Assembly (NCBI GenBank): GCA_965267245.1 | Contig: OZ253939.1 | Coordinates: 5,840,962 to 5,904,961 of the forward strand | Direction: 5' to 3' | DNA length: 64,000 bases | Source: Cyclobacteriaceae bacterium | GTDB taxonomy: Bacteria > Bacteroidota > Bacteroidia > Cytophagales > Cyclobacteriaceae | Shown: positions 1-64,000 of the stretch, piece by piece | Layout of the letters: the number at the start of each line of letters is the position of its first letter | Numbering within the stretch: position 1 is the first letter of the stretch | Notes under the pieces: model-generated | The model's database searches: none | The model's input: only the letters and a program-made list of their open reading frames with translations | What the model was told of the DNA's origin: nothing | Translations under genes and position numbers: made by a program

Positions 1-405
1 TACATCAGCGCTTAATAATTTTCCAGCAACAAAGTGATACCTTAATACAAGGCCAATTACGCCACTAGAAATGTCGCTTAAATCAGAAACTCCTAATGAA
101 GCTCTCAGTCTATCAAAGGCAGCATTATTAGGAGCAAATACTGTGTAGTCAGCAGTTCCTTCAATATATCCTTTGAGCTCAGCATCAGCATTTACAAATG
201 TTGTGAATTCTGATAGGTCTGAATCTGCTGCAAGAATCTCAGCAATAGTCATTGTTGGATCCGTTCCATCATCTACCATATCATCAGTTGTTCCATCATC
301 TGTAGGATCTGGCTCATCATCACCACAGCTGGAGATGAATACTAGGCCCGCAAGTGCAAAAAAGATTGCGAGCATTCTTAAGTTGAATAAGCTTGAAACT
401 TTCAT
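1..405 (-). CDS. FAS1 (fasciclin) domain lipoprotein; the C-terminal part lies outside the window
   Basis: Absent from the ORF track because it runs off the window. Reverse complement from the ATG at 403-405 reads MKVSSLFNLRMLAIFFALAGLVFISSCGDDEPD (signal peptide plus lipobox Cys), then DYTVFAPNNAAFDRL and LRYHFVAGK, which are FAS1 signatures. The listed + ORF 173-436 is its antisense shadow. Confidence 0.75.
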   Translation of the reverse strand, partial: MKVSSLFNLRMLAIFFALAGLVFISSCGDDEPDPTDDGTTDDMVDDGTDPTMTIAEILAADSDLSEFTTFVNADAELKGYIEGTADYTVFAPNNAAFDRLRASLGVSDLSDISSGVIGLVLRYHFVAGKLLSADV

Positions 406-633
406 AAATTTTTCTTCAGATTTTTGGTTTAGTTAAAAAATAACGCTTTAAGATTAATATTGTTTTCAATAATTGAACTGATTTGGGTTCAATCCATTCG
501 TTATGCATGCATAACAATTTTTAAAAAAAGTGAAATTTTAGCAGAATTAAAAGTCTTTATAGAGAAATAAGTTACTGTTTCTTCTGGTATTCCACCTTTT
601 ACTAATTTAATATTTTTCTATTTATATAGGTGT

Positions 634-666
634 AAAAAAGTAAAAGCTTCCTTTTTGGAAGCTTTT
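634..666 (-). terminator. Intrinsic terminator downstream of tRNA-Arg
   Basis: 10-bp perfect stem AAAAGCTTCC/GGAAGCTTTT (642-651 and 657-666) with a 5-nt loop, followed on the minus strand by ACTTTTTT. Confidence 0.5.
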
Positions 667-703
667 ATTAGTATCAAATTGATATAATTTCAATAAGTGT
701 ATG

Positions 704-777
704 TGCGTCCGGAAGGATTCGAACCCTCAACCCCCAGAGCCGAAATCTGGTATTCTATCCAGTTGAACTACGGACGC
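704..777 (-). tRNA. tRNA-Arg (anticodon UCG)
   Basis: The 74-nt reverse complement GCGUCCG-UA-GUUC-AACUGGAUA-GAAU-A-CCAGA-UUUCGGC-UCUGG-GGGUU-GAGGG-UUCGAAU-CCUUC-CGGACGC-A folds by hand into a full cloverleaf. The acceptor stem is a perfect 7 bp and the T-loop is UUCGAAU. CCA is not encoded. Confidence 0.85.
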
Positions 778-814
778 AGGATTAAAAATCAGGATGCAAA
801 TATAATGCGATCCA

Positions 815-849
815 TAAAAAAAGAGATACTTCCGTCAAGTATCTCTTTT
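815..849 (-). terminator. Intrinsic terminator of sucC
   Basis: 13-bp perfect stem (819-831 and 837-849) with loop CCGTC. On the minus strand it ends in a 7-U run, about 20 nt after the sucC stop. Confidence 0.65.
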
Positions 850-869
850 AACTGTTATATATTTTCTTG

Positions 870-2081
870 TTAAGAAAGTACTTCTTTCACTTTTGAGGCT
901 GCATCTTTCAATAAAATAGCGGATGAAACTTTCAATCCTGATTCTTCTATGATCTTAGCACCTTCCTCGGCGTTCGTACCTTGTAACCTCACTATAATTG
1001 GCACTTTAATTTCACCAATGTTTTTGTAGGCTTCTACTACTCCATTGGCAACTCTATCACATCTAACGATTCCACCAAAAATATTGATAAGAATGGCTTT
1101 CACGTTAGGGTCCTGCAGGATAATTCTAAATCCAGCCTCTACAGTTTTTGCATTTGCTCCACCTCCCACATCCAGGAAGTTAGCAGGTTCACCACCAGAT
1201 AGTTTGATGATATCCATGGTGGCCATTGCTAGTCCGGCACCATTAACCATACAACCTACATTCCCATCAAGCTTCACATAATTCAAACCTGATTTGCCAG
1301 CTTCAACTTCCAATGGATCCTCTTCCGTAAGGTCTCTCATTTCTGCAAGGTCCTTATGCCTGAAAAGTGCATTATCGTCAAGGTTTACTTTGGCGTCAAC
1401 GGCTAAAATCTTATCATCAGATGTTTTTAGTACCGGATTGATTTCAAACATTGATGAGTCTGTAGCTTCATAAGCACTATACAGTGCATAAATGAACTTA
1501 ACCATCTCTTTAAAGGCATTGCCAGTCAGGCCAAGGCCGAATGCTACCTTTCTAGCTTGAAATCCCTGTAGGCCTACTGCAGGATCAATCCATTCCTTCA
1601 CTATTTTTTCAGGAGTGTTTTCTGCAACTTCTTCAATGTCCATACCTCCCTCAGTAGAAGCCATTATTACATTACAACCTTTGGCTCTATCTAATAGGAT
1701 ACTCAGGTAATATTCTTTAGGGTCTGATTTCCCAGGATAATAAACATCCTGAGCAATCAATACCTTATTGACAGTCTTTCCATCAGGGCCGGTTTGGTGA
1801 GTAACTAACGTTCCACCTAAAATATTTTCTGCTTTAGGGGCTACTTCATCCAGGCTTTTAGCCAGCACAACTCCATTTGAGCCCGTTTGCTGAACTTTCC
1901 CTTTCCCTCTTCCACCAGCGTGGATTTGAGCTTTGATCACATACCAATCTGTACCCGTTTCAGCGTGTAGTTGCTTTGCAGCTTCTACCGCTTTTTCAGG
2001 GTTGTCTGCTACGATTCCTTCCTGGATCTTAACTCCGTAGCTTTTTAATATTTCCTTTGCCTGATATTCGTGAATATTCAT
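870..2081 (-). CDS. sucC: Succinate--CoA ligase (ADP-forming) beta subunit
   Basis: 403 aa. It starts [17 protein letters not shown] and continues with the ATP-grasp region, [13 protein letters not shown], and a C-terminal CoA-ligase domain ([10 protein letters not shown]). This is the textbook SucC pattern. Confidence 0.97.
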
Positions 2082-2250
2082 TGATGGGGTAGTTTTTTGT
2101 TTGCGAAACTAGTTGATCCGGCTTGTTTAAGCAAGATAAATCATTGACGATTGTCGCAATTCCTCATTTTTCTTAGTTGTATCCTAATCCTCCAAAGTAA
2201 AACAGCATTTAACTGCAACATCTGATTATATTTGTCGCCAAATAAAGGTT

Positions 2251-2904
2251 ATGCTTTCAGTCAATAGGGTGGTTAAATCCTTCGGTCATGTAGAAGTACT
2301 TAAGGGGATTGATCTCAAAATCGAAAAAGGGGAAGTGGTAAGTATCGTCGGTGCTTCTGGTGCCGGGAAAAGTACATTGTTACATATTATGGGGACTTTG
2401 GATTCTCCTGATTCTGGTAGCATCTCTCTAGATGGCATTGATGTTTTTAATCTTAGTAATCAAGCATTGGCCAACTTTCGAAATGAAAAGATGGGCTTTG
2501 TTTTTCAGTTTCATAACCTATTACCTGAATTTACAGCGATTGAAAATATTAGTATTCCAGCCTACATTGGTAAAAAAGACCAGGCTGTCACACACGAAAA
2601 GGCAAAATCTCTACTGCGAACACTTGGCCTTGAAGGAAGGGAACATCATAAACCTGCAGCACTATCTGGGGGAGAACAACAAAGGGTGGCGGTAGCACGT
2701 GCTTTAATCAATGATCCTGCGATTGTATTTGCGGATGAACCTAGTGGTAACCTGGATTCAAAGAATGCTCAGGAACTTCACAAGTTATTTTTTGAATTGA
2801 AAGAAAAGCTGAACCAGACTTTTGTGGTAGTAACCCACAATAATGAATTGGCTGAAATGGCAGATCGTTCACTGGAGATTGTGGATGGGGTAATTGCTTC
2901 CTGA
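2251..2904 (+). CDS. lolD: ABC transporter ATP-binding protein, LolD/MacB-type
   Basis: Walker [26 protein letters not shown] (LolD-type motif), signature [15 protein letters not shown] and Walker B IVFADEP. Confidence 0.85.
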
Positions 2905-3733
2905 TTTGAGTAGTGGCGTTCGTTATATGATCATAGCGACATTCACCTTTGCATCGATGAATGTCCTGGTAAAATTACTACCTCACATTCCGGCTGTGGA
3001 AATTATCCTGTTTCGTTCCATTGTTTCTTTTGTGGTGAGTTATGGGATGCTCAAGGCACAAAACGTTTCTGTTTGGGGAAATAATAGAACACTACTGATT
3101 CTTCGAGGTACAACAGGTGCAATAGCATTGATAATGTTTTTTAATCTACTTCAAAATGTACCACTGGCCACTGCTTCGACAATAGCCTATATGGCCCCAA
3201 TATTTACATCAATCATTGGTATAATCTTATTGAAGGAAAAGGTCTGGCCACTACAATGGTTGTTTTTCGCCATCGCATTTGGAGGTGTACTAATCATTCA
3301 GGGATTTGATACAAGAATATCGTTTGACTATCTATTGATTGGTGTAGGGTCCACATTTTTTATGGGATTGGCTTATAACCTCATTCGCAAAATGAAAACT
3401 TCTGAACATCCTTTAGTGATCATTTTTTATTTCCCACTGGTAACAATTCCAATTGTAGGTGTGATGAGTGCCTTCAATTGGGTCCAACCACAGGGAATGG
3501 ATTGGGTTTGGCTCATTGGTGTTGGCTTATTGACCCAAATTGCACAATTCTTCATGACAAAATCCTACCAACGAGAAGCTGTATCAAAAGTATCAATCAT
3601 CAATTATACCAGCATTATTTATGCGTTGCTCTTTGGGTTTGTGTTTTTTGATGAGACATTTAACTTCATTACCTATTGTGGAATGGGTTTATCCATAACC
3701 GGAGTGATTTTAAATGTGATATTTAAGAAGTAA
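2894..3733 (+). CDS. EamA/DMT-family membrane transporter
   Basis: 279 aa with about 10 hydrophobic helices in a two-fold EamA arrangement. It overlaps the lolD stop by 11 nt. Confidence 0.75.
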   Translation: MLPDLSSGVRYMIIATFTFASMNVLVKLLPHIPAVEIILFRSIVSFVVSYGMLKAQNVSVWGNNRTLLILRGTTGAIALIMFFNLLQNVPLATASTIAYMAPIFTSIIGIILLKEKVWPLQWLFFAIAFGGVLIIQGFDTRISFDYLLIGVGSTFFMGLAYNLIRKMKTSEHPLVIIFYFPLVTIPIVGVMSAFNWVQPQGMDWVWLIGVGLLTQIAQFFMTKSYQREAVSKVSIINYTSIIYALLFGFVFFDETFNFITYCGMGLSITGVILNVIFKK

Positions 3734-6700
3734 TTACTTAATGACCCGAATGACTTTACTCCAATCCAAATGATTGAATTTGATCATGTAGTATCCATCT
3801 GGTAACTCATCCAACACTTTTAAAAACTCGTCCACTGTTGATTTAGGCTTAGTGTCAATGGCAGTACCATTTGTAGTCAGAATGCTTATGTTGAGATCTT
3901 CAAAACTGATTCCAGATAAATGGATTTTTGTGTTTTCATTTAGAGGTATTGGATAAATCAAAACATCCCTTTCCAGATTTCCATTGAAATATACAATAGG
4001 ACTATATTCGAACTTTCCATCATAATCGACTTGTCTAAGCCTATAGTAAGCTGATTGCGTATTGTGATCGATGAAGCTGTAAGTATGTAGATCAGAAGTA
4101 GTTCCATTTCCGGGTACTTTTCCAATAACGTCAAATTTATACCCTTCTCTAGATCGCTGAATTTCAAAATAATCATTATTGATTTCAGATGCAGTGGACC
4201 AGTTCAAATGGGCCGAACCATTATTTTCAGTGACATCAAAATCAATAAGTTCCACTGGTAAAGGATTTTCAACTGCAGAATTTGAAGCAAAAGTGAATGG
4301 ACTAAAGCTTGTCACAGCTGTGGCTGACTCTACAAATCCCGGATCCACGTCACCACTATTAGCTCCATTTCCCTGACTCTCCCATTGTCCACCTGTATAA
4401 TGGGCAACTAATAATTCAGCCGCTGAAGTAATAGCGCTTCCGCTTTGTGTATTCCAGTAAAGTCTTACCTGAGCGGCATCAGTACCTGCTGTTTGCTGAA
4501 CGTCCCAGTATTCCAATTCGCTTACATTATTGAGTGTTCCTGTATTTATATTAGTCACATCAGAATATGCTGCTGTAAAGGCCTGACCCTGAAAAGTAGA
4601 TCCTCCGGTCGCAGTAGGTGTGATTCCAAGACGCTTGTAAGTTGTTCCGCTACCAATTGGGAAATCGTAAAGACCAGTAGTATTCGTTTGCCTGGCAAGT
4701 AAACCATTGATGAAACTATCAGAGGACCCTCCTGAAAGGCCTCCAGTTGCAGTATTTGTAATTGTAACAACATTTGCACCTGTCCCCACAATACCATCTG
4801 TTAAGGTAAGTAAGGTGCTCACAGAAATATTGCTACTTACTGAAATGGCATCAGATCCATCTAAAGTATTGTTAATCGTGAGATTAGGAATCGTCCAGGT
4901 TCCTGATACTGTTTGGTTTGCTGATCCGTCTAGTGTAATTGTCCCAGTTGAGGTTAGTGTGCCTGCAGTATAGGTTAGGTCACCTGCAACAGTCATACTA
5001 TTTGTCCCCATGGCAAAAGTTCCACTGGTGAGTGTAAAAACATCATTTACATCAATGCTGGCAGTGAGGGTTTTTGTACCATCCTGTATCTCAAGGTTTT
5101 GATAGTTACTAGAAGGTACTTTAACATTTGCAGCAGCTGTGGTATTGTAAATGACACTATTTCCAGAAGTACTTGCATTCAATACTCCAGTAGTCAATAT
5201 GTCTCCTCCGATTGTAAGGGTAGAATTTGATGAATTTGTCCAGGTGCTAGTACCGTCACCTCCAGAAATGTCACCTGCCACATCTATTGACCCAGTATTT
5301 GTGACTGTTAACCCATTGTCAATAAACATTGTAATGGTTGAACCAAAGCTGATAACCGCAGAAGATGCTATAGTTTTACCAGCGTTGAAGATATTAATGT
5401 CTCCAGCACTCGCTCCAGAAATAGTTCCCGTTCCATCAATCTCGGCTTGTGGACTTGATAAGGAACTGGTGAGGTCAATTGAACACCCTGAAGAGTTGAA
5501 ATCTATCAAACCGGCAGGACCAACAAATAAATCACCGCTTACTGTTAATGTTCTATTGTTACCGGTAAATCTCAATGTTCCATTCACTATTAAATTCTCG
5601 ATTGATTCATTGGTGTTAATTTCAACTACGTCTCCTGCCAAGATCCTGGCACTTTCACTAGATAAAGGAGTTGCAGCGGATTCCCAGGTAGAGCCTGTAC
5701 CCCAATTCCCAGTACCACCAGAAAGATCTGTATCCAAAATAACATACTTTGTTACGTTTAGTACGGTTGCCGATGAAGCAGAGCAACTTGGAGTGGTTTT
5801 AGTGGCCGTTACGCTTACAGATCCAGCCCCATTGTCGCCCCAATCTACAGTTATTGATGTCAGATCAGCAATAGCACCGGTTGGGTTCGTTTGCCCGTCA
5901 ATTGTACCACCTACAACAGTCCAATTATAAGAGGTATTGGCATCACCGGTTAAGGAGTATGCAATATCAGTTGAATTTTCTGCGACGACAGTTTTTCCAG
6001 ATATACTAGCTGGATCAATTGAGTTAATATTAACATCCAGTGTAACTTCATTAGAGCTGGTACAACCATTTCTTTCAACAACACTTACTGATCCAACCTG
6101 ACCAGTGCTTCCCCAATCCACTGAGATTGAGTTTAAATTGGTTACAAAACCTGTTGGGTTCGTTTGCCCGTCAATTGTACCACCTACGACAGTCCAGTTG
6201 TATTCATTACCACTGTTTAGCGTAGCGGAATAGCTATCATTTGTATCGCTCGTACAAACTTCGGTTGTTCCGGAAATTGATGGATCAGACGGGCCACTAC
6301 AATTTGTGTCATCAGCAAAAGCAAAATGAGCTCCAAATGTGGCTATTGAAGTTCGGAATAATTGATCTCCTGATCGTGCACTATTGCTGCCTTCAGCAGC
6401 CCAGTTTGAACCGGCATTGGCACGGGTAACGATACGGGTTTGGTCTTCTATCGTAAAAGATGAGAAGCCGGTTCCTGTTGCATCTACATTATAGATCTGA
6501 TTCATTCCTGTGAGTGAAATAGTTCCACTTACATCCCAATACCCCTCGTTAAAAGCATTATATAATGTCACGTCATCCGTAATGGGAAAGCCGCTTGATC
6601 CGGGATCAGAACTTACAAATGATACTGATACAGTACCGGCATTGATATTAGATGCCGGACTAAAATCAATGTTGAATGGCCTATGGTTACTTGATGTACC

Positions 6701-8065
6701 GATTGGAAATAAATAGGAGTTAAGATTAGAAACATACTGTGTAAAGGTACCAAGTATTGTTCCTGACGTCCAGCTAAGGGAACCCTCGGCACCTGATCCC
6801 AAAGAAAGCGTATTACCAGAGGTTTGAATATTACCAGAGGTCATGGTTAGTGTACCAGTAACAATAACATCTTCATTCAAATTGAGAGTTCCGGCACTTT
6901 TATTTACTGTCACATTCACGAAATCTGTCGAATTCGTTGTTACTGATTGATCACTTGAACCATTAAATGTTACAGTAGCTATATTTGAAATAGTTGCACT
7001 ATTAGTCCAATTTCCTCCAATGTTTATATTTTGGCTATTAAGATCAAGTGTACCACCATCTATTGTGAGGTTACCATCAAGAGTGAGTGTGGTTGTAGGG
7101 AAAGTTTTTGTTCCTGTTCCGGAGATTACCAGGTTTTCATAAGTTGATGATGAGGGATCTTTGATGGTTTGTGGATCACTTCCATTATATTCCACCGTAT
7201 TTCCACTGTTAGTACTAGCATCCAAAACACCTGTTAATAGCATGGACCCATCTAATTCCACTGAAGCGTTGCTTCCCATTGTAAGTTGTGAAGAACCATT
7301 GCCTCCTACAATATTACCACTCCGGACAATTAGATCACCATTTACTGTAAATAATATGCTATTTGCAATATTTACGCTGTTGACCACTGTAAGGCTAGAT
7401 CCCGATTCAAGCGTTGTTGTCGCATTTATATTGAGAGATTCACCTCCCAGGCTGGCATCTATTGTTCCTGAGCCAGAGAGTGAAATAGGCCCAGTAGACA
7501 AAGTTAAATCATCACCAGTTTTGTTAAGTAAAAGAGTCCCGTTTACTGTAAGCTGACTAGTTACTGTGATGTCTTTGTTGTTATCAGTATCTAGGACGCT
7601 TCCAGCATCAATTGTAAGATCGTCAATTGTATTGTTATTAGCAGTTACGGTATGACCTTTAATAAGAATAGCCCTATCGCTTGTACCCGGTGAGGACCCA
7701 TTTAACCAGGTGGATCCCGTTCCCCAGTTTCCAGTTTGTACACTAATAAATGGGGTAATTGAACCTCCTGAATTTTCTGCAGAAAGAGTAAAGCCGTTAT
7801 AATCAAAAATTCCACCTGCGTTTATTGTAAATGCATCAATTGTTGAGTTGCTTGCAAGAGTTACAGTATGACCAGCTGATATTGTTATATCATCATCACC
7901 GTTATCATCTGGATAATCAGTCCCGGCAACACCCGGACTTGTATTACCCCAGGTGGCTCCATCTTCCCAGCTACCAGATTGTACAGAAGTAAAAGAGGTC
8001 TGCGCCTGTAAAAGGGTACTCAACAGAAAGAAAACAAAAATTAGAGCTAGTTGAAGTGTTTTCAT
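3734..8065 (-). CDS. Large T9SS-secreted surface repeat protein (adhesin-like)
   Basis: 1443 aa with an N-terminal signal peptide (MKTLQLALIFVFFLLSTLLQAQ) and a Thr/Ser/Gly/Asn-rich beta-repeat body. Two PKD-like units contain YNWTVVGGTIDGQTNPTG. The C-terminus is a Por/T9SS sorting domain (VLIYPIPLNENTKIHL...YYMIKF...VIRVIK). Confidence 0.85.
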   Translation of the reverse strand: MKTLQLALIFVFFLLSTLLQAQTSFTSVQSGSWEDGATWGNTSPGVAGTDYPDDNGDDDITISAGHTVTLASNSTIDAFTINAGGIFDYNGFTLSAENSGGSITPFISVQTGNWGTGSTWLNGSSPGTSDRAILIKGHTVTANNNTIDDLTIDAGSVLDTDNNKDITVTSQLTVNGTLLLNKTGDDLTLSTGPISLSGSGTIDASLGGESLNINATTTLESGSSLTVVNSVNIANSILFTVNGDLIVRSGNIVGGNGSSQLTMGSNASVELDGSMLLTGVLDASTNSGNTVEYNGSDPQTIKDPSSSTYENLVISGTGTKTFPTTTLTLDGNLTIDGGTLDLNSQNINIGGNWTNSATISNIATVTFNGSSDQSVTTNSTDFVNVTVNKSAGTLNLNEDVIVTGTLTMTSGNIQTSGNTLSLGSGAEGSLSWTSGTILGTFTQYVSNLNSYLFPIGTSSNHRPFNIDFSPASNINAGTVSVSFVSSDPGSSGFPITDDVTLYNAFNEGYWDVSGTISLTGMNQIYNVDATGTGFSSFTIEDQTRIVTRANAGSNWAAEGSNSARSGDQLFRTSIATFGAHFAFADDTNCSGPSDPSISGTTEVCTSDTNDSYSATLNSGNEYNWTVVGGTIDGQTNPTGFVTNLNSISVDWGSTGQVGSVSVVERNGCTSSNEVTLDVNINSIDPASISGKTVVAENSTDIAYSLTGDANTSYNWTVVGGTIDGQTNPTGAIADLTSITVDWGDNGAGSVSVTATKTTPSCSASSATVLNVTKYVILDTDLSGGTGNWGTGSTWESAATPLSSESARILAGDVVEINTNESIENLIVNGTLRFTGNNRTLTVSGDLFVGPAGLIDFNSSGCSIDLTSSLSSPQAEIDGTGTISGASAGDINIFNAGKTIASSAVISFGSTITMFIDNGLTVTNTGSIDVAGDISGGDGTSTWTNSSNSTLTIGGDILTTGVLNASTSGNSVIYNTTAAANVKVPSSNYQNLEIQDGTKTLTASIDVNDVFTLTSGTFAMGTNSMTVAGDLTYTAGTLTSTGTITLDGSANQTVSGTWTIPNLTINNTLDGSDAISVSSNISVSTLLTLTDGIVGTGANVVTITNTATGGLSGGSSDSFINGLLARQTNTTGLYDFPIGSGTTYKRLGITPTATGGSTFQGQAFTAAYSDVTNINTGTLNNVSELEYWDVQQTAGTDAAQVRLYWNTQSGSAITSAAELLVAHYTGGQWESQGNGANSGDVDPGFVESATAVTSFSPFTFASNSAVENPLPVELIDFDVTENNGSAHLNWSTASEINNDYFEIQRSREGYKFDVIGKVPGNGTTSDLHTYSFIDHNTQSAYYRLRQVDYDGKFEYSPIVYFNGNLERDVLIYPIPLNENTKIHLSGISFEDLNISILTTNGTAIDTKPKSTVDEFLKVLDELPDGYYMIKFNHLDWSKVIRVIK

Positions 8066-8258
8066 ACTATAAAATAGTCAAGTTTTTAGATAAATATCCT
8101 AAATAAACCCGAATTGATAGTTCAAATTCGTTTAAGACATACTATTTCTCGATGAACATGCGAATATTGTTGTTGGTTGAACAATTGGATTATCGCTAAA
8201 TGTCAAATTAAGTCACCATATTTCGGGGTTCCCTCGAGTAACCCCTATTTTTGATAAT

Positions 8259-10679
8259 ATGAAGATTAAACTATTTATACTCGTCTTACTCATAAGTTCA
8301 ACTGTAACCGTCGCTCAGGACATCTCAATTACCTTCCAGGTAAACATGAGCTATCAGATTGATGAGGGGAATTTTGATCCCGAAAATGAATTCGTTGATA
8401 TCGCGGGGACATTCAATAGCTGGGGAGGAACCGTCACGCCTCTAAGTGACGCGGAGAATGACAGCATTTGGGAAGTTACTGTAGATGGTTTCACAGCTGG
8501 AGAAACCATTGAATTCAAATTCCGGTATAATGGAGCATGGGATGACCGTGAAGAATTTCCAGGAACCGGAAATAACAGGGTTCACGAAGTAGCCGCTGAG
8601 GATGAAACGCTTTATTTCTGGTACAATGATGAAGAACCCCCGACTGGTCCGGCTGTTGCAGGATTGGAGGTTTCCTCCCAACAGGTTTTTGTAGGGGGAA
8701 GTGTATCGTTCCTGAGTACATCAAGTGGTTATGTTAAGAATATCAGTTGGTCTTTTGAAGGTGGAGATCCTGTTTCTGCTGAAGACACTGATGAAGTAAC
8801 AGTCTTTTATGATGAGATAGGAGCATATGATGTTCAACTCGTTGTGAGTCATGATTTTTCCAGTGATACATTGACACTGGTAGGCTTCATCACTGTGACA
8901 GAACAGGACACAGAGCAGCTGGCCTGGTGGAATGATGGAGTTTTCTATGAGATTTTTGTGAGGAGTTTTTATGACAGTGATGGAGACGGCATTGGAGATT
9001 TCCAGGGAATTATTGAAAAACTGGATTATCTCAATGACGGAGATCCGGAAACTGATACAGATTTAGGAATAACTGGGATTTGGCTCATGCCAATTCACGA
9101 ATCTCCAAGTTACCATGGCTATGATGTAAATGATTACCGTTCTATCAACCCAGATTATGGAACTATGGCTGATTTTAGGGAGTTCCTGGATGAAGCTCAT
9201 GATAGAGGAATTAAAGTAATAATTGATCTGGTTCTAAACCATACATCAACCGAAATAGACTGGTTTCAGGAGGCTACTGCTTCCGTAGATGCTGATAAAC
9301 GAAACTGGTACCGCTGGAGTGAAACCAAACCTTCGTATTCCGGGCCCTGGGGACAGGAGGTATGGCATAATAGTTCTCATGGGTATTACTACGGATTGTT
9401 TTGGGGAGGAATGCCAGACTTGAATTATGAAGAACCTGAAGTAAAGGCAGAGATGTTTGATATTGCTGAATACTGGCTGGAAGATATTGGAATTGATGGA
9501 TTCAGGTTGGATGCAGTAAAATACATTTACGAAGAGGGAGACAAACTAGAAGACCTTGTGGCCACTCATGATTTCTGGAACGAATTCAATTCTGTAGTAA
9601 AAGCGGCCAATGAGCAATCACTCACAGTAGGAGAGGCCTGGACTAGCACTGAGAAAGTAGTTCCTTATGTTCTTAATGATAGACTGGATTTTTGTTTTGA
9701 TTTTGAATTGCTTGACCACATGGGACAAACTTTTAATAACGAATCAGCCGGTCCACTTAGTTTTCATGTAAATAAAATGTTGAACAGCTATCCTTATTAC
9801 CAGTTTGGTACGTTTCTCACCAATCACGATCAAAACAGGATAATGGACCTGACAGATGAAAATCCAGAAATAATGAAGTTAGTTTCTTCTGTTTATTTGA
9901 CGTTACCAGGAATTCCATTCATTTATTATGGGGAGGAGGTAGGTATGACAGGGGTAAAGCCTGATGAGAATATCAGAAGACCCATGTCCTGGAGTGGAGG
10001 AGCAAATGCTGGATTTTCCACAGTCACACCATGGAATGGCCCGGCAGGTAATTATCAGACATTCAACGTTGAAGATGAGGATAGAGATGAAGGTTCTTTG
10101 CTGAATTGGTACAGGAATTTGGTTAACCTTAGAACCAGTGAACCAGCCCTGGGGAGAGGGAATTACAGGGAAATTGACTTGGAAAACGGACAATTGTACG
10201 CCTATATGAGAGAAGACGGTGACGATCAATTCTTAATGGTGATCAACACCGGTGAATCAGAAATCAATTTCACATTGAACAACACAATTTTAGAAACAGC
10301 TGAAGACGAAGACTTTTTCATCGATTTACTACATGATGAGGGGTATGAGATTGTGGCTGGTGCTGTAGATTTTGAAATTCCAGGGTATACTTCAATGTTA
10401 TTAAAAGCTGGAACAGTGATTCCTACAGGAGCTCAGTATCAGATCACAACCAATGTGTCAATTTACCCTAATCCATCACAAGGATTTTTTCAATTAAAAG
10501 TTAACCAATCTGAATACAAGCAGTATAGTATTCTGGATGGGATGGGAAGAGCTATCAGGACAGGAGAGATTTATTCCGGTTTGGCTAAAATTGATTTGAA
10601 AGCTGTTTCCAGGGGAGTGTATATTGTGCAAGTGAGTTCAGGTGAATCCACAATATCTAAACGATTGGTATTAAAATAA
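8259..10679 (+). CDS. Secreted GH13 alpha-amylase-family glycosidase with N-terminal binding module, PKD-like domain and T9SS C-terminal domain
   Basis: GH13 regions I-IV are all visible: DLVLNHTS, GFRLDAVKY, VGEAW and FLTNHDQNR. There is a signal peptide, and the C-terminus VSIYPNPSQGFFQLKV...GVYIVQV...RLVLK is a T9SS sorting domain. Confidence 0.9.
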   Translation: MKIKLFILVLLISSTVTVAQDISITFQVNMSYQIDEGNFDPENEFVDIAGTFNSWGGTVTPLSDAENDSIWEVTVDGFTAGETIEFKFRYNGAWDDREEFPGTGNNRVHEVAAEDETLYFWYNDEEPPTGPAVAGLEVSSQQVFVGGSVSFLSTSSGYVKNISWSFEGGDPVSAEDTDEVTVFYDEIGAYDVQLVVSHDFSSDTLTLVGFITVTEQDTEQLAWWNDGVFYEIFVRSFYDSDGDGIGDFQGIIEKLDYLNDGDPETDTDLGITGIWLMPIHESPSYHGYDVNDYRSINPDYGTMADFREFLDEAHDRGIKVIIDLVLNHTSTEIDWFQEATASVDADKRNWYRWSETKPSYSGPWGQEVWHNSSHGYYYGLFWGGMPDLNYEEPEVKAEMFDIAEYWLEDIGIDGFRLDAVKYIYEEGDKLEDLVATHDFWNEFNSVVKAANEQSLTVGEAWTSTEKVVPYVLNDRLDFCFDFELLDHMGQTFNNESAGPLSFHVNKMLNSYPYYQFGTFLTNHDQNRIMDLTDENPEIMKLVSSVYLTLPGIPFIYYGEEVGMTGVKPDENIRRPMSWSGGANAGFSTVTPWNGPAGNYQTFNVEDEDRDEGSLLNWYRNLVNLRTSEPALGRGNYREIDLENGQLYAYMREDGDDQFLMVINTGESEINFTLNNTILETAEDEDFFIDLLHDEGYEIVAGAVDFEIPGYTSMLLKAGTVIPTGAQYQITTNVSIYPNPSQGFFQLKVNQSEYKQYSILDGMGRAIRTGEIYSGLAKIDLKAVSRGVYIVQVSSGESTISKRLVLK

Positions 10680-10693
10680 AATTGGTACTAAAT

Positions 10694-10725
10694 AAAAAGG
10701 TCTGATTTGACTCAGACCTTTTCTT
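10694..10725. terminator. Bidirectional hairpin terminator between the amylase gene and gap
   Basis: AAAAAGGTCTGA-tttgac-TCAGACCTTTT has A/T runs on both sides and lies between convergent genes. Confidence 0.55.
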
Positions 10726-10747
10726 AAACTAATTCTTTACTGGATAA

Positions 10748-11812
<1,065 letters not shown>

Positions 11813-11879
11813 TTATGTGCTAAAGTATCATTAACAATAGGGCTCTAAAGATTTTTTTTAATTTTTTTTAGGGTGACTT

Positions 11880-11909
11880 TTGCTTTTTAAAATGATGCGG
11901 ATATCTTTG
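11880..11909 (+). promoter_or_regulatory. Candidate Bacteroidota sigma-A promoter for tRNA-Glu
   Basis: TTG (11880-11882), a 19-nt spacer, then TATCTTTG (11902-11909). This fits the -33 TTG / -7 TAnnTTTG consensus and lies about 50 nt upstream of the tRNA. Confidence 0.35.
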
Positions 11910-11960
11910 CACCACCAAAACGGAAAAGGGGTTTAAAAAACACCAGATTCGTTGTCTATT

Positions 11961-12035
11961 GGTCCCTTCGTCTAGGGGTTAGGACGCCAGGTTTTCATCC
12001 TGGAAACAGGGGTTCGATTCCCCTAGGGACTGCCA
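11961..12035 (+). tRNA. tRNA-Glu (anticodon UUC), CCA encoded
   Basis: GGUCCCU-UC-GUCU-AGGGGUUA-GGAC-G-CCAGG-UUUUCAU-CCUGG-AAAC-AGGGG-UUCGAUU-CCCCU-AGGGACU-G-CCA. The layout matches E. coli tRNA-Glu. The acceptor stem has a G1-U72 wobble, and its last 5 nt lie inside the att core. Confidence 0.9.
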
Positions 12036-13569
12036 AAGGCGAATAAACCAGCTTTTCAAGTGTTGAAGGGCTGGTTTTTTTATTGTTTCCTACTGATAAT
12101 GAGTTAATTAGGACAAAAATCGAATTTATTCTTGGGGTTCGATATTCCTGTTTTTTGTTGTCATACTGTAGACCCTCTGGGAAGACTAAGTTTTGAAGTC
12201 TTCTTTGATCCTGTAATATTGCTTCTTTCCACGTATAGGCCAATTTAGTAGTGAATTTCATGCAGTGAGAAACGAATTTAGAGGGGTTCGATATCTCAAG
12301 TTGTTTCTTCAATTGGTTATTCATCTGGCTTATGTTTAATTGGGTTATTTCTTTGTGTTTTTTATATGTAATGGAATCAATCTCTCCATTTATAAATTTT
12401 TCCTCAATTCGATTTAGAAATGAAGTTTTCTCAGAAAGCTGTTTTTTAATCAATGTTCGTGATTCCAGTGCATCTTTTTGCATGTTACTGAACACATATT
12501 CCGCTTCCTTTTTAAAAAGAGCTACATCATTCGGATCAATACAAAGCGATGAGAGTAACTCATAGAAACTTTCATGAAGCTTCAATCCAGAAATTGAGGA
12601 TGTGCAACTGCATCTATAGTACACAGGCTGACTTTTCTTTATTCGATATGATCCATCTGATTTCTGTTTCCTTTTCACAACGTAAGCCGTGTAGAGGTTT
12701 CCGCAATTGGGGCATGACAGGAATTGTTTAAGTGGAAATAGGTTTTCTTGTTTACCCTGTTTTTTGTTGCCTGATAGTACTTCTTGAACAAGGTGCCATG
12801 TATGACTATCTACAACGGCAGTGTGCTTGCCTGGAGCCGTCTCGGAACCAAGCAGCTTATGTGATATAATTCCTTTGTAAAAGGTATTTCTAAGTACTTT
12901 ACTAAGTGCCTTAAATGTTATATTCACTCCCCTTACATTTAAAAAGACTTGTGCCTCTTTAATAGTGTATTCACTATGTGCTATTTTATGAAAAGCTTGG
13001 CCAATAAGATCTCCTTCTTTGTTAACTGATACAATGCCTGTGTTTTTATCCTTCCAGTAACCACGTGGTAGCCTGCCACCACACCAATTACCATTTTTTA
13101 GTGATTGGGTCATGCCTCGTTTTACTTTGATTGCTCTCCACTTGTTATCTACTGCCGGTAGGGAAATGTAGTTGGCTCTCATGAAAAGTGACTCAGGTAC
13201 TTCATAGTTTAATAGCTGGTCAATCGCTTGTAGTTCAATTTCCCACTCATCCAACTGAGATATACTAACATAAGCTTGTACATCATTCCTACTAAACCGA
13301 GAGTAGTCTATTATCAACACATAAGAAATAGATTCATACACAGACCGTAAATAATTCATTAATTCAGTCCATCCAGGCCTTTTAAAATCCTTTGCGGAAT
13401 GATCATCCTTGAACTCATGATCTATTATTATGCCCATTTGCTTGCAGAAAAACCTCATTTGTTCCTTTTGAGAATCTATGCTGTATTTCTGTCTGTATGC
13501 ATCATCTGTTGATTTTCGATAATAGCAAACGGCTCTTTTGTTTTTAAAGGTTGATTGATCTAGGTACAT
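11995..13569 (-). CDS. Large serine recombinase (integrase of element 1)
   Basis: Resolvase-type N-terminus AVCYYRKSTDD...SIDSQ (catalytic Ser), a recombinase domain, and a zinc ribbon CPNCGN...YYRCSC. The last 15 or so codons cross the att core and end inside tRNA-Glu. Confidence 0.9.
   Translation of the reverse strand: MYLDQSTFKNKRAVCYYRKSTDDAYRQKYSIDSQKEQMRFFCKQMGIIIDHEFKDDHSAKDFKRPGWTELMNYLRSVYESISYVLIIDYSRFSRNDVQAYVSISQLDEWEIELQAIDQLLNYEVPESLFMRANYISLPAVDNKWRAIKVKRGMTQSLKNGNWCGGRLPRGYWKDKNTGIVSVNKEGDLIGQAFHKIAHSEYTIKEAQVFLNVRGVNITFKALSKVLRNTFYKGIISHKLLGSETAPGKHTAVVDSHTWHLVQEVLSGNKKQGKQENLFPLKQFLSCPNCGNLYTAYVVKRKQKSDGSYRIKKSQPVYYRCSCTSSISGLKLHESFYELLSSLCIDPNDVALFKKEAEYVFSNMQKDALESRTLIKKQLSEKTSFLNRIEEKFINGEIDSITYKKHKEITQLNISQMNNQLKKQLEISNPSKFVSHCMKFTTKLAYTWKEAILQDQRRLQNLVFPEGLQYDNKKQEYRTPRINSIFVLINSLSVGNNKKTSPSTLEKLVYSPLAVPRGIEPLFPG
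12027..12038. repeat. att core copy 1 (GGACTGCCAAAG): junction of tRNA-Glu and element 1
   Basis: Exact 12-mer repeated at 51509-51520. It covers tRNA positions 68-76 plus AAG. Confidence 0.6.
12046..12083 (+). terminator. Element-borne intrinsic terminator for tRNA-Glu
   Basis: 12-bp stem AACCAGCTTTTC/GAAGGGCTGGTT (two G-U pairs) with a 7-nt loop, followed by TTTTTTTATT. It lies on the strand opposite the recombinase coding sequence, and there is no other + strand gene here. Confidence 0.65.
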
Positions 13570-13574
13570 AAATT

Positions 13575-13817
13575 TTAATATTTAATTTTCCAAGTAACCT
13601 GATTTGTATACCTGCTAGTTTGAATTAAACTCCAAGGAAACCAATCTAATATACGCTTTGAAACTGAACATTTATCGACAATATTTCCACTTTTATCAAC
13701 CGCAAATAGGGTATAATCCAATATTGAAGAATGAATTATTTTGGTCAATATGATCGAGTCTTTGCCATATATTTCAATGAAATTTAGTACTTCAGGCTTT
13801 GTACTTAATCCACCCAT
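13575..13817 (-). CDS. Hypothetical small protein next to the integrase (positional candidate for a directionality factor)
   Basis: 80-aa ORF packed between neighbouring genes. No recognisable motif. Confidence 0.4.
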   Translation of the reverse strand: MGGLSTKPEVLNFIEIYGKDSIILTKIIHSSILDYTLFAVDKSGNIVDKCSVSKRILDWFPWSLIQTSRYTNQVTWKIKY

Positions 13818-14278
13818 ATCTTAATTTTTGTTTCAGGGTTTCCAAAAACGATTTCCATTTCGCCTTCACTATAGTTTATCGCAGAAACATTTTGTCCAAT
13901 TACTTGATAATTAACTTTTAACCCTTCCCAATTGATATTCCCTGCAATATTGGGAATATCTTTTTTATGAGCCATGGAATTAAAGTCTACGTAATTCACC
14001 TTTTTTTTTGGTGAAAATGCTTCAGGAGTTATGTTTGGATGATAAGAAAACTCATGAAGATGTCTAAGAGGTTGAACTCCATACTTCCAATAGACTTTAA
14101 TTCTAATAAACCTGTCTTCAGTTTCAAGCAATTGTACTAGGTATTCTAAATTAGGCAAAGGAGTTTCCTTAAAGACAATTTTTTCTGAATTAGCCCAAAC
14201 CTCAAGAAACAAAGTCCTTCCTTTCTCTTGCTGAGCCTCAATGAAACTAATTGCTTCTTGTAGACTTCTATGCATCAT
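13805..14278 (-). CDS. Hypothetical protein; its N-terminal domain is paralogous to 36593-37417
   Basis: RSLQEAISFIEAQQEKGRTLFLEVW...FIRIKVYWKYGVQPLRHLHEFSYH aligns with LQDAIQFIDQQQSEKERDIFLDVW...FVRIRVYWKYGSQPFRHLQEFSFH. Confidence 0.6.
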   Translation of the reverse strand: MMHRSLQEAISFIEAQQEKGRTLFLEVWANSEKIVFKETPLPNLEYLVQLLETEDRFIRIKVYWKYGVQPLRHLHEFSYHPNITPEAFSPKKKVNYVDFNSMAHKKDIPNIAGNINWEGLKVNYQVIGQNVSAINYSEGEMEIVFGNPETKIKIWVD

Positions 14279-14383
14279 CCCCTTTTAGATTTGTCCTGCA
14301 ATCTTATAAAATCATTGTACAGAATTTCTGCTAATTTTCGAAACGCTTTCCTTTTTTCAACATCATTCATGCTAAGTTTTGGT

Positions 14384-15058
14384 TTATGTGTGGTTCTTTG
14401 ATTTGCATATTCCCTTGTGAGCGTTTAGGCTTTTCATGGAATGAAATACCTCCTGGCAATGAGGGCATGTATGCTGGTGTACTAGTTGCTCAATCTTCTT
14501 ATACTTCTGCTCAAGGCTGGTCAAGTTATGCTTAAGACTGCTCAACTCATGCTTTTTGGTGCTTATCGCTTGCTCAATGTTGGTCAATAGCTGCTCCCCT
14601 TTGGTGATTCGATGTAGTTCTTTAAATAAGTGTGCAAAGCCATAATCCATAGAGGAAAGCATGATGCAACAAAACCACCGAAATTGAGTGTCCTGGATAC
14701 TCTTACCTTCCCAGGGCTTCCAAAAGAAGTAATTTATTATGAACGCAAAAAGAACAAGTAATAATTTCGACCAGTGAATCTCTTTACCTTTTATGTTAAT
14801 TGGAGCCATTTTACTGCTATTTACCATAAATATCAGTGTGGTGCTTACGGCTACAATTGCGATTAATACTGAAGCCAGATATCTACTGTTTGCATTTTTA
14901 ATCATAGTTAATGATTCTGCAAAAAGACTCTGTACTTCGTAGTATCTATATCCCATAAAAGCAAAAAACACTGGTAGCAGAAAGGCCAGACTAACTAAAA
15001 AGTCTGATATTCTTTCTGCTATTTTGTCCAATGAAAATTCGTCTATCTTTAATTTCAC
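14384..15058 (-). CDS. Multi-pass membrane protein with C-terminal coiled coil and a C2HC zinc-finger-like motif
   Basis: About 4 hydrophobic helices, then a coiled coil, then CPHCQEVFHSMKSLNAHKGIC. The stop overlaps the start of... actually its start overlaps the stop of the upstream GH108 gene by 4 nt, a holin-like position. Confidence 0.55.
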   Translation of the reverse strand: MKLKIDEFSLDKIAERISDFLVSLAFLLPVFFAFMGYRYYEVQSLFAESLTMIKNANSRYLASVLIAIVAVSTTLIFMVNSSKMAPINIKGKEIHWSKLLLVLFAFIINYFFWKPWEGKSIQDTQFRWFCCIMLSSMDYGFAHLFKELHRITKGEQLLTNIEQAISTKKHELSSLKHNLTSLEQKYKKIEQLVHQHTCPHCQEVFHSMKSLNAHKGICKSKNHT

Positions 15059-15570
15059 CTGTTGTGTGAGATTTGGACACGATCAAACCAACCGATATAC
15101 TTTTCAAAAACTTCTTTTTTCTCCATTAGGGATATATAATGGTATCCCTGAAGAATGTTCATTACCTTAAGAAGAAGCTTTTTTAATTTACAGGCATTGT
15201 ACGCATTAAGTGTTATAGTGCCTATTGAGCCATCAACTGTAATGTTGTCATAATCTATTTGATTCTTGTTACAGAGATTCAGAGCTTGCTGGAATATCTC
15301 TGAACCCTTTCTAATTCCAACATTTACAGAAGTGTCAAATAATTCTATTGCAATATCTTCCTCCAGATCCTCGCAAAATAGTTTAGTCCAAAAATCCCTG
15401 TGATAAATACTTTGTGCATCAGCAAGGGTGATATTTTTGATGTCAATTTTAGGGTAGGATCTTTTACTTATTCCAAACTTTGTTTCCCCTCCTGGATCAT
15501 CTGGATCATTCACATAGCCACCTTCATGGCCGATTGTTAGCTTAAATGCTTTTTTGAATTTTTCAGTCAT
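15055..15570 (-). CDS. GH108-family muramidase (endolysin-type) with PG_binding_3-like C-terminal part
   Basis: GHEGGYVNDPDDPGGETKFGIS is the GH108 catalytic signature. Confidence 0.85.
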   Translation of the reverse strand: MTEKFKKAFKLTIGHEGGYVNDPDDPGGETKFGISKRSYPKIDIKNITLADAQSIYHRDFWTKLFCEDLEEDIAIELFDTSVNVGIRKGSEIFQQALNLCNKNQIDYDNITVDGSIGTITLNAYNACKLKKLLLKVMNILQGYHYISLMEKKEVFEKYIGWFDRVQISHNR

Positions 15571-15605
15571 TTTTACTTGTAATTTTGGTTTGTTAATAAA
15601 CTGGT

Positions 15606-15971
15606 CTATTTCTGGTAAGTGCCAACTACATCACGTTTGATTCGATCAATTTGCCTTTGTCTTAGCCATCCCAAAGCTTCTTCAAGCTTAGTTATGACTA
15701 GAGATCCCTCTCTGCTTGGAACAAGTGAGTTTTTGTACTTCAAATCATGGATCATCATCGCTAATAGATGTTCATGAAGGGTGCCTCTTTTCTTTTCCAC
15801 TTCTTCTTTACCCAGTTTGGATCCACGGACAAATCTGATTTCTACTGGACGTGGTACCATGTGGATTCGAGTCAAAGCCAAACCTTGTCCATCAATTATT
15901 TCATACTCGGGAAGTCGGTACCTGGTACCTTCCTCAATTACTTCGAATTCTTCTTTAAGATCTAATATCAT
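15606..15971 (-). CDS. Hypothetical phage protein
   Basis: 121-aa ORF with normal composition. The C-terminal LEEALGWLRQRQIDRIKRDVVGT looks like a conserved helical motif, but I cannot name the family. Confidence 0.55.
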   Translation of the reverse strand: MILDLKEEFEVIEEGTRYRLPEYEIIDGQGLALTRIHMVPRPVEIRFVRGSKLGKEEVEKKRGTLHEHLLAMMIHDLKYKNSLVPSREGSLVITKLEEALGWLRQRQIDRIKRDVVGTYQK

Positions 15972-15982
15972 TGATTTATTAT

Positions 15983-16144
15983 TTAGTAATTACTCATTTT
16001 CTTATATGGCCGTGTGGTTTTCTTGTCACAGAAAGAACATTTTACTTCCCTTGATTTCGGACGCTCTTTAGTCTCAAGCTCGTATTTCCTTTCCCTCGCA
16101 TATAGAGGCGAAAGGTCGAAACATTCTTTACACATAAATCGCAT
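15983..16144 (-). CDS. Small zinc-ribbon protein (53 aa)
   Basis: Below the ORF-track cutoff. Hand translation gives MRFMCKECFDLSPLYARERKYELETKERPKSREVKCSFCDKKTTRPYKKMSNY (CxxC...CxxC). Its start overlaps the upstream stop as TAATG. Confidence 0.45.
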   Translation of the reverse strand: MRFMCKECFDLSPLYARERKYELETKERPKSREVKCSFCDKKTTRPYKKMSNY

Positions 16145-16323
16145 TACTGGCATATTATTGATCGGATTACTTGGTTATCAAATAATTTCCAAAACCGTCT
16201 ATTGACGGCAGTGTGCATTCGTCTTTTTAGATCATCATAGATATGTCTACCACAGTGAATGCAGATGCGGTATACTGGATGATATTTGTGATTACAGTAA
16301 GTATCAAGACTTAATATTTTCAT
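16144..16323 (-). CDS. Small Cys/His-rich protein (59 aa)
   Basis: Hand translation gives MKILSLDTYCNHKYHPVYRICIHCGRHIYDDLKRRMHTAVNRRFWKLFDNQVIRSIICQ. Its start lies in a copy of the junction 12-mer CGATCCAAAATG. Confidence 0.4.
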   Translation of the reverse strand: MKILSLDTYCNHKYHPVYRICIHCGRHIYDDLKRRMHTAVNRRFWKLFDNQVIRSIICQ

Positions 16324-16337
16324 TTTGGATCGTTTCG

Positions 16338-17489
16338 TTAAACATTAATTTTCAGCCTACTGGCAATCGCTTTGACTACATCAACAGTCACTGCATTGCC
16401 AAGTAGTTTATACCTTTGTGTCCGGCTAATTTCCTTTATGTCTCCACCATAATCACCGCACTTAGTCCAGTCGTCAGGGAATCCCTGAAGGCGTTCACAT
16501 TCTATTTCTGTCAGCTGCCTAATTCTAACATCATCCTCTGTTTCAATTTGAATAACTGGCTGGCCACTTCCATCTGTTCTACCTCTTGATGGGATAGTTG
16601 GGGATTCACCATTATTCATTTCTCGAAAACCTTTCCCATCTTCATGTGTCCTCCATGTTCCTATTTTGGTTACAACTCCTAATTTGCCTCCTGTATCAAT
16701 AGTGTGAGATTGTTGCTTTGTTACCCGGCCTCTACCAGTGCTATTCTCTACTAAATGATCAAAACGAACACCATCACCTACAGTGGCCAATTCATACCCG
16801 GCTTTAGTGTTACTCGTAACCTTTATATAGTTGTCATCTACTGACATTTTAGCCATTCGTTGATTTAAGGCACTTGCATTTCTATTGGATTGAACTTGAA
16901 TCCTGCTCCCTCTTTTCTTTTCTTCTCTGTATGTTTGATCAACCATGAAATCATCTTCTTTGAAAGGAAATACACCTGGCTCACTTTTTCCTGCAAGATG
17001 TCCGACAAGGTAGATTCTCTCTCTATTTTGGGGTAGAAACCAGTTTGTATTAAGCAGTTGCCATTCAAGTCTATAACCCCCAATGTTGGCAAAGGCAGAG
17101 AGAATTGCCCAAAAGTCTGCGCCATCGTTTGAGGTGAATGCTCCTTTAACATTTTCCCAGATAAAAACACTCGGTCGGCATTCCCTAATGATTCTAATTG
17201 CTTGGAGGATAAGAACACTTCTTTCCCCACCCATTCCAAGTTTCTTTCCTGCCAGGCTAAAGTCTTGGCAAGGGCTTCCGAAAGTGATAATGGTTGGGGT
17301 AAATCCTTTTCCTGAAAAATCGACAACTGATCCGACATATTCTGCTCCTTTAAAATTGTATCTATAATTAGCGATCGCATGTTTATTAATCTCACTGAAA
17401 TAATGGGCCCGAACCTTAACACCAGAATCAATTATTCCTTTTGCAAAGCCTCCAATTCCTGAAAACAACTCCAATAATTCAATTTCCAT
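16338..17489 (-). CDS. DNA (cytosine-5)-methyltransferase, orphan
   Basis: The C5-MTase motifs appear in order: I ELFSGIGGF, IV GSPCQDFS, VI IWENVKG, VIII QNRERIYLVG, X LGNAVTV. No adjacent endonuclease gene. Confidence 0.92.
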   Translation of the reverse strand: MEIELLELFSGIGGFAKGIIDSGVKVRAHYFSEINKHAIANYRYNFKGAEYVGSVVDFSGKGFTPTIITFGSPCQDFSLAGKKLGMGGERSVLILQAIRIIRECRPSVFIWENVKGAFTSNDGADFWAILSAFANIGGYRLEWQLLNTNWFLPQNRERIYLVGHLAGKSEPGVFPFKEDDFMVDQTYREEKKRGSRIQVQSNRNASALNQRMAKMSVDDNYIKVTSNTKAGYELATVGDGVRFDHLVENSTGRGRVTKQQSHTIDTGGKLGVVTKIGTWRTHEDGKGFREMNNGESPTIPSRGRTDGSGQPVIQIETEDDVRIRQLTEIECERLQGFPDDWTKCGDYGGDIKEISRTQRYKLLGNAVTVDVVKAIASRLKINV

Positions 17490-17499
17490 TTCGAATCGA

Positions 17500-17940
17500 T
17501 TAAAAGGGCATGCAATCAGGGCATAGACCCAATTGAATATCTATACTTTCAGTTGATCCACAATTTATTGGTTCATAATTAAATCTGATGACTGCTACAG
17601 GTAAGTTCTTATTTCCGTCAAAGTAGCGGTCAATAAATTCATCTACAGTTTTAACCATACCGCCTTCTCGAACTAACTCATCAGGATGCATCATTTTCAA
17701 CACTTGAAGATATGGTCGTTCCAGGAGGGTTACTTTACCTATTTTCTTTCCTCCATAGGCCATGCATTTATCTACGGCATCATGTGTTAATCTCCCCTCA
17801 TCCCAAGCCTTCTGCCAGCTTTGGAGAGTTCTAGGTTTCCAAGTCCTACGAGTAGTGTCTTTTGTTCCATTAGGAGGCAGATAATCTGCCGTCCATCCGA
17901 ATGATAGTATCATGCTATTGATAGTCTTTTGATTCTTCAA
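17500..17940 (-). CDS. Hypothetical protein (possibly ASCH/PUA-like)
   Basis: 146-aa ORF. The suggestion rests on a loose resemblance only (TTRRTWKPRT...GKKIGKVTLLE). Confidence 0.45.
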   Translation of the reverse strand: MKNQKTINSMILSFGWTADYLPPNGTKDTTRRTWKPRTLQSWQKAWDEGRLTHDAVDKCMAYGGKKIGKVTLLERPYLQVLKMMHPDELVREGGMVKTVDEFIDRYFDGNKNLPVAVIRFNYEPINCGSTESIDIQLGLCPDCMPF

Positions 17941-18361
17941 TTTCTTTTAACCATCCCTCAAAACCTTCCATCCATTCAGCCAGAAACAGGATGAATTTAT
18001 CCATATCCCAATTTCCGTATGTCATTGTACCATACCTATCTGTAGAATACTGTACATACTCATATCTGTAAGATCTTCTGTTGTTAAAGTCCATTTTAAG
18101 GGGTGGTAGTCCTTCCTTCTCAAACTGAATATAAGTTCCCATGTGTTCGTACCGTGGATCTTGGTAGTGTGCGGAATAGGAAACACCTGATTCCTTAAGC
18201 ATATCCAACACTTGAACAAAACCGATTTCAAATTCTTCGATTAGTGTTGCTTGGCTCTCCTTGTATTGTTTATCAAGCTTTTTTTGATATGCCTGATCTG
18301 ATTTTGATTTACTCTCTCTCAGAGCTTGCGCCTTTTCTAGTATTGGGTTCATTCCATTCAT
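17915..18361 (-). CDS. Hypothetical phage protein
   Basis: 148-aa ORF packed in the operon. No motif recognised. Confidence 0.5.
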   Translation of the reverse strand: MNGMNPILEKAQALRESKSKSDQAYQKKLDKQYKESQATLIEEFEIGFVQVLDMLKESGVSYSAHYQDPRYEHMGTYIQFEKEGLPPLKMDFNNRRSYRYEYVQYSTDRYGTMTYGNWDMDKFILFLAEWMEGFEGWLKEIEESKDYQ

Positions 18362-18372
18362 TTTTGATTCGT

Positions 18373-18684
18373 TTAGTCGTTATAGTATTCTCTTGCGTCT
18401 TTTTCACATCGGCACCTTGCACATGTACCTACGTCTGACCTATTTAAAGCCCCACATCTACACTTCCATGTATGATGTTCAGGTTCCTTTGATTCAAATA
18501 TTTTCCAATCACTATTAAATGACTCAGAAGTTCGAAAACTCCAAAATTGATTAGCATTGAAACTATATCCGTTTTCATCTACTATTCTGCCTAATTTCAT
18601 TGTTATGAATTCATCTGAGGTAAAGTGTCGGTGAGTCACTTTTTGTCCGGCCATCATTGCCTCAATTGCTTCCTGTTTAGTCAT
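18373..18684 (-). CDS. DUF2829-like protein (Tad2-type fold candidate) with a C-terminal zinc-ribbon tail
   Basis: From the internal ATG at 18682-18684: MTKQEAIEAMMAGQKVTHRHF...IVDENGY...SDWKIF, resembling the DUF2829 pattern (EAl.al..GkkV.R..W ... dW.i). The tail is CRCGALNRSDVGTCARCRC. The ORF track starts it at 18744. Confidence 0.45.
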   Translation of the reverse strand: MTKQEAIEAMMAGQKVTHRHFTSDEFITMKLGRIVDENGYSFNANQFWSFRTSESFNSDWKIFESKEPEHHTWKCRCGALNRSDVGTCARCRCEKDAREYYND

Positions 18685-18785
18685 TCTATTGATCGTTAAT
18701 TTGGTTGTTTTGAGACTTGTCTTACATTCCAGGATACGCCCCATATACCGGTGCTGACTTGCATGAAATCCAATTTGAAATACTA

Positions 18786-19115
18786 CTATCCATTTCTATC
18801 GGTTTCGGAGACTTCCGCCTCTAGCTTAAATCTGTACCTTTTATTTATCCAGTTTTTAACTTGTGTATCTACTGGCAGTTGATGAACATAAGGCATTTCT
18901 GAATGGCATCTAAACCATTCTTCCCATTCATCCTCATCATCCATATCTGGCTCACTTGAACATTCAGAAGTAATACTGTCAGCCATCCATTGACCATTAT
19001 TATCTTCCACCCACCCCTCAACAGTGTAGGTTAGTTTGCATTTGCAGTAAGGGCAAGCATTATTAAATTCAAATTCCTTATGCTCATCAACTAATTCAAA
19101 TTCTAGTTTGCTCAT
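18786..19115 (-). CDS. Hypothetical acidic Cys-containing protein
   Basis: 109-aa ORF with CPYCKC...C...C.H. Its start lies in the junction 12-mer. Confidence 0.5.
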   Translation of the reverse strand: MSKLEFELVDEHKEFEFNNACPYCKCKLTYTVEGWVEDNNGQWMADSITSECSSEPDMDDEDEWEEWFRCHSEMPYVHQLPVDTQVKNWINKRYRFKLEAEVSETDRNG

Positions 19116-19312
19116 TTTGGATCGATTTTAGACTTGTACCTTTTGATTAATTCACACAGAATCATATCTGTGTCTGTGATCATGGGAGGAACACACATTG
19201 TTAAGCTTTTACCTCCTGTTTTACAAAGCTTGTGTACTTCCTTTTCGGCCAGTTCGATTAACTGTGAATCTGGCATAGCTGCTTGTTTGGCTTCAAATTC
19301 TTCTGTTGTCAT
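19112..19312 (-). CDS. Hypothetical small protein ending in DPK
   Basis: 66-aa ORF with ATGA stop/start overlap at both ends. Confidence 0.5.
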   Translation of the reverse strand: MTTEEFEAKQAAMPDSQLIELAEKEVHKLCKTGGKSLTMCVPPMITDTDMILCELIKRYKSKIDPK

Positions 19313-19557
19313 TTTGGATCGTTTTGATATTCATCCAGTATTGCCCTCAGAGTGCTGTTAGAGTGTAATTCAATGGGATCTATTTCTACAATCTCATTGA
19401 CTAACCTTTCGAGCATATAATTAACCTTAGAAAGTTCTTCTAGTGCAAGTTCAATAATCTCACATCTGGAGTCCTCACCGTATTGTTCCGGTGGAAGCAA
19501 TTGAATTAAGTAGCGCATTGCATCTTCCTTCAAATCATTTAGTTCGTCTGCTTTCAT
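19309..19557 (-). CDS. Hypothetical small acidic protein ending in DPK
   Basis: 82-aa ORF with ATGA overlaps at both ends. Confidence 0.5.
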   Translation of the reverse strand: MKADELNDLKEDAMRYLIQLLPPEQYGEDSRCEIIELALEELSKVNYMLERLVNEIVEIDPIELHSNSTLRAILDEYQNDPK

Positions 19558-19772
19558 TTTGGATCGGTTTTTAATCCTTTCTTAATTAGTTGATCCCAAT
19601 GCTCTTCATGTTCTTCAATATTATGAAACATTGATACCTTGTATTCAATCTTTTTAGTCTTCTTAATCAAACCAAACAGATATTTCTTAAGAACAGTTAG
19701 TTCATAAATTGTCTGATATTCTCCATCTCCAAAGCAATGAACAAACTGGTATTTGTATGAGAGTAAATACAT
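19554..19772 (-). CDS. Hypothetical small protein ending in DPK
   Basis: 72-aa ORF with an ATGA overlap to the downstream gene. Confidence 0.45.
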   Translation of the reverse strand: MYLLSYKYQFVHCFGDGEYQTIYELTVLKKYLFGLIKKTKKIEYKVSMFHNIEEHEEHWDQLIKKGLKTDPK

Positions 19773-19787
19773 AAGTTATTGATCGTA

Positions 19788-20501
19788 TCATGAGGCCATA
19801 GCCCCGTTGTTAAATAAATTCAGTTGTGCCACATGATCATCGAATCTTTTCAGCCCTGCAGCATGATAGTTTTCATCGATCTCGAATAGATCCAGATCAA
19901 AACCAAGATCATGACAGGCAATAGCTATTGACATAGATCCGCCGTGTGTATCAAGTATTTTCATTCCAGGTTTAGCAAATTTGTCAAGTAACCACTTGTA
20001 CAAAATCACTGGTTTCTGAGTAGGGTGAATTCTCTTTTCACATATCTTCTTGTTCCCTTGCTGAATGTGTCCTTCGGTCGCACTCTTACCCTGCATCATT
20101 CCGTTCCACATAAAACGGAACATTCTGGTAGATTCAATTGAGGAAATTGAAGCTATTTCACAGTCGGAGTATGAACTATTAGCATTGCATTTATCCCAAA
20201 TGATCCGGCCAGAACCAGGACTAAACTGGAAATAGTTTATTCCCCATATTATTTGATTTTTAGATACCCTGGTGAGCTCATCAAAGTAGTCCTTCATAGG
20301 AACCGACCAACTATTTTCCAAAGGTTTATAGCTGGTTCTCTTCACACCTTTTGATGAAACCTTTTGACCATAGTACTGCCTTTTCTCGGGTCCTGAGAAA
20401 TAAGGAGGATCAACTATGGCCAAATCATATTGGTTATCCTTCATTTCTGCCATTGCTGGCATACAGTCTCTAAGGTTTATGTTTATTTCAGGGTTACCCA
20501 T
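19788..20501 (-). CDS. DNA N6-adenine/N4-cytosine methyltransferase (DPPY, beta class), orphan
   Basis: Catalytic motif AIVDPPYF near the N-terminus and an AdoMet-binding-like ILDTHGGSMS near the C-terminus. This is the beta-class order. Confidence 0.85.
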   Translation of the reverse strand: MGNPEININLRDCMPAMAEMKDNQYDLAIVDPPYFSGPEKRQYYGQKVSSKGVKRTSYKPLENSWSVPMKDYFDELTRVSKNQIIWGINYFQFSPGSGRIIWDKCNANSSYSDCEIASISSIESTRMFRFMWNGMMQGKSATEGHIQQGNKKICEKRIHPTQKPVILYKWLLDKFAKPGMKILDTHGGSMSIAIACHDLGFDLDLFEIDENYHAAGLKRFDDHVAQLNLFNNGAMAS

Positions 20502-21337
20502 TACCGATCGTTATTTAAACCATAATTAATCTTACATCCCACACACATTGGCTGGAATAAATTGGTTTGCCCCATCATTTCCATATGATGCGATTTTTTG
20601 ATGTTCTCTCCCCATTTCCAGGGGAACTTTTTAAGAACAGCTTTCTCTAATTGGTCAATCCATTTTCCCCACTTTGGAAAGTGAAATGAGGTTTCATTTC
20701 TGTCTCCTTCAGTTTGCATTGTTCCGCACATGCATTCACCTGACCTACAGATTATTTTAGAGACTGGATTTCTCTCAATTTCATTACCTTCCAAATAGTC
20801 AACTGTCTCATGATTATCAAATTCGTTGATAACATTCACCCAAATGTTTGATTTTACATTAGGATCAATTCTATAAGGGGAAGCCATAGTAATTTTTCGA
20901 CGATCTGATTCTAAGCGCCTCGCTCCATTAATGAAAAGGACTGGATAGTTTTTTCTTCTATGTCTAAGATGTGTACCTACTACCCTGCGGAAATGCTCAA
21001 CTTTCAAAATATGATAAGCTATGTTGTGAGCGTCATTGCCCGATCCGATGAAACCTTTTCTAATCACATAATTCACATATGAATCACCGGCATCAGCGAT
21101 TAGAAGTTTATCATTATTTCGATCTACTTCCTTTTTGACAAAATCAAATGTTTCCTGAACACCTGTTCTAGTATGACCGTGAATGACATAATCAAACTTA
21201 ATCCCTAACTCATTGCATACATGGTATGTAGCCATACTATCATCCCCTCCGGAAAACATCAAGACAATAGCCTTCGGCTTGTAATCCTTCACAGCTTTGT
21301 CATATATTTCCTTTGATTGTCTGATTAAATCGTGCAT
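20501..21337 (-). CDS. PP-loop ATP pyrophosphatase / PAPS-reductase-family protein
   Basis: VLMFSGGDDSMATYHV is an SGGxDS PP-loop. There is a Cys-rich C-terminal part (CRSGECMCG...CVGC). It is coupled to the DPPY methylase gene (the two genes share 1 nt, 20501). Confidence 0.78.
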   Translation of the reverse strand: MHDLIRQSKEIYDKAVKDYKPKAIVLMFSGGDDSMATYHVCNELGIKFDYVIHGHTRTGVQETFDFVKKEVDRNNDKLLIADAGDSYVNYVIRKGFIGSGNDAHNIAYHILKVEHFRRVVGTHLRHRRKNYPVLFINGARRLESDRRKITMASPYRIDPNVKSNIWVNVINEFDNHETVDYLEGNEIERNPVSKIICRSGECMCGTMQTEGDRNETSFHFPKWGKWIDQLEKAVLKKFPWKWGENIKKSHHMEMMGQTNLFQPMCVGCKINYGLNNDR

Positions 21338-21441
21338 TTCGTTATCGATTCAATTTTGAAATAATGTTTTTTACTGCATTTCGGCAGGCCGTGAAAAAAT
21401 ATCCGGTCGACATCAACAATTAATTGTATACCTTCTTCCAT

Positions 21442-21849
21442 TTACTCACTCAGTTTATCTACCCAAAACATTATAGCACTAACCCATGCAGTTGCTGATA
21501 ACAGCATTAAAAAGCCCATCAACAACCATAACCGAGTATTAGTTAATAGGCCATAGGTGGGTTCATCCTCGAATGGAATCCTTTCGCCTTCCTGATTCTC
21601 TAAACATGATTTGATATTATTCTTCGCAATTGACCTGGCTTTCTTCCATAGCCGAACAATGCCTTTAGATTCAAAAAGTGACTCGCTTTTACTAAAGATC
21701 AAATTGGTTAACCAGTCATCTTTTGGTGTAATGACAATACTATTTTTTTGAGCCTTGTGCTTCCATATCTGTATGACTAATGATCTATATTGGCGATGAA
21801 TTATATAATGCCAACCACCTTCAATCGCCTGTCTTTCTTCGTGTTTCAT
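21442..21849 (-). CDS. Hypothetical protein with a C-terminal TM anchor
   Basis: 135-aa ORF. The C-terminal LWLLMGFLMLLSATAWVSAIMFWV is a TM helix. ATGA overlap with the upstream metalloprotease gene. Confidence 0.5.
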   Translation of the reverse strand: MKHEERQAIEGGWHYIIHRQYRSLVIQIWKHKAQKNSIVITPKDDWLTNLIFSKSESLFESKGIVRLWKKARSIAKNNIKSCLENQEGERIPFEDEPTYGLLTNTRLWLLMGFLMLLSATAWVSAIMFWVDKLSE

Positions 21850-22613
21850 AAAAGGTTAGGGGTTGAGGATTGATAAAAAGACGCATTTGAGGTACACCAC
21901 CCTTTATTCACACTATACATGAAATCGAATGCTGCTGGATCTGTGTTCTTAAGATGTGCTGGTGAGGAATAGAAATATCTGGCAATCTCTGCAAAGTATT
22001 CTGTGTGATCAGATACTACATAACTATCATACTTCCATAGGTCATTGTTTTTAGCAGCCTGGTACAGATCCCATAAGCCACTGGAAACAGAGAATTGAGC
22101 AAAATGCAGATAAAGGTGGTCCCATCCGTGCATTAATTCATGGATGATAACTTTCTCCGTAGGATATCCATTAGCGTGAACTAACGATTTCTTTGGGGTA
22201 CGATCTACTACATAATGCTGGCCAGCGACGAGATTGTTATTATGTCGCTGTGATAAATAAATAGTAGCTACTTCCTGAAGGCTATCGTGTAATGCAGGTG
22301 GTAGTACAAATAGCAGTGTTTCTAAAGTGGCAGTTAACGTGTCTATATAGCTTTGCCTAAAGCTGTGACCGCCATTGAAAAGTATAGACCATCCTAATAC
22401 TTCAGTATATAGAAGCTTGGTGGTATCATTGTCTATAATGCCTCTGATAGGAGATCCGGAAAAGTACTCTGTGAAAACCGTTTCATAATCATACTGAAGG
22501 TTTACTAGTGGATCTTCTTCATTTGTAATGCTAATGTGTACTGGCTCTATCTGTTCAAACTCACAGGAAAAGAATACCAGACAAGATGTGATAATTAATG
22601 CCATTAGTTTCAT
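21846..22613 (-). CDS. Secreted/lipoprotein zinc metallopeptidase (HExxH gluzincin, ATLF-like pattern)
   Basis: Signal peptide with Cys (MKLMALIITSCLVFFSCE), HELMHGWDH, and 30-odd residues later TEYFAEIARYF, a probable Glu third ligand as in HExxH...E-FAE proteases. Confidence 0.65.
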   Translation of the reverse strand: MKLMALIITSCLVFFSCEFEQIEPVHISITNEEDPLVNLQYDYETVFTEYFSGSPIRGIIDNDTTKLLYTEVLGWSILFNGGHSFRQSYIDTLTATLETLLFVLPPALHDSLQEVATIYLSQRHNNNLVAGQHYVVDRTPKKSLVHANGYPTEKVIIHELMHGWDHLYLHFAQFSVSSGLWDLYQAAKNNDLWKYDSYVVSDHTEYFAEIARYFYSSPAHLKNTDPAAFDFMYSVNKGWCTSNASFYQSSTPNLL

Positions 22614-22755
22614 GTTTCATTCATTTAGTGGTTTGTAAATTTTCTAAGCTAAAAGCGCAATTAACGTGCCTAAAAAGGCATGGTGTGTGGTTTTTCTAAG
22701 ATTCCCCGTACCCTTTAGGTACGGGGAAAATTTCCAATTTTAACCAACCTAAACT

Positions 22756-23070
22756 TTAGATCTTCTCTAACTGGAATCCCTCCGCTTCCAGTTTTGACTG
22801 TAATTCTTCTATTAACTGTCCTTTCCATTTAGAGTAGGAGGGAGTATGCACGTAAACAATGTAAATGCCCTTATGCTCAGTGCGCACACGCACCACTTGA
22901 TTGTTTTTATAGAAATGAAACAAGGTAGTATTGCCCATGTGGTACGTGGATGCATTCGTAATTCCTTCCATAGTAGTAATTTGTGAATGAGAAAGGGTAG
23001 GGGGATGGTGAGTCCCCCTGTGAGATAGAGAGTGGTGCCGCTCCTGTCCCCCAATTAGTGTGTGGTACAT
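22756..23070 (-). CDS. Hypothetical protein (true start may be the Met at 22971)
   Basis: The His-rich first 33 codons overlap a copy of the start-associated motif. From MEGITNAS onward the composition looks protein-like. Confidence 0.4.
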   Translation of the reverse strand: MYHTLIGGQERHHSLSHRGTHHPPTLSHSQITTMEGITNASTYHMGNTTLFHFYKNNQVVRVRTEHKGIYIVYVHTPSYSKWKGQLIEELQSKLEAEGFQLEKI

Positions 23071-23113
23071 AATCTTTTAGGTTTTAGTTAAAAAAAGTTT
23101 TACAAAAACGAAA

Positions 23114-23383
23114 TCAGCCAGCTTTGATTTTCTGTAACTCACTTTCCTGTAGGTTCAGAAGCTTGCTAAAATCTCTGTTGTAAGCTATTCCTTGCTTGAT
23201 TCCTTCGTTGAGTTCCAGACTTAAGTCCTTCAATAATTGCCCAAGTCTGGCCATTACTACCTTATCATGTTTTGCTAGGTCCTGCATTTCCTGGCTAATA
23301 GATGCAATAAGATTCGCATGCTTGAACATTTTATTGGTGTGATTCTCTACCAACTGATTTAGCCTGGTCCTGGGATCGTTCAT
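23114..23383 (-). CDS. Hypothetical helical protein
   Basis: 89-aa ORF with ATGA overlap to the cro-like gene. Confidence 0.5.
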   Translation of the reverse strand: MNDPRTRLNQLVENHTNKMFKHANLIASISQEMQDLAKHDKVVMARLGQLLKDLSLELNEGIKQGIAYNRDFSKLLNLQESELQKIKAG

Positions 23384-23607
23384 GATTGTGGTACTTTTAC
23401 CAAATCATCTATACTACAGCCAAACGCATCTGCAAACACTTGAAGAATATTAGCCTTAACCTGAGACAGTTCATCTATTTCCTTACTCAGGTATAAGTAG
23501 AAGCTACTTTTACTAAGCCCTGTTTTATTAGGGAAATCTACCAACTTCAGTTGATTCCTTTGCTCTTTACCAAGCTGCTCATACCGTTCTAATAAAGGTG
23601 GTTTCAT
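23380..23607 (-). CDS. XRE-family HTH protein (Cro-like, lytic side of the switch)
   Basis: TGLSKSSFYLYLSKEI...FADAFGCSIDDLV is an HTH_3-like pattern. It is divergent from the CI-like gene. Confidence 0.7.
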   Translation of the reverse strand: MKPPLLERYEQLGKEQRNQLKLVDFPNKTGLSKSSFYLYLSKEIDELSQVKANILQVFADAFGCSIDDLVKVPQS

Positions 23608-23787
23608 TCAAGTGTGTGGTTTTGACTTTCGATTAAAAATTTGGTGTTTGAAAAAGGAAAACCGCCTCATGACTCAGGCTGGCATCTAAGGAAATATTTC
23701 CACCGGAAATCCAAACAATTCCAGGGAGGTTCTGATATATAAGAACTTTAGCCATGATATTTTAATTTTCTTGTGTTCACTGAAAAT

Positions 23788-23823
23788 TCCAATTATATTG
23801 GACTAAATTCCAGTGATATTGGA
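23788..23823. promoter_or_regulatory. Two operator palindromes in the immunity intergenic region
   Basis: TCCAATtatATTGGA (23788-23802, perfect) and TCCAGTgatATTGGA (23809-23823), 21 bp centre to centre, between the divergent HTH genes. Confidence 0.55.
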
Positions 23824-23897
23824 CAATTATCGTAACTGATAATTATAAAAACAAATTATTATAAAAACAAATTATTAGAGAAATAAATTTTTTCTAG

Positions 23898-24308
23898 TTG
23901 GAGAATTATATCCATTTATTAAGCCAGTCAATAAGGGAAAAAAGACAGGCAAAAGGGCTAACTAAAACAGAATTAGGACTACAGCTGGGGTATACGGCAA
24001 GTAGTATTGTTACTGAGTGGGAGAAAGGAAATAAGGTACCTACGACTGATGCGTTAGTAAAAATGTCAAATTTATTCGGGTGTTCTGTGGATGAGCTAAT
24101 ATTTGGCTCCCAAAGTCGATACGTAGAAGCCGACAGAGATGAGATTGATGAGTGGAAGAATAAGTATTTAAAATCTCTAGAGGAACTCAATGAACTTCAG
24201 AAGAAGCACACCAAGCTAGTAGAAGACATGAAAGAATCGCTGAAAATCCGTGATAAGGAAAAGAGTGGTTTGCTAGAGGATCTTAGGAAATTTGTAAAGG
24301 GTAAATAA
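23898..24308 (+). CDS. XRE-family HTH repressor (CI-like) with a C-terminal coiled coil
   Basis: KGLTKTELGLQLGYTASSIVTEWEKGNKVPTTDALVKMSNLFGCSVDELI is a classic HTH_3 pattern. The start is TTG at 23898, with no in-frame ATG before the HTH. Confidence 0.72.
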   Translation: MENYIHLLSQSIREKRQAKGLTKTELGLQLGYTASSIVTEWEKGNKVPTTDALVKMSNLFGCSVDELIFGSQSRYVEADRDEIDEWKNKYLKSLEELNELQKKHTKLVEDMKESLKIRDKEKSGLLEDLRKFVKGK

Positions 24309-24590
24309 ATGAGCAACCCTTCAGTCATCTACAACACTACTACCAAGGAGCTAGGAGATGAGCTTATCAAAATTTACAAGTCTGGAAACTATCAGGAATT
24401 TTTGGACAAGGTGAACTCCTTAAACGATTACACCTTATTTGACCTGGCCAACAGATATGCATATGATCAATATGGAATAAATCCCACTGGCCGTATGCAA
24501 AAAGAAACTGAGAGTTTCACCCTTTGGAATAATTTAAACCAGGTTATTAGAGAACTTCAAAAATCAGACAAGGGCAATTATTTGTTATAA
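24309..24590 (+). CDS. Hypothetical protein co-transcribed with the repressor
   Basis: 93-aa ORF starting in TAAATG right at the repressor stop. Confidence 0.5.
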   Translation: MSNPSVIYNTTTKELGDELIKIYKSGNYQEFLDKVNSLNDYTLFDLANRYAYDQYGINPTGRMQKETESFTLWNNLNQVIRELQKSDKGNYLL

Positions 24591-24644
24591 CCCAGTGCTA
24601 TTGCAATTGCCTCTATTAGGAGAGGTAGTTCACGCAATTTTAAT

Positions 24645-25055
24645 TTATGTTGCAAAATCTGGCAGCTTAACACCCTGAGCAAGAATAGTTTTTTTTACAT
24701 GCTGCTTATACCTAGTTAAACTTTCATTGAATTTAAGCATTGCAAAATATTCAAATCCATTCCTGTCTTTCGCAAATCCCTGATATCTGCAATCACTGCT
24801 ATTGCGATATAATATCTCAAATCCTTTATAAATTTTGGATTTTTTACCATGATTCTGTTCCAGGAATTCAAACACAGCCGTGTGAGATTCATCTATTGAC
24901 TTGCCATGAACTTGAAGAGCGTACCCTCTTATTAAGTGCGTTGCAGCATAAAAAACCACCGTACATTTCCAGTCATTATAAATTTTAGGGAATTTATCTT
25001 CTAATAGGGATAAGAAGTCTTCGTTATGCGCACATTGGTTAAGATGCTTGCTCAT
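24645..25055 (-). CDS. HEPN-like protein (candidate toxin/effector)
   Basis: 136 aa, all-helical in appearance. FYAATHLIRGYALQVHG contains an Rx6H string in a HEPN-like context. This is a by-eye call only. Confidence 0.4.
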   Translation of the reverse strand: MSKHLNQCAHNEDFLSLLEDKFPKIYNDWKCTVVFYAATHLIRGYALQVHGKSIDESHTAVFEFLEQNHGKKSKIYKGFEILYRNSSDCRYQGFAKDRNGFEYFAMLKFNESLTRYKQHVKKTILAQGVKLPDFAT

Positions 25056-25572
25056 CCTTGGTAAGGTTTACTAAATTGTAATCGTTCACCAAACCAATTG
25101 CGTCTTCCTCTATGTAGTGGAATATAATTGGATGAGTTTGAGCAATACTGTATACTTCATATTGCTCTAACAAATCATAAAATCTATCACGTGTCTCCAG
25201 GGAATCATCCTTCAAAACAAAAAATACGTGAGTAGCATTGCCATCCTTTGAGTATGCCATTTGCGTCAATAATTCTCGCTTCTTTCTCCCAAAAGTTTCA
25301 ATTAGTTGAAATTTAAGGCTATCGATAGATTTGTTAATACTTTCATTTGTACTAGAAACCGTTTTTATAGGGTTACTAACAGATTCCTTCAAAAACTTAG
25401 TGAAGTCGTGTTCAGCACCAACATCTTGAAGGCTCAAGGCATCATTGACATCATTAGTCAATTCCTGCAATAGACCATCTAATGCCATTAGCAAACCAGT
25501 AATTTGTAAGTCACTAGGGCTATCTTTAGATATGATATCTTGAGATTTGTTGACGTTTTTTACACTTGACAT
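25039..25572 (-). CDS. Hypothetical protein, upstream partner of the HEPN-like gene
   Basis: 177-aa ORF that overlaps the downstream gene by 17 nt. No clear motif. Confidence 0.5.
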   Translation of the reverse strand: MSSVKNVNKSQDIISKDSPSDLQITGLLMALDGLLQELTNDVNDALSLQDVGAEHDFTKFLKESVSNPIKTVSSTNESINKSIDSLKFQLIETFGRKKRELLTQMAYSKDGNATHVFFVLKDDSLETRDRFYDLLEQYEVYSIAQTHPIIFHYIEEDAIGLVNDYNLVNLTKDEQAS

Positions 25573-25699
25573 TTTGAAAAACGGGTTATACTAGGCAAAA
25601 AGTGATTGTTTCGGATCGATTATACTTACTAAAACAACATTAAAGTCAATTTAGTTTATGATAAAAGTACTAACTAAGTAAAGTTACTTCCAAACATTT

Positions 25700-25714
25700 T
25701 CCAATGAAATTGGA
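25700..25714. promoter_or_regulatory. Operator palindrome upstream of the 25572-24645 operon
   Basis: TCCAATgaaATTGGA is a perfect palindrome with the same half-sites as the immunity operators. It lies 128 nt upstream of the ATG at 25572. Confidence 0.45.
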
Positions 25715-25775
25715 CTTTTCGTAAGTGAACGGGAATCATATAAAATTGTTGTGAATGCGGTCATCCTACGTAATT

Positions 25776-26063
25776 CTACTTTAGTTTCTGAAGTAAATGA
25801 TTTATTGTTGTCTTTGAATATCCTGATGAAACAAGTCGCTCTTCAAATTCATTAATACACCCACAAATAGCAGACTTCTGTTTTGTTTGAAGCAATGAAT
25901 CAGGATAATTAACCTCTTGAATAACCCCTTCAAAACGTGATTCCCATTGCGGATCATATTCTAATCTCAATTTTATAACTTTCCCAATTAAGGCCTTTTC
26001 ATCATGAGTGAAAACAATCAGTTTGGGCATATTTCTAATTTTGAGGCCGGTACTATTTTCCAA
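25776..26063 (-). CDS. Hypothetical protein (start possibly the Met at 26030)
   Basis: 95-aa ORF, last gene of the lipopeptide/TPR operon. Confidence 0.5.
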   Translation of the reverse strand: MENSTGLKIRNMPKLIVFTHDEKALIGKVIKLRLEYDPQWESRFEGVIQEVNYPDSLLQTKQKSAICGCINEFEERLVSSGYSKTTINHLLQKLK

Positions 26064-26242
26064 AAAGCTTTGTCATTATTCCTGGACCATGAAGGCCTTT
26101 TGTGTTTTGTAGATAAGACGTATTTCTCCTCAAATTCCGGGCAATAGCTACGTGCAGGAACAATAACCACCCAACCGGTCAAAGTTTTCCCAGACATCTC
26201 ATCATACCAGGTACATTTTGTTTCTAATGGAATTTTATTCAT
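26018..26242 (-). CDS. Hypothetical small protein
   Basis: 74-aa ORF that overlaps the TPR gene stop by 8 nt. Confidence 0.5.
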   Translation of the reverse strand: MNKIPLETKCTWYDEMSGKTLTGWVVIVPARSYCPEFEEKYVLSTKHKRPSWSRNNDKAFWKIVPASKLEICPN

Positions 26243-27449
26243 TCTGTTTCAATGATCTAATCATTCTATTTCTCACCCGTACAAATCTGATAATTGATCT
26301 AAATAGAAGGTACAATATAATTAATAACCCAATACCTACTCCTAGAAGGACAATATTCTGGTTTTCAATGATGTCATTCAGTTGATGAGTTTCCTGCTCC
26401 TGTTTGTAAACCAGAGCAATGTTAGCAGCTTGCGCCATAAACAGTAGTTCACGGGAAGTATTAGCAAAGGCCTCAAGTTCAGATTCGTACTTTTCTATGT
26501 AGGCAGTTCTGTTAATATCATCATTTAATGCATGATAGTTACGGTGCATCAGCTTATAAAGATCTAATGTATGGTTATCCTTATCCACGTGATCAAAAAG
26601 ATCTTTTGCGTTGCTGTATGCAATAGCCGCTTCCTCGTACTTACCTAAATGATGGAGGCATGTGCCCAGATCCTTATAGGAAATAAATTTTTCAGTACCT
26701 GTTTTTATTTCCAGCGCTTTATTGAGGTTTTCTACAGCTTTCTCATAGTCTTCTTCCATCATGTAGCTATGAGCGATATTGTGCCATGCTTTTCCTGCGT
26801 ATTTCTCATATTTAGGGACACTAGTCTGATTGATAATTTCAAAAAAGTACTCTTCTCTAGCCTCTGCATAGAGGCCAGTTTCTACAAGTATAAAGCCTAG
26901 TTTATTGTAAATTTTAGCTTGTCTGGTAAGTTGCTCTTCATCCTTTGCCAGGGCTAGTGCTTCAAAAAAGATTTTGGAGGCTTTCTCAAGTTGTTCCATG
27001 GCTTTATAGTTATTGCCAATGTTATATAATAGTCCTGGTTTATCTTCATCTACAACATACTGAAGCGCATTATTGTAAAAAGTCTCTGCCAGGTCATAAT
27101 TGTTATGAATTTTGAAAATCCTTCCTAAGCACCAGTACAAACGTGACCTTGCCTGATCATAATAGCTGCCCTCCGGGATAAGTTCGAGCGCTTTAAAATA
27201 GTGCTTTACCGATAATTGATAATTTCGTTTAGTGTTGTAAGCATCAGCAATGAGGAAATGACTAAAATAGGCATTATGATTATCCGAATACTCTTTCAGG
27301 GAGCTTTCAGCATAGAAAATTGCGGAATCAGGAGAATTAAAATGCTGTTTAGCTATTTCGTTGCTCGGACTATTAATAGAGTAATTCTCATTGACAGTGG
27401 AGCAGGCATGGAAAAGAATAACAGTTAATATGAACAGAAAGTAGCGCAT
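26235..27449 (-). CDS. TPR-repeat lipoprotein with a C-terminal TM anchor and a short basic tail
   Basis: Signal plus lipobox MRYFLFILTVILFHAC, multiple TPR units (A..Y...AL), then IVLLGVGIGLLIILYLLF and RSIIRFVRVRNRMIRSLKQNE. It is a paralogue of 58014-59246. Confidence 0.8.
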   Translation of the reverse strand: MRYFLFILTVILFHACSTVNENYSINSPSNEIAKQHFNSPDSAIFYAESSLKEYSDNHNAYFSHFLIADAYNTKRNYQLSVKHYFKALELIPEGSYYDQARSRLYWCLGRIFKIHNNYDLAETFYNNALQYVVDEDKPGLLYNIGNNYKAMEQLEKASKIFFEALALAKDEEQLTRQAKIYNKLGFILVETGLYAEAREEYFFEIINQTSVPKYEKYAGKAWHNIAHSYMMEEDYEKAVENLNKALEIKTGTEKFISYKDLGTCLHHLGKYEEAAIAYSNAKDLFDHVDKDNHTLDLYKLMHRNYHALNDDINRTAYIEKYESELEAFANTSRELLFMAQAANIALVYKQEQETHQLNDIIENQNIVLLGVGIGLLIILYLLFRSIIRFVRVRNRMIRSLKQNE

Positions 27450-27508
27450 GATAAATTGACTTTAAGCGTAATTAGGTGTATTCAATAATAACTAAAAAAA
27501 CCGTGCCA

Positions 27509-27540
27509 TAAAAAAAAATCAGCCTATTAAGTGACTGATT
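27509..27540 (-). terminator. Candidate attenuator/terminator between the lipopeptide gene and the TPR gene
   Basis: On the minus strand AATCAG-tcacttaatagg-CTGATT is followed by TTTTTTTT. Confidence 0.45.
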
Positions 27541-27574
27541 TTCAAATTGATATTAGCAAATGATAATAAAATGA

Positions 27575-27736
27575 TCAATTACAGCAAGGTTTTGGATGTT
27601 CATCATCGTCATCTTCTGAGGCCGGAGTCTCTAGTTGATAGTCTGCTTCTATTTCATCCATAGGATCAGACGTGGAACATGATCCCAGGCTAAATACGAA
27701 CAATGCAACGGTGGAAATTAAGAATAGCTTTTTCAT
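27575..27736 (-). CDS. Small acidic lipoprotein (53 aa) ending in PCCN
   Basis: Below the ORF-track cutoff. Hand translation gives MKKLFLISTVALFVFSLGSCSTSDPMDEIEADYQLETPASEDDDDEHPKPCCN. It is a paralogue of 59374-59541. Confidence 0.6.
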   Translation of the reverse strand: MKKLFLISTVALFVFSLGSCSTSDPMDEIEADYQLETPASEDDDDEHPKPCCN

Positions 27737-27780
27737 GAGTATAAAAATTTAAAAGTTTTGAAAATATTTAATTACTTTAG

Positions 27781-27795
27781 TCCAATAAGATTGGA
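27781..27795. promoter_or_regulatory. Operator palindrome upstream of the lipopeptide/TPR operon
   Basis: TCCAATaagATTGGA is a perfect palindrome 45 nt upstream of the ATG at 27736. Confidence 0.45.
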
Positions 27796-27886
27796 AAAAA
27801 GAAACTTAAGAATACGCCGTTGGATTCATTCATTCATGTTCCAATTGGTGTGTGGTTGGCTTTCGGGTGGTGCCGAAAGCCTTTTT

Positions 27887-28012
27887 TTATGCTTTTAGCT
27901 GCTTTTTCTTCTTATTGTACTCGTACAATTGAATACCCATGTAAACAGAGGTGAGTACTGCTGCGGTAGCAGAAGCGTATAGTGCCGCTTTTTGAAGTTT
28001 TTTATCGTCCAT
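27887..28012 (-). CDS. Possible 41-aa single-TM protein
   Basis: Hand translation gives MDDKKLQKAALYASATAAVLTSVYMGIQLYEYNKKKKQLKA. It is followed by the hairpin GGCTTTCGG/CCGAAAGCC. Confidence 0.3.
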   Translation of the reverse strand: MDDKKLQKAALYASATAAVLTSVYMGIQLYEYNKKKKQLKA

Positions 28013-28030
28013 AATCTACAAATTTTTTTG

Positions 28031-29293
28031 TTAATATGCTCCCCTATTCCACGCACCGGTTAAGGATCTTATCTCACCTGATGCGTTTAGTAATAGTCTT
28101 GAATCGTAATCTTTTAAATTTAATCCAGTTGCCAGGGCAACCGAGCTTGCTCCCAGTGTTAAATCATCATTTGCATAGTCTGTAAAATCAAGGCTACTTA
28201 ACCCAGAAGCTCCCTCAACGAATGTATTATTTTGACTATCCGGAGTTAAACCAGCGTCACTATCAATCTGGCTGCTAAATGTGGTAGTAGCATGCAATAT
28301 GTTGTTGTAGTATTTAACTTTTAGTCTTTCACTTGCTTCAGCTGAAATACCAACATTTGCTATGTCAGTAAATGTATTGTTGAACAATTCAATATTGCAA
28401 TTTGCCCTATTGATTGCATCTATTATGAAAACGCCGTTTATTGGATTAATTACTGTGTTGTTAAAACATCTGATGTCATCACCTGACAAAACAATACCAC
28501 CTCCCTGATCCGTGGCTCCTGAATCTTTGATGAAGTTATTCCAGATATACCCTTTTGATCCTACTCCAATTTGTAATCCACTACTTTGGCCACCACCATT
28601 ATCTCTACCATAGTTTTCAATATTATTGTTGTATACCAAAACTCTATCTTGAAATCCGTTAACCTGGATCCCTTCTCGGTCCGTATCGAAAACAACATTA
28701 TTTGCACATACCGCCTGTCTTAGCCAGTTCCATGCGTACCAAACTACACCGGATTCATAATAAACATGACCGTTGGAAGCTCCCTGATAAATAGCCTCAG
28801 TTCCACATCCGTGAACTCGACAACCCATTACTACACTATATGGATCATATCCAAAAGCGGTATTCCCTCTGGCTTGAGATAAATTATATGTTTGAAAACC
28901 TGTTCGTATCCCTGTATCTCCTACATCTCGCACCTCTACATTGAACACTCGAATGCCATAACAATTAACTGTGGTGTTTATGCCTTGAGTTAGTCCATTG
29001 TGAAGATCTGCGGCTAAACTGCGTGGATTTGAAAGATCGCCGATTATGTCAATGTAGCTGCAATTAGATAAAGACAGAATTGGACTAGCAGCGGCTCCAC
29101 CATTACTCTCCACATTGTTTAAATCAATGATGATAGGGTTAGCAGCTGTTCCATGATATCCTAAAATGCCTTTTACACTATGAATACCCGATTCATAGCG
29201 AATGATGTCTCCAGGTTGAACGTTTCCCAGGTCATTGATTCCAAGTTCTCCGTCGTGATATGTATCTGATGTAAGTGTTGTGAAAACAGCCAT
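28031..29293 (-). CDS. Right-handed parallel beta-helix protein (pectate-lyase-like; candidate polysaccharide depolymerase/spike)
   Basis: Periodic NN.I.N / FNNT repeats (VYNNNIENYG, IWNNFIKDSG, CFNNTVINP, LFNNTFTDI, YYNNILHAT) are typical of beta-helix repeats. Confidence 0.75.
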   Translation of the reverse strand: MAVFTTLTSDTYHDGELGINDLGNVQPGDIIRYESGIHSVKGILGYHGTAANPIIIDLNNVESNGGAAASPILSLSNCSYIDIIGDLSNPRSLAADLHNGLTQGINTTVNCYGIRVFNVEVRDVGDTGIRTGFQTYNLSQARGNTAFGYDPYSVVMGCRVHGCGTEAIYQGASNGHVYYESGVVWYAWNWLRQAVCANNVVFDTDREGIQVNGFQDRVLVYNNNIENYGRDNGGGQSSGLQIGVGSKGYIWNNFIKDSGATDQGGGIVLSGDDIRCFNNTVINPINGVFIIDAINRANCNIELFNNTFTDIANVGISAEASERLKVKYYNNILHATTTFSSQIDSDAGLTPDSQNNTFVEGASGLSSLDFTDYANDDLTLGASSVALATGLNLKDYDSRLLLNASGEIRSLTGAWNRGAY

Positions 29294-29309
29294 ATAATGT
29301 TGTGAATTT

Positions 29310-31331
29310 TTAAGTTGGGACTATTTCTATTTTCAACCAGCTTAATGCATAGTATGCAGGAGTGCCTACGGCAGCCTCACTAAAATCTAATTGTATTAAT
29401 CCGCTTCCGTCAACAGCCACATCTGCCAACAAAATGTTTTGATCCGGATCGCTCAAATCTGCGCCACCCATATCGTTCCAGGAACATGACCATTGATCCG
29501 TTTGCACACCATCCGTTACTTCTCCTCTACATTGATCTTCATTGGTGGCAGATCGATACCCACCACCTTTTATGTTGAATATCTTACTTGCCCAATCCGT
29601 GTAACCAGACACATCTATAATGATAGTTTCAGGATTTACAGAATAAAAACAGTCTCTAGTTGCTGCTGCTGGAATTGTAGTTACTCCATCGGTAATACTA
29701 CCGTTATATCCCTGACTTGTACTGTCATATGTTCCGTCCCATGCGGTATCTATCTCCATGTCAATTCCAGTTCCACTGCCATCACTGAATGCAGCTAAGT
29801 CACTGATTACTGTCCCGGGACTGTTATCAAGGTTGTCTATATTATTCCAGTTTCCGGATGCATGAGAATACTGTGATCCGAAATCGATAAATATTTCTTC
29901 TTCAGGATCGTTTTGAGTTGATAAACCATCTCCTGAAGCAATGTTACTTGTATAGTTACCTGCAGCGTGAACGAAATGCGCATATTTAGTTTGTCCAGGA
30001 GAGAGAAGACCTGTGAAATTAAATGTAATAGTTCCTGAAGCTGAAATTTCGGTACTATCAGCTAATGAGCCTACTGAAGTACCTGTTTCATCTTCCCCAT
30101 TCATGATTTCAGTTTCGTCAGGAGCAGTAATTGAATCCGTCAATACAACATATACCGTCCCAATGTCCTGGTTGATATCAACACTTGCAATTGCTGAATC
30201 ACCGCCTGATGCGGTATCAATAGGATTACTTAATGTAGCGGCAGTACTGTAATTGACAATGATATCAAAATACACATCCTCATAACCTGAGTGTGTACTA
30301 AATCCAACAGCTCTAATTACAAAAGTATCTCGTCCCTCAGTAGATGGAGAGCCATTTGCTGTCAAAACTCCGGTAGATGAATTAAGGCTCAACCAACTTG
30401 GAAGCCCCCAGCTTGAGAATTCTACATTTGAACCGGGACTATTGGTAAAACTTGGAGTCAATGTGGTAGCGGCCGTACTCACTTCGAATACCTGGTCGCT
30501 GTTACTATAGGTAAATCCTTCAATTGGTATAGCATTGAGTTCCAATACCACTCCATCACCATCCAGATCCGTAAAGGCAGCATCTGAAGCGCTCGTTCTT
30601 AATCCATTTAGAAATCCGGTAATACTTATCCTGGCATCTTCATTTACAGTATGTGCAGCACTAAAATCTATTAACAGTTGATCTACTTCGGAATCAGACA
30701 ATCCTGTATTGTGAAATGTGTAGAAGAAATCACCGGAGATGGTTTGGTAATCTTGGTCAGTAACACTACAATTACCTCCATCCAGGTAAAACAAGTCAAA
30801 GCTGTGATTGGAAAATAAGACACCCAGATCACCTGTAAGAGCAGTGTTTCCTACTTGTTCACCAAGATTTAACTCTACAAGGCTGCTTATATTGATAGAT
30901 GAAATAGCCCCTGAAATAATACCACCAAGGTTAAAGAAGCTTTGGAGGCTTTGAAAGTTGTTGATATTAGATGTGCTAATAGTAAGATCCGGAGAGAAGT
31001 CATCCTCTTTAGTAACTGATATGATGATACCGGTCAACCCTGAATGGTTCCCAATGGCAATAGCCGCATCTTCATTATCAAAAGTCTGACTGACTTTAGT
31101 AGGAGTTGCTGATAATGCTACCTGTTCAGTATCTAAACTTTTCCATTGAACAGTTTTGGTCCCTGAGCCAGTAAGCCACATTTCGATTGTTCCCGAGAAG
31201 CCGGAAGCTGTGGCCAGGTTCTGTAAAACAACTTCTGCTGAAATTTCCTCTGTTATGTACTTTGATACATTTGCCAGGTCTACACCATCCAGCTTTGCAA
31301 TGTTATCGGTATTTACGGTAGTTACTTTCAT
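29310..31331 (-). CDS. Fibre/receptor-binding-like protein with an Ig-like (He_PIG-type) domain
   Basis: 673 aa, Ser/Thr/Gly/Asp-rich. GLPSWLSLNSSTGVLTANGSPSTEGRDTFVIRAVG matches the putative Ig-domain pattern. ATGA-coupled to the upstream gene. Confidence 0.55.
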   Translation of the reverse strand: MKVTTVNTDNIAKLDGVDLANVSKYITEEISAEVVLQNLATASGFSGTIEMWLTGSGTKTVQWKSLDTEQVALSATPTKVSQTFDNEDAAIAIGNHSGLTGIIISVTKEDDFSPDLTISTSNINNFQSLQSFFNLGGIISGAISSINISSLVELNLGEQVGNTALTGDLGVLFSNHSFDLFYLDGGNCSVTDQDYQTISGDFFYTFHNTGLSDSEVDQLLIDFSAAHTVNEDARISITGFLNGLRTSASDAAFTDLDGDGVVLELNAIPIEGFTYSNSDQVFEVSTAATTLTPSFTNSPGSNVEFSSWGLPSWLSLNSSTGVLTANGSPSTEGRDTFVIRAVGFSTHSGYEDVYFDIIVNYSTAATLSNPIDTASGGDSAIASVDINQDIGTVYVVLTDSITAPDETEIMNGEDETGTSVGSLADSTEISASGTITFNFTGLLSPGQTKYAHFVHAAGNYTSNIASGDGLSTQNDPEEEIFIDFGSQYSHASGNWNNIDNLDNSPGTVISDLAAFSDGSGTGIDMEIDTAWDGTYDSTSQGYNGSITDGVTTIPAAATRDCFYSVNPETIIIDVSGYTDWASKIFNIKGGGYRSATNEDQCRGEVTDGVQTDQWSCSWNDMGGADLSDPDQNILLADVAVDGSGLIQLDFSEAAVGTPAYYALSWLKIEIVPT

Positions 31332-33532
31332 GCTGCTTCAACTTCTACCTCTGGTTTTGGCCATGTGTAAGTACCCGATCCGTAACGTCCAGTATTGCTG
31401 GCCACAAAGTTTTCGACATTCACAATTGAGTCAACAATGTGTGTCCAGGTTTGCTCACCTCTGAAGTCTCCGGCTTTGGTACTCTCCATTACCAGTATGA
31501 ATCCAATATTTGGGTATTGGTGCATAAAGGATTCCATTTCACTGGCTCTTATTCTGAAGTTGTTTATCAGATCGATGAAAACAAATTTGAATTTACCAGT
31601 ATCCAGGGCTTTTCTCAGTTCATTTAAGCTTCGGAAAGCGTCAAAGAACATACCAGGGTTACCATCCACCTTCATGTCTTTAATTAGCTTTTTGGTGGCC
31701 TGACCTATTCCCTGGTCCGCCAACACATAAAGCACATCACCAAACCCACTTATATAGTCGGCAAACTGAAAGCTGAATGAGGTTTTACCGTTTTTTGGTT
31801 TTCCATAAATGATCAATTTTAAATTGGTACCAGGATCTTGCATGAACTCACCCCATACACCATTAAAGGGCAATGTTTCAAAGTTTGTGTTCATGATATC
31901 GTCAGCGGTTTTGAACCCCATTGATGAATTTGTTTCTGCTTGAGAATCAGTTTCGTCTTGAGTGATTGAGTCGAGAAAGCCCCACCTTTCATTACTTTCT
32001 TCCTCTATGCCATTAAGTGTAGAGGTTTTTTTTGTAGGGGCTTTTTTAGGCCGTTTTACCGTTGGTCTGTCCTTCTTCTTTTTAGAATTTGCAAGCGATC
32101 TTTTGAGATATTTAGGTACTCCTTTGCTATCTGGTTGCAGAATAAAGTCTGCTGCTTCCTGAGCTTTACTGCTCGCTCTAAAAAAGAATTTATTATCCTT
32201 TTTCATGATGGCAAGTAGATTACTTTTCCAATGTTCCAGATATGCAGCACTGTTATTGATTGTATGATAGAGTATTCCGCTCTCACCACAAAGGAAAGTT
32301 GCCCCAAGCTCCGCTATCAATTCTTCAAAGGCATAATTTTTAGTTTTCATTCCTCCTGGCTTAAGACGGTCTAACCGTTTTTTATGTCCAGTACTGTGTA
32401 TGTACTCATGAAAAAGTGTACAGTAGTATTTTGGCAAACTTTCAAAAGATTCAGGCACAGGCATATTGACCTCATCCAATCCAGGTATATAGAATGCTTC
32501 AGGTTTTTTATGAGAAAATTTTGGTTTCGGAGTAGGGTAGGAGCGAATAATATTTTCAGCGGCCTCTATCTTTTCAGTCTGTTTCTTCTTCGGTTTCTTT
32601 TTAAGTTTAAAATCGATACCCTCAATATCCTCACCATTAAAAACCTTGTAGTAGCGCAATACCGGAAACTCGTCAAGGTTTTCGCACACATTAATTCCGT
32701 TTTCTGTTACCGGACCTTTAGCACATTGTGCAAAATACTTGAAGTACTGTTTGTCAGTTATTCTTTTTCCATCGAGTTTATAAATCATCTGAAAGTATGT
32801 GACGAAATAGCCTTTGGCACCTTCCTTCACTTTTCCTCCTTTTTGCTTCACCTGGTTGAATGTAAGAAAGTAGGGATTGTCCCACTCTTTTTGTCGCTGA
32901 AAAGGAATTAGAAAGTTTAACAGAAATGAGTTTATACCTCTATAAGGTTTTTTGCTTGCGAAATTTGTGGCTGGTAACCCATAGGATTCCATAGATTTCC
33001 ATGGTTTTCGCCAAACAAGATCTTTACTGTTCTCAATCATGTCTGTTACCATATCTGTAATGATTTGGTAAACATCATCATTAGCGACAGCCCCTAAAGT
33101 GTTCATGGCTGTTTCTTCACAATAGCATTCTATCCCATCAAGTGTTGTTACTCGATTTTTATAAGCAGTTTTACCATCTCGTGATATCTTAAATCCGGAA
33201 GATATAAATGTCTTCTTCTGACTAGTGTTGAGTTTTCTGGAGAATTGAATAGAGGCTTTGTTTGGTGTTATGCTTAGTTTTTTGAACGGGTCTGCAATTG
33301 CTTTATTTATGCATTTTTTAGTTTTAACGCTCAGCTTGATCTTAGCCTGTCCAATCTTATTTTTCCTCATGGCAGAAATAGTCTTATTCAGTTGATCCAA
33401 AACAACCTGATGACAATAACTTTTGACTGGATCTAAAGCGACAAGATTAGACTTTATGCTCTCAATACTGCCAATTTGAACGGTTTTACCATCCAGATTC
33501 CTAATTGTTCTATAGAGTCTATTTTCATCCAT
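31328..33532 (-). CDS. ArdC-like fusion protein: ssDNA-binding N-domain, zincin metalloprotease domain and C-terminal RecA/KaiC-like P-loop ATPase
   Basis: WRKPW...KKPYRGINSFLL...YFLTFNQVKQKGGKVKEG (DUF1738/ArdC-N), HEYIHSTGH...FEELIAELGATFLC (ArdC metalloprotease), a basic linker, Walker A GKPKNGKTS and Walker B FVFIDL. Confidence 0.78.
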   Translation of the reverse strand: MDENRLYRTIRNLDGKTVQIGSIESIKSNLVALDPVKSYCHQVVLDQLNKTISAMRKNKIGQAKIKLSVKTKKCINKAIADPFKKLSITPNKASIQFSRKLNTSQKKTFISSGFKISRDGKTAYKNRVTTLDGIECYCEETAMNTLGAVANDDVYQIITDMVTDMIENSKDLVWRKPWKSMESYGLPATNFASKKPYRGINSFLLNFLIPFQRQKEWDNPYFLTFNQVKQKGGKVKEGAKGYFVTYFQMIYKLDGKRITDKQYFKYFAQCAKGPVTENGINVCENLDEFPVLRYYKVFNGEDIEGIDFKLKKKPKKKQTEKIEAAENIIRSYPTPKPKFSHKKPEAFYIPGLDEVNMPVPESFESLPKYYCTLFHEYIHSTGHKKRLDRLKPGGMKTKNYAFEELIAELGATFLCGESGILYHTINNSAAYLEHWKSNLLAIMKKDNKFFFRASSKAQEAADFILQPDSKGVPKYLKRSLANSKKKKDRPTVKRPKKAPTKKTSTLNGIEEESNERWGFLDSITQDETDSQAETNSSMGFKTADDIMNTNFETLPFNGVWGEFMQDPGTNLKLIIYGKPKNGKTSFSFQFADYISGFGDVLYVLADQGIGQATKKLIKDMKVDGNPGMFFDAFRSLNELRKALDTGKFKFVFIDLINNFRIRASEMESFMHQYPNIGFILVMESTKAGDFRGEQTWTHIVDSIVNVENFVASNTGRYGSGTYTWPKPEVEVEAA

Positions 33533-33561
33533 TTGGGAATTGAGGTTTTATAAGGTTAATT

Positions 33562-33611
33562 AAAAGAGAAAAAGCCCCCGTTTCGGTCAAAAGGGAAAGG
33601 ATGGGGGCTTT
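33562..33611 (-). terminator. Intrinsic terminator ending the lysis/structural transcription unit
   Basis: On the minus strand AAAGCCCCC...GGGGGCTTT is followed by TTCTCTTTT. Confidence 0.55.
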
Positions 33612-33631
33612 GGTAAACGGCACCAACACGC

Positions 33632-33793
33632 CTACTTTTTTTTCCTGCTACTACTTTTCTTCTTTTTGCTTGTAGAACTCTTTCGCTTGCCGCCACCAAG
33701 TGTTGGCAGTTTAGCATTTTTGAGAATAGTCTTACCACCTACATATCCTATAAGTGCGCCTACTCCAAATTTTATTAAACTCTTGTCATCCAT
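33632..33793 (-). CDS. Small membrane-associated basic protein (53 aa)
   Basis: Hand translation gives MDDKSLIKFGVGALIGYVGGKTILKNAKLPTLGGGKRKSSTSKKKKSSSRKKK. I prefer it to the overlapping track ORF 33556-33738 because it abuts the upstream stop and ends before the terminator. Confidence 0.45.
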   Translation of the reverse strand: MDDKSLIKFGVGALIGYVGGKTILKNAKLPTLGGGKRKSSTSKKKKSSSRKKK

Positions 33794-33794
33794 T

Positions 33795-34157
33795 TTAGTC
33801 TGTATTTTGATTGTTGAACTTACTTGTTAAGTCTTTGATTTCGCCTTTCATTTCAGAGATGCCAGTTGTTATTGCGGCCTCAAGACGCTCAATAGTTTCT
33901 TTCAAAAATTGTTGATTGAGTATGTCTTTCTCAGTGTTCAATTTTATTTGTGCCGAATTATTGTCAATCATTTGCCTGTGATCTTTTAGTTCCTGGTTGT
34001 GTTCCTTCAGTGTTTCTTTTAAGCCGTTAATACTCATTGTTAGAAATATTCCTATAACTGAAACTAAACCTGATATTATCAAAAGAATTATCTGGAATAG
34101 TTGCGGATCAATTAATGTGGGCTTCTTTGCAACTTGGAGCAATAATGTTTCAATCAT
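33795..34157 (-). CDS. Single-TM protein with coiled coil (holin/spanin-like position)
   Basis: LFQIILLIISGLVSVIGIFLTM is a TM helix, followed by a coiled coil. Confidence 0.5.
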   Translation of the reverse strand: MIETLLLQVAKKPTLIDPQLFQIILLIISGLVSVIGIFLTMSINGLKETLKEHNQELKDHRQMIDNNSAQIKLNTEKDILNQQFLKETIERLEAAITTGISEMKGEIKDLTSKFNNQNTD

Positions 34158-34166
34158 TGTGCGTAA

Positions 34167-34634
34167 TTATGTTTTTAGTGATTCATTCTTACTCGTTCCA
34201 TAATAATAGCTGAATAGACTAGTCACAACCACTCCTTCAACCATTCCAATCAAATGGATGAATATCTCTCTTTCTGCTACCTCAGGAATCCAAATAATAG
34301 CATAGACAATCACTCCATAACTAGCCAGGCCGACCAAACCAGTTAGAACCATCATCCAATCTATCTTTCGGATTTTACTTACTTCTACCTCTCTCCACCT
34401 GGCATTTTTCTTATCGTCTACTTCCAAAGCCATCACTTCCAATTCATATTCATGGACAAGCTTTAAAGATTCAGCTTTTTGTTCCGGAGTAAGATCCGGA
34501 TCATCTGAAATTAACTTGGTTAAGATCTTTACGGGAGGGAAAAAGTCATCCACTACGTCTACTATAGCAGGTGCTGCACCTACTAAAAATTTACCAATTT
34601 TGGTGTCCTTAAATTTTTTTTTGTCCTTTTTCAT
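34167..34634 (-). CDS. Membrane protein (holin-like position directly downstream of the muramidase gene)
   Basis: Two C-terminal hydrophobic helices (MMVLTGLVGLASYGVIVYAIIWI, LIGMVEGVVVTSLFSYYY). ATGA overlap with the GH108 gene. Confidence 0.5.
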   Translation of the reverse strand: MKKDKKKFKDTKIGKFLVGAAPAIVDVVDDFFPPVKILTKLISDDPDLTPEQKAESLKLVHEYELEVMALEVDDKKNARWREVEVSKIRKIDWMMVLTGLVGLASYGVIVYAIIWIPEVAEREIFIHLIGMVEGVVVTSLFSYYYGTSKNESLKT

Positions 34635-35287
34635 GCTGCATTTAAATAATCCAAGACCTGTTTTCTTGCCTTTTTGTTAAATGAAATATATAAACCAGCT
34701 GCCCCCACAAGTGAAAGGCCAACGAGAGCATAATTTGTACCTTTCAAGTCTGGGAATTGATTTGTTCTCCTCAACCAACCAGGTAGGTACTTACTGTGTA
34801 CAATTCCCCTTCTCACACGGTCCAGATGATAGTTAATGCGAGCTTGTTTGTATCGCATATATAGCTTTACTGGATTTACTTTATTAATTGCTGCGATAGT
34901 TTGTGACCCAATGTGATTATCTACCGAAACTCGTTGACCTAATGTATTTACAACCTCCTGAATTGTGGCAACTGCTTTTGCTGCCAGTATGAAGAAATCA
35001 AAGTAAATGTTAGCAACATTCTGGTTGTTGATTTCACCGGCACGGCTTTTTATCCATCTCTGCCTGTAGAACTCTTTCACGAAGGGTTCCATGCCAGGAA
35101 TTTGCTGGTTGTTACTCAATGGGCCCTTTACATATTTATAATTATCAACATGAGGCCATCCGCTCCAATTCGGATGAATGGCTCTTGCGACTCCTGCATA
35201 GGTTTCCCCACCAAGATCATCAGGGTCATTGGCATAGTAGCCCTCGTGCTTTCTTACAATTCGATATGCTGGATCAAAATTGCTCAC
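34631..35287 (-). CDS. GH108-family muramidase with a C-terminal TM anchor
   Basis: KHEGYYANDPDDLGGETYAGV is the GH108 signature. The C-terminal YALVGLSLVGAAGLYISF is a TM helix. Confidence 0.85.
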   Translation of the reverse strand: MSNFDPAYRIVRKHEGYYANDPDDLGGETYAGVARAIHPNWSGWPHVDNYKYVKGPLSNNQQIPGMEPFVKEFYRQRWIKSRAGEINNQNVANIYFDFFILAAKAVATIQEVVNTLGQRVSVDNHIGSQTIAAINKVNPVKLYMRYKQARINYHLDRVRRGIVHSKYLPGWLRRTNQFPDLKGTNYALVGLSLVGAAGLYISFNKKARKQVLDYLNAA

Positions 35288-35302
35288 CTGTTGGATTTTC
35301 TT

Positions 35303-36001
35303 TTAGATCATTCGACCGAAAGCGCCGTTTGGAATTATTCCTCTTTGTCGAGCAGGTATTTTACTCGCTATTCGCTTTAACCCTGAAGAAGTTCCTACAA
35401 TCCTCTTAAATTCGTCGTAAGTGACAATCGTTTTGGGTATCCCTGCGGCTTTTAGTGCTTTCTCAGTTCCAGGACCAAAAATCCCATCAGCACCACCAGA
35501 AGATCTTATAAAAGCACCGGCAGTACCACCTCTTTTAAGCAAGGCATTTTGCAAATCCTTTACAAACTGGCCTCTGGTTCCTTTTTTGAGAGGAAATCCA
35601 GCTGGGGTCATTTTATTTGCAGTTGTAAAAGTTGTAGATGGAAGACTTGATGTTACCTTACCTGTTAGACTTTTGAATGTTGCTTCGTCGATTGACAAAG
35701 GCCACCTAGCCAAGCTAACAGCCTTATTTGTACCAGGCCCCCAAATACCATCCGCACCTCCAGTATCACGAATGTATTTAGCAATAGTGCCTCCCTTTGA
35801 CAGAAGTACGTTTTGAAGCATTTTAACATTTTCGCCTCTACTACCTTGACTCAATGGAAAAGAGTCTCCTTTAGTGGAGATATCCTCGATTTCAATAGGG
35901 TCAATTGTGGATTTACCCTTTTGCTTGCTTACAACTTTATAAATCAGTACTCCCGTTCCTAGAGCGGCCGCACCTACAATTATTTTACCCTTGGTTTTCA
36001 T
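35303..36001 (-). CDS. Membrane-anchored protein with two PG_binding_1 peptidoglycan-binding domains
   Basis: N-terminal TM, then two copies of G.RG..VK.LQN.LL..GG......GGADGI.GPGT.KA. Confidence 0.8.
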   Translation of the reverse strand: MKTKGKIIVGAAALGTGVLIYKVVSKQKGKSTIDPIEIEDISTKGDSFPLSQGSRGENVKMLQNVLLSKGGTIAKYIRDTGGADGIWGPGTNKAVSLARWPLSIDEATFKSLTGKVTSSLPSTTFTTANKMTPAGFPLKKGTRGQFVKDLQNALLKRGGTAGAFIRSSGGADGIFGPGTEKALKAAGIPKTIVTYDEFKRIVGTSSGLKRIASKIPARQRGIIPNGAFGRMI

Positions 36002-36423
36002 TTTATCAAGTCAAGTTTCTCAAGTTTATTTACTACCACTACTCCTAGTCCCAAAACCGCCAAACCTCCTGCTACAGGTAGTATCCAGTTAAGGTTTCTA
36101 CTAATGTTTGCAACGCTTCCGGTAACATTAATGGCAGTATCTGCCACATTGGTGAATATTGCTGAAAGAAAGCTCCTGATATCAATACCGTTTTTTAAAA
36201 AGTATTCAACAAAATCAGTATTGTACCTACACCAATTAAGTGCATGATCCCATGGACCTTGTTTTTCCCATGCTGTCAGCCAAATTTCCTTTGCTTTACT
36301 TAATCCGTATTTTTCCTTTAGCCTCATATGCCAAATGGTCCATTCAGCACAACCCCAATAGTCATCCCAACCCCATTCGTCATAGTTAGGTGTGCTTTCT
36401 GCTGTGATCATGCTTGTTTCCAT
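35998..36423 (-). CDS. Trp-rich protein with a C-terminal TM anchor
   Basis: 141-aa ORF with WGWDDYWGCAEWTIWHM. The C-terminal ILPVAGGLAVLGLGVVVV is a TM helix. Confidence 0.5.
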   Translation of the reverse strand: METSMITAESTPNYDEWGWDDYWGCAEWTIWHMRLKEKYGLSKAKEIWLTAWEKQGPWDHALNWCRYNTDFVEYFLKNGIDIRSFLSAIFTNVADTAINVTGSVANISRNLNWILPVAGGLAVLGLGVVVVNKLEKLDLIK

Positions 36424-36426
36424 CGC

Positions 36427-36624
36427 TTATATGAATTTTTTAGCCATTTGTAATTTTTTGTCAATACCAGGCTTTTTACTTGCCTGTGCCAACCATTGCA
36501 AATCTTTTAGTTGCAATGTGCTTAGTTGCTCCAAAGCATGTACTTTTTGCTTTGCTTCATTGTCACTATTAGCGGTCACCTTAATTGTGCTGCTAACTTG
36601 TTTTTCGAAGTTGAGTGGTGCCAT
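36427..36624 (-). CDS. Hypothetical small protein
   Basis: 65-aa ORF that overlaps the upstream gene end by 32 nt. Confidence 0.35.
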   Translation of the reverse strand: MAPLNFEKQVSSTIKVTANSDNEAKQKVHALEQLSTLQLKDLQWLAQASKKPGIDKKLQMAKKFI

Positions 36625-37417
36625 CTTCTTTCTTTAGTTTTAGTTTATCAATTAGTTCTATTAAAAATTCAGGATTCGAATTGAATCGCTGAATAATCCA
36701 GTATACAGCCTCACCAAAGTTTTGCTGAATATCATCAGCTTGGCTGGATACCCATGCAGCAATTTTTGATGCTGTTTCAGTATATGCTCCACCTTCTATT
36801 GATTGTGGTTGTGGTTGGAGTAGATTGGCCAAAGAAGGTCCTATTACTTCAATCGCTTTCTCCGCTACTCCTGGATTGTTCTCAAAGAAACCATTGAGGC
36901 CTTTAGGGGTGTCTACTTCATCATTGAGTTTATCGATGATGGTGTCTTTCTTGATAATTTCCCTTTCAAGCTTTTCTTTTTCTTCTCTAAGATGCTCTAC
37001 TTTATCCTCCATTTTTTGGAGTCGAGATTTAGTCTCCTTAAGTGCTTCAGTTCGTTCCTCCAAAATCCAGCTTAAAGGATTATTGGGGTCTGTTCTTGAT
37101 GTTGGTGCTTTGTACTCTCTTGGTTCTGGTTCGATGTTTCCCAATGTTGCATTTGGAATTGCTTCAATTTCTGAAGCTGGGTTTAAGTGGAAGGAAAATT
37201 CCTGCAAATGTCTGAAAGGTTGTGAACCGTACTTCCAGTATACTCTAATTCGGACAAAGCCACTTTTGTCGCTTAGAACACTTTCAAGATCATCAAGATC
37301 CTCGTACTGCTCCTTATTAGATATTTTTCTAGCATCTACCCATACATCAAGGAAAATATCCCTTTCCTTTTCACTTTGTTGCTGATCGATAAATTGAATG
37401 GCGTCTTGTAGTGTCAT
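36593..37417 (-). CDS. Coiled-coil protein (scaffold-like?); its N-domain is paralogous to 13805-14278
   Basis: 274 aa with a central heptad-rich KETKSRLQKMEDKVEHLREEKEKLEREIIKKD. Confidence 0.55.
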   Translation of the reverse strand: MTLQDAIQFIDQQQSEKERDIFLDVWVDARKISNKEQYEDLDDLESVLSDKSGFVRIRVYWKYGSQPFRHLQEFSFHLNPASEIEAIPNATLGNIEPEPREYKAPTSRTDPNNPLSWILEERTEALKETKSRLQKMEDKVEHLREEKEKLEREIIKKDTIIDKLNDEVDTPKGLNGFFENNPGVAEKAIEVIGPSLANLLQPQPQSIEGGAYTETASKIAAWVSSQADDIQQNFGEAVYWIIQRFNSNPEFLIELIDKLKLKKEDGTTQLRKTS

Positions 37418-37429
37418 AATTTGGTGCGT

Positions 37430-37876
37430 TTAGTCTAGTACTACATATGATGGTGATGGATTGAAATAAATTACATCGGCAGTTAAAGCATATCCAACAA
37501 TCCTTACAACAGCATCAGTTGTTCCAGTAGGAGCGGTATCTGTTATTTCCCCTGCTGTTTCTGACACATATATGATAGATCCAGGAGTCCAGTCCCATGA
37601 TTCGTCTTTTATTAGGTTTCCTGGCAATGCGACCCTCATTTTATTTCCATCACTTCCATTTTCCAAAGCCACTGCCAGCAAGGAAGTGCTTGAGGCCTCA
37701 ACACTCGCATCGGCCACTAACCATTCTCCATCAGTTCCCAGATACAATAATTGCATGGAACTTATCGATGCTCCACCGTTAAGAGAGGATGTTAAAGGTC
37801 CTCCTTTTGCAGAATGATCTCTTCTTGGTAAGGAGAGATTTCGAGGGATACTATTTCCTTTCCTGACTAGAGTCAT
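37430..37876 (-). CDS. Putative virion protein (beta-rich, decoration/fibre-like pattern)
   Basis: 148-aa ORF. The GYALTADVIYFNPSPSYVVLD ending and the alternating pattern suggest a beta-sandwich. There is no firm family assignment. Confidence 0.45.
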   Translation of the reverse strand: MTLVRKGNSIPRNLSLPRRDHSAKGGPLTSSLNGGASISSMQLLYLGTDGEWLVADASVEASSTSLLAVALENGSDGNKMRVALPGNLIKDESWDWTPGSIIYVSETAGEITDTAPTGTTDAVVRIVGYALTADVIYFNPSPSYVVLD

Positions 37877-38212
37877 TTATTCTTCTTCTTCCACCAGTTT
37901 ATTAATAATCACTCTCGCAGAGCCGGATTGAACATTTTGTGAGCTATCAGCAAAATGAATGAACCATTCAGTGTTTAATGGAGCATTTATATCACCAGTC
38001 CATTGAATCCCTTCTTCTGTAGCTTCGATTGGCAAAGAGTATGTCTTGTCTTTATCCATTTCAACGTACAGTATACTGGTGCTCTCATTTTCAATAGTTA
38101 CACCAACAACATTTCTTAACTCAAGTTTTGTGAGTTCATTTGCTGCCCCGGTATTCAGAAGCATACTCACTAATACTTTCGTTGATTTATTCATTTTAAG
38201 AGTCTTTTTCAA
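37877..38212 (-). CDS. Hypothetical structural-module protein
   Basis: 111-aa ORF directly abutting its neighbours. Confidence 0.45.
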   Translation of the reverse strand: MKKTLKMNKSTKVLVSMLLNTGAANELTKLELRNVVGVTIENESTSILYVEMDKDKTYSLPIEATEEGIQWTGDINAPLNTEWFIHFADSSQNVQSGSARVIINKLVEEEE

Positions 38213-38963
38213 TTCTTGCGTGAAATAGTAATTGGTAATCTGACCCAGAAACAGCGCTAGTAGTTTTTTTCATGATTGTAAGTCCCTGGCCTTTAATTAT
38301 CTTAAAATCAACATTCAAGAACTTCTTGTTGGGTTCAACAGCATTGTTTTCAAGTAATTCGTGACCTGCAAGATCTAATATCCTTCCATTGGTATCCTTT
38401 AGTCCTATATATCTGGCTCCACTTAGGCCTCCAGAATCAAACTCATAAACCCATAGTCCTGTACATCTATCATACTCAGAGTCAAGTTCGAAAGGAAACT
38501 CATAAGTGTTTGCAGCAGATCCATCTGGGATGGTGCATAACTTTTTCTGATACTTAACTCTTGATTTTTTTTCAATTGGGATATCATCTTTTATCAAGAG
38601 AGCATCAAAAACTACCTTAAACTCTGAGGATGTTACACCAGGTGTTTCGGTTCTCAGTTTTAAATTTTGACCTGATTTTATTGGAAAATTAACATCAAGA
38701 AATTTTTCATTTGGGCCGCTGTATGATGATGTAAACAGATTATAATTAACAAAATCTAAAATAACACCATCGTTATCCTTGAGTCCATAGGATCTTAGAT
38801 TCGATAACCCTCCTGATGAAATAACTTGAGCTCTTAAACCAATACACCTGTCATAGTTGGTGTCAAGTTCAAAATCGTCTTCATGTATCCCTGCGGGCTG
38901 TCCACTTGCAACAACAAGAACTCCTGATTTGACCTTTATATTTCTATCTAGTAAACTGTTCAT
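38196..38963 (-). CDS. Protein built from two tandem homologous domains of about 97 aa (capsid candidate)
   Basis: Residues 31-126 and 158-254 align: FELDTNYDRCIGL...SGGLS...GLKDNDGVILD...PNEKFLDVNFPIKSGQNL versus FELDSEYDRCTGL...SGGLS...GLKDTNGRILD...PNKKFLNVDFKIIKGQGL. Confidence 0.6.
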   Translation of the reverse strand: MNSLLDRNIKVKSGVLVVASGQPAGIHEDDFELDTNYDRCIGLRAQVISSGGLSNLRSYGLKDNDGVILDFVNYNLFTSSYSGPNEKFLDVNFPIKSGQNLKLRTETPGVTSSEFKVVFDALLIKDDIPIEKKSRVKYQKKLCTIPDGSAANTYEFPFELDSEYDRCTGLWVYEFDSGGLSGARYIGLKDTNGRILDLAGHELLENNAVEPNKKFLNVDFKIIKGQGLTIMKKTTSAVSGSDYQLLFHARIEKDS

Positions 38964-39063
38964 TTTTGATAGGTATTAAAACATTGGAGGAAACATAACA
39001 GGGGAAATCCTTTGAAAAAGGAACTCCCCTTTTTTCTGTGTTAGGGTAAAAAGGGGAATGAGC

Positions 39064-39681
39064 TTAGTCCAGTCTGGTTTTCCACCCAATTAAGGCCACC
39101 TCAAGGTGAACAGCAGTATTTGCGCTTATTACAGTTTCCCCTGCGGCAAATTTGATTTCCCAGGTAAATGGAACATCTGCTCGAAGCAACCTTAACTGCT
39201 TCAACTGATAAGTGTCATCCTTTCCTGCGGCATTGTTCGAATCAGCCTGTGAGGTAGCTTCAAATATCTCCAATTCAAGCAATGGTCTGTCATTTTGAGA
39301 AATGATCAGTTTACCATTAGCCAAAGCAGCAGGGAAATTGGATCTTTTGCTGCTGTAGTTTGCTGTATGAGCAGGGTCTGTGGTGGAATCACTTCCAACT
39401 ACTCCAATTTTCACCCCAGAAATCACCATATGCTCATACTTAGGTAATTTTGAGTTGTTGAAGTTTCTAATTCCCTGCTCCTCTGTGTCGCCACCTAGAA
39501 ACAATTCCTGGATACCTGCCAGACCAATGATATTCTTACGCACATAAAGCGTATGGTCGTCAAGTCTCAAGGCATCTTTCTCAAGAGCAACTTTTGTGTC
39601 CTCATCTAGCCTAGCGAAGATTTTGTCTTTGGCAAGAAAGTCAAATACTCTGTTCTCGCCGTACATGATTTGTGAATTCAT
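39064..39681 (-). CDS. Putative major structural protein (205 aa)
   Basis: Beta-rich ORF preceded by the start-associated motif and followed by hairpins in the 100-nt gap. This is the position and size expected for an abundant virion protein. The call is an inference. Confidence 0.5.
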   Translation of the reverse strand: MNSQIMYGENRVFDFLAKDKIFARLDEDTKVALEKDALRLDDHTLYVRKNIIGLAGIQELFLGGDTEEQGIRNFNNSKLPKYEHMVISGVKIGVVGSDSTTDPAHTANYSSKRSNFPAALANGKLIISQNDRPLLELEIFEATSQADSNNAAGKDDTYQLKQLRLLRADVPFTWEIKFAAGETVISANTAVHLEVALIGWKTRLD

Positions 39682-39748
39682 TTTGTTCTAAATTTTTCGT
39701 TTTGAGAAATAATTTTTTGGTGTTTTTTATTGATGTGTGGTTTGGCTT

Positions 39749-40234
39749 TTAGGTCAAACTATTAGAAAGAATTGCGCTTTCTTCAAAGTCTCCTCCCTCG
39801 CCAGCCAGTTGCTGTGAAAGAAGGGGGTTGCCCATTCCAGCGAGACTATTTTCAAATGAGTCTCCAGAAGGCAGCATTTCGAAATCGTCAAATTCGCCCA
39901 TCATAGCGGCCTCTTCCATATCAGCCATTGATAAGCCATTTACGGTGACTACTGCGTCATTACCAGGTAGCAAGGACTCTATTTCGGCCAATACTCCTGT
40001 GAACCTTTTTTCAGGTTTAAATACCAGTTTTTTTACTGCGCTCAGTGCGCCAAAACCGGCCATTACTGCACCGGCAGGTTTTGCCCAGTCCGGTCCAAAG
40101 TACCACGCAGCACCGCCTGCTACCAAGGAAACCCCTGGACCAATTAAGCCTGGAATCTTGTTTTCTGCGGCTTGTGCTGCCAAGAGGCCTGCTCCGCTGG
40201 AGCCAACCTCAATAAGTGCATTTTCAATTTTCAT
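39749..40234 (-). CDS. Gly/Ala-rich membrane protein with an acidic tail
   Basis: GSSGAGLLAAQAA...GVSLVAGGAAWYFG...GAVMAGFGALSAV is followed by a D/E-rich C-terminus. Confidence 0.5.
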   Translation of the reverse strand: MKIENALIEVGSSGAGLLAAQAAENKIPGLIGPGVSLVAGGAAWYFGPDWAKPAGAVMAGFGALSAVKKLVFKPEKRFTGVLAEIESLLPGNDAVVTVNGLSMADMEEAAMMGEFDDFEMLPSGDSFENSLAGMGNPLLSQQLAGEGGDFEESAILSNSLT

Positions 40235-40248
40235 AAAACATTCAATTT

Positions 40249-43200
40249 TTAAATTACGATAGTCGTATTCTTCGATTTTTTTGATTTAGTTTTTTTCCTT
40301 TTTGGGCCATTCATAGGAGCCGGTGACGGGTTAGGTCTAACTGGAGCTGGTTGGTGATAAACAGGCTGTGTACTTCCTTTCTTGCTGCTTACAGCATAGA
40401 TTAAACCACCTACTGCAACAACACCTATTCCCGCCATTATCAATTCTTTTTGAGTAAGTCCACCAATTTCTAGTTGCTTAACAGATTGGCTACTGATTAC
40501 TTCCGGTTGTAAGACTTTAGCATCCTGGATATCTGAATTTGTGGCAGCTGGTATTGCTTTCTGTGGTGGAGTAGGAAGGGTATTGTTCATTACTTCCCTT
40601 GTTATGTTTTCCTTTACAACTGGAGGTGCAGGAACTGTTACTGATAATTTTGTAAGATGTGGTTTTCCTGCTTGGTCCGCGTACTTATTTGCATAATTTG
40701 CGTATGTGTTTGCTCGAATTGCATCATTCTTGGCCTTGTACATATCATACTTTTGCTTGTATGAATTATAGCGACTTAACGCAAGGCTAGATGCTGAAGA
40801 ACTGCTTGAGCTAGTTTTCTTTGTGACTGAACTAGTTATTTTATTAACTGCTTTATTCAGAAGCGGTTTATCCTTGGTTAGATCACTCAGTTTATTTCCT
40901 ACCGCTTTAACCAGGTTATTTTTTGTGTCTTCCTTGTCATTGCCAATGTTTTGAACAATCCCGTTAACTATTGGATTTTCACTTAAGCCTTTCAGAAGGT
41001 CTACAATTTTCACTATAAATGGAGCGGCCGCAGCGGTTGCTGCTGCTGCTGTTGCTGGTTCTCCCATACCTACTAGGTATTCAGCTTCCTCTATCCCTCT
41101 CAGTGCGGTTCTTGCACGTGAAGCAATTGGAATATTAATTGAAGACGTTTTACTTGTAGTTGGTCTAACATAGGAAGAAGTTTTCTTTGAAGGAGTTGGT
41201 TTTTTTGAACTCGTGGTTTGAGGTGGTCTTCCTCCAGTAACAATCGGTCTGCTGGTAGCTCCAATTACAGACTTTAAGTTTGCATCCAGCTTTGGTTGAC
41301 CGGCCCTATCAGCGTATTGATTTGCAAGTGAGGCATATCTATTAGCCGCTGTATAACTTTTGGCGTTTTTGTATGTAATATATCGTGACTTATAGTTGTT
41401 GTAGGATTTAAGTGCCGCCTCTCTGTCTCTACTGGAAACGGTAGAAGAGGAAGTTGTACTGGAGGTAGTTCGTGGACCTTTAGTCAATGATCTTGGATCT
41501 GTTACAGTAGTTATTAGAGGTAGCTTTGGTTGCCCTGCTTTTTCTGCATATCTATTTGCGTACTCTACATACCTGTTTGCAAGAGTCTTATTTCCTTTAA
41601 TTTCATATGTTTTGGCTGAGGCTTTGTATCTAGTGTAAAGTTTTAATGCATTTGGGTCTACCTTTTGAGCGGCCTTAGCTTTCATTTTAGCGATCTCTGC
41701 CGGATCTTTTGAGCCCGAATTACCAGGATTGAAAATTGTTCTGGTTGGAATTGGGCTAGTATTAGAAGAAGTTGTAGTTGACAATTTAGGTTGACCTGCT
41801 AAAGCTGCATACTTATTGGCAGCATTGACAGCTGCTATAAATTGACTTCTAAGTCTTCCATTACCTCTATACTTATCAGCTAAATCCTTGTACTTTTTGT
41901 ACTGAGCCAAATATTGTTGCTGCTTAGGATCATTTCTTTTAATCGAAGATGCAGATCCCCTGGAAGTGTTGTAAGAAACATTCCTGATTTGATCCGTTGA
42001 TTTTACTTTTGGAACATTTGACTTTGAAGAAGATGGTGGATTCATTACATACTTGAAATCAATGAACCAGCTTTTATCTCCGATTACCTTTTTCGCTCCG
42101 TCTGAAACTGCTTCCGCAAATTTCTTTGGATCTCCACCTATGGTTTTAAAAATCTTCTCGACCTTATCATAGCTGTCCTTTCTTTTTTTCCAATCATTCA
42201 GATCTATTTTTGCATTTTGTGCCTGTTGTTGTGAATATCGACCAGGCCAAATAGCAGCAGCTTTCTTTTTACCCAGGACTCGAAACCACACTTTAATTCC
42301 TTCCCTGGCTAGTAAAGTAGCGGGAAAGACTTTTTTAACCCCTTGAGCAACCTTACCAGCTACTTTCTTAACGCCATTAAATACTTTTTTGAAAATACCA
42401 TCTCCACCTAGACCTAAACTGCCAAATTCTTCGTCAACGATGAGAAGAGCTATAACATATTCCCTTTTATCAGGATCATCCCAGGATTCAATCAAGAGAT
42501 CAACTTTTGAAATGAAATCTTCAGGAGATTCACCATTAGGAACTTGCTCAACTCCATTAATGATGTTGGCTCGTAATTCTACCCAACCATTTTTTGTGTC
42601 TAAGGCATATTCAGTGATACCTTGCATTGTACCACAGTCACAGGTAATTCCATTCATGGCAGTAATATTTTTAGGGTTTACAATCACCTCATCATAGTAT
42701 TTTGGGAGATTGTTTTTGGGATATTCAAAGTCAAATTTGTCAAGTACGGGATCAATCACATAGTAATTGTCTCTGGTTGATAAGTTTGCTCCATCGCTTT
42801 TTGGAACAACTATGTAAACATGGCTATAATCTCCAGTGGCACTTTTACTAATCTTTCGTATAGAAAAAGGAATACCGAAGTTGTAGAGTATTGCGCCTGT
42901 CAGGAAAGCCATATCATCACAATCAATTCCGCTTTTTCTGAGAGCGTAGCTTGCAGAAACACCCTTTACCTGTTCTCGGTTTTTAGGATCCTGCTTATAT
43001 TGGAAATTGTTGTATATGTGATTGAAGATATTTCTAGCAAAAATCTCTCGATTTGCTGAATATAGTTTTTTTGCAATTTTGGCTGCTTCTTTGTGATCCT
43101 GCTGGATTTTCTCAACCATCAAGTTAAGCGTATCATAGCTCGTGCCAAGAGTTATTGTAGTTTCTTTGGGTTTTCTGGACGGGTAGTAACTATCAAATTG

Positions 43201-43290
43201 GTTTCCAGTGTTAATTTCTCTCGCACCAGAAGCAACTACACCGAGACCATTCATATAGGTTATTGGATATCGTGATAATACTCTGGTCAT
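40249..43290 (-). CDS. 1013-aa protein: N-terminal transglutaminase-like cysteine protease core, four Tyr/Lys-rich repeats of about 50 aa, and a C-terminal TM anchor
   Basis: GIDCDDMAFLTGAILYNFGIPFSIRKI...YSHVYIVV...YYVIDPV gives a Cys-His-Asp triad pattern. The repeats end in AGQPKL or AGKPHL. The TM helix is IMAGIGVVAVGGLIYAV, followed by a Pro-rich basic tail. Confidence 0.7.
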   Translation of the reverse strand: MTRVLSRYPITYMNGLGVVASGAREINTGNQFDSYYPSRKPKETTITLGTSYDTLNLMVEKIQQDHKEAAKIAKKLYSANREIFARNIFNHIYNNFQYKQDPKNREQVKGVSASYALRKSGIDCDDMAFLTGAILYNFGIPFSIRKISKSATGDYSHVYIVVPKSDGANLSTRDNYYVIDPVLDKFDFEYPKNNLPKYYDEVIVNPKNITAMNGITCDCGTMQGITEYALDTKNGWVELRANIINGVEQVPNGESPEDFISKVDLLIESWDDPDKREYVIALLIVDEEFGSLGLGGDGIFKKVFNGVKKVAGKVAQGVKKVFPATLLAREGIKVWFRVLGKKKAAAIWPGRYSQQQAQNAKIDLNDWKKRKDSYDKVEKIFKTIGGDPKKFAEAVSDGAKKVIGDKSWFIDFKYVMNPPSSSKSNVPKVKSTDQIRNVSYNTSRGSASSIKRNDPKQQQYLAQYKKYKDLADKYRGNGRLRSQFIAAVNAANKYAALAGQPKLSTTTSSNTSPIPTRTIFNPGNSGSKDPAEIAKMKAKAAQKVDPNALKLYTRYKASAKTYEIKGNKTLANRYVEYANRYAEKAGQPKLPLITTVTDPRSLTKGPRTTSSTTSSSTVSSRDREAALKSYNNYKSRYITYKNAKSYTAANRYASLANQYADRAGQPKLDANLKSVIGATSRPIVTGGRPPQTTSSKKPTPSKKTSSYVRPTTSKTSSINIPIASRARTALRGIEEAEYLVGMGEPATAAAATAAAAPFIVKIVDLLKGLSENPIVNGIVQNIGNDKEDTKNNLVKAVGNKLSDLTKDKPLLNKAVNKITSSVTKKTSSSSSSASSLALSRYNSYKQKYDMYKAKNDAIRANTYANYANKYADQAGKPHLTKLSVTVPAPPVVKENITREVMNNTLPTPPQKAIPAATNSDIQDAKVLQPEVISSQSVKQLEIGGLTQKELIMAGIGVVAVGGLIYAVSSKKGSTQPVYHQPAPVRPNPSPAPMNGPKRKKTKSKKSKNTTIVI

Positions 43291-43763
43291 TTTTGTTTAA
43301 TCAGATTAATATCAGTCTCACTCATAACCTGCTGACCTTTACTTGTAATCCATGCTTTCACCCTAATCAAAGGGTTCGCGCTCACCAGTGAAAGGAATGA
43401 AGTTGCTATGTTCATCAAACCTACCGAGAGTGGAATATCAAATTTTGTGGTTTGCCTTGCTGGAAATGTTACTCCCAGGGTTGGTTGACTATTTCCAATT
43501 TCCGATTCTACTTCTTGATTATTTTCAACTGTTACCCTGTAGATTTTGACAACCAGATTATCAATAGGTAAAGTGATATCAGTATTATTTACGTACTCTG
43601 CAACCAGAGTAAAATTTGCATTGGGAAGGTGGATTTTTAGGTTCTTTACACTGACTATCCGGAAGGTATTAATTTCCGCTAATTGCAATGCCTGACGTAT
43701 TTTGTTGCCGAAAAGAGTGTAGGCAATGGCGCCTAACCCACCAAGAATCAAAAGATTTTTCAT
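43287..43763 (-). CDS. N-terminally anchored beta-sandwich protein (LEA_2/NDR1-like pattern)
   Basis: MKNLLILGGLGAIAYTLF is a TM helix, followed by a strand-rich domain of about 130 aa. Confidence 0.45.
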   Translation of the reverse strand: MKNLLILGGLGAIAYTLFGNKIRQALQLAEINTFRIVSVKNLKIHLPNANFTLVAEYVNNTDITLPIDNLVVKIYRVTVENNQEVESEIGNSQPTLGVTFPARQTTKFDIPLSVGLMNIATSFLSLVSANPLIRVKAWITSKGQQVMSETDINLIKQK

Positions 43764-43912
43764 ACTGAATACCTTGAATCAATTAATTCAATGATACGTG
43801 ATCAGTATATATGAAAATTTAGAAACTTTCTGTTACTAATTATATTTGACAATATTTATCAGTATTCTTTAGTTTTAGATTGCTTTTTAAACCACACACT
43901 AAAGCGTACACC

Positions 43913-44104
43913 ATGAGTAAAATTGTTAAGTATCCTGGAGTTAAGGATAATGCCACCAGAGAAACCATTGCTTCTGAGATGAGTATAAGTCAAGTCACAT
44001 TAAGAGAAATGTTACGGGATATTGGTGTTCCTGATAGGAAGCATCTTTCCCCTTTAAGTATTAAGAAATTTAGGATAGCTTACATAGATGGACCAGAAGA
44101 ATAG
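43913..44104 (+). CDS. Small HTH-like protein
   Basis: MSKIVKYPG...TRETIASEMSISQVTLREMLRDIGV. The start was set at the ATG at 43913, 13 nt after a + strand copy of AACCACACAC. Confidence 0.5.
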   Translation: MSKIVKYPGVKDNATRETIASEMSISQVTLREMLRDIGVPDRKHLSPLSIKKFRIAYIDGPEE

Positions 44105-44339
44105 TAGATGCCCGACTTGTGGAGAAAAAGCACATGATTTTGCTCGTGAAGAAGCTCTCGATTGTGTCCCTCCAAGAAATGTATTACAATTTGGTAATTA
44201 CTTGATTGATCGTGATTACAGAGAAGCTTTGTATGAGGAATTTCCTTTTTATACAACTGAAGAGGTTGTTGGCTCTTATCTAGGACATAATCCTAATTTT
44301 CCAAGTCAAATTGAGTGGAAAGAAGACCAACAACCTTAA
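44088..44339 (+). CDS. Hypothetical protein
   Basis: 83-aa ORF that overlaps the upstream gene by 17 nt. Confidence 0.4.
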   Translation: MDQKNSRCPTCGEKAHDFAREEALDCVPPRNVLQFGNYLIDRDYREALYEEFPFYTTEEVVGSYLGHNPNFPSQIEWKEDQQP

Positions 44340-44346
44340 AAATAAT

Positions 44347-45150
44347 TTATTGCTCAAACCTACTTTTCTTATAGGTTTTCATAAAATACCTCTCAATAGG
44401 TGAATACTTACTGCCATCAAAACTGACAAATGCATCATTGCCATTGATGTTAAGAAATTTGCAGTTTTTCACACTCTGTTGCACTTCCTTCACATTAGCC
44501 GCATTAGACAATTGCGCTAATCTATTCGGGTTTTTGGGGTCAACTGTAATTTGTTGATTCTCTGAAAACTTTTCACTTAGATTAAGATAATAGCTATTGA
44601 TATTGATCTCATCTGGCACATTTTTGAAAAGATCTTCAAAATCATTCGTGTGATATGGTTGTGGAGTGTGTGTTTCAAAATTTAATGGGGAAAATACTCC
44701 AATGTCAGCTAGTGCATTCATTGTATTCAATAATTTCTCAGCAAACTTTGAATATGACATAACAAAGTCACCGTATACAATTGGCTTCTTTATTCTGTTG
44801 TAGCTTGAAATTAACTCATCAAAGTACTTAGGTTTTTCCTTTGCAGGTTCATACTCTCGAAGCAGGATAAAGTCATCAGAGAACTTGGTGAAAATACCCT
44901 GGTATCCTTTTCCGGTTAGATGCCTGATTCCTACTTTTATTTTGTTGATCATGTTGTGATCCTTGCCTAATTCTTGAAGGTCATTCATGCGGATAAAACA
45001 GACTCCCTGTATCCATTCAGGTTTTTTTGGACCTAGAATGATTACATCCTTTAAACCTTTATAGTATCGATCAATTCCTCTGAGTGTATACCTGAGTTCC
45101 TTGTACTCATTTTTAGGGTCTTCAGCTAATGGAATTATAATTGGGTACAT
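44347..45150 (-). CDS. Stealth-like (capsule hexose-1-phosphate transferase family) protein
   Basis: KELRYTLRGIDRY resembles the Stealth CR2 motif ELRYSLRS. 267 aa. Moderate by-eye call. Confidence 0.5.
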   Translation of the reverse strand: MYPIIIPLAEDPKNEYKELRYTLRGIDRYYKGLKDVIILGPKKPEWIQGVCFIRMNDLQELGKDHNMINKIKVGIRHLTGKGYQGIFTKFSDDFILLREYEPAKEKPKYFDELISSYNRIKKPIVYGDFVMSYSKFAEKLLNTMNALADIGVFSPLNFETHTPQPYHTNDFEDLFKNVPDEININSYYLNLSEKFSENQQITVDPKNPNRLAQLSNAANVKEVQQSVKNCKFLNINGNDAFVSFDGSKYSPIERYFMKTYKKSRFEQ

Positions 45151-45773
45151 ATTTCCTGGAATTTAGATGGTGGAATAACATTGATTGTTTCTTTGTACCA
45201 GGAAAAAGATTCCTCGTAATTTACTTCTAAGAATTTAGTATTAATGATGTTTTCAAAAACAGCAATTCCATAATCATCATCAATAACATATTGATCCTGA
45301 AAGTAAATTTTGTGGTGTTCCCCAATTATGTTGGTGATACAGGCAATAGCCTTCCATACGTCTCCTGTCCATTCACTGGATTCTCTGGGAACACGTTGCA
45401 TTATTTCTGTTTTAGGCAGAGCATCATGCATGACAATTGTTCCATTGTAACCTCTTAATGCTTGTAGTGAATACAAAAAATCAATGAGAGCTTGTTCCCA
45501 ATGGTGAAGGCCATCAATGAAAATAAGATCAAATTGTCTAACATCATGATTGAACTTGGAATTAAGAGTTTTTCTAAAATATTCATTACTGGTTAGTTGA
45601 AAAAAAACTCCATCGTATTCAGATCCTTCGAAATTGCTTTCTGGATCTACTCCTACTTTCTTAGCGCATTTTATCTTGTTAAAATTGTTATGCGGATTTT
45701 GCACTCCAATTTCTAAATAGGATTCATACTTGTGCTTTTCAATTAAAGCATTTAAAACTTCAGTGTGATTCAT
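45135..45773 (-). CDS. Class I SAM-dependent methyltransferase
   Basis: YLEIGVQN (motif I-like) and FDLIFIDGLHHWEQ are typical of the Methyltransf_24 / O-MTase group. Confidence 0.7.
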   Translation of the reverse strand: MNHTEVLNALIEKHKYESYLEIGVQNPHNNFNKIKCAKKVGVDPESNFEGSEYDGVFFQLTSNEYFRKTLNSKFNHDVRQFDLIFIDGLHHWEQALIDFLYSLQALRGYNGTIVMHDALPKTEIMQRVPRESSEWTGDVWKAIACITNIIGEHHKIYFQDQYVIDDDYGIAVFENIINTKFLEVNYEESFSWYKETINVIPPSKFQEICTQL

Positions 45774-45783
45774 TGGTGTGTGG

Positions 45784-46335
45784 TTATTTTAAGTGAGAAA
45801 TGTCAGTTATATCAGTGTCTAACCTATAAAAGTGAATTGCCAATAATGCTTTCATCAGCCGTACTGGTTTTTGTAATCTGTGTATACCCCAGGCAAATCG
45901 ATTATCTACCGAGAGACATCCGATCCCTTCTTCAAAAGGGTTTTCTTTCCATGTTTCCTTACTAAAAATCATGTGAAATCCACTTATTTCATTTGGTATA
46001 TCAATAATTTCTAGTGATTCGCCATACTTCAATATTTGCTCGTTTTGCTTAATATTCCAGTATTTTAAACTGTCTTTGTCCTGGTGAACGCCTCCTTCAT
46101 ACTTCTGATTGGCATTCTTGGTACGACTTGCGTATGATGTAAATAAACCTGTGTCTGGATACTTTTGGATATAGCGCTTCATTATCTCCATTTGTGGTAT
46201 CTCAGTTTTTGTCCACATTACATCATAGTCCTGAACAGATATCCAGCAATCATCCGGCATATACTGTATAGCCTCGTTGTAAGCTCTCCCTAAATCTTTC
46301 TCAAAGCTGAAGGGAGTAAGAAAAAACAATTTCAT
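45784..46335 (-). CDS. Glycosyltransferase-like protein (GT-A type)
   Basis: TPFSFEKDLGRAYNEAIQYMPDDCWISVQDYDVMW resembles the nucleotide-sugar-binding/DxD region of small GT2-like enzymes. Confidence 0.5.
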   Translation of the reverse strand: MKLFFLTPFSFEKDLGRAYNEAIQYMPDDCWISVQDYDVMWTKTEIPQMEIMKRYIQKYPDTGLFTSYASRTKNANQKYEGGVHQDKDSLKYWNIKQNEQILKYGESLEIIDIPNEISGFHMIFSKETWKENPFEEGIGCLSVDNRFAWGIHRLQKPVRLMKALLAIHFYRLDTDITDISHLK

Positions 46336-46336
46336 T

Positions 46337-47023
46337 TTAGTAAGTAGTTTTAATTCTATGTGGGATTTTGGCGAATGTGCCTTCTACTATCTTGTCCCAT
46401 TCAATAGTGTTTACTGAATTCCAGTCAATGCCTAATTCCCATATTGTCTTAGAAAAACTGATTTGATCTCGGTGTGAAAACTGTAGGAGGTTGTTGTACC
46501 AGATAGGGCCAAAGTTTTTCCAGTTCTCTGAATTAAAGTCACGAATCATAAAACCAGCTGCTATCAAACCAAAATTTTTTGGGATTTTGAGACGTTCGTA
46601 TTCCATGAACTGTGCTTTGAGTTTGTCTTTAGGGGCTTTTGAAGATTTTATGCAGGTTTCTATTTCCTCAAATACACAATTTCTCCAGGGATGGGACATT
46701 GCAACCAGAAGGTTTATATCGGGTGCAAATTTTTCAAACAATGATTCTGTAGACTTTAATTGAAAAAAGTTAGCATCATGATACATGACTTTTTCAAAAC
46801 TCTTTAACTCTTCATGGCCCTCAATTTTGAGCTTTCGTTGAACCATCAGCTTTTCAAATTGAGTCATTCCAGAGGTATCAATCTCTATTTTACTCCAAGG
46901 TTTTGGGATAGATTCTGCTGAGTCAGTAAAAGCCAGGTATTCAATGTCTTTATCTATGAATTGAGGAACTGGAATACTGTCGTAATTCCTCGTCATAACC
47001 GTATATATTGCCTTTTTCATCAT
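46337..47023 (-). CDS. DUF616-type glycosyltransferase
   Basis: AIYTVMTRNYDSIPVP...YLAFTDS matches the DUF616 N-terminal pattern (IYT..fG.YD ... cFTD). Confidence 0.55.
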   Translation of the reverse strand: MMKKAIYTVMTRNYDSIPVPQFIDKDIEYLAFTDSAESIPKPWSKIEIDTSGMTQFEKLMVQRKLKIEGHEELKSFEKVMYHDANFFQLKSTESLFEKFAPDINLLVAMSHPWRNCVFEEIETCIKSSKAPKDKLKAQFMEYERLKIPKNFGLIAAGFMIRDFNSENWKNFGPIWYNNLLQFSHRDQISFSKTIWELGIDWNSVNTIEWDKIVEGTFAKIPHRIKTTY

Positions 47024-47047
47024 TCTTTAGTTTTTTGTGGTGTGTGG

Positions 47048-47716
47048 TTAAGCGTTTTGTAATCTGTCCAGGATACGGGAGTGGTACGATCTATTCCTTA
47101 CACCACAGTATGGTTCCCATAAGCTTCCTGCATCAATAAGTGTAGAATTGGGAAATTCCTTTGATAGCTCATGAATTAAGACTTCTGCCATCATACTACA
47201 TGAGAAGTATCCGACATTATGTTTCTTAAGCTGTTGTCTTGACTCGTTTCTAATTCTCTCGTAGAAAAGCCAGCAGTTGGTAGGAGGAATAGAAACTATT
47301 GGTTTCCTCAATCCCATTTTCTTGAAATGACCTGGACCAACAAAGAAGCAATCCTGATCTTTCAGAACATCCCAGATGGGAAGTAGCTTATCTTGTATAC
47401 TAGCATGGTGTAGAATGTCAGCATTACACCATTCAATATTAGGCCACCGATCTTTGAAGTTTGGATATTGCTTTAACCCAAAATTTTGAATCCCTATAAA
47501 GCATGTTTGCTTTTTGTTTTGCTCGTCAAGAACTTTGATCAGCTGCTCGCTCAGGTTAACAAAGTATGTGTGATTGTCACAGTTGGATCCGCTATTAGGT
47601 TTAAGGATGCAGCGCATTTCACCGTCTCCGAACCGGATAAATTTAAATGCCTCATTTATGCTCATCATTTCGAGCATTGTTTGAAAATCGAATTCTCTAA
47701 ACTTGTTCATCATCAT
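47048..47716 (-). CDS. GT-D (DUF1792)-type glycosyltransferase
   Basis: FIRFGDGEMRCIL matches the DUF1792 hallmark RFGDGE. Confidence 0.55.
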   Translation of the reverse strand: MMMNKFREFDFQTMLEMMSINEAFKFIRFGDGEMRCILKPNSGSNCDNHTYFVNLSEQLIKVLDEQNKKQTCFIGIQNFGLKQYPNFKDRWPNIEWCNADILHHASIQDKLLPIWDVLKDQDCFFVGPGHFKKMGLRKPIVSIPPTNCWLFYERIRNESRQQLKKHNVGYFSCSMMAEVLIHELSKEFPNSTLIDAGSLWEPYCGVRNRSYHSRILDRLQNA

Positions 47717-47900
47717 TTATAGTTTTCATTGATACATATGTTACTTCATATACTTTACCGACTATGCATTTATCCTCATTATCGTCGAGCCATTTACGAG
47801 CCTGCTCTTGAGAATCAAATCCATGGTTTAGTAATATTCTTCTGTAATACTTTTCTCCGGACACACGGTAGTTTGTCCAAACAGCCCAGGTCCAGTTCAT
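47697..47900 (-). CDS. Hypothetical small protein
   Basis: 67-aa ORF, the first gene after the iteron region. Confidence 0.4.
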   Translation of the reverse strand: MNWTWAVWTNYRVSGEKYYRRILLNHGFDSQEQARKWLDDNEDKCIVGKVYEVTYVSMKTINDDEQV

Positions 47901-47940
47901 ATTTTTTTGTTTTTAGTCTTTCCAAAAGCAAAAATCCAAG

Positions 47941-48097
47941 CCCAACTAGCCCAACTAGCCCAACTATTTATTGTAATCCCAACTAATATTTTATATAGCC
48001 CAACTAATATATTAGAATACCCAACTATTGAAATGTATGTATATATCTGATATTCAACTAGATAGTTTAAATAGTTAGGTAAGTTGGGATAGTTGGG
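47941..48097. repeat. Iteron field / candidate replication origin of element 1
   Basis: CCCAACTA occurs at 47941, 47950, 47959, 47978, 47999 and 48020, with a degenerate copy at 48053. An AT-rich spacer (aaatgtatgtatatatctgatatt) follows, then inverted copies at 48081-48088 and 48090-48097. The field starts immediately after the primase-helicase stop. Confidence 0.65.
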
Positions 48098-48101
48098 GTT
48101 G

Positions 48102-51100
48102 TTAAAATGGTAAATCATCGTTATCACTATCGTTTGAGGGTGATGGAGGAACAATTTCGGGTTCAGAAGTAGGTGGATAGGTGGAATTCTTAGCAGCATT
48201 TAAGTTAATTCCCAACTCAGAGGACTTGAAGATGAATGCTCCATACTTTTTTCCTCCAATGGATTCTGAATCAACTCTACCAACATAATATCCCCTACTT
48301 TTCACATAGCTTGTAAGTGAGGTGAAGTTGATTGGGTTATCTCCCTCAGTCTTTTTTTCCTTCGCATATAGTTTCTGTACCTCAGTTAACCTTAAGAACA
48401 GAAGTTCAGTTGGTTCCATCAGATCCAGGTAACCATCACTGGTTTCAGGGGAATTAACTCTTACTTTATTTTTAGTTTGAATTTTGAAGTGAAGTTCATT
48501 CCTGATTTTTCCTGCATCAAACAGGTTTTGAACGGTCATCCAGAAGTCACGAAGAATATCTGATTGAGAAATTGTATCTGTTAATTCTATAATTTCATTT
48601 TCTGCCCAGGTTTTAAAATCCTCATGACTCCAGGGAAACTGAAATTCAGTATCAAAAATTTTGTTCATTGCGACTAAGGCACAATAATTCCTCAATACAC
48701 GTTCATCATACTGCTTCTTTCTGGATCTGATGTTAGCAGAAATTATTTTAAAAGATTCAATAAAAGCAGATAAGTAATTTTTTTCGACATGACCTCTTGA
48801 TGGAAGTAATTCGGTTAACACTCCACCAAGTCCCTTTTTCTCCAATGTCTTTAATTCCTGGTAAGCTTTTATTTTTTCTTCAGTACGTTCATTGTTACTT
48901 GCAAAAACACTTACAATTGACCTGGAAACAACTGAATTATCATCTTTTGTACTCAGATATTGACCCTGAAGAATCATCGTGCAGTTTACCTTTTGTGTAT
49001 TACTTCGTGTTTTTGTTCCGCCTCTTCCTAACCTTTCCCTTCCTTCACCATCAAAAGCAGTCTTAATTGCCTGAAATCTCTCTTCTTTGACAGAGTTGTC
49101 ATCAAACTCATTGAAGATCATAGGGCAGTTCTTGTATCTTTCGAGAGAGGCGGCAAAAGCTGCATCTGTACCACTCGGAAGTGAGAAGGGTTGGAGTTCC
49201 TTAAAGAAGACAGCTGCTACACTTTCGGCAAATTTAGATTTACCAGATCCTTTTGGACCATAGCCATATAAATGAGGACAATTGTTATCTACTTTGAATA
49301 CAATGTCCCTGAAAAGACTTATTAACACATACGAAACAGCAGCATACGCATGTCTGCCATACACAGTCTGCATTCGAGCAGCCCAATTGTTAAAATCAAT
49401 AGGAGGATTACTGTATGTCAAGTACCTATCTTTTTCATGTAAATCGTTATCCTGGCGAACGTCTTTAAATATTTTACTGCTAGCAGGAGAGAAGTAATGT
49501 TTATTCTCGACCTCAACTAATCCAGCTTCATTGTAATTAATAATTCCCTGGTCTATGACATACACGCAATTGTAGTAAGCAAAGAATCCTTCATTTTGCC
49601 AACCGAGGTTTTTTAATTCCCATCCTTTTGGGAATTCATACATTTGGTCCATTATTATCTTATCGAGATCCTGTTTAGACCCATTGAAATAATATGCCCC
49701 TCTCGCAAAGAGATGATTTCGGAATTTTTCGGTAGATATTAATGAATCACTTGGAACCTCAATAATTTCTCCCTCATCGTAGATTCCATTTTCAAGTTTA
49801 ATGATCCTGCTATTATCTTCAGGATCAAACTTGTGTAGTATAGGAGTGAAGATGAAATTGGAAACTTTGTAGAAACCTGAATAATCTTTTTTTAGAATGT
49901 AATAACCTGTTTGATCACCATCTACCTTACCAAAGTATTGTTTATGATTGATCTCTTCCAGGTCAGCTTCCTCTGGTAAATCATCATCACCTTCAAACTT
50001 GTATGATTTATACTTGCTAGCTATTCGACGTTGTGTCTGCTTCTCCTTTAACTTTTCTTCTCTAGTTTTAAGTGACTTAGCCCGTAGTTTCAGTTCCTTT
50101 TGAATCTGAGTTCTGTAGTCCTCCTGGATCTCTGTGTCGGGAATTAACATTATTAACGATACTATTTGATCCATGGCATCCGCACGATCATATGCATCAG
50201 TACATTTATCGTAGATCTGTTTAGCCAGGTAAACAATAGCATCTTTTGAATTATCAATAATCCATTCAGCAATGTTTTCACCTACTTCTTGGCATAACTC
50301 GTCTGGATCTTGATTTTTTGGTAGAGGACAGACTTTTACATTCAACCCGTATTTAGATAGTACTTCTGTATCCTTTCTAACAGCTTTCATCCCAGCGGCA
50401 TCACCATCACGCATTAAGTATATGGTTCTTGCGTACTTATTGAGCAGCTTGGCCTGTGAATCTGTTAATGCCGTCCCCATGCTACAAACCGTATTTGATA
50501 ATGCGTTGGAATGCATGCTGATAACATCAGTATAACCTTCAACTAGAATAGCAGATCTCTCAAGTATTTTCTCTCCTTTATGTTTTACACCATTTACAAT
50601 TGAGCGCTTTGCCTGGTTTAAACCATATAGAACATGACGTTTGTTGAATAGTAAGCTTTCTTTTGAGTTAAGATACTTTGGTACCTGATCTTTTTTAAAT
50701 GCTCTGCCAGAAAATGCAACCAGCAGACCATTATGATCATAAATTGGAAAAATTATTCTATCCTGGAAAAAATCATAATAGTTTCCGTTTTTGGTACTAA
50801 GTAGTCCGCATTCAACACAATCGAGGGCTATTCCTTTTTCTCGGGCAAGATCGTAGATGAACTTATTGTCATCGGCAGCTAGTCCTAATCCCCATTCACT
50901 AATAATTTCCTTATCAAAACGATTGATTTGATCCCAGTACTCTTTTGATGAATTAGGTTCATCAGAATCCATTACCTTCAGAAGCGTTTCACTGTATTTA
51001 TTTAAAGCCGCTCTGTGTAGTGTGCTGAAATAGTGTGATTTTTCTGCTTTGGACTTTTCTTCAGGTGTCAGATCCTCTTCTTCAATTTCAATATTATATT

Positions 51101-51365
51101 TTTTGGCCAGGTACCTAAGAGCCTCTGGATAATTTAATTTTTCATGCTCAATCAAAAACGTAACTACGTCCCCACCTTTTCCGCTACTGAAGCATTTAAA
51201 TATCTGTTTGCTAGGTACAACATAGAAAGAAGCAGTCTTCTCATTTGTCCAGGGACTTTTTGCACTGTAGCTATTTCCCGACTTTTTTAATTCAACGAAA
51301 TCAGATACTACATCTGTTATTTCTGACTCTCGATATATTTTATCAATAATATGTGGTGCAATCAT
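48102..51365 (-). CDS. Primase-helicase (DnaG-like ZBD remnant, TOPRIM, C-terminal D5/P4-type SF3 helicase)
   Basis: NEKTASFYVV...FKCFSSGKGGDVVTFL (DnaG zinc-binding-domain layout with ligands replaced), TOPRIM ILVEGYTDVISMH...DGDAAG, and Walker A GYGPKGSGKSKF. Confidence 0.88.
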   Translation of the reverse strand: MIAPHIIDKIYRESEITDVVSDFVELKKSGNSYSAKSPWTNEKTASFYVVPSKQIFKCFSSGKGGDVVTFLIEHEKLNYPEALRYLAKKYNIEIEEEDLTPEEKSKAEKSHYFSTLHRAALNKYSETLLKVMDSDEPNSSKEYWDQINRFDKEIISEWGLGLAADDNKFIYDLAREKGIALDCVECGLLSTKNGNYYDFFQDRIIFPIYDHNGLLVAFSGRAFKKDQVPKYLNSKESLLFNKRHVLYGLNQAKRSIVNGVKHKGEKILERSAILVEGYTDVISMHSNALSNTVCSMGTALTDSQAKLLNKYARTIYLMRDGDAAGMKAVRKDTEVLSKYGLNVKVCPLPKNQDPDELCQEVGENIAEWIIDNSKDAIVYLAKQIYDKCTDAYDRADAMDQIVSLIMLIPDTEIQEDYRTQIQKELKLRAKSLKTREEKLKEKQTQRRIASKYKSYKFEGDDDLPEEADLEEINHKQYFGKVDGDQTGYYILKKDYSGFYKVSNFIFTPILHKFDPEDNSRIIKLENGIYDEGEIIEVPSDSLISTEKFRNHLFARGAYYFNGSKQDLDKIIMDQMYEFPKGWELKNLGWQNEGFFAYYNCVYVIDQGIINYNEAGLVEVENKHYFSPASSKIFKDVRQDNDLHEKDRYLTYSNPPIDFNNWAARMQTVYGRHAYAAVSYVLISLFRDIVFKVDNNCPHLYGYGPKGSGKSKFAESVAAVFFKELQPFSLPSGTDAAFAASLERYKNCPMIFNEFDDNSVKEERFQAIKTAFDGEGRERLGRGGTKTRSNTQKVNCTMILQGQYLSTKDDNSVVSRSIVSVFASNNERTEEKIKAYQELKTLEKKGLGGVLTELLPSRGHVEKNYLSAFIESFKIISANIRSRKKQYDERVLRNYCALVAMNKIFDTEFQFPWSHEDFKTWAENEIIELTDTISQSDILRDFWMTVQNLFDAGKIRNELHFKIQTKNKVRVNSPETSDGYLDLMEPTELLFLRLTEVQKLYAKEKKTEGDNPINFTSLTSYVKSRGYYVGRVDSESIGGKKYGAFIFKSSELGINLNAAKNSTYPPTSEPEIVPPSPSNDSDNDDLPF

Positions 51366-51501
51366 CTAAATTATCTCATTCAAAATCCTCAAAAAAATGG
51401 TGTGTGGTGGTTTAAATAAGGTTTCTTATGAGTAATTGAAGAGATCTTCTTCCTTTTCTAATTTGATAAAATCTTCAATATAAATGGGGTTCGATTTGTG
51501 G

Positions 51502-53022
51502 TCAGTACGGACTGCCAAAGACTAACAAGCCACCACTTTCGGTGGCTTTTTTACTTATATGGCGTGTATAGGCCAATATTGGGTTTATTTGATGGGTTCG
51601 ATATTGGCTATTTTTCTTATCGTAAGTAAATCCCTGTGGAAACACTATTTTCTGAATGACTTGTCTATGTGAAAACGTGGCTGATTGCCATAGATCAGCT
51701 ATTTCTGAGGTAAATCTGATAGCGTAATTGACGAACTTTGATGGGTTTGATTTTTTTATTCTGATAGTCTCCAGTTCCTTCTCAATTTCTACTCTTTCAC
51801 TCATCAGATTTGACTGATGGGAAGTATAAGTTTCTTCCCCTAATCCGGAGTATATAAATTTATCTTCTAATACTTTCAATTTGGAATTGATCTTACCAAT
51901 CTGCTGCCTCAGGATTGAAGCCCTCTTTATGTCTTCTGTTGCTAACCTGGTGAATGTTTCTGATAATATTGATTCAAATGCAGGTACCAGTTCAATATCC
52001 AGTGAAAGCTCGTTTAGCAATTCCAAAAATCCGGCATGAGCTTTATTTGCGGAAATATTCTCTTTGCAGCCTTTACCATTGCACTTGTAATATGCGATAG
52101 GGTTCTTCTTAATGTAATACTTATCCTGGTCCCAGATAGATTGCTTCTTCTTCACAAAGTATCCTGTCAATGGTCTATTACATTTTGAGCACTCCAATGA
52201 TCTCTTTAGAGGGAATGAATCTTCTGTGTCTACAATATTTATGGACTCATTCCCAGAAAGAATCTCCTGTACCTTTAGAAATAATTCATTACTTACAATT
52301 GCTGGGTGAGTTCCTTTTACCGGTTTATCTATCATGGAAGTGGCTACCCATCCTGCATAAATTGGGTTTCTCAATCTTTTGGACCATGTCTGTACACTGT
52401 CCTTTATTCCCAGTGTGCTCATTTTGTTCCTGATGTCAGTAATGCCATTGCGCATAGATGCCATTTTAAAGGCTCGTTCAATATGGTAGCCTTCTGGTGT
52501 GATAGACACCTTGCCAGTGTTTTTATCTTTTAGGTAACCAATAGGGAAGGGGAAGATCCAAATTCCCTGGTTTAGTTTTGATTTCATTCCAGCTGTAACT
52601 ACCAATGATCTGCGATCATTATCTACTTCTGGCATAGCCAGGTAAAAAGCCAGCATCATCTTCTGCTCAGGTATTGAAGGATCTATAGGTTGTTCAATAG
52701 CCTGAACCTGTATTCCGAGTTTGCGGAGGGTTTTGATCATGTGGAATGATTCTTCCATGTTACGGCTGAATCTATCCCACCGGTGTACTAATAGAGTGTC
52801 TATCTGCTTACTGTATTTTTTACAGTAAGCTAACAGCCTAGTAAACTCAGGGCGCTTAAACGTTTTTGCACTATAATCTTCCTGAAATAGTCTATCTATT
52901 GTAATCCTGTTTATATCACAATATTGCCTAAGTCTAGTCTCCTGATGTGGTAGACTTGTGCCTCTTTCAGCTTGATCATCTGTGCTTACGCGTGTGTATA
53001 GTATGGCCCTGGTTAATCTCAT
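51502..53022 (-). CDS. Large serine recombinase (integrase of element 2)
   Basis: From the ATG at 53020-53022: MRLTRAILYTRVSTDDQ (catalytic Ser), a recombinase domain and a zinc ribbon CSKCNR...YYKCNGKGC. The last 6 codons cross the att core. Confidence 0.9.
   Translation of the reverse strand: MRLTRAILYTRVSTDDQAERGTSLPHQETRLRQYCDINRITIDRLFQEDYSAKTFKRPEFTRLLAYCKKYSKQIDTLLVHRWDRFSRNMEESFHMIKTLRKLGIQVQAIEQPIDPSIPEQKMMLAFYLAMPEVDNDRRSLVVTAGMKSKLNQGIWIFPFPIGYLKDKNTGKVSITPEGYHIERAFKMASMRNGITDIRNKMSTLGIKDSVQTWSKRLRNPIYAGWVATSMIDKPVKGTHPAIVSNELFLKVQEILSGNESINIVDTEDSFPLKRSLECSKCNRPLTGYFVKKKQSIWDQDKYYIKKNPIAYYKCNGKGCKENISANKAHAGFLELLNELSLDIELVPAFESILSETFTRLATEDIKRASILRQQIGKINSKLKVLEDKFIYSGLGEETYTSHQSNLMSERVEIEKELETIRIKKSNPSKFVNYAIRFTSEIADLWQSATFSHRQVIQKIVFPQGFTYDKKNSQYRTHQINPILAYTRHISKKATESGGLLVFGSPY
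51509..51520. repeat. att core copy 2 (GGACTGCCAAAG): junction of element 1 and element 2
   Basis: Exact repeat of 12027-12038. It is preceded by GGGGTTCGATT (51486-51496), which matches the tRNA-Glu T-arm. Confidence 0.6.
51527..51552 (+). terminator. Second element-borne + strand terminator directly after the att core
   Basis: AAGCCACC-actttc-GGTGGCTT followed by TTTT. It sits in the same position relative to the core as 12046-12083. Confidence 0.6.
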
Positions 53023-53147
53023 TTTCTCCTTCTTTCTATGATTTGAATAATTATGAATGGTGAAAATAAAATTACTGAAATACCGACTATAATCAACATT
53101 CCCAATATAAGGGCGAATGACACACAATCTAAAACATACTCACTCAT
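53019..53147 (-). CDS. Possible 42-aa TM peptide upstream of the integrase
   Basis: MSEYVLDCVSFALILGMLIIVGISVILFSPFIIIQIIERRRK. ATGA overlap with the integrase start. Confidence 0.35.
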   Translation of the reverse strand: MSEYVLDCVSFALILGMLIIVGISVILFSPFIIIQIIERRRK

Positions 53148-53271
53148 TTTCCTGATCATTAAAATGGTAAAACAATACTTCTGCCAATAGACACAAATCA
53201 TCATACAGGGCTTTGGCCTCATCATATGAGAGGTTCTTTACCTGGGCGATTTGTTCTATAGTTTCCTTCAT
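53140..53271 (-). CDS. Possible 43-aa acidic protein
   Basis: Hand translation gives MKETIEQIAQVKNLSYDEAKALYDDLCLLAEVLFYHFNDQENE. It overlaps the next small ORF by 8 nt. Confidence 0.3.
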   Translation of the reverse strand: MKETIEQIAQVKNLSYDEAKALYDDLCLLAEVLFYHFNDQENE

Positions 53272-53287
53272 TTTAAAAAAAAAAGAA

Positions 53288-53593
53288 ATGTCCCGATTTT
53301 TTAATGCACGGTTTCATGTAACTAATTGACAACCAGCAAATTAACCTTTGTAAAATCGGGACACGATCGGGACAATACTTTTTTAATACGCTGATTAACA
53401 AATACTTACAAGTTGAAAATCGGGACAGAAAATGTCCCGAAATCGGGACAAAATGTGTCCCGATTTTCAAGCGGTAACTACCTGTAAACCAGGTGGATAT
53501 ATTTTCAATGTCCCGATCGTGTCCCGATATTTTTATATTTAATGAATTGATATTCAGGTATTTATCTCTATCGGGACACAAATAAATCGGGAC
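53288..53593. repeat. Iteron field / candidate origin of element 2
   Basis: There are 11 copies of the 8-mer TCGGGACA or its complement TGTCCCGA. Forward copies are at 53355, 53366, 53419, 53442, 53570 and 53586. Reverse copies are at 53288, 53432, 53455, 53508 and 53519. Most are embedded in AAATCGGGACA. Confidence 0.7.
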
Positions 53594-53613
53594 ATTTATG
53601 TTTTTTGTTGTAA

Positions 53614-54999
53614 TCATTGAACTTCAGCTTTAAAAAGTCTCGGGTATTTTGCTAAATTCTGCTTTACAATGCGCTCAGCAGCCTTTTTACGTGCAGCAGG
53701 GGTATTCTTATTTGTAAACTCAATGTCTCCAATTTGCTGATAACTTTTTCCCTGGGTAAAAAGGATGGCTACTCTTACTACTTCTGCTGGAGCAGCTACC
53801 TGTTCCCTGGCTACACTGTGAGTTTCCTGGGCACTGGCAAAGAAGTATTCACCAAGCTTTATGGCACGTTCTACCGTTTCTTTCTGAATAATCTCTTCCT
53901 CCTGAAATGTTTCATTGTTGTATGCTTTATCTGAAATGTGGAGTATGGCTGATAATCTTTGTGTGTAAGCATTAATCTTGCCGTAGATTCCTCCTTGCAA
54001 GTTTCTTTCATATAGCCTTTCCTCACGGTTGATCTTTTGGGCTTTTTCCTTTCTCCATGAATCGAAAATCTTGATTGCTTCTGGAGAAAAAATGCAGGAT
54101 CTAATATGCTCTAAATCATAAATTCCTAATCCAGCATACATACTGTTAATTGCCTTGTGATGGTCCCTCTCTAGTCCTTCAGGCATATCAAAATCAAGAC
54201 TTGGTATGGCAATTCTATCTTCTTCTGGAACTGCAAAAAGAAAGCGAAAAATAAACCCTGTAGTATCCCGGTCATTCTTAAAAAGCTTATGAAGTACCGT
54301 AGGCTGGATAGAACCAAAATTATTTATGAACATCTTTTCCAGGAATGTTTCCTGCTTTCCGGATCTGGTAATCTGGTGACTACTACCGTCCCAACATTTT
54401 AACCAAAACTGTTCTTCATTCCCTTCCTTACGGTTATTTGGATTCATTCCATTTATCCACTCCAGAATTTCATCAGAGAATTTGAGCATTCCCTTAGGAT
54501 TGTCAGGCAGCACCCATCTAATGAGTGTTGGTATTTGAATATCGTTAAATGTTAACTTTCTTAACGGTTGGGATTGCTTATCATGATCACCCATTCCGCT
54601 GGTGAGTACTTCCCATTCAGTGCTGTGGGATTGCTGAATCTGATTGAGTGGTTTAAAAATCTGCTTCATGATGACAGATTTACCTGACGAACTCATACCA
54701 ACCAGGCATGACCATACCGTAAGTGGCATTGATCCCAATTTCTTATTGACAAGCCAATACCCGTTCCCTATGGCTGTAGAATAGGCAGTTAGCATACTAA
54801 GACCAATAAAACTAGTAGGCACGTCGTAATGCTTATGGATTAATTCAATAAACGGTTTAGCTGTAGGGTGGAACACATCCAGTGGAAAGTGTAATTTTTT
54901 CCTTTCTCTTTCCTTTAAAGTTTTTTCAAGGTCTTCTGTAGATACTGTGGGTACTGCATCTTTATTTCTCCAAACGTTGAATGATCTTGCTTCGCTCAT
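53614..54999 (-). CDS. DUF3987-type replication/helicase-loader-like protein
   Basis: PLDVFHPTAKPFIELI...SFIGLSMLTAYSTAIG...VWSCLVGMSSSGKSVIMK fits the DUF3987 layout with a P-loop-like SSGKS. Confidence 0.65.
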   Translation of the reverse strand: MSEARSFNVWRNKDAVPTVSTEDLEKTLKERERKKLHFPLDVFHPTAKPFIELIHKHYDVPTSFIGLSMLTAYSTAIGNGYWLVNKKLGSMPLTVWSCLVGMSSSGKSVIMKQIFKPLNQIQQSHSTEWEVLTSGMGDHDKQSQPLRKLTFNDIQIPTLIRWVLPDNPKGMLKFSDEILEWINGMNPNNRKEGNEEQFWLKCWDGSSHQITRSGKQETFLEKMFINNFGSIQPTVLHKLFKNDRDTTGFIFRFLFAVPEEDRIAIPSLDFDMPEGLERDHHKAINSMYAGLGIYDLEHIRSCIFSPEAIKIFDSWRKEKAQKINREERLYERNLQGGIYGKINAYTQRLSAILHISDKAYNNETFQEEEIIQKETVERAIKLGEYFFASAQETHSVAREQVAAPAEVVRVAILFTQGKSYQQIGDIEFTNKNTPAARKKAAERIVKQNLAKYPRLFKAEVQ

Positions 55000-55706
55000 G
55001 CTGTAATTTTCAACTTTTGGAGATTGGGTAATAGGTCATCTGAAAGACGGGCATCTATCAGAGTTGCTTTTACTATTTCTTCACATCTGGATATGATTAC
55101 CGAGCGGATGGGGTCCAGGTTCTTAGATAGTAATTCTAGTTGTGCAAATAGCCTTGTGATGTGTGCCTGATCTTTGATGTATTTTACTTTTTGAGGTATG
55201 GCATCTTTGAATTCTGCTAGTTCTTCCGAGATGTCTTTCAACTGTTCATCTGAATTGAGGTAGTTTATTATTTGGCTCATTATTAGAAAGCAATCATTGT
55301 TTAGGTCTGTAATGGCTTGATACATTTCCTGTATGATTGATGCGTTTTCAAAATCTGATTTAGAAATGAAACCCTTTCTTATATCGTGAAGCCTGGTTGA
55401 AACTTTTTCCCGAATGTCACACTCTAATAGCATAAGTGCATCATGTATGAGTGTGGCTGAATTGTTAATTGGAAGTGTACATTCACACAGATAATGGGCC
55501 TTAGAAGTTATTGATACTGTTTGTAAAGAGATAGATCTGCCAGAGGCATAAATCTGATGCATCATTTTCCATATCTGATCATGGTCATTCTTAGTAGAGA
55601 AATTTTTAGGGGAAAGAATGCTGGCAACTTTATCAAAGCAGTTGCAGATAAGGCAGGTACCAATTATTTGTTTTTCAAGCTTATATCTATATGTTAGTGA
55701 ATTCAT
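54996..55706 (-). CDS. DnaB N-terminal-domain-like protein
   Basis: LEKQIIGTCLICNCFDKVASILSPKNFSTKNDHDQIWKMMHQIYASGRSISLQTV parallels the DnaB_N pattern (E..vLg.ll.d......l.pedF....h..If.am..l...g..id..tv). Confidence 0.5.
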   Translation of the reverse strand: MNSLTYRYKLEKQIIGTCLICNCFDKVASILSPKNFSTKNDHDQIWKMMHQIYASGRSISLQTVSITSKAHYLCECTLPINNSATLIHDALMLLECDIREKVSTRLHDIRKGFISKSDFENASIIQEMYQAITDLNNDCFLIMSQIINYLNSDEQLKDISEELAEFKDAIPQKVKYIKDQAHITRLFAQLELLSKNLDPIRSVIISRCEEIVKATLIDARLSDDLLPNLQKLKITA

Positions 55707-55911
55707 TTGTTTAATTGAAGTTTGAAAATGTACCCCTGTGGAATATCCAACAGGGGTAATTGCTTTAACTAAAATGTAAAATGAAGGCTTTCAATTTCTT
55801 TAATTTGAAATCAGGATGGCTCACAAAACCTGATTTCTGATTACGGACACTTCTCTTAAAGTGTTAAGGGGTTAAAAGAACGTCTGAACCATTTTACTTT
55901 TATACACTGTC

Positions 55912-56157
55912 TCAACCGAACTCTTTATTCCGTGGTGATATGGACAACTTACCCGTTTTGCTGTCTATGACTATAGGTAGCTGACACCAGTTAACCAGCG
56001 GAATGCAGGGTTCTAATTCTTCTTCATAGATAGTACTGTATAGCTTCTCAAGATCCTTGACCAGTATCTTCTGCTTTCGCATGCGCCTGGCTATTGCCAA
56101 GGCTTTTCTAGCGTCTTCCCAGCGTGTGAATACTCTATTTAATCTATTAATGTGCAT
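55912..56157 (-). CDS. Hypothetical protein
   Basis: 81-aa ORF. Confidence 0.4.
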   Translation of the reverse strand: MHINRLNRVFTRWEDARKALAIARRMRKQKILVKDLEKLYSTIYEEELEPCIPLVNWCQLPIVIDSKTGKLSISPRNKEFG

Positions 56158-56354
56158 GTGAATCCTTTCTCTGTTAGTTCTTTGATTACTTCTTCTGTAG
56201 GTTCTCCCATGTACCGGTTATAGCGCATGGGTATTTTCACTACTTCCCCCTGGAAGCTCCACAGGCCGAAGAATGTCTTCTGCTTCTCTCCTTGAATATG
56301 CCATATCTCGCAAAGGAGTATGAAAGGGTTCCCCTGACTGTCGTAATTGCTCAT
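56139..56354 (-). CDS. Hypothetical protein
   Basis: 71-aa ORF with protein-like composition. ATGA overlap with 56351-56779. Confidence 0.45.
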   Translation of the reverse strand: MSNYDSQGNPFILLCEIWHIQGEKQKTFFGLWSFQGEVVKIPMRYNRYMGEPTEEVIKELTEKGFTCTLID

Positions 56355-56779
56355 ACTCTGATCGTGGTTTGAATACCGCCTTCCTGCCCATTTTGGCGTA
56401 CCTCTTTCTTTCCTCTTCTTGTCTGGCTGGGCTTAGATCCGAATAAAGGATGACTGTTTCCATATTTTAAATATTTAAAGCAAATGCAATAGATTTTGGT
56501 ATCATTAGTAACTGGCTCTATGGTGTACTTGCTGGCTAGCTCAGCAATGAGTACTTCACGTGAATACCCGGTGACAATAGTGGCCAGGGACTTTGAGATA
56601 TCCCTGACCTTAAGATTGCGCCGCTCGATAATTTTAGCGTGTCCCAGGAATGCACCGTGTAGGTATATATCATAGCCGTGATCCACTTCATACTTTTCTG
56701 GTAGACGAATGTCTACATGCATGAAGCTGGAGCAATACAGCCTGTTATTATCATTTCCGGTGAAGTGGAGTGATTTCAT
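56351..56779 (-). CDS. Hypothetical protein (C-terminal 35 or so codons doubtful)
   Basis: 142-aa ORF. Its tail overlaps the alternative-frame ORF 56218-56463. Confidence 0.45.
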   Translation of the reverse strand: MKSLHFTGNDNNRLYCSSFMHVDIRLPEKYEVDHGYDIYLHGAFLGHAKIIERRNLKVRDISKSLATIVTGYSREVLIAELASKYTIEPVTNDTKIYCICFKYLKYGNSHPLFGSKPSQTRRGKKEVRQNGQEGGIQTTIRV

Positions 56780-57219
56780 TCTGCCGGTCTTAGTCTTCTG
56801 AATCCTAAAACCCTGCCTTTATCATAACCAGTGATGCATACCTTGTTTGCCTGGTTTCCTCCCAGTATGTTTATGTGACGGCCGTCTTCATCATAGTTGA
56901 TGAAAATACCCACATGTCCCTTCCAGCTACTGGGTGAGCTTCTCCAGAGCACTACTATATCTCCAGGGATAGGACGGTCTGTTTCTCTGCCTACCTGCAG
57001 CCATGACCGGGCATTGAGCTCTCCGGATCTTTCTGCACACTGCTGCTGAGCTACCCAGTTCATAAATGCACTGCACCAGGCAGTCTCATCATCTTTTACC
57101 CAGCTGTGGCCTATCTCTTTGAAATAGTTTAAGATGGTGGCATTGTGTGCTCCACCTACGGTTTCTTCTACACCGTACTGGGATAGGGCCGTGTTTAGGA
57201 TTTGATCATTCAATATCAT
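56776..57219 (-). CDS. NlpC/P60-CHAP-type cell-wall hydrolase (TIGR02594-like)
   Basis: NATILNYFKEIGHSWVKDDETAWCSAFMNWV (catalytic Cys context) and WKGHVGIF (His). Confidence 0.72.
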   Translation of the reverse strand: MILNDQILNTALSQYGVEETVGGAHNATILNYFKEIGHSWVKDDETAWCSAFMNWVAQQQCAERSGELNARSWLQVGRETDRPIPGDIVVLWRSSPSSWKGHVGIFINYDEDGRHINILGGNQANKVCITGYDKGRVLGFRRLRPAE

Positions 57220-57476
57220 TACTCAACTACAATTAAGTCTTCAATTGACGTACAAAGAATTTGTGATATTTTAACAAGTTCATCCAAGGAAGGTTGTGTG
57301 TTGTTTAGGAGAATATTAGACACTCTTCTTGGGTGACCAACTGAGGCTCTTATCTTTTCTTCAATAGCCTTTCTTGAAGCTAATGGATCATCACTAGAGC
57401 TACTCTGCTTAAAAATAACTTTCAATATGTTATTGCTTTTAAGTGTCTTTGTTGAGTTATTAATAGTTGTTTCCAT
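57219..57476 (-). CDS. HTH protein (Cro-like) of element 2
   Basis: RRVSNILLNNTQPSLDELVKISQILCTSIEDLI is XRE-like. It is divergent from the 57601 gene. Confidence 0.55.
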   Translation of the reverse strand: METTINNSTKTLKSNNILKVIFKQSSSSDDPLASRKAIEEKIRASVGHPRRVSNILLNNTQPSLDELVKISQILCTSIEDLIVVE

Positions 57477-57508
57477 CTTTTAATGTTGTATATAAATTTG
57501 TGTAAACA

Positions 57509-57566
57509 TACAATTAATGAATAATAAATACAATTAACGTACAAAATATATTATTAAATAATTGTA
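57509..57566. promoter_or_regulatory. Candidate operators of the element 2 switch
   Basis: TACAATTA occurs at 57509 and 57529, with an inverted copy TAATTGTA at 57559, in the 109-bp divergent intergenic region. Confidence 0.4.
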
Positions 57567-57600
57567 TATTATTGTAGTTGATTAATTGAACGGTAAGGAA

Positions 57601-58017
57601 ATGCCTAAAACAAAATCCTATGATGATCTTGTAGGGGATGGTCTACAGCTAAGAATTTTATTTGATGAGATTGGAGTAAATCAAAAGAGATTTGCGGAAA
57701 AAATTGGGGTAAGTGGAAACACACTTACTAATTGGATAAATAGTCCAGTAATTAGTACTGATAATCTCATTAAAATTGAAAAAGGCCTAGAAGTAGACAT
57801 CAGTCATAAGTTTACAAAGCTCAAGCAAGCTAAAAATAGACAGGTTCATCCCAATGTCCATTATTCTGCCTCTGGTGAAGAGGTGAAAGAGATTACTCTT
57901 GATGAGTATATTGAGTATCAAAGTCTAAAGAAGGAAGTTGAGCAGCTTAAGTACATCGTAAAGATGCAGGAGCAGTTTATTGCTGTAGTAAAACAGCAAT
58001 ACAATATTGAGGATTAA
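57601..58017 (+). CDS. XRE-family HTH repressor (CI-like) of element 2
   Basis: NQKRFAEKIGVSGNTLTNWINS is an HTH, followed by a C-terminal coiled coil as in 23898-24308. The start was set at the ATG at 57601 (the track uses TTG at 57586). Confidence 0.68.
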   Translation: MPKTKSYDDLVGDGLQLRILFDEIGVNQKRFAEKIGVSGNTLTNWINSPVISTDNLIKIEKGLEVDISHKFTKLKQAKNRQVHPNVHYSASGEEVKEITLDEYIEYQSLKKEVEQLKYIVKMQEQFIAVVKQQYNIED

Positions 58018-59246
58018 TTTAGGTATTGATTTACTTTTGGCACATGCCTATAGGCTTCTTTTACAGCTGCCACCTTTCGTTTCTCCCTCATACCATTGAT
58101 ATACACAAATAGTATACCGATTAAAGCAAGGCTAAAAACTATAAGCCCACTCCACTGGATGATTTTCTCATTTCTCATTTCCCTGATCTGTAACTCATAG
58201 TAGTTTCTGATTAAACTATCTATGGCTGCTGCCTGGCTTTCACTGCTTAAGGTTTCTCTATACTGATTATAAATCTTGTTTTCTTCCTGGTGTCTGATAT
58301 CATATTCATCTCTGAGATCAGCAAGCTTCATATCCCGAAATAGTATTTCCATTTTATGAAAGAGTTCTACAGACGCATAATCACGAGGCACATTATCGTA
58401 CAGTGATTCTGCCAATAAGTAATACTTATAGGATGAATCATACCGGTTTGTGCTATGGTAAGCTTCTCCCAGGTCCATGTAAGTGATGAACTTGTCTGAT
58501 TCCTTTTCTTTTATGGATAACGATTGTTTATAAAAATCAATGGCACTATCCGGAAGGTTTTGTTTGTATAAACCAAATCCAATATTGTGATAAGCTCTAC
58601 CTGCGTATCTGTTGTACTCCGGGTTATCTATTGCATTAATGATTTCGAAAAGGTACTCCCTGGCTTCATTGTATTTACCTGCTCTATTTAAAGCTATCCC
58701 AATCCAATTATATGCTTTGGCCTGTTTATTTACCTGGTTGTTTTCTTTAGCAGCATCAAGTCCTTCCAAGTACTTTTGTACCGCCTCATCTTCTCTACTG
58801 CTGGCCAGATAAACATTCCCCAGGTTAATAAGTATAGATGCTTTCTGATCATCTGATGCATAGTCTAGCGCAATCTGGTTTAGTTTTTCAGCTTCATCCC
58901 AATTCTGGGCCAATTTATTAAGCCTGGCAAGATTCTTATACAAACTAGATATGACAGGATGATACTTTTCCTCTTTTGGAATGTGATTTATGGACTCCAG
59001 GTAATGGAACACAGCTTTATCATACTGTGACTTTCTGGTAAATGCATAGGCCAATAGCTGGTGGCTGTAATAAAGGTTATCCGGATCAGTGTATGACTTT
59101 AAACTCTCTGTTGCGTAATAAATGGAACTATCAGGTAATTTATATGAGTCCTGGGCCTTCTGATTCAATAATGAATATTCAGGATTGGAAGTGTCCCTAC
59201 ATCCGTAGAGAAGTAAGATTGCGAATACGACCGACCAGACGCGCAT
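58014..59246 (-). CDS. TPR-repeat lipoprotein with a C-terminal TM anchor (paralogue of 26235-27449)
   Basis: From the ATG at 59244-59246: MRVWSVVFAILLLYGC (lipobox), TPR units, IIQWSGLIVFSLALIGILFVYI (TM) and a basic tail. Colinear similarity to the element 1 protein, for example LPDSSIYYATESLKSY versus SPDSAIFYAESSLKEY. Confidence 0.8.
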   Translation of the reverse strand: MRVWSVVFAILLLYGCRDTSNPEYSLLNQKAQDSYKLPDSSIYYATESLKSYTDPDNLYYSHQLLAYAFTRKSQYDKAVFHYLESINHIPKEEKYHPVISSLYKNLARLNKLAQNWDEAEKLNQIALDYASDDQKASILINLGNVYLASSREDEAVQKYLEGLDAAKENNQVNKQAKAYNWIGIALNRAGKYNEAREYLFEIINAIDNPEYNRYAGRAYHNIGFGLYKQNLPDSAIDFYKQSLSIKEKESDKFITYMDLGEAYHSTNRYDSSYKYYLLAESLYDNVPRDYASVELFHKMEILFRDMKLADLRDEYDIRHQEENKIYNQYRETLSSESQAAAIDSLIRNYYELQIREMRNEKIIQWSGLIVFSLALIGILFVYINGMREKRKVAAVKEAYRHVPKVNQYLN

Positions 59247-59373
59247 ATTGATGTGATTAATAGGGTTTTTGTAAAGAGTTAACAAGTATAATACAAACCA
59301 TATACAAAAACAAACCACCATGAATCACAACTCATTGAAACATAGCGGTTTTATTATCATATGCTAATACCAA

Positions 59374-59541
59374 TTAATTACAACATGGCTGGGGTGGATC
59401 TTCGTCATCATCACCATCATCGCCCGCAGGTTGTTCTATAATTAATGAATTTTCTATCTCATCATACTCAGTATCCGGAGTGCATGATGCGAAAAAGAAT
59501 GAAGTAAAAAATACTGCTAGTAATACTCTTAAGATTTTCAT
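59374..59541 (-). CDS. Small acidic lipoprotein (55 aa) ending in PCCN
   Basis: Hand translation gives MKILRVLLAVFFTSFFFASCTPDTEYDEIENSLIIEQPAGDDGDDDEDPPQPCCN. It lies 127 nt upstream of the TPR gene, matching the 125-nt spacing in element 1. Confidence 0.6.
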   Translation of the reverse strand: MKILRVLLAVFFTSFFFASCTPDTEYDEIENSLIIEQPAGDDGDDDEDPPQPCCN

Positions 59542-59695
59542 AATCAATAATTTTAGTTGAGAATCAATGAGTTGACAATATAATCAATCGTATCTCTCGT
59601 TGCATGGGACAACACTAGTAATTAGCCGTTGTGTGGGAAAATTGTTTGTTAATGAGCGGGAATGTTTATAAGTTGGGTTAGTTATCAACAATCTA

Positions 59696-60448
59696 ATGCG
59701 CAGATACATATACTCAATTCTTCAACCCTCTGGTAAGGGTAAGGATATCAGCTACTACTTTGATATTTTTTTAATGATATTGATAATCCTCAGCGTTATT
59801 GATATCATCCTTGAGTCTGAGAAATTTTTGAGAGATCAGTTCCATCAAATATTCCGAGCTTTTGAGATTTTTAGTGTGACAATATTCACAATTGAATACA
59901 TATTAAGGCTGTGGACAATAGTAGAAAGCAAAAAATACCATAAACCACTGAAAGGAAGATTGAAGTGGTTCTTTTCTCCTATGGCATTAGTGGATTTATT
60001 GGCAATCATGCCATTTTATTTGCCATTTGTTGGGATCGATTTGAGGTTTTTAAGAGCTCTTCGACTGTTTAGGATATTCAGGATATTGAAAATGGCCAGG
60101 TATTCGAATGCATTTGACCTTATCAGGAATGTATTGAAGGAGAAAAAAGAAGAATTACTAGTTACCATGGCCTTCATCATGATAATACTGGTGATAGTCT
60201 CTACTATGATGTATTATGTAGAAAGGGATGTGCAACCAGATGTATTTTCAAGTATATCTGATGCTATCTGGTGGGGAGTGGTAACCCTTACTACTGTGGG
60301 ATACGGTGATGCATATCCTGTAACGGGATTAGGAAAATTGCTAGGTGGATGTATCACATTATTGGGAATAGGATTAATTGCTTTGCCTTCTGGAATAATT
60401 GCTTCTGGGTATACTGAGCAGATAATGAGAATGAAAAATAAGAATTAA
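59696..60448 (+). CDS. Voltage-gated-type 6-TM potassium channel
   Basis: S4-like RFLRALRLFRIFRILKMAR (Arg every third residue) and the selectivity filter TLTTVGYGD. Confidence 0.88.
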   Translation: MRRYIYSILQPSGKGKDISYYFDIFLMILIILSVIDIILESEKFLRDQFHQIFRAFEIFSVTIFTIEYILRLWTIVESKKYHKPLKGRLKWFFSPMALVDLLAIMPFYLPFVGIDLRFLRALRLFRIFRILKMARYSNAFDLIRNVLKEKKEELLVTMAFIMIILVIVSTMMYYVERDVQPDVFSSISDAIWWGVVTLTTVGYGDAYPVTGLGKLLGGCITLLGIGLIALPSGIIASGYTEQIMRMKNKN

Positions 60449-60909
60449 TGAAAAACATGAGAAACCAATTTAATGATTTTGAAGTGTATAAGCTTTACCT
60501 GGATTGGGATAGAAGTAAGCTAGATAATACAAAAAAAGTCTTTTCTTCAAACGTGACAAGAATAGAGATAATTCTTGGGTTAATGTTTGTTTTATCAGTC
60601 ACATCAATAAGGGAAATAGACAATAAAAACTGGTTCCAAATTTTCGGTATAGTATTGTCTTTTGTTTCTCCTATATGGCTAATGATTGATAATTTAATTC
60701 ACCAGAATGGAGCCATGAAGGAGTTTATAGAAGGTTCTGAGGCTCTTGATATAGAATTAAATCCAAATAATCACAAGAAAGGAGTTACAATTCCTCCATT
60801 AGATTTTAATGGATATGACATTCTTCAAAAAGTTAGAAAAAGGAATACGGTTTTTATGTGTATTCAAGTGTTTTGTGCAGCTCTTGGATTAATCTTAATA
60901 ATCATCTAG
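60448..60909 (+). CDS. Three-TM membrane protein co-transcribed with the channel
   Basis: 153-aa ORF whose start overlaps the channel stop (TAATG). It has three hydrophobic helices. Confidence 0.5.
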   Translation: MKNMRNQFNDFEVYKLYLDWDRSKLDNTKKVFSSNVTRIEIILGLMFVLSVTSIREIDNKNWFQIFGIVLSFVSPIWLMIDNLIHQNGAMKEFIEGSEALDIELNPNNHKKGVTIPPLDFNGYDILQKVRKRNTVFMCIQVFCAALGLILIII

Positions 60910-60924
60910 GTGTTAATATCTAAT

Positions 60925-63303
60925 TCATACCTTATAAGCTGTCCCTTTCTGGTTTTCCAAACCTCTATCGGTAATTTCAAAACTTAGTTTGCTCAGGATG
61001 ATCGTGGCATCCCTATTCTGTATTTTCTTGGATGCTATTACTTTTTCGATCTCCAGGTTATCAAAACTAGATTCAAATTTTAGGAGTCGGGTATTTTTAA
61101 GTTTTGCATTAACTACCTCATGTTCTGCATCCTGGATATTTTCACTCTGGAAATTTCTCAGGGCATATCCTGGTAGCTTAGTGGATTCTGCATTGTAATT
61201 ATGTGGAGCTGCTAAATAGTATGTGTAATCATTGTTTGCCTGGTTAGTGTCTGGTTGCAATCCATGATAGTATGCAATTTTAGGCTCGTGTTTTTCAGAA
61301 ACTATAGGTGTGTAGTATACAGATGTAACTCTGATCAGAATAGTTTTGACTGTTACGTCTGCCAAATATGCCTCATCCAAGTAGATTTCTCGTTGATTTT
61401 CTAAGTGAAAGCCTATCCATTTATTTGGATACTGCATTGCATCTGATTCTTCATTTAGCTCAGGGACCAAAAAAACAGACATAGATGAATCCAAGAGCCC
61501 AGAAAACTCATCAAACTCAATCTTCACTTTAAATGCACCATAAATATCAGATCCCCCGGATGAAGACACCGTAAACTTTGTAAGTGTACGGATTTCATAC
61601 CTATCAAACTTGACTGGCTGTAACTTATTCAGAATTAATTCACGTATGTCATCTATTTTGGAGTATTTAAACTTCTGGTAGGGCTGTGTATAATACTGTA
61701 GCAACAATGAGCCATTATTAGAATCCGCTGTGGCAGACCCTGAGCCATTTGAAATAGTCTCCCCATCTATGAATGCACCATCAGAAAAAACTTCTAAGGT
61801 ACTGCCATCTATTCCAAATATTTCTGCTTTACTATTACTTTCTTCACCCACTAAAACAAGATGGACAGAACCTATCGTCCCGGATGCGCCTCCATCCGTA
61901 GTGAATGCTTCTCCTTCCTTAAAATTGTATCTATTTGCCTCGTGTCTAAACAATATACATACACCTGCACTATAGGATGAAACATAACCTTTGGCACCAC
62001 TTTCGTCACCTGTAAGAATGTCTGCAGTGGTAATGGATCCACTTACTCCAGTAAGTATTAGATGAGGTAAGATTTCACCGGAAGTACTGCTTATATCTAT
62101 TTCGGAAGGATTGGTTTTTTGAACCTGGTAATAGGCGTTATCCCTTAATAAAAAAACATAATCACCAATTTCTGGGCTTACTATGTTTGCTGTTGCATCA
62201 TTCAGATCATCAAACTCACCTTTATAAGTTCCCTGTAATTCTTCCTCTACATCATCAAATAGTTCATCATCCAGGTTCCATATGAGTTTAAGTTCTTTTA
62301 CATCTATCCTGCTGCCTCCTTCAAACCTGAAATTACTACCTATTTCAAGAGAAGTCTTATTCAGTAGTCTGTTTATACTGTTGATTGATAGTGTTTGGTT
62401 AACAGGATCAATACTGATATCACTGCATGTGACTTTAGCATAGTCACTCACGAGCTCATAAAATGTAAGTCCCTCTGGCATGAAATAAGCCACATCAATT
62501 TTATTGGAAATGTGACTAAAATTATATTCTCTGGTAGAATACGCTCTGGCTAGTCTTCTGCTTTTTCTTCCGGATCCGCCACCAGAACCTCTGTACCTTC
62601 TAGGTGTGTATGCAGAATTGGAATTTGAATTGTTAGCAAACGCTTCCCTGGGTCTGGTTCTTGTAAAAATATTTGGGATGAATTTATCTGGAATAATAAT
62701 GAGCTGTTTGAACCTGTTAGCAGCAGAACTGTAATTGTCAATCAGCTTATATCCAAATTGCTCACAGCAAATCTTGATCAAATATTGAATCCCAAAGCAT
62801 GGGCAAATATTTCCACCTTTATCATTTACATAAAATGGTATATCATCTTTGATTTGCATCCTGGGAAATACCATTTCTGGGTAATTCTCATTATTCCAAT
62901 CTGCGGTGAACTCATCAAATGTGCCATCAATGATGTCTAATTGTTTCGTGATCACCTGAGTGAGATCAAAATCTTTTGATTTATATAATTCCGAATTTAT
63001 GACACTAAATGAGCCAATGAAATATTCATCGTCTATATCATCAAGATTGAAAACACCACTTCTCCATATCATGCCATCAATAGAAATGAAGAACCCGTCA
63101 TACTCTTTAAGCTGGTTTTTAGGATTTGAAGGATCATGAGCGAAACCGAACAGTGATTCATTTCCTTCAATTGGAATTTTGAATTGCCACGTGTATTCGT
63201 TGTTTATTAGTTCAAAATCCAAAAAATCATGCTCTACCTCATAATTTATCACTGACTTTTGAGGTAGCGAAATATCTGTACTGTATCTACGCAATCCTAT
63301 CAT
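60925..63303 (-). CDS. Large structural-type protein of element 2 (fibre/baseplate-like)
   Basis: 792-aa ORF that is beta-rich and has a Gly/Arg-rich internal segment RRYRGSGGGSGRKSRRLARAY. No family recognised. The call rests on position and size. Confidence 0.45.
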   Translation of the reverse strand: MIGLRRYSTDISLPQKSVINYEVEHDFLDFELINNEYTWQFKIPIEGNESLFGFAHDPSNPKNQLKEYDGFFISIDGMIWRSGVFNLDDIDDEYFIGSFSVINSELYKSKDFDLTQVITKQLDIIDGTFDEFTADWNNENYPEMVFPRMQIKDDIPFYVNDKGGNICPCFGIQYLIKICCEQFGYKLIDNYSSAANRFKQLIIIPDKFIPNIFTRTRPREAFANNSNSNSAYTPRRYRGSGGGSGRKSRRLARAYSTREYNFSHISNKIDVAYFMPEGLTFYELVSDYAKVTCSDISIDPVNQTLSINSINRLLNKTSLEIGSNFRFEGGSRIDVKELKLIWNLDDELFDDVEEELQGTYKGEFDDLNDATANIVSPEIGDYVFLLRDNAYYQVQKTNPSEIDISSTSGEILPHLILTGVSGSITTADILTGDESGAKGYVSSYSAGVCILFRHEANRYNFKEGEAFTTDGGASGTIGSVHLVLVGEESNSKAEIFGIDGSTLEVFSDGAFIDGETISNGSGSATADSNNGSLLLQYYTQPYQKFKYSKIDDIRELILNKLQPVKFDRYEIRTLTKFTVSSSGGSDIYGAFKVKIEFDEFSGLLDSSMSVFLVPELNEESDAMQYPNKWIGFHLENQREIYLDEAYLADVTVKTILIRVTSVYYTPIVSEKHEPKIAYYHGLQPDTNQANNDYTYYLAAPHNYNAESTKLPGYALRNFQSENIQDAEHEVVNAKLKNTRLLKFESSFDNLEIEKVIASKKIQNRDATIILSKLSFEITDRGLENQKGTAYKV

Positions 63304-64000
63304 GACACCCGGTTTAAAGTTCGGTTATCATAGTTGTATCGGTATTGGAAACTTAAATTTTTAATATTGCTCCATTCTGATGGCAGTGAAGATGATTTGG
63401 TTATTAATCGGACCGGAACGGGTATATTCACACCATCTTTGACCACAATTTTGTGTACTACATTATGGTGGATCATGTCCTTCAGTGCCAGAATCTCTTT
63501 TTTCGGTTTGTTTCCGGTGAAAACCTCGTATATATCCCTGCTTATTTGGTTATTTACCTCAAACTCAGCCTCGCTATAAGAGTATCCTACATGAAGATTT
63601 TTTCTATGAACAACTTCTTCTGATTCGAAAATATTCTGTTCATCTCCTTCGCATACCAGGTAATCTAACCCACCCATACTATTCTTATAATAAAATATGT
63701 AATTTCTGCTGGATTTATCTGAAACAATAATGTATTCCAATACAGTAATTACAGGATCTTCTTCTACCCACACCTCAATTTTTCTAATAGTCTTTAGAGG
63801 GTCTAGTGTTTGCAGTGAGCTTAATCTTACCGGTGTAAGGTATGTTACACCCAGCTGATATTCTGAAATATCAGTAGTTTGCGTGGTGCTGGTATCATCA
63901 GTGTAGGTCACTTTTACTTTTAATTCGGTAACCTCAGAATCTAATCTTTGGAAATGGAGTAAATCCACTGGAAGGCTCTCCGGATATTCTCTTTTAAGTG
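63300..64000 (-). CDS. Structural-module protein, N-terminus outside the window
   Basis: The frame stays open upstream of the track's GTG at 63968 (...LKREYPESLPVDLLHF), so the gene probably starts beyond 64000. ATGA overlap with the downstream gene. Confidence 0.45.
   Translation of the reverse strand, partial: LKREYPESLPVDLLHFQRLDSEVTELKVKVTYTDDTSTTQTTDISEYQLGVTYLTPVRLSSLQTLDPLKTIRKIEVWVEEDPVITVLEYIIVSDKSSRNYIFYYKNSMGGLDYLVCEGDEQNIFESEEVVHRKNLHVGYSYSEAEFEVNNQISRDIYEVFTGNKPKKEILALKDMIHHNVVHKIVVKDGVNIPVPVRLITKSSSLPSEWSNIKNLSFQYRYNYDNRTLNRVS

Follow-up and report, generated by a model that had tools for sequence, protein, structure and literature searches.

The window analysed here, a stretch of 64,000 nucleotides from a Cyclobacteriaceae bacterium, holds a complete element of 39.5 kb (~12039-51520) that is integrated at a tRNA-Glu gene (Table 1). 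The limits of the element were set by its attachment core and by a step in read depth: contigs break and depth steps at the left attachment core, read depth over the element was 1.8-2.1x in four runs, and junction contigs leading from 51520 into 12039 were recovered in runs X1-X4. The element is mobile, and it is absent from other strains carrying the same species label; the 51520-12039 junction is compatible both with an excised circle and with a chromosomal tandem duplication. An element reaching past 51520 was considered and rejected on the depth step and the attachment core; the stretch from 51520 to ~59300 is a second, adjacent element.

Table 1. Features of the element discussed in the text (positions in the window; aa, amino acids).
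Feature	Position	Strand	Basis or remark
tRNA-Glu gene and left attachment core GGACTGCCAAAG (12027-12038)	11961-12038	+	ARAGORN; 12-nt repeat
Large serine recombinase	11995-13569	-	3' end on attachment core; Pfam Resolvase, Recombinase, Zn_ribbon_recom
673-aa Ig-like-domain protein and 420-aa beta-helix protein	28031-31331	-	He_PIG match; beta-helix repeats in sequence
734-aa fusion of ArdC-N, zincin peptidase and C-terminal RecA-like ATPase	31328-33532	-	Pfam, PHROGs
Lysis and membrane block	33795-36423	-	Pfam/PHROG matches; orthologs in L059
274-aa coiled-coil protein (possibly scaffold-like)	36593-37417	-	Pfam/PHROG matches of coiled-coil type only
148-aa protein, weakly cement/head-decoration-like	37430-37876	-	Pfam, PHROG matches
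Conserved ~100-aa gene	37877-38212	-	Directly downstream of the 255-aa gene; likely start ATG at 38194
255-aa target gene	38196-38963	-	ATG start; 28.3 kDa, pI 5.5; two tandem jelly-roll domains
C-terminal jelly-roll domain	38202-38558	-	Residues 136-254; AF2 model, Foldseek matches to single jelly-roll proteins
N-terminal jelly-roll domain	38586-38939	-	Residues 9-126; alignment limits and eight strands in full-length model
205-aa partner gene, candidate second (large) capsid protein	39064-39681	-	Adjoins jelly-roll gene(s) upstream
161-aa Gly/Ala-rich predicted membrane protein	39749-40234	-	L059 ortholog 55% identical
1013-aa protein	40249-43290	-	Transglutaminase-like N-terminal domain, repeats, C-terminal transmembrane segment
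158-aa protein with N-terminal transmembrane helix	43287-43763	-	First gene of conserved block
Right attachment core GGACTGCCAAAG beside partial tRNA-like copy	51509-51520	+	12-nt repeat, junction contigs

All ORFs of the element of at least 100 aa were scanned against Pfam, and most of them also against PHROGs. By these searches the complete element holds no terminase (TerL), portal, HK97 capsid or tail gene, and nine related contigs gave no Pfam match to terminase, portal, HK97 capsid or tail genes. A Walker A scan of the element region detected no FtsK/HerA-type packaging ATPase and only three Walker A proteins: the RecA-like ATPase fused to ArdC, a primase-helicase and a DUF3987 protein. 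Among these the ATPase domain of the 734-aa protein, as judged from its sequence, is the only candidate for a packaging or assembly NTPase, and it would be of non-FtsK type. Neither conjugation genes nor a canonical penton gene were identified in the element. A sequence-only reading of this DNA had placed the 255-aa protein in a virion-type module, and this assignment held: the module is compact, with several small predicted membrane proteins, in an element devoid of tailed-phage head and tail genes. The tail module of a tailed phage, in which the 1013-aa protein would be the tape measure and the 255-aa protein Dit-like, was considered and rejected on the same gene content, since genes for tube, portal, terminase and HK97 capsid are all missing from the complete element.

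The module recurs in related loci (designated L and a number). The pair formed by the jelly-roll gene(s) and a 205-family gene is present in all ten loci examined; a transglutaminase-like large protein is encoded upstream of it, and genes for small membrane proteins and for lysis follow downstream. The minimal version, in L065, comprises ~8-9 genes. At the upstream end the 158-aa protein has an ortholog in L059 (50% identical) and a weak Pfam match to LEA_2. The 1013-aa protein carries four repeats of the motif Y..YK...AN.YA..AGQPKL, as read from the translation, and matches DUF553 in Pfam (E = 1.9e-4); its homologues stand upstream of the gene pair in eight loci. Genes sized like that of the 161-aa protein were found at the same place in seven loci. 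Downstream of the pair, the ~100-aa gene has an L059 ortholog (48% identical) and positional equivalents of 86-107 aa in five loci. The 148-aa protein matches PF09956 (E = 1.8e-4, below the family cut-off), phrog_4368 (E = 2.6e-9) and phrog_122, "head decoration" (E = 0.0025); it is 64% identical in L059 and absent from L065. The 274-aa protein is conserved in L059, with a gene of 259-288 aa at the same place in other loci, and the lysis block encodes a 141-aa protein with a transmembrane segment, a 232-aa protein with two PG_binding_1 domains, a GH108 lysozyme, and proteins of 155 and 120 aa.

The 734-aa fusion, whose Walker A motif reads GKPKNGKT and whose ATPase domain was assigned by Pfam to AAA_24 and GvpD_P-loop, is kept as a fusion in three loci, L065 included. 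When its ArdC-like protein served as search handle, 57 IMG/VR loci were retrieved and none of them carried the jelly-roll family; ArdC is no specific marker of such elements. The 673-aa and 420-aa proteins are candidate spikes or receptor-binding proteins by their domain content, and in L059 their orthologs come directly after the cement-like gene, one of them with a Pfam Beta_helix match. Just upstream, genes for glycosyltransferases and methyltransferases form a cluster. A promoter and terminator scan returned fewer sites than shuffled sequence.

Comparison of the two halves of the 255-aa protein confirmed that it is a tandem duplication: residues 1-127 and 128-255 share 47 of 119 positions in BLASTP (39%, one gap, E = 4e-29), and their Smith-Waterman score was 220, against 27.9 +/- 4.9 in 2000 shuffles (z = 39). 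The duplication had been called clear from the letters alone, with both copies mapped to the correct nucleotides. By exact recount, 47 of 118 pairs are identical between residues 9-126 and 136-254, and 43 of 96 between residues 31-126 and the second half; counted from residue 31, the first 68 positions of the alignment hold 34 identities, where 36 had been claimed. The repeat unit, previously put at ~97 aa, is ~118-125 aa long and begins ~22 residues further toward the N-terminus, and the HMM of the jelly-roll family matches the protein at two places. The nucleotide sequences of the two halves share 49% identity, and 38% at third codon positions; thus the duplication is old at the DNA level and not recent in absolute terms. 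Because synonymous sites are near saturation, it can be called recent only relative to other two-domain members.

The family to which the repeat unit belongs comprises 145 representatives: ~129 single-domain proteins (107-190 aa, mostly 116-160 aa; ~90% of the family), 12 two-domain proteins and four long repetitive ones, the last of which are probably spurious. With single-domain proteins in such majority, this is not a double jelly-roll (DJR) capsid protein family as such. At one and the same syntenic position the relatives encode one, two, four or six jelly-roll domains (one in L061 and L001, four to six in L059 and L063), and the number of jelly-roll genes per locus varies from one to three. 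The fusion of two jelly-roll domains appears to have arisen more than once; the domain tree was built on Poisson distance. The jelly-roll family evolves much faster than its 205-aa neighbour: the 255-aa protein is ~31% identical to its counterpart in L059, and the 205-aa protein ~63%. Fast divergence and variable copy number are each expected more of surface or accessory proteins than of those that make the core of a shell.

By sequence the family stands apart. The 255-aa protein and 54 family members gave zero matches in Pfam and PHROG, and the family gave only spurious ones among PDB sequence profiles (the designed propeller Tako8, TRAPPII, a chitinase); in these three sets of searches no relation to known capsid proteins was detected. 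Neither the 255-aa nor the 205-aa protein had a tblastn match in 50,697 phage records. Word-indexed homology searches found only the query itself with the 255-aa protein and three further proteins with the family alignment, and single module proteins had no confirmed relatives in genome and viral collections. By hhalign the family showed no relation to the neighbouring 205-aa, 148-aa and 111-aa proteins. The sequence-only reading had proposed a link to PM2-type DJR capsid proteins, which these comparisons did not bear out: sequence and profile searches connected the family neither with PM2 and PRD1 nor with other DJR capsid proteins.

Structure prediction, on the other hand, returned a jelly-roll fold. 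The C-terminal domain, modelled with AF2 from a 131-sequence alignment, has eight beta-strands (pLDDT 95.4, pTM 0.87), so that the repeat unit is, on this model, an eight-stranded jelly-roll. The full-length model also has about eight strands per half, at pLDDT 64 and pTM 0.46; in a Foldseek search of the PDB, the best 50 matches of this low-pLDDT model were all DJR major capsid proteins, among them those of PBCV-1, PRD1, PR772 and SGIV (best E 1.9e-7; query-normalised TM-scores 0.50-0.59). The single-domain model matched single jelly-roll capsid proteins and other jelly-rolls, with jelly-rolls of many functions about equal (E ~1e-4, TM ~0.5): phage cement proteins, including the trimeric ones of phages KHP30 and KHP40 (7dou, 7dn2), Ena pili, nucleoplasmin and many uncharacterised phage jelly-rolls. 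A fold search of BFVD with the same model returned generic jelly-rolls only. The resemblance to a double-beta-barrel capsid protein that had been suggested therefore stands in part: two jelly-rolls are predicted and the full-length model matches DJR capsid proteins, while the single domain matches jelly-rolls in general. The DJR-type arrangement of the two domains is suggested with modest confidence by the full-length model.

The 205-aa protein is the invariant neighbour of the jelly-roll gene. In all ten loci the jelly-roll gene(s) come straight after a 205-family member of 205-265 aa (HMM E = 1e-18 to 1e-105), with 56-73% identity among close relatives of the 205-aa protein. The family HMM, run against 33 proteins, picked out the structural protein gp45 of the orphan Salisaeta phage SSIP-1 (E = 4e-5; hhalign probability 28%) and gp46 (E = 0.03); the PDB profile search gave weak matches to PL7 alginate lyases (E = 0.03), and the family alignment found no relatives in genome, viral and metagenome collections. 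As previously proposed, the 205-aa protein may well be a second component of the capsid, given its constant place beside the jelly-roll gene and its weak similarity to gp45 and gp46; it would itself be a jelly-roll capsid protein.

SSIP-1 is tailless and membrane-containing, with a T = 49 capsid, a 44-kb genome and two types of major capsid protein (MCP) (PMC6356626, PMC4958249, PMC6260650), and its genome has hardly any similarity to GenBank sequences (PMC6356626). Three proteins of the element have counterparts in it: i) the N-terminal domain of the 1013-aa protein matches the structural protein gp34 (E = 7e-14 pairwise, 4e-20 with an HMM of orthologs); ii) the ATPase domain of the 734-aa protein matches the structural protein gp40 (E = 4e-9 pairwise); iii) the GH108 lysozyme matches the ORF31 lysozyme (E = 3e-26). 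Going by sequence similarity, three to four element proteins other than the 255-aa protein are homologous to SSIP-1 virion proteins, and the element is a distant relative of SSIP-1. Gene order agrees: SSIP-1 has a giant protein followed by proteins of 241, 210, 211, 256 and 132 aa, all with a structural annotation, collinear with the block of the element (giant protein, membrane-type protein, ~210, ~256 and ~130 aa). The genomes are of similar size (43.8 kb and 39.5 kb), and the hosts belong to the Bacteroidetes/Rhodothermaeota group. The 256-aa protein gp47, equal in position and size to the 255-aa protein, had no significant similarity to the jelly-roll family (E = 0.22, hhalign probability <1%), and its internal repeat is faint (z = 4, against 39). 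Other differences are that a pair of 210-aa paralogs in SSIP-1 (gp45 and gp46, z = 18.6) corresponds to one gene in the window; that SSIP-1 lacks an annotated integrase and is listed as lytic (PMC6356626), whereas the element is integrated at a tRNA gene by a serine recombinase; that the ATPase shares its chain with ArdC-N and zincin domains in the element, unlike in SSIP-1; and that SSIP-1 particles have been described, while the element is known here from its genes.

We put at about even the chances that the 255-aa protein is part of the capsid shell, as a covalent dimer partnering the 205-aa protein, in a temperate virus of 39.5 kb that is tailless and probably contains a membrane. The building unit would be a minimal eight-stranded jelly-roll of ~120 aa, a free-standing small protein in most relatives, and the jelly-roll gene and the conserved gene of 205-265 aa would encode the small and the large capsid protein of a two-MCP virus. 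Small jelly-rolls may sit next to one another at the base of pseudo-hexameric capsomers, in the manner of VP16 dimers in P23-77 and of VP7 in HCIV-1; tandem duplication would then fuse two small subunits into a covalent dimer, a block resembling a double jelly-roll. On this reading the protein would be present in the virion, would form the shell rather than decorate it, and would have vertical barrels. A direct reason for joining two small subunits in one chain comes from single beta-barrel viruses, whose capsomers are assemblies of jelly-roll dimers (PMC4958249, PMC6414509); the geometry of these dimers "foresees" the DJR of PM2 (PMC6414509).

Two-MCP vertical single beta-barrel viruses (Sphaerolipoviridae, Simuloviridae, Matshushitaviridae), with which SSIP-1 has been grouped (PMC4958249, PMC5332951), likewise have the small and the large capsid gene side by side, as VP16/VP17 in P23-77 and VP7/VP4 in HCIV-1 and HHIV-2. 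The likeness extends to a tailless module with several small membrane proteins and, by modelling, to the jelly-roll of the small protein. Sequence and profile comparison found no similarity of the element's family to VP16, VP17, VP4 or VP7. Moreover, in the element it is the small protein and not the large one that is duplicated, its copies are in tandem and not stacked as in VP17, no FtsK-type packaging ATPase is present, and the genome is about twice as large.

The matches of the full-length model (pLDDT 64), all 50 best of which were DJR capsid proteins in the PDB, also accord with the 255-aa protein being the sole, PM2-type DJR capsid protein, whose homotrimers would be pseudo-hexameric capsomers and whose 205-aa neighbour would be a penton or membrane-proximal minor protein. 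The element is tailless, and PM2 P2, at ~269 aa, is close to the 255-aa protein in length. DJR capsid proteins such as those of PM2 and PhiCjT23 also have two eight-stranded jelly-rolls per chain, and the small ones share its minimal loops (PMC9719478). We nevertheless regard this as improbable. The model itself is of low confidence; ~90% of the family is single-domain, and relatives carry one or four to six domains at the same place; the halves are 40% identical, whereas the PhiCjT23 paper gives the likeness of V1 and V2 in known DJR proteins in structural terms only, as RMSD (PMC9719478). Conservation is far stronger in the 205-aa protein than in its neighbour, and it is the 205-aa protein that has some similarity to gp45 and gp46 of SSIP-1, a virus placed among the two-MCP single-barrel viruses. 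Finally, the FtsK/HerA-type ATPase missing from the element region is typical of the DJR group, although it is also absent from the Odin group and FLiP (PMC5894146).

That the shell is made by the 205-aa protein, possibly with others, and the 255-aa protein is an accessory of the outer capsid (cement or decoration, turret, vertex or receptor-binding jelly-roll) is unlikely in our estimate, yet it draws on the confident domain model, which matches the KHP30/KHP40 cement proteins and phage jelly-rolls. Tailed-phage cement proteins (PF09956; KHP30, KHP40) share the unit size of ~120-130 aa and the jelly-roll fold; divergence within the family is fast and the number of copies variable, and a weakly cement-like gene, that of the 148-aa protein, lies two genes downstream. 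Sequence similarity between cement proteins and the 255-aa protein was not found, and cement proteins are known as decoration of HK97-fold shells, whereas HK97 capsid, portal and terminase genes are lacking from the element and the nine related contigs. Furthermore the jelly-roll gene is never missing and always stands beside the 205-family gene, while cement-like and spike genes are dispensable, as in L065, and a minimal module of ~8-9 genes offers few other candidates for a second shell protein. Least probable, and by our judgement very improbable, is a role outside the virion, as a carbohydrate-binding, lectin-like jelly-roll or an accessory of lysis or host interaction, or in a plasmid-like element that makes no particles. 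Carbohydrate-binding modules often have a jelly-roll fold, the glycosyltransferase/methyltransferase cluster is close by, and ArdC-like, primase and recombinase genes are typical of integrative elements; but the top structural matches are capsid proteins and not carbohydrate-binding modules or enzymes, the lysis cassette in the module is complete (GH108, PG-binding domains, small membrane proteins), the module also encodes homologues of three SSIP-1 proteins whose structural role was assigned by experiment, and conjugation genes were not found.

The origin of DJR capsid proteins is debated, between fusion of two viral single jelly-roll genes and recruitment from the cell of a protein with both jelly-rolls already in place (PMC8812541). 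The family described here has free-standing, fused and multiply duplicated versions at one syntenic position, and the 255-aa protein may show two single jelly-roll capsid domains in the course of fusion into one double. As a broader and more tentative proposal, possible though below even chances, tailless proviruses of Bacteroidota would be the first recognised relatives of SSIP-1, with a shell made from an undescribed minimal jelly-roll that was fused more than once, independently of the classical DJR lineage. If so, they would show the passage from single to double jelly-roll still at work inside a living virus lineage; SSIP-1 would gain its first relatives, and this virus type would extend to temperate elements at tRNA genes. 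The ATPase of the 734-aa protein is flagged as a candidate assembly or packaging ATPase of non-FtsK type. Were the 255-aa protein a shell component as preferred above, the effects of fusion on capsomer assembly could be tested by comparing single-domain and fused relatives, and the circular or tandem junction in the sequenced culture makes experiments feasible.

The target protein consists of two similar halves in tandem: residues 9-126 and 136-254 align with one gap and 47 identities over 118-119 positions (39-40%), at a BLASTP E-value of 4e-29 and a Smith-Waterman score of 39 standard deviations over 2000 shuffles. The repeat coordinates of the sequence-only reading were correct on recheck, and its hand count (36 identities in the first 68 positions) came close to the exact 34, but the alignment shows a longer unit of about 120 aa in place of the proposed 97. 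That reading had also spoken of a recent duplication, yet the DNA of the two halves is 49% identical overall and 38% at third positions; thus the duplication is old in absolute terms.

Positions of the principal features in the window
Feature	Coordinates	Strand	Description
tRNA-Glu	11961-12035		
734-aa fusion	31328-33532	minus	ArdC-N + zincin metallopeptidase + RecA-like ATPase
Target ORF	38196-38963	minus	255 aa, 28.3 kDa, pI 5.5
1013-aa protein	40249-43290	minus	transglutaminase-like N-domain, a homologue of structural gp34 of phage SSIP-1

The target matched no Pfam or PHROG family, and a word-indexed homology search returned only the target itself. Exhaustive HMMER searching with a profile built from its two halves (E <= 1e-3) yielded a family of 145 cluster representatives: i) ~129 proteins with one domain, 107-190 aa long (mostly 116-160) and matching the profile over its full length; ii) 12 two-domain proteins of 242-274 aa; iii) four long and repetitive sequences, which are probably spurious. 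Among 54 members scanned against Pfam and PHROG, no family match was found except one stray weak one. For the C-terminal unit, AlphaFold2 (131-sequence alignment) predicted exactly eight beta-strands at pLDDT 95.4 and pTM 0.87, and Foldseek matched this model to jelly-rolls of diverse kinds at modest scores (E ~1e-4, TM ~0.5), including bromovirus and cucumovirus coat proteins, Ena pilus subunits, nucleoplasmin, cement proteins of phages KHP30/KHP40 and many uncharacterised phage proteins. The full-length model, built without an alignment, reached pLDDT 64 and pTM 0.46, and its 50 best PDB matches, all of them double jelly-roll (DJR) capsid proteins, had E-values down to 1.9e-7 at query-normalised TM-scores of 0.5-0.59. 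On these models, the predicted jelly-roll fold of the unit is solid, while the DJR-like packing of two units, which had also been proposed, is suggestive only.

At each of the ten loci compared, the gene immediately upstream of the jelly-roll gene(s) belongs to the family of the 205-aa ORF (39064-39681 in the window; HMM E-values of 1e-18 to 1e-105). Contigs that extend further also carry two more genes, one for a small Gly/Ala-rich membrane protein and one for a large protein (1013 aa in the window) whose N-domain is transglutaminase-like. On the downstream side come a ~100-aa gene, a ~270-aa coiled-coil protein and small membrane proteins, along with a lysis cassette that combines PG-binding domains with GH108 or other muramidases. 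The minimal module, in related locus L065, has only ~nine genes between replication and lysis functions and is without cement-like and spike-like genes. Conservation is much stronger in the 205-aa protein (63% identity to its counterpart in locus L059; 56-73% among close relatives) than in the target (~31% to L059). Besides its N-domain, the 1013-aa protein has Ser/Thr-rich linkers, a C-terminal transmembrane segment and a Tyr/Lys/Ala-rich motif that ends in AGQPKL and occurs four times; its relatives are 341-1022 aa long. Five genes immediately upstream of the structural module (window 44347-47716, minus strand) form a block that is conserved in L059. They encode a GT-D-like, a TOD1/MUCI70-like and a further glycosyltransferase, together with a Methyltransf_24 and a phrog_7999 protein, and may serve glycan modification of the virion or host surface.

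The number of jelly-roll domains at the target position varies among the related loci. L001, L061 and L069 each have one single-domain gene, and L065, L068 and L070 share with the window a lone two-domain gene. Tandem paralogous two-domain genes number two in L059 (10001-11505; four domains, against two in the window) and three in L063 (8536-10741; six domains). For comparison of domains, 16 two-domain proteins were split (the 12 representatives and four more from fetched loci; of these four, the second L063 paralogue has the same sequence as representative P0035). The halves are by far most alike in the window protein, at 40% against 12-27% in all the others. A neighbour-joining tree (1000 bootstraps), whose resolution is limited by just 145 columns and a distance-based method, united the C-domains of the closest syntenic relatives (P0002, L065 and the second L059 paralogue) at 99.7% support and their N-domains at 87%. 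The window C-domain fell inside that C-clade in only 10% of replicates, grouping with N-type and single-domain sequences such as P0003, and a second group (L063, P0030, P0046, P0050 and P0091) formed separate N and C clusters. The comparison indicates either more than one fusion event or gene conversion that homogenised the halves of the window protein.

The module belongs to a mobile element of ~39.5 kb (~12039-51520), the whole of which falls inside the window. It is integrated at the 3' end of tRNA-Glu, where a 12-nt core, GGACTGCCAAAG, lies at 12027-12038; the core recurs at 51509-51520 next to an incomplete tRNA-like copy. One sample was represented by four sequencing runs, in which contig depth over the element was 1.8-2.1x that of the flanking chromosome (67.5/38, 50.3/28.1, 33.5/18 and 44/20.9), and all four contained a junction contig running from 51520 straight into 12039; the element was absent from three runs of other strains with the same species label. 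Thus the att core, the depth step, the junction contigs and the strains without the element show that it is mobile and is present in the sequenced culture as an excised circle or a tandem copy, the contig data being compatible with both.

Apart from the target-bearing module, the element has genes for a DnaG-type primase (with a helicase-like P-loop), a serine recombinase, DNA methylases, two GH108 lysozymes, the ArdC-N/zincin/ATPase fusion and proteins with an Ig domain or a beta-helix, together with a glycosyltransferase and methyltransferase cluster and weak anti-defence-like genes. Searches of the element for terminase, portal, HK97-fold capsid, tail tube, sheath and tape-measure families all came back empty, and no ORF of suitable size was left unassigned for such tailed-phage genes, so a jelly-roll decoration protein would lack its usual setting here. 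The element has no FtsK/HerA-type ATPase, and its sole candidate NTPase for packaging or assembly is the ATPase of the 734-aa fusion, which L001, L065 and L068 also carry as a fusion. Two minus-strand genes, 15606-15971 and 18373-18744, gave weak sub-threshold matches to the Acb2/Tad1 hairpin domain (E = 2e-4) and a Tad2-like domain (E = 0.009) and are possible anti-defence genes; their neighbours are a PAPS-reductase-like gene and DNA methylases of the C5 and N6/N4 types. For a stretch of the C5 methylase gene (16368-16850), run X3 gave a second, divergent contig variant at about half the main contig's depth, with many substitutions and a 147-nt skip, so a further, related methylase sequence is present in the sample.

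The closest described system is the Salisaeta phage SSIP-1, whose sequence has been described as barely similar to GenBank entries (PMC6356626) and which reviews place among two-MCP (major capsid protein) vertical single beta-barrel viruses (PMC6356626, PMC6260650, PMC4958249, PMC5332951). Its GenBank record lists consecutive structural genes gp43 (2319 aa), gp44 (241), gp45 (210), gp46 (211), gp47 (256) and gp48 (132), which parallel in size and order the 1013, 161, 205, 255, 111 and 148 aa of the window. Structural gp34 matched the N-domain of the 1013-aa protein (pairwise E = 7e-14; ortholog HMM E = 4e-20), structural gp40 (Walker A) the C-terminal ATPase of the 734-aa fusion (pairwise E = 4e-9), and ORF31 the GH108 lysozyme at 15055-15570 (E = 3e-26). 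In a 33-protein search, the 205-aa family HMM matched gp45 almost over its full length (E = 4e-5; hhalign probability 28%) and gp46 at E = 0.03 (hhalign probability 4%), these two being clear paralogues (z = 18.6). For the target family, the best match among SSIP-1 proteins was gp47, which was not significant (E = 0.22). The internal repeat of gp47 is faint (z = 4), and its strand pattern recalls the target family; in SSIP-1, gp45, gp46 and gp47 lie at 34635-35959 and 36043-36813. Taken together, these comparisons make the element a distant relative of SSIP-1; only position and size suggest gp47 as the equivalent of the target.

By sequence homology and by ATPase the target falls outside the classical DJR capsid protein families, and it cannot be assigned to the sphaerolipovirus capsid proteins either; it would behave like a DJR or a two-single-jelly-roll capsid component. 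In two-MCP viruses, pseudo-hexameric capsomers consist of VP16 homodimers and VP17 monomers (P23-77; PMC4958249) or of VP7-VP4 heterodimers and VP7 monomers (HCIV-1 and HHIV-2; PMC6414509), and in the latter dimer the relative barrel orientation 'foresees' the PM2 double barrel (PMC6414509). Such pairing of a large and a small MCP fits the invariant pair of a 205-265-aa protein followed by a ~125-aa jelly-roll. By this analogy, the conserved 205-265-aa protein would be the large MCP and the small jelly-roll the small MCP, occupying neighbouring positions in the capsomer base. Fusing two copies of the small protein would give a covalent dimer with an unchanged lattice, which would explain repeated fusion and the later duplication and divergence of the fused genes.

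Alternatively, the target alone may form PM2-like trimers, or it may be an outer accessory protein, a reading that its fast evolution and variable copy number favour; against an accessory role stand the invariable presence and position of its family and the fact that the minimal module comprises so very few genes. A capsid role would bear on the debated origin of DJR capsid proteins (PMC8812541), and the element appears active and is therefore accessible to experiment. In the literature covered, which lay outside the original SSIP-1 description, we found no account of SSIP-1 relatives or of the target family, and no viral double jelly-roll with sequence-similar halves.

Beyond the element, two minus-strand ORFs of 792 and 222 aa beside a K+-channel gene (60925-63968) had no Pfam/PHROG match and no homologue in related contigs. 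Between them and the element lies a second, adjacent element (51502 to ~59321) at chromosomal depth throughout, whose own large serine recombinase (51502-53127) also has its end at the att core. This second element has HTH regulators, DUF3987 and DnaB-N-like genes, a CHAP peptidase 75% identical to that of the L059 lysis module and a TPR protein paralogous (37% identity) to that at 26235-27449, and may be a satellite or the remnant of a related element integrated in tandem.

Follow-up and report, generated by a model that had tools for sequence, protein, structure and literature searches.

The temperate phages of Bacteroidota are poorly understood. In a 64,000-nucleotide stretch of the genome of a Cyclobacteriaceae bacterium (hereafter the window, in which all coordinates below are counted), two tandem prophage-like elements each carry a gene for a very small acidic peptide followed by a gene for a TPR protein with a C-terminal membrane helix (TPR-TM protein), on the repressor side of the immunity switch. 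What might such a pair do at this place? The repressors here lack the self-cleaving domain that accounts for induction in model phages, and the cassette is a conserved, unannotated pair found at the switch of many temperate elements of Bacteroidota. It unites two ideas that have so far been known separately, namely a peptide with a TPR receptor and a prophage envelope lipoprotein. Should it protect lysogens, it would constitute a new exclusion or defence module; should it sense, it would be the first case of a phage switch that receives input from a peptide and its receptor outside the cytoplasm.

Both genes of element 2 lie on the minus strand, where a first-pass annotation of the same DNA had located them. 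The peptide gene (59374-59541), supported by the ORF call and the family alignment, encodes a precursor of 55 amino acids, MKILRVLLAVFFTSFFFASC joined to TPDTEYDEIENSLIIEQPAGDDGDDDEDPPQPCCN. The mechanical ORF opens at TTG 59547, two codons before ATG 59541; the ATG is taken as the start because an MK(K) start is common to all relatives. The predicted mature peptide comprises 36 residues, is lipidated at its Cys, has a net charge of -13 and ends in PQPCCN. The TPR-TM gene (58014-59246) follows downstream after a gap of exactly 127 nt and encodes 410 amino acids, the assignment drawing on Pfam TPR matches, an AF2 model, fold matches and topology. Its longest ORF opens at 59321, and 59246 is the supported start since every homologue begins at the signal peptide (MR...). 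The protein is laid out as a lipoprotein signal (LLLYGC), an eight-repeat TPR solenoid, a long helix, a membrane helix (residues 368-386) and a basic tail. A conserved palindrome, TATCA-NN-TGCTA, occupies 59355-59366, 8 nt past the peptide stop codon; it has only two matches in the window and a homologous site in the other loci compared below. A terminator-like hairpin with a U-rich run (59312-59351, minus strand) separates the peptide and TPR genes; it is weak alone (z = -1.7), and its position matches the clear terminators of element 1 and most other loci. A cI-like HTH_3 repressor gene with a C-terminal coiled coil (57586-58017, plus strand), assigned by Pfam and sequence comparison, is convergent with the TPR-TM gene, the two 3' ends overlapping by 4 nt. 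It diverges from a Cro-like HTH_26 gene (57219-57476, minus strand), an arrangement that bears out the immunity region named in the first-pass annotation. The 792-residue ORF at 60925-63303, there called a spike, has no family match.

The diverged pair that had been reported in element 1 was found again, also on the minus strand. Its peptide gene (27575-27736; ORF and family alignment) encodes a precursor of 53 residues that ends in DDDDEHPKPCCN, and the predicted mature peptide has 34 residues, a net charge of -11 and the end PKPCCN. After a gap of 125 nt comes the TPR-TM gene (26235-27449), whose 404-residue product has the same architecture as the element-2 copy. The conserved palindrome recurs past the peptide stop codon (27554-27565, reading TATCA-TT-TGCTA on the minus strand), and an intrinsic terminator between the two genes (27514-27543, minus strand) is conserved in the related locus L009. 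The switch of element 1 consists of a cI-like HTH_3 repressor gene (23898-24308, plus strand), 41-45% identical in its product to the convergent repressors of L009 and L010, and a Cro-like HTH_26 gene (23380-23607, minus strand), with two operators, TCCAATTATATTGGA and TCCAGTGATATTGGA, at 23788-23823. Four genes stand between the TPR and HTH genes, and a small-gene operon (24645-25572, minus strand) comes after the TPR-TM gene. The switch operator, TCCAAT-N3-ATTGGA (+CTAAA), occurs as a perfect copy at 27781-27795, 45-59 nt upstream of the peptide ATG, and a third perfect copy at 25700-25714 lies upstream of the small-gene operon. This palindrome of 12 specified bases has three perfect copies in element 1, all within the regulatory region; at L009 and L010, the operator is shared with the peptide promoter as an exact match of 13 nt and 12 nt, respectively. 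In element 2, no operator shared between the switch and the peptide promoter was seen. Two candidate identities for the TATCA-NN-TGCTA palindrome were rejected: it differs from the published Bacteroidetes LexA boxes (GGA-N5-TCC and CTAA-N5-TTAG), and neither switch region contains a copy, as a cI/cro operator would require. Rfam recognizes two tRNAs only over the window, and RNA runs filed under the same organism label proved not to contain this genome.

How closely do the two copies correspond? The peptides are 42% identical and have in common the lipobox Cys, the DEIE motif, an acidic run and the end P-x-P-C-C-N; among the ORFs of the window in all six frames, only these two end in CCN. The TPR proteins are 37% identical over 303 amino acids (E = 2e-59), and they are colinear homologues as had been claimed, the colinearity reaching as far as the C-terminal membrane helix. 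Only three protein pairs are common to both elements, namely the integrases, one 83-residue stretch and the TPR proteins. The gene pair is a conserved cassette and not a chance arrangement. Saturation of dS makes dN/dS between the two window copies not computable; for the mature part of the peptides of element 1 and its closer relative in L009, dN/dS is approximately 0.24, from 33 codons with a dS of approximately 1.2. One of the two elements visibly excises, and this, together with the presence of two diverged copies in one strain, offers a concrete experimental handle.

The TPR-TM family comprises about 35 clusters (at 50% identity) of full-length colinear proteins of approximately 400 amino acids in public data. 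It was found only by exhaustive profile search, word-indexed searches with a single TPR protein and peptide being nearly empty. Thirteen loci, all with upstream DNA present, were compared: the two window copies and 11 others. Every one of them has an acidic lipoprotein ORF of 53-60 amino acids just upstream of the TPR gene (13/13), and the spacing between the two genes is 32-145 nt throughout (13/13). This complete co-occurrence supports the earlier proposal that the pair is a functional unit. Within the immunity switch, the pair is always found on the side of the repressor. An HTH gene converges on the TPR gene and directly meets or overlaps it at 11 of the 13 loci; the 3' ends overlap by 4-26 nt in several cases, and the convergent HTH plus coiled-coil genes fall into at least four sequence groups. 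Since the pair recurs beside a repressor gene in every related element with readable upstream DNA, the peptide and the TPR-TM protein almost certainly form a real conserved unit. Terminators flank the peptide gene, which argues that the peptide and TPR genes are autonomous transcription units. The module also occurs in two non-phage chromosomal contexts: at L005 it adjoins another TPR kinase and a 187-residue acidic lipoprotein, and at L012 the TPR-TM gene adjoins the kinase P0066. No relatives were found in scans of viral contigs or of metagenomes, nor was there a match in a phage GenBank collection of 50,697 records. No family in PADLOC, PHROGs, Pfam or NCBIfam describes the pair, and these collections contain no known exclusion or defence homologue of it; the PADLOC match to the TPR protein is generic TPR only and the NCBIfam matches are sub-threshold generic TPR. 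In the literature, we found no description of such a peptide and TPR-TM pair.

The family members define which features of the peptide are general. A lipobox is present in all 12 full-length peptides (12/12), and the mature peptides measure 32-40 residues with net charges of -8 to -14. The P-x-P-C-C-N end, to which the first-pass annotation had drawn attention, is indeed present in both window peptides, but the other members end differently (...RPGGN, ...KPGSNTQSGG, ...VPGQN, ...PPPPPPSGG and similar). The CCN end is limited to the two co-resident copies, the nearest outside relative ending in GGN, and the C-terminus is the least conserved part of the peptide. PxPCCN thus does not characterize the module, and what the peptides generally share at this end is no more than a Pro with small residues after it. 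The first-pass annotation also suggested that the divergent middle of the peptide could serve element-specific recognition; the comparison speaks neither for nor against this. The Bacteroidetes lipoprotein export signal consists of acidic residues at positions +2 to +6 after the Cys (PMC5080379). With the signal defined as a polar residue or Lys followed by at least two acidic residues at about +2 to +6 after the lipidated Cys, it is clear in L006 (VEDSY), L007 (VNDEF), L010 (EGDFDD) and L012 (MQEDP) and weak in the window copies (TPDTE and STSDP).

Of 26 aligned TPR-TM proteins, at least 90% retain the Cys at position 16, 18 carry a strict lipobox pattern (18/26), and all but one have a strong C-terminal hydrophobic helix. 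The tail after this helix has a net charge of +1 to +7 in nearly all of the aligned members; this predicted cytoplasmic tail is 14-39 residues long and is not conserved in sequence. The pattern fits a topology in which the N-terminus lies outside and the C-terminus inside. Taken together, the predicted signals and topology make it very probable that both products act outside the cytoplasm. The AF2 model of the element-2 protein (pLDDT 92.9) is an eight-repeat solenoid, in which Y59, N105, N141, K177, H220, N221 and D258 are conserved helix-A residues. Its best structural matches, with a target-normalized TM-score of approximately 0.76, are consensus eight-repeat TPR superhelices and the TPR domain of LGN/Pins in complex with extended peptides; Rap structures are found among the fold matches at ranks 36-50. 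Pfam recognizes TPR repeats only in the TPR-TM protein, and neither a kinase domain nor a DNA-binding domain. Outside the family, the nearest sequences belong to TPR sensor kinases, AraC regulators, SpoIIE phosphatases and cyclases, and the kinase P0066 is 35% identical to the adjacent TPR-TM protein over 401 amino acids, from the signal peptide to the membrane helix. By sequence comparison, the TPR-TM protein and the sensor part of the TPR sensor kinases of Bacteroidota are homologous, but the former has no output domain. The periplasmic TPR domains are acidic to neutral (net charges of -19 to +8) and therefore do not complement the peptide in overall charge.

From these features, we tentatively prefer a reading in which the two products are an envelope ligand-receptor pair that is wired to the prophage immunity switch and probably protects the lysogen. 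The two genes would form a conserved envelope cassette within the immunity module of temperate elements in Cytophagia-type Bacteroidota. The mini-ORF would be translated, and its product would take the lipoprotein export route, with cleavage at the lipobox Cys, giving a strongly acidic, probably unstructured and membrane-anchored lipopeptide of 32-40 residues. Outer-membrane or cell-surface placement of the peptide is possible, because the acidic residues after the Cys resemble the Bacteroidetes export signal. The TPR protein would likewise be exported, its eight-repeat solenoid being predicted to lie in the periplasm, held at the inner membrane by the C-terminal helix with the basic tail inside the cell; most members would be anchored by an N-terminal lipid as well. 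TPR solenoids of the LGN and kinesin-light-chain types clamp acidic peptides. By analogy, the solenoid might clamp the extended acidic peptide through the peptide's conserved D-x-hydrophobic-(D/E)-E-(I/V/L) motif and acidic run, and on balance we lean slightly towards direct binding of the two products. The wiring to the switch, part of which is visible at the DNA level, would comprise the TPR gene ending against or overlapping the repressor gene, the switch operator recurring upstream of the peptide gene in loci of the element-1 type, and the conserved palindrome belonging to the TPR gene. The complex would have no cytoplasmic output of its own and would serve as a protective accessory function in the lysogen envelope, superinfection exclusion or a block at an envelope step on which incoming phage depends being the likeliest form. 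Exclusion or protection as the role is possible, and we hold it with some doubt; links to several repressor families, including those at the non-phage loci L005 and L012, could equally indicate a regulatory role.

Prophage lipoproteins that exclude superinfecting phage are exemplified by Ltp (Streptococcus thermophilus phage TP-J34), Llp (T5) and Cor (phi80/N15). These resemble the present pair in having a lipoprotein signal, in being encoded autonomously within or beside the lysogeny module and in acting in the envelope, as is predicted here. They are, however, single folded proteins, whereas the present pair combines a predicted unstructured acidic lipopeptide with a TPR-TM partner, and no sequence or domain similarity to them was found in PHROGs, PADLOC, Pfam or NCBIfam, which gave generic TPR repeats only. 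The logic by which RcsF, a small outer-membrane lipoprotein, reports to the inner-membrane periplasmic receptor IgaA is also comparable: a small lipoprotein with a flexible linker meets an inner-membrane-anchored periplasmic partner. There is no homology to that system, however, no downstream phosphorelay is evident here, and the present pair is phage-borne. The RRNPP systems, including arbitrium (AimR-AimP, Rap-Phr and PlcR-PapR), share with our loci a small peptide gene adjacent to a TPR receptor gene and, in temperate phages, a place beside the lysis-lysogeny switch. Their receptors are cytoplasmic with an HTH or phosphatase domain of their own, whereas the TPR protein here is predicted to be exported and membrane-anchored and the HTH belongs to a separate convergent gene. 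Their peptides have a Sec-type leader, are cut to 5-10 amino acids and are re-imported by Opp; the leader here is a lipobox and the 32-40-residue product is predicted to stay lipid-anchored. They are also from Firmicutes, whereas the present pairs are from Bacteroidota. An RRNPP- or arbitrium-like architecture was rejected on the lipoprotein signal of the peptide and the extracytoplasmic TPR protein without a DNA-binding domain.

The direction taken by the first-pass annotation, in which the TPR-TM protein influences the adjacent repressor as a sensory input to the lysis-lysogeny switch, is in our judgement rather unlikely. The input would be the lipopeptide, from the cell itself or from the surface or vesicles of neighbours, or an envelope cue, and the route would be binding of the tail to the repressor coiled coil, regulated proteolysis or interference by convergent transcription. 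Retention of the trio of genes despite at least four HTH sequence groups, also outside phages (L005 and L012), speaks for it, as do the 4-26 nt 3'-end overlaps in several loci, the switch operator in the peptide promoter, the homology to a true transmembrane sensor, the kinase P0066, and the repressors without an S24 peptidase domain, which need another induction route. Yet the tail is just 14-39 residues long and unconserved, an output domain is missing from the protein, the peptide is predicted to be anchored by a lipid rather than to be a diffusible Sec-type propeptide, and in element 1 the TPR gene is separated from the HTH gene by four others. In a bolder form, which we regard as quite improbable, the pair would be the diderm equivalent of arbitrium: temperate phages of Bacteroidota would use it as a peptide-receptor system at the level of the envelope, with its signal passed on to the adjacent repressor. 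The acidic lipopeptide could then be displayed on the surface or shed in vesicles, be read by the TPR-TM protein of the same or neighbouring lysogens and, via the tail or convergent transcription, steer lysis-lysogeny or let co-resident elements recognize kin; the CCN ends of the two co-resident copies could mark host-specific or inter-element cross-talk. The extracytoplasmic TPR sensors of one-pass signalling proteins in Bacteroidota, such as the LytS-type P0066 and FimS of Porphyromonas, to which NCBIfam gives a sub-threshold match, share the signal peptide and TPR solenoid with the TPR-TM protein, and the juxtamembrane and membrane helices as well. Sensor kinases then continue with cytoplasmic dimerization/phosphoacceptor and ATPase domains, whereas TPR-TM proteins end 14-39 residues past the membrane helix. 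This relationship suggests instead a decoy or modulator of host signalling, in which a kinase-less sensor copy titrates a ligand or forms inactive heterodimers and the lipopeptide, as the ligand or its mimic, reprogrammes an envelope or surface response of the host. We consider it improbable. P0066, homologous over its full sensor and membrane helix, adjoins the module in L012, a TPR kinase and the 187-residue acidic lipoprotein adjoin it in L005, and TPR-sensor signalling proteins are the closest relatives outside the family. Against this, the similarity of the L005 kinase is generic only (E = 0.004), and no kinase of this type was found in the window. The lipopeptide gene is coupled to TPR-TM here, whereas P0165, a generic TPR LytS-type kinase, has no adjacent small lipoprotein gene; a pairing of every TPR sensor kinase with a small acidic lipoprotein was rejected on the same gene.

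Two further readings turn on the small size of the peptide. That the mini-ORF encodes a bioactive peptide for secretion, such as the precursor of a bacteriocin or RiPP, and the TPR gene its immunity or processing factor, is extremely unlikely: the gene is small, its N-terminus leader-like and the two window copies have a C-terminal CC, but all members (12/12) have a canonical lipoprotein signal as leader, CC is absent from all others, modification or transport genes are absent nearby, and a mature net charge of around -12 is unlike known bacteriocins. Spanins are either two-component, as lambda Rz/Rz1, or unimolecular, as T1 gp11. A spanin-like role, in which an o-spanin-like lipoprotein and its inner-membrane-anchored periplasmic partner would bridge the two membranes and fuse them at lysis, is very unlikely. 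The likeness lies in a tiny lipoprotein of outer-membrane type (the localization being predicted here), with a 32-40-residue mature part and a Pro-containing C-terminus, and in an inner-membrane-anchored periplasmic partner with a long helix; the Cys residues of the two window peptides could form disulfides, and the partner, with a lipobox and a membrane helix at opposite ends, is laid out like a unimolecular spanin. An i-spanin, however, has an N-terminal membrane helix and a periplasmic coiled coil, whereas the partner here has a C-terminal helix and a 300-residue TPR solenoid; gene order and membrane orientation differ too. Further points against it are the high acidity of the peptides, terminators and regulatory sites that belong to these genes alone, and the persistence of the module in the two non-phage chromosomal contexts. 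Spanin genes belong to the lysis cassette, together with those for holin and endolysin, whereas the present genes lie beside the repressor; the endolysin-like gene of element 1 is at 35303-36001, and that of L010 is upstream of ArdC.

The element-2 peptide is encoded on the minus strand at 59541–59374 as MKILRVLLAVFFTSFFFASC-TPDTEYDEIENSLIIEQPAGDDGDDDEDPPQPCCN, and 127 nt separate its ORF from that of the TPR protein downstream. At its greatest length the TPR ORF starts at 59321; since all relatives begin at the signal peptide, the start is placed at 59246. In element 1, the other of the two tandem prophage-like elements in the window, the corresponding minus-strand genes encode a peptide of 53 amino acids ending in ...DDDDEHPKPCCN (27736–27575) and a TPR protein of 404 amino acids (27449–26235). 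The peptides share 42% identity and the TPR proteins 37% identity over 303 amino acids (E = 2e-59), the latter being colinear up to the C-terminal membrane helix. The first-pass annotation, which described a peptide ORF and a TPR gene starting at 59246 as a second, diverged copy of the element-1 pair, is thus upheld. The TPR proteins, the integrases and one short stretch are all that the two elements have in common at the protein level.

A word-indexed search with a single TPR protein gave almost no matches; an exhaustive profile search yielded approximately 35 clusters of roughly 400-amino-acid proteins in which the whole profile was matched in one stretch. The outside loci with genomic context are given as 11 independent loci (L001, L002, L003, L005–L010, L012, L015 and L016), leaving out the duplicate contigs L004 (of L003), L011 (of L010) and L017 (of L016); upstream DNA is cut off in L001, and L008 includes the peptide C-terminus only. 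A small acidic lipoprotein ORF lies 32–145 nt ahead of the TPR gene at every one of the 13 loci with readable upstream DNA, the two window copies included. The pair is a conserved cassette, in line with the functional unit that had been proposed from its retention in both elements. TPR repeats are the sole Pfam matches of the large protein and the peptide has none; NCBIfam, PHROGs and PADLOC gave nothing specific beyond this for the pair.

All 12 full-length peptide precursors conform to the lipobox rule, and the mature peptide has 32–40 residues and a net charge of −8 to −14. The common pattern runs from the lipobox Cys through D-x-(F/Y/M)-(D/E)-E-(I/V/L), a short variable stretch containing hydrophobic positions, and (P/Q)-x-(S/T)-(D/E) with a following acidic run, to a Pro succeeded by small residues. 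The CCN end, earlier regarded as a feature of the module, is absent from this pattern, and the two peptides are the only CCN-ending ORFs in the window. The peptide nearest to the element-1 copy comes from L009, where the TPR protein shares 50% identity with that of element 1, and it ends in ...HPRPGGN; other family members end in SGG, VGG, AGG, GQN and similar. Judging from these ends, the CC is confined to the two copies sharing one host. Its codons differ between the two (TGT TGT versus TGC TGT). The dN/dS ratio between the two copies, which the first-pass annotation had proposed as a check, is not computable owing to saturated dS; between element 1 and L009, dN is 0.29 and dS 1.23 for the mature part of the peptide.

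The TPR protein carries a lipoprotein-type signal at its N-terminus, with a Cys conserved at position 16 in 90% or more of the 26 family members aligned and the strict lipobox pattern in 18 of them. A strong hydrophobic helix lies close to the C-terminus in 25 of the 26, and the tail beyond it has a net charge of +1 to +7 in nearly all, which argues, by the positive-inside rule, that the TPR part is extracytoplasmic. AlphaFold2, with the family alignment as input, gave a confident model (pLDDT 92.9), in which about eight TPR-like repeats lead into a 64-residue helix containing the membrane segment. Structurally it is matched best by designed TPR superhelices of eight repeats and by the TPR domain of LGN/Pins, in a structure solved with long extended peptides in the channel; Rap receptors rank far lower.

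By its terminators the peptide gene appears to be its own transcription unit: a clear intrinsic terminator follows it in most loci, one also precedes it in element 1, and in element 2 a weaker hairpin occupies the place of the post-peptide terminator. In 11 of 13 loci the 3′ end of the TPR gene meets or overlaps a convergent HTH gene whose product has a C-terminal coiled coil; these HTH proteins represent at least four groups by sequence. The cI-like gene of element 2 (57586–58017, plus strand) is convergent with the TPR gene and divergent from the Cro-like gene; in element 1 four small genes separate the TPR and HTH genes. Nearly all loci have a 12-bp palindrome, TATCA-NN-TG(A/C)TA, usually with ATA directly after it, in the stretch that separates the peptide gene from the TPR gene (L002 1203, L003 5974, L006 2085, L007 267, L008 132, L010 4888 and L016 about 325), either before the terminator or 15–35 nt ahead of the TPR start; within the window it is matched at 59355–59366 and 27554–27565 and nowhere else. 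Since the palindrome stays constant between loci with different repressors, it is more likely to be bound by a conserved host factor. A LexA box was rejected, as the palindrome does not fit published Bacteroidetes LexA boxes. A perfect copy of the element-1 switch operator, TCCAAT-N3-ATTGGA (23788 and 23809), is present with the same flanking sequence 45–59 nt before the peptide ATG, and there is a further one at 25700. L009 and L010 repeat their own operator motifs by the same logic; no such recurrence was found in element 2.

Sequence rules and the structural model together support a predicted export of both products, a putative peptide-binding type of TPR solenoid and probably autonomous, switch-linked transcription units. 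The solenoid would clamp the acidic lipopeptide, and the complex may protect the lysogen envelope, for example by excluding incoming phage. The exclusion hypothesis fits the location of the cassette within the lysogeny module and the survival of repressor and cassette where the prophage has apparently been lost; it also accords with known prophage lipoproteins such as Ltp, Llp and Cor. Readings of the pair as a decoy, a bacteriocin or a spanin rank lower; the cassette is like spanins in topology but differs from them in where its genes lie, in the type of domain and in not being confined to phages.

The main rival is that the cassette provides sensory input to the switch. In its favour are the unfailing linkage of the cassette to the local repressor, of whatever group, and the lack of a self-cleavage domain in these repressors; against it stands the very short and unconserved tail of the TPR protein. 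The next-best relatives are Bacteroidota proteins in which the same kind of TPR sensor is joined to a kinase, AraC, SpoIIE or cyclase output, and one kinase of the LytS type (P0066) shares 35% identity with a TPR protein of the family from signal peptide through membrane helix; because of these fusions and this full-sensor homology, the phage protein looks like a sensor module without output. The P0066 gene directly adjoins a full set of peptide, TPR and HTH genes at a chromosomal site outside phage DNA (L012), and the gap upstream of it (2300–3700) holds short tandem repeats as well as a pair of identical 69-amino-acid ORFs. L005, the second instance outside phage DNA, adjoins a TPR kinase with generic similarity only; a generic TPR kinase (P0165) lacks a neighbouring small lipoprotein gene. 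What the cassette shares with RRNPP/arbitrium systems is limited to paired genes for a peptide and a TPR protein at a phage switch; the cytoplasmic HTH-TPR receptor and the Sec-type propeptide that define those systems are absent. The cassette is described neither in curated families and phage records nor in the literature searched, and we give a new kind of phage signalling a minority chance.

Both elements are tandem insertions at tRNA-Glu(ttc) (11961–12038 and 51483–51520). The 12-bp core GGACTGCCAAAG closes the tRNA at 12027–12038 and returns at 51509–51520 alongside an incomplete repeat of the tRNA 3′ end; the large serine-integrase ORFs (11995–13569 and 51502–53022) are 35% identical and both end inside these cores. 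Element 1 spans 12039–51520 (roughly 39.5 kb). In source-sample contigs 51520 runs on into 12039–12068 and 12027 is preceded by 51491–51508, joins that indicate a circular junction, which reads also cross. Since this junction is accompanied by about twice the chromosomal depth (64–82 versus 38; element 2 at 1×), element 1 appears to be excising or replicating in the source culture. The sample also contains a variant in which non-element DNA follows the tRNA. An element-1 variant skipping 3013 bp (17491 joined to 20505), together with contig breaks and raised depth at 16.7–21.3 kb, suggests that related variants coexist.

Several neighbouring genes were also noted. Directly after the Cro-like gene, the element-2 early operon encodes a 147-amino-acid CHAP peptidoglycan hydrolase (56776–57219, minus strand), whose top PHROG match is the lysozyme end of baseplate hub proteins; the early operon is an unusual position for a lysin. 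Between the element-2 peptide gene and a 792-amino-acid late gene, on the opposite strand (59696–60909, plus), a moron-like insertion without a defence-model match encodes an Ion_trans voltage-gated-type K+ channel (250 amino acids) and, overlapping it, a 153-amino-acid membrane protein. In element-1-type loci an ArdC-N, zincin (MPTase-PolyVal) and P-loop protein of 734–755 amino acids is syntenic upstream of the cassette (window 31328–33532; L009 452–2677; L010 900–3167), and a conserved 41-amino-acid single-helix membrane protein follows it just ahead of the peptide gene (window about 27885–28010; L009 2691–2816).
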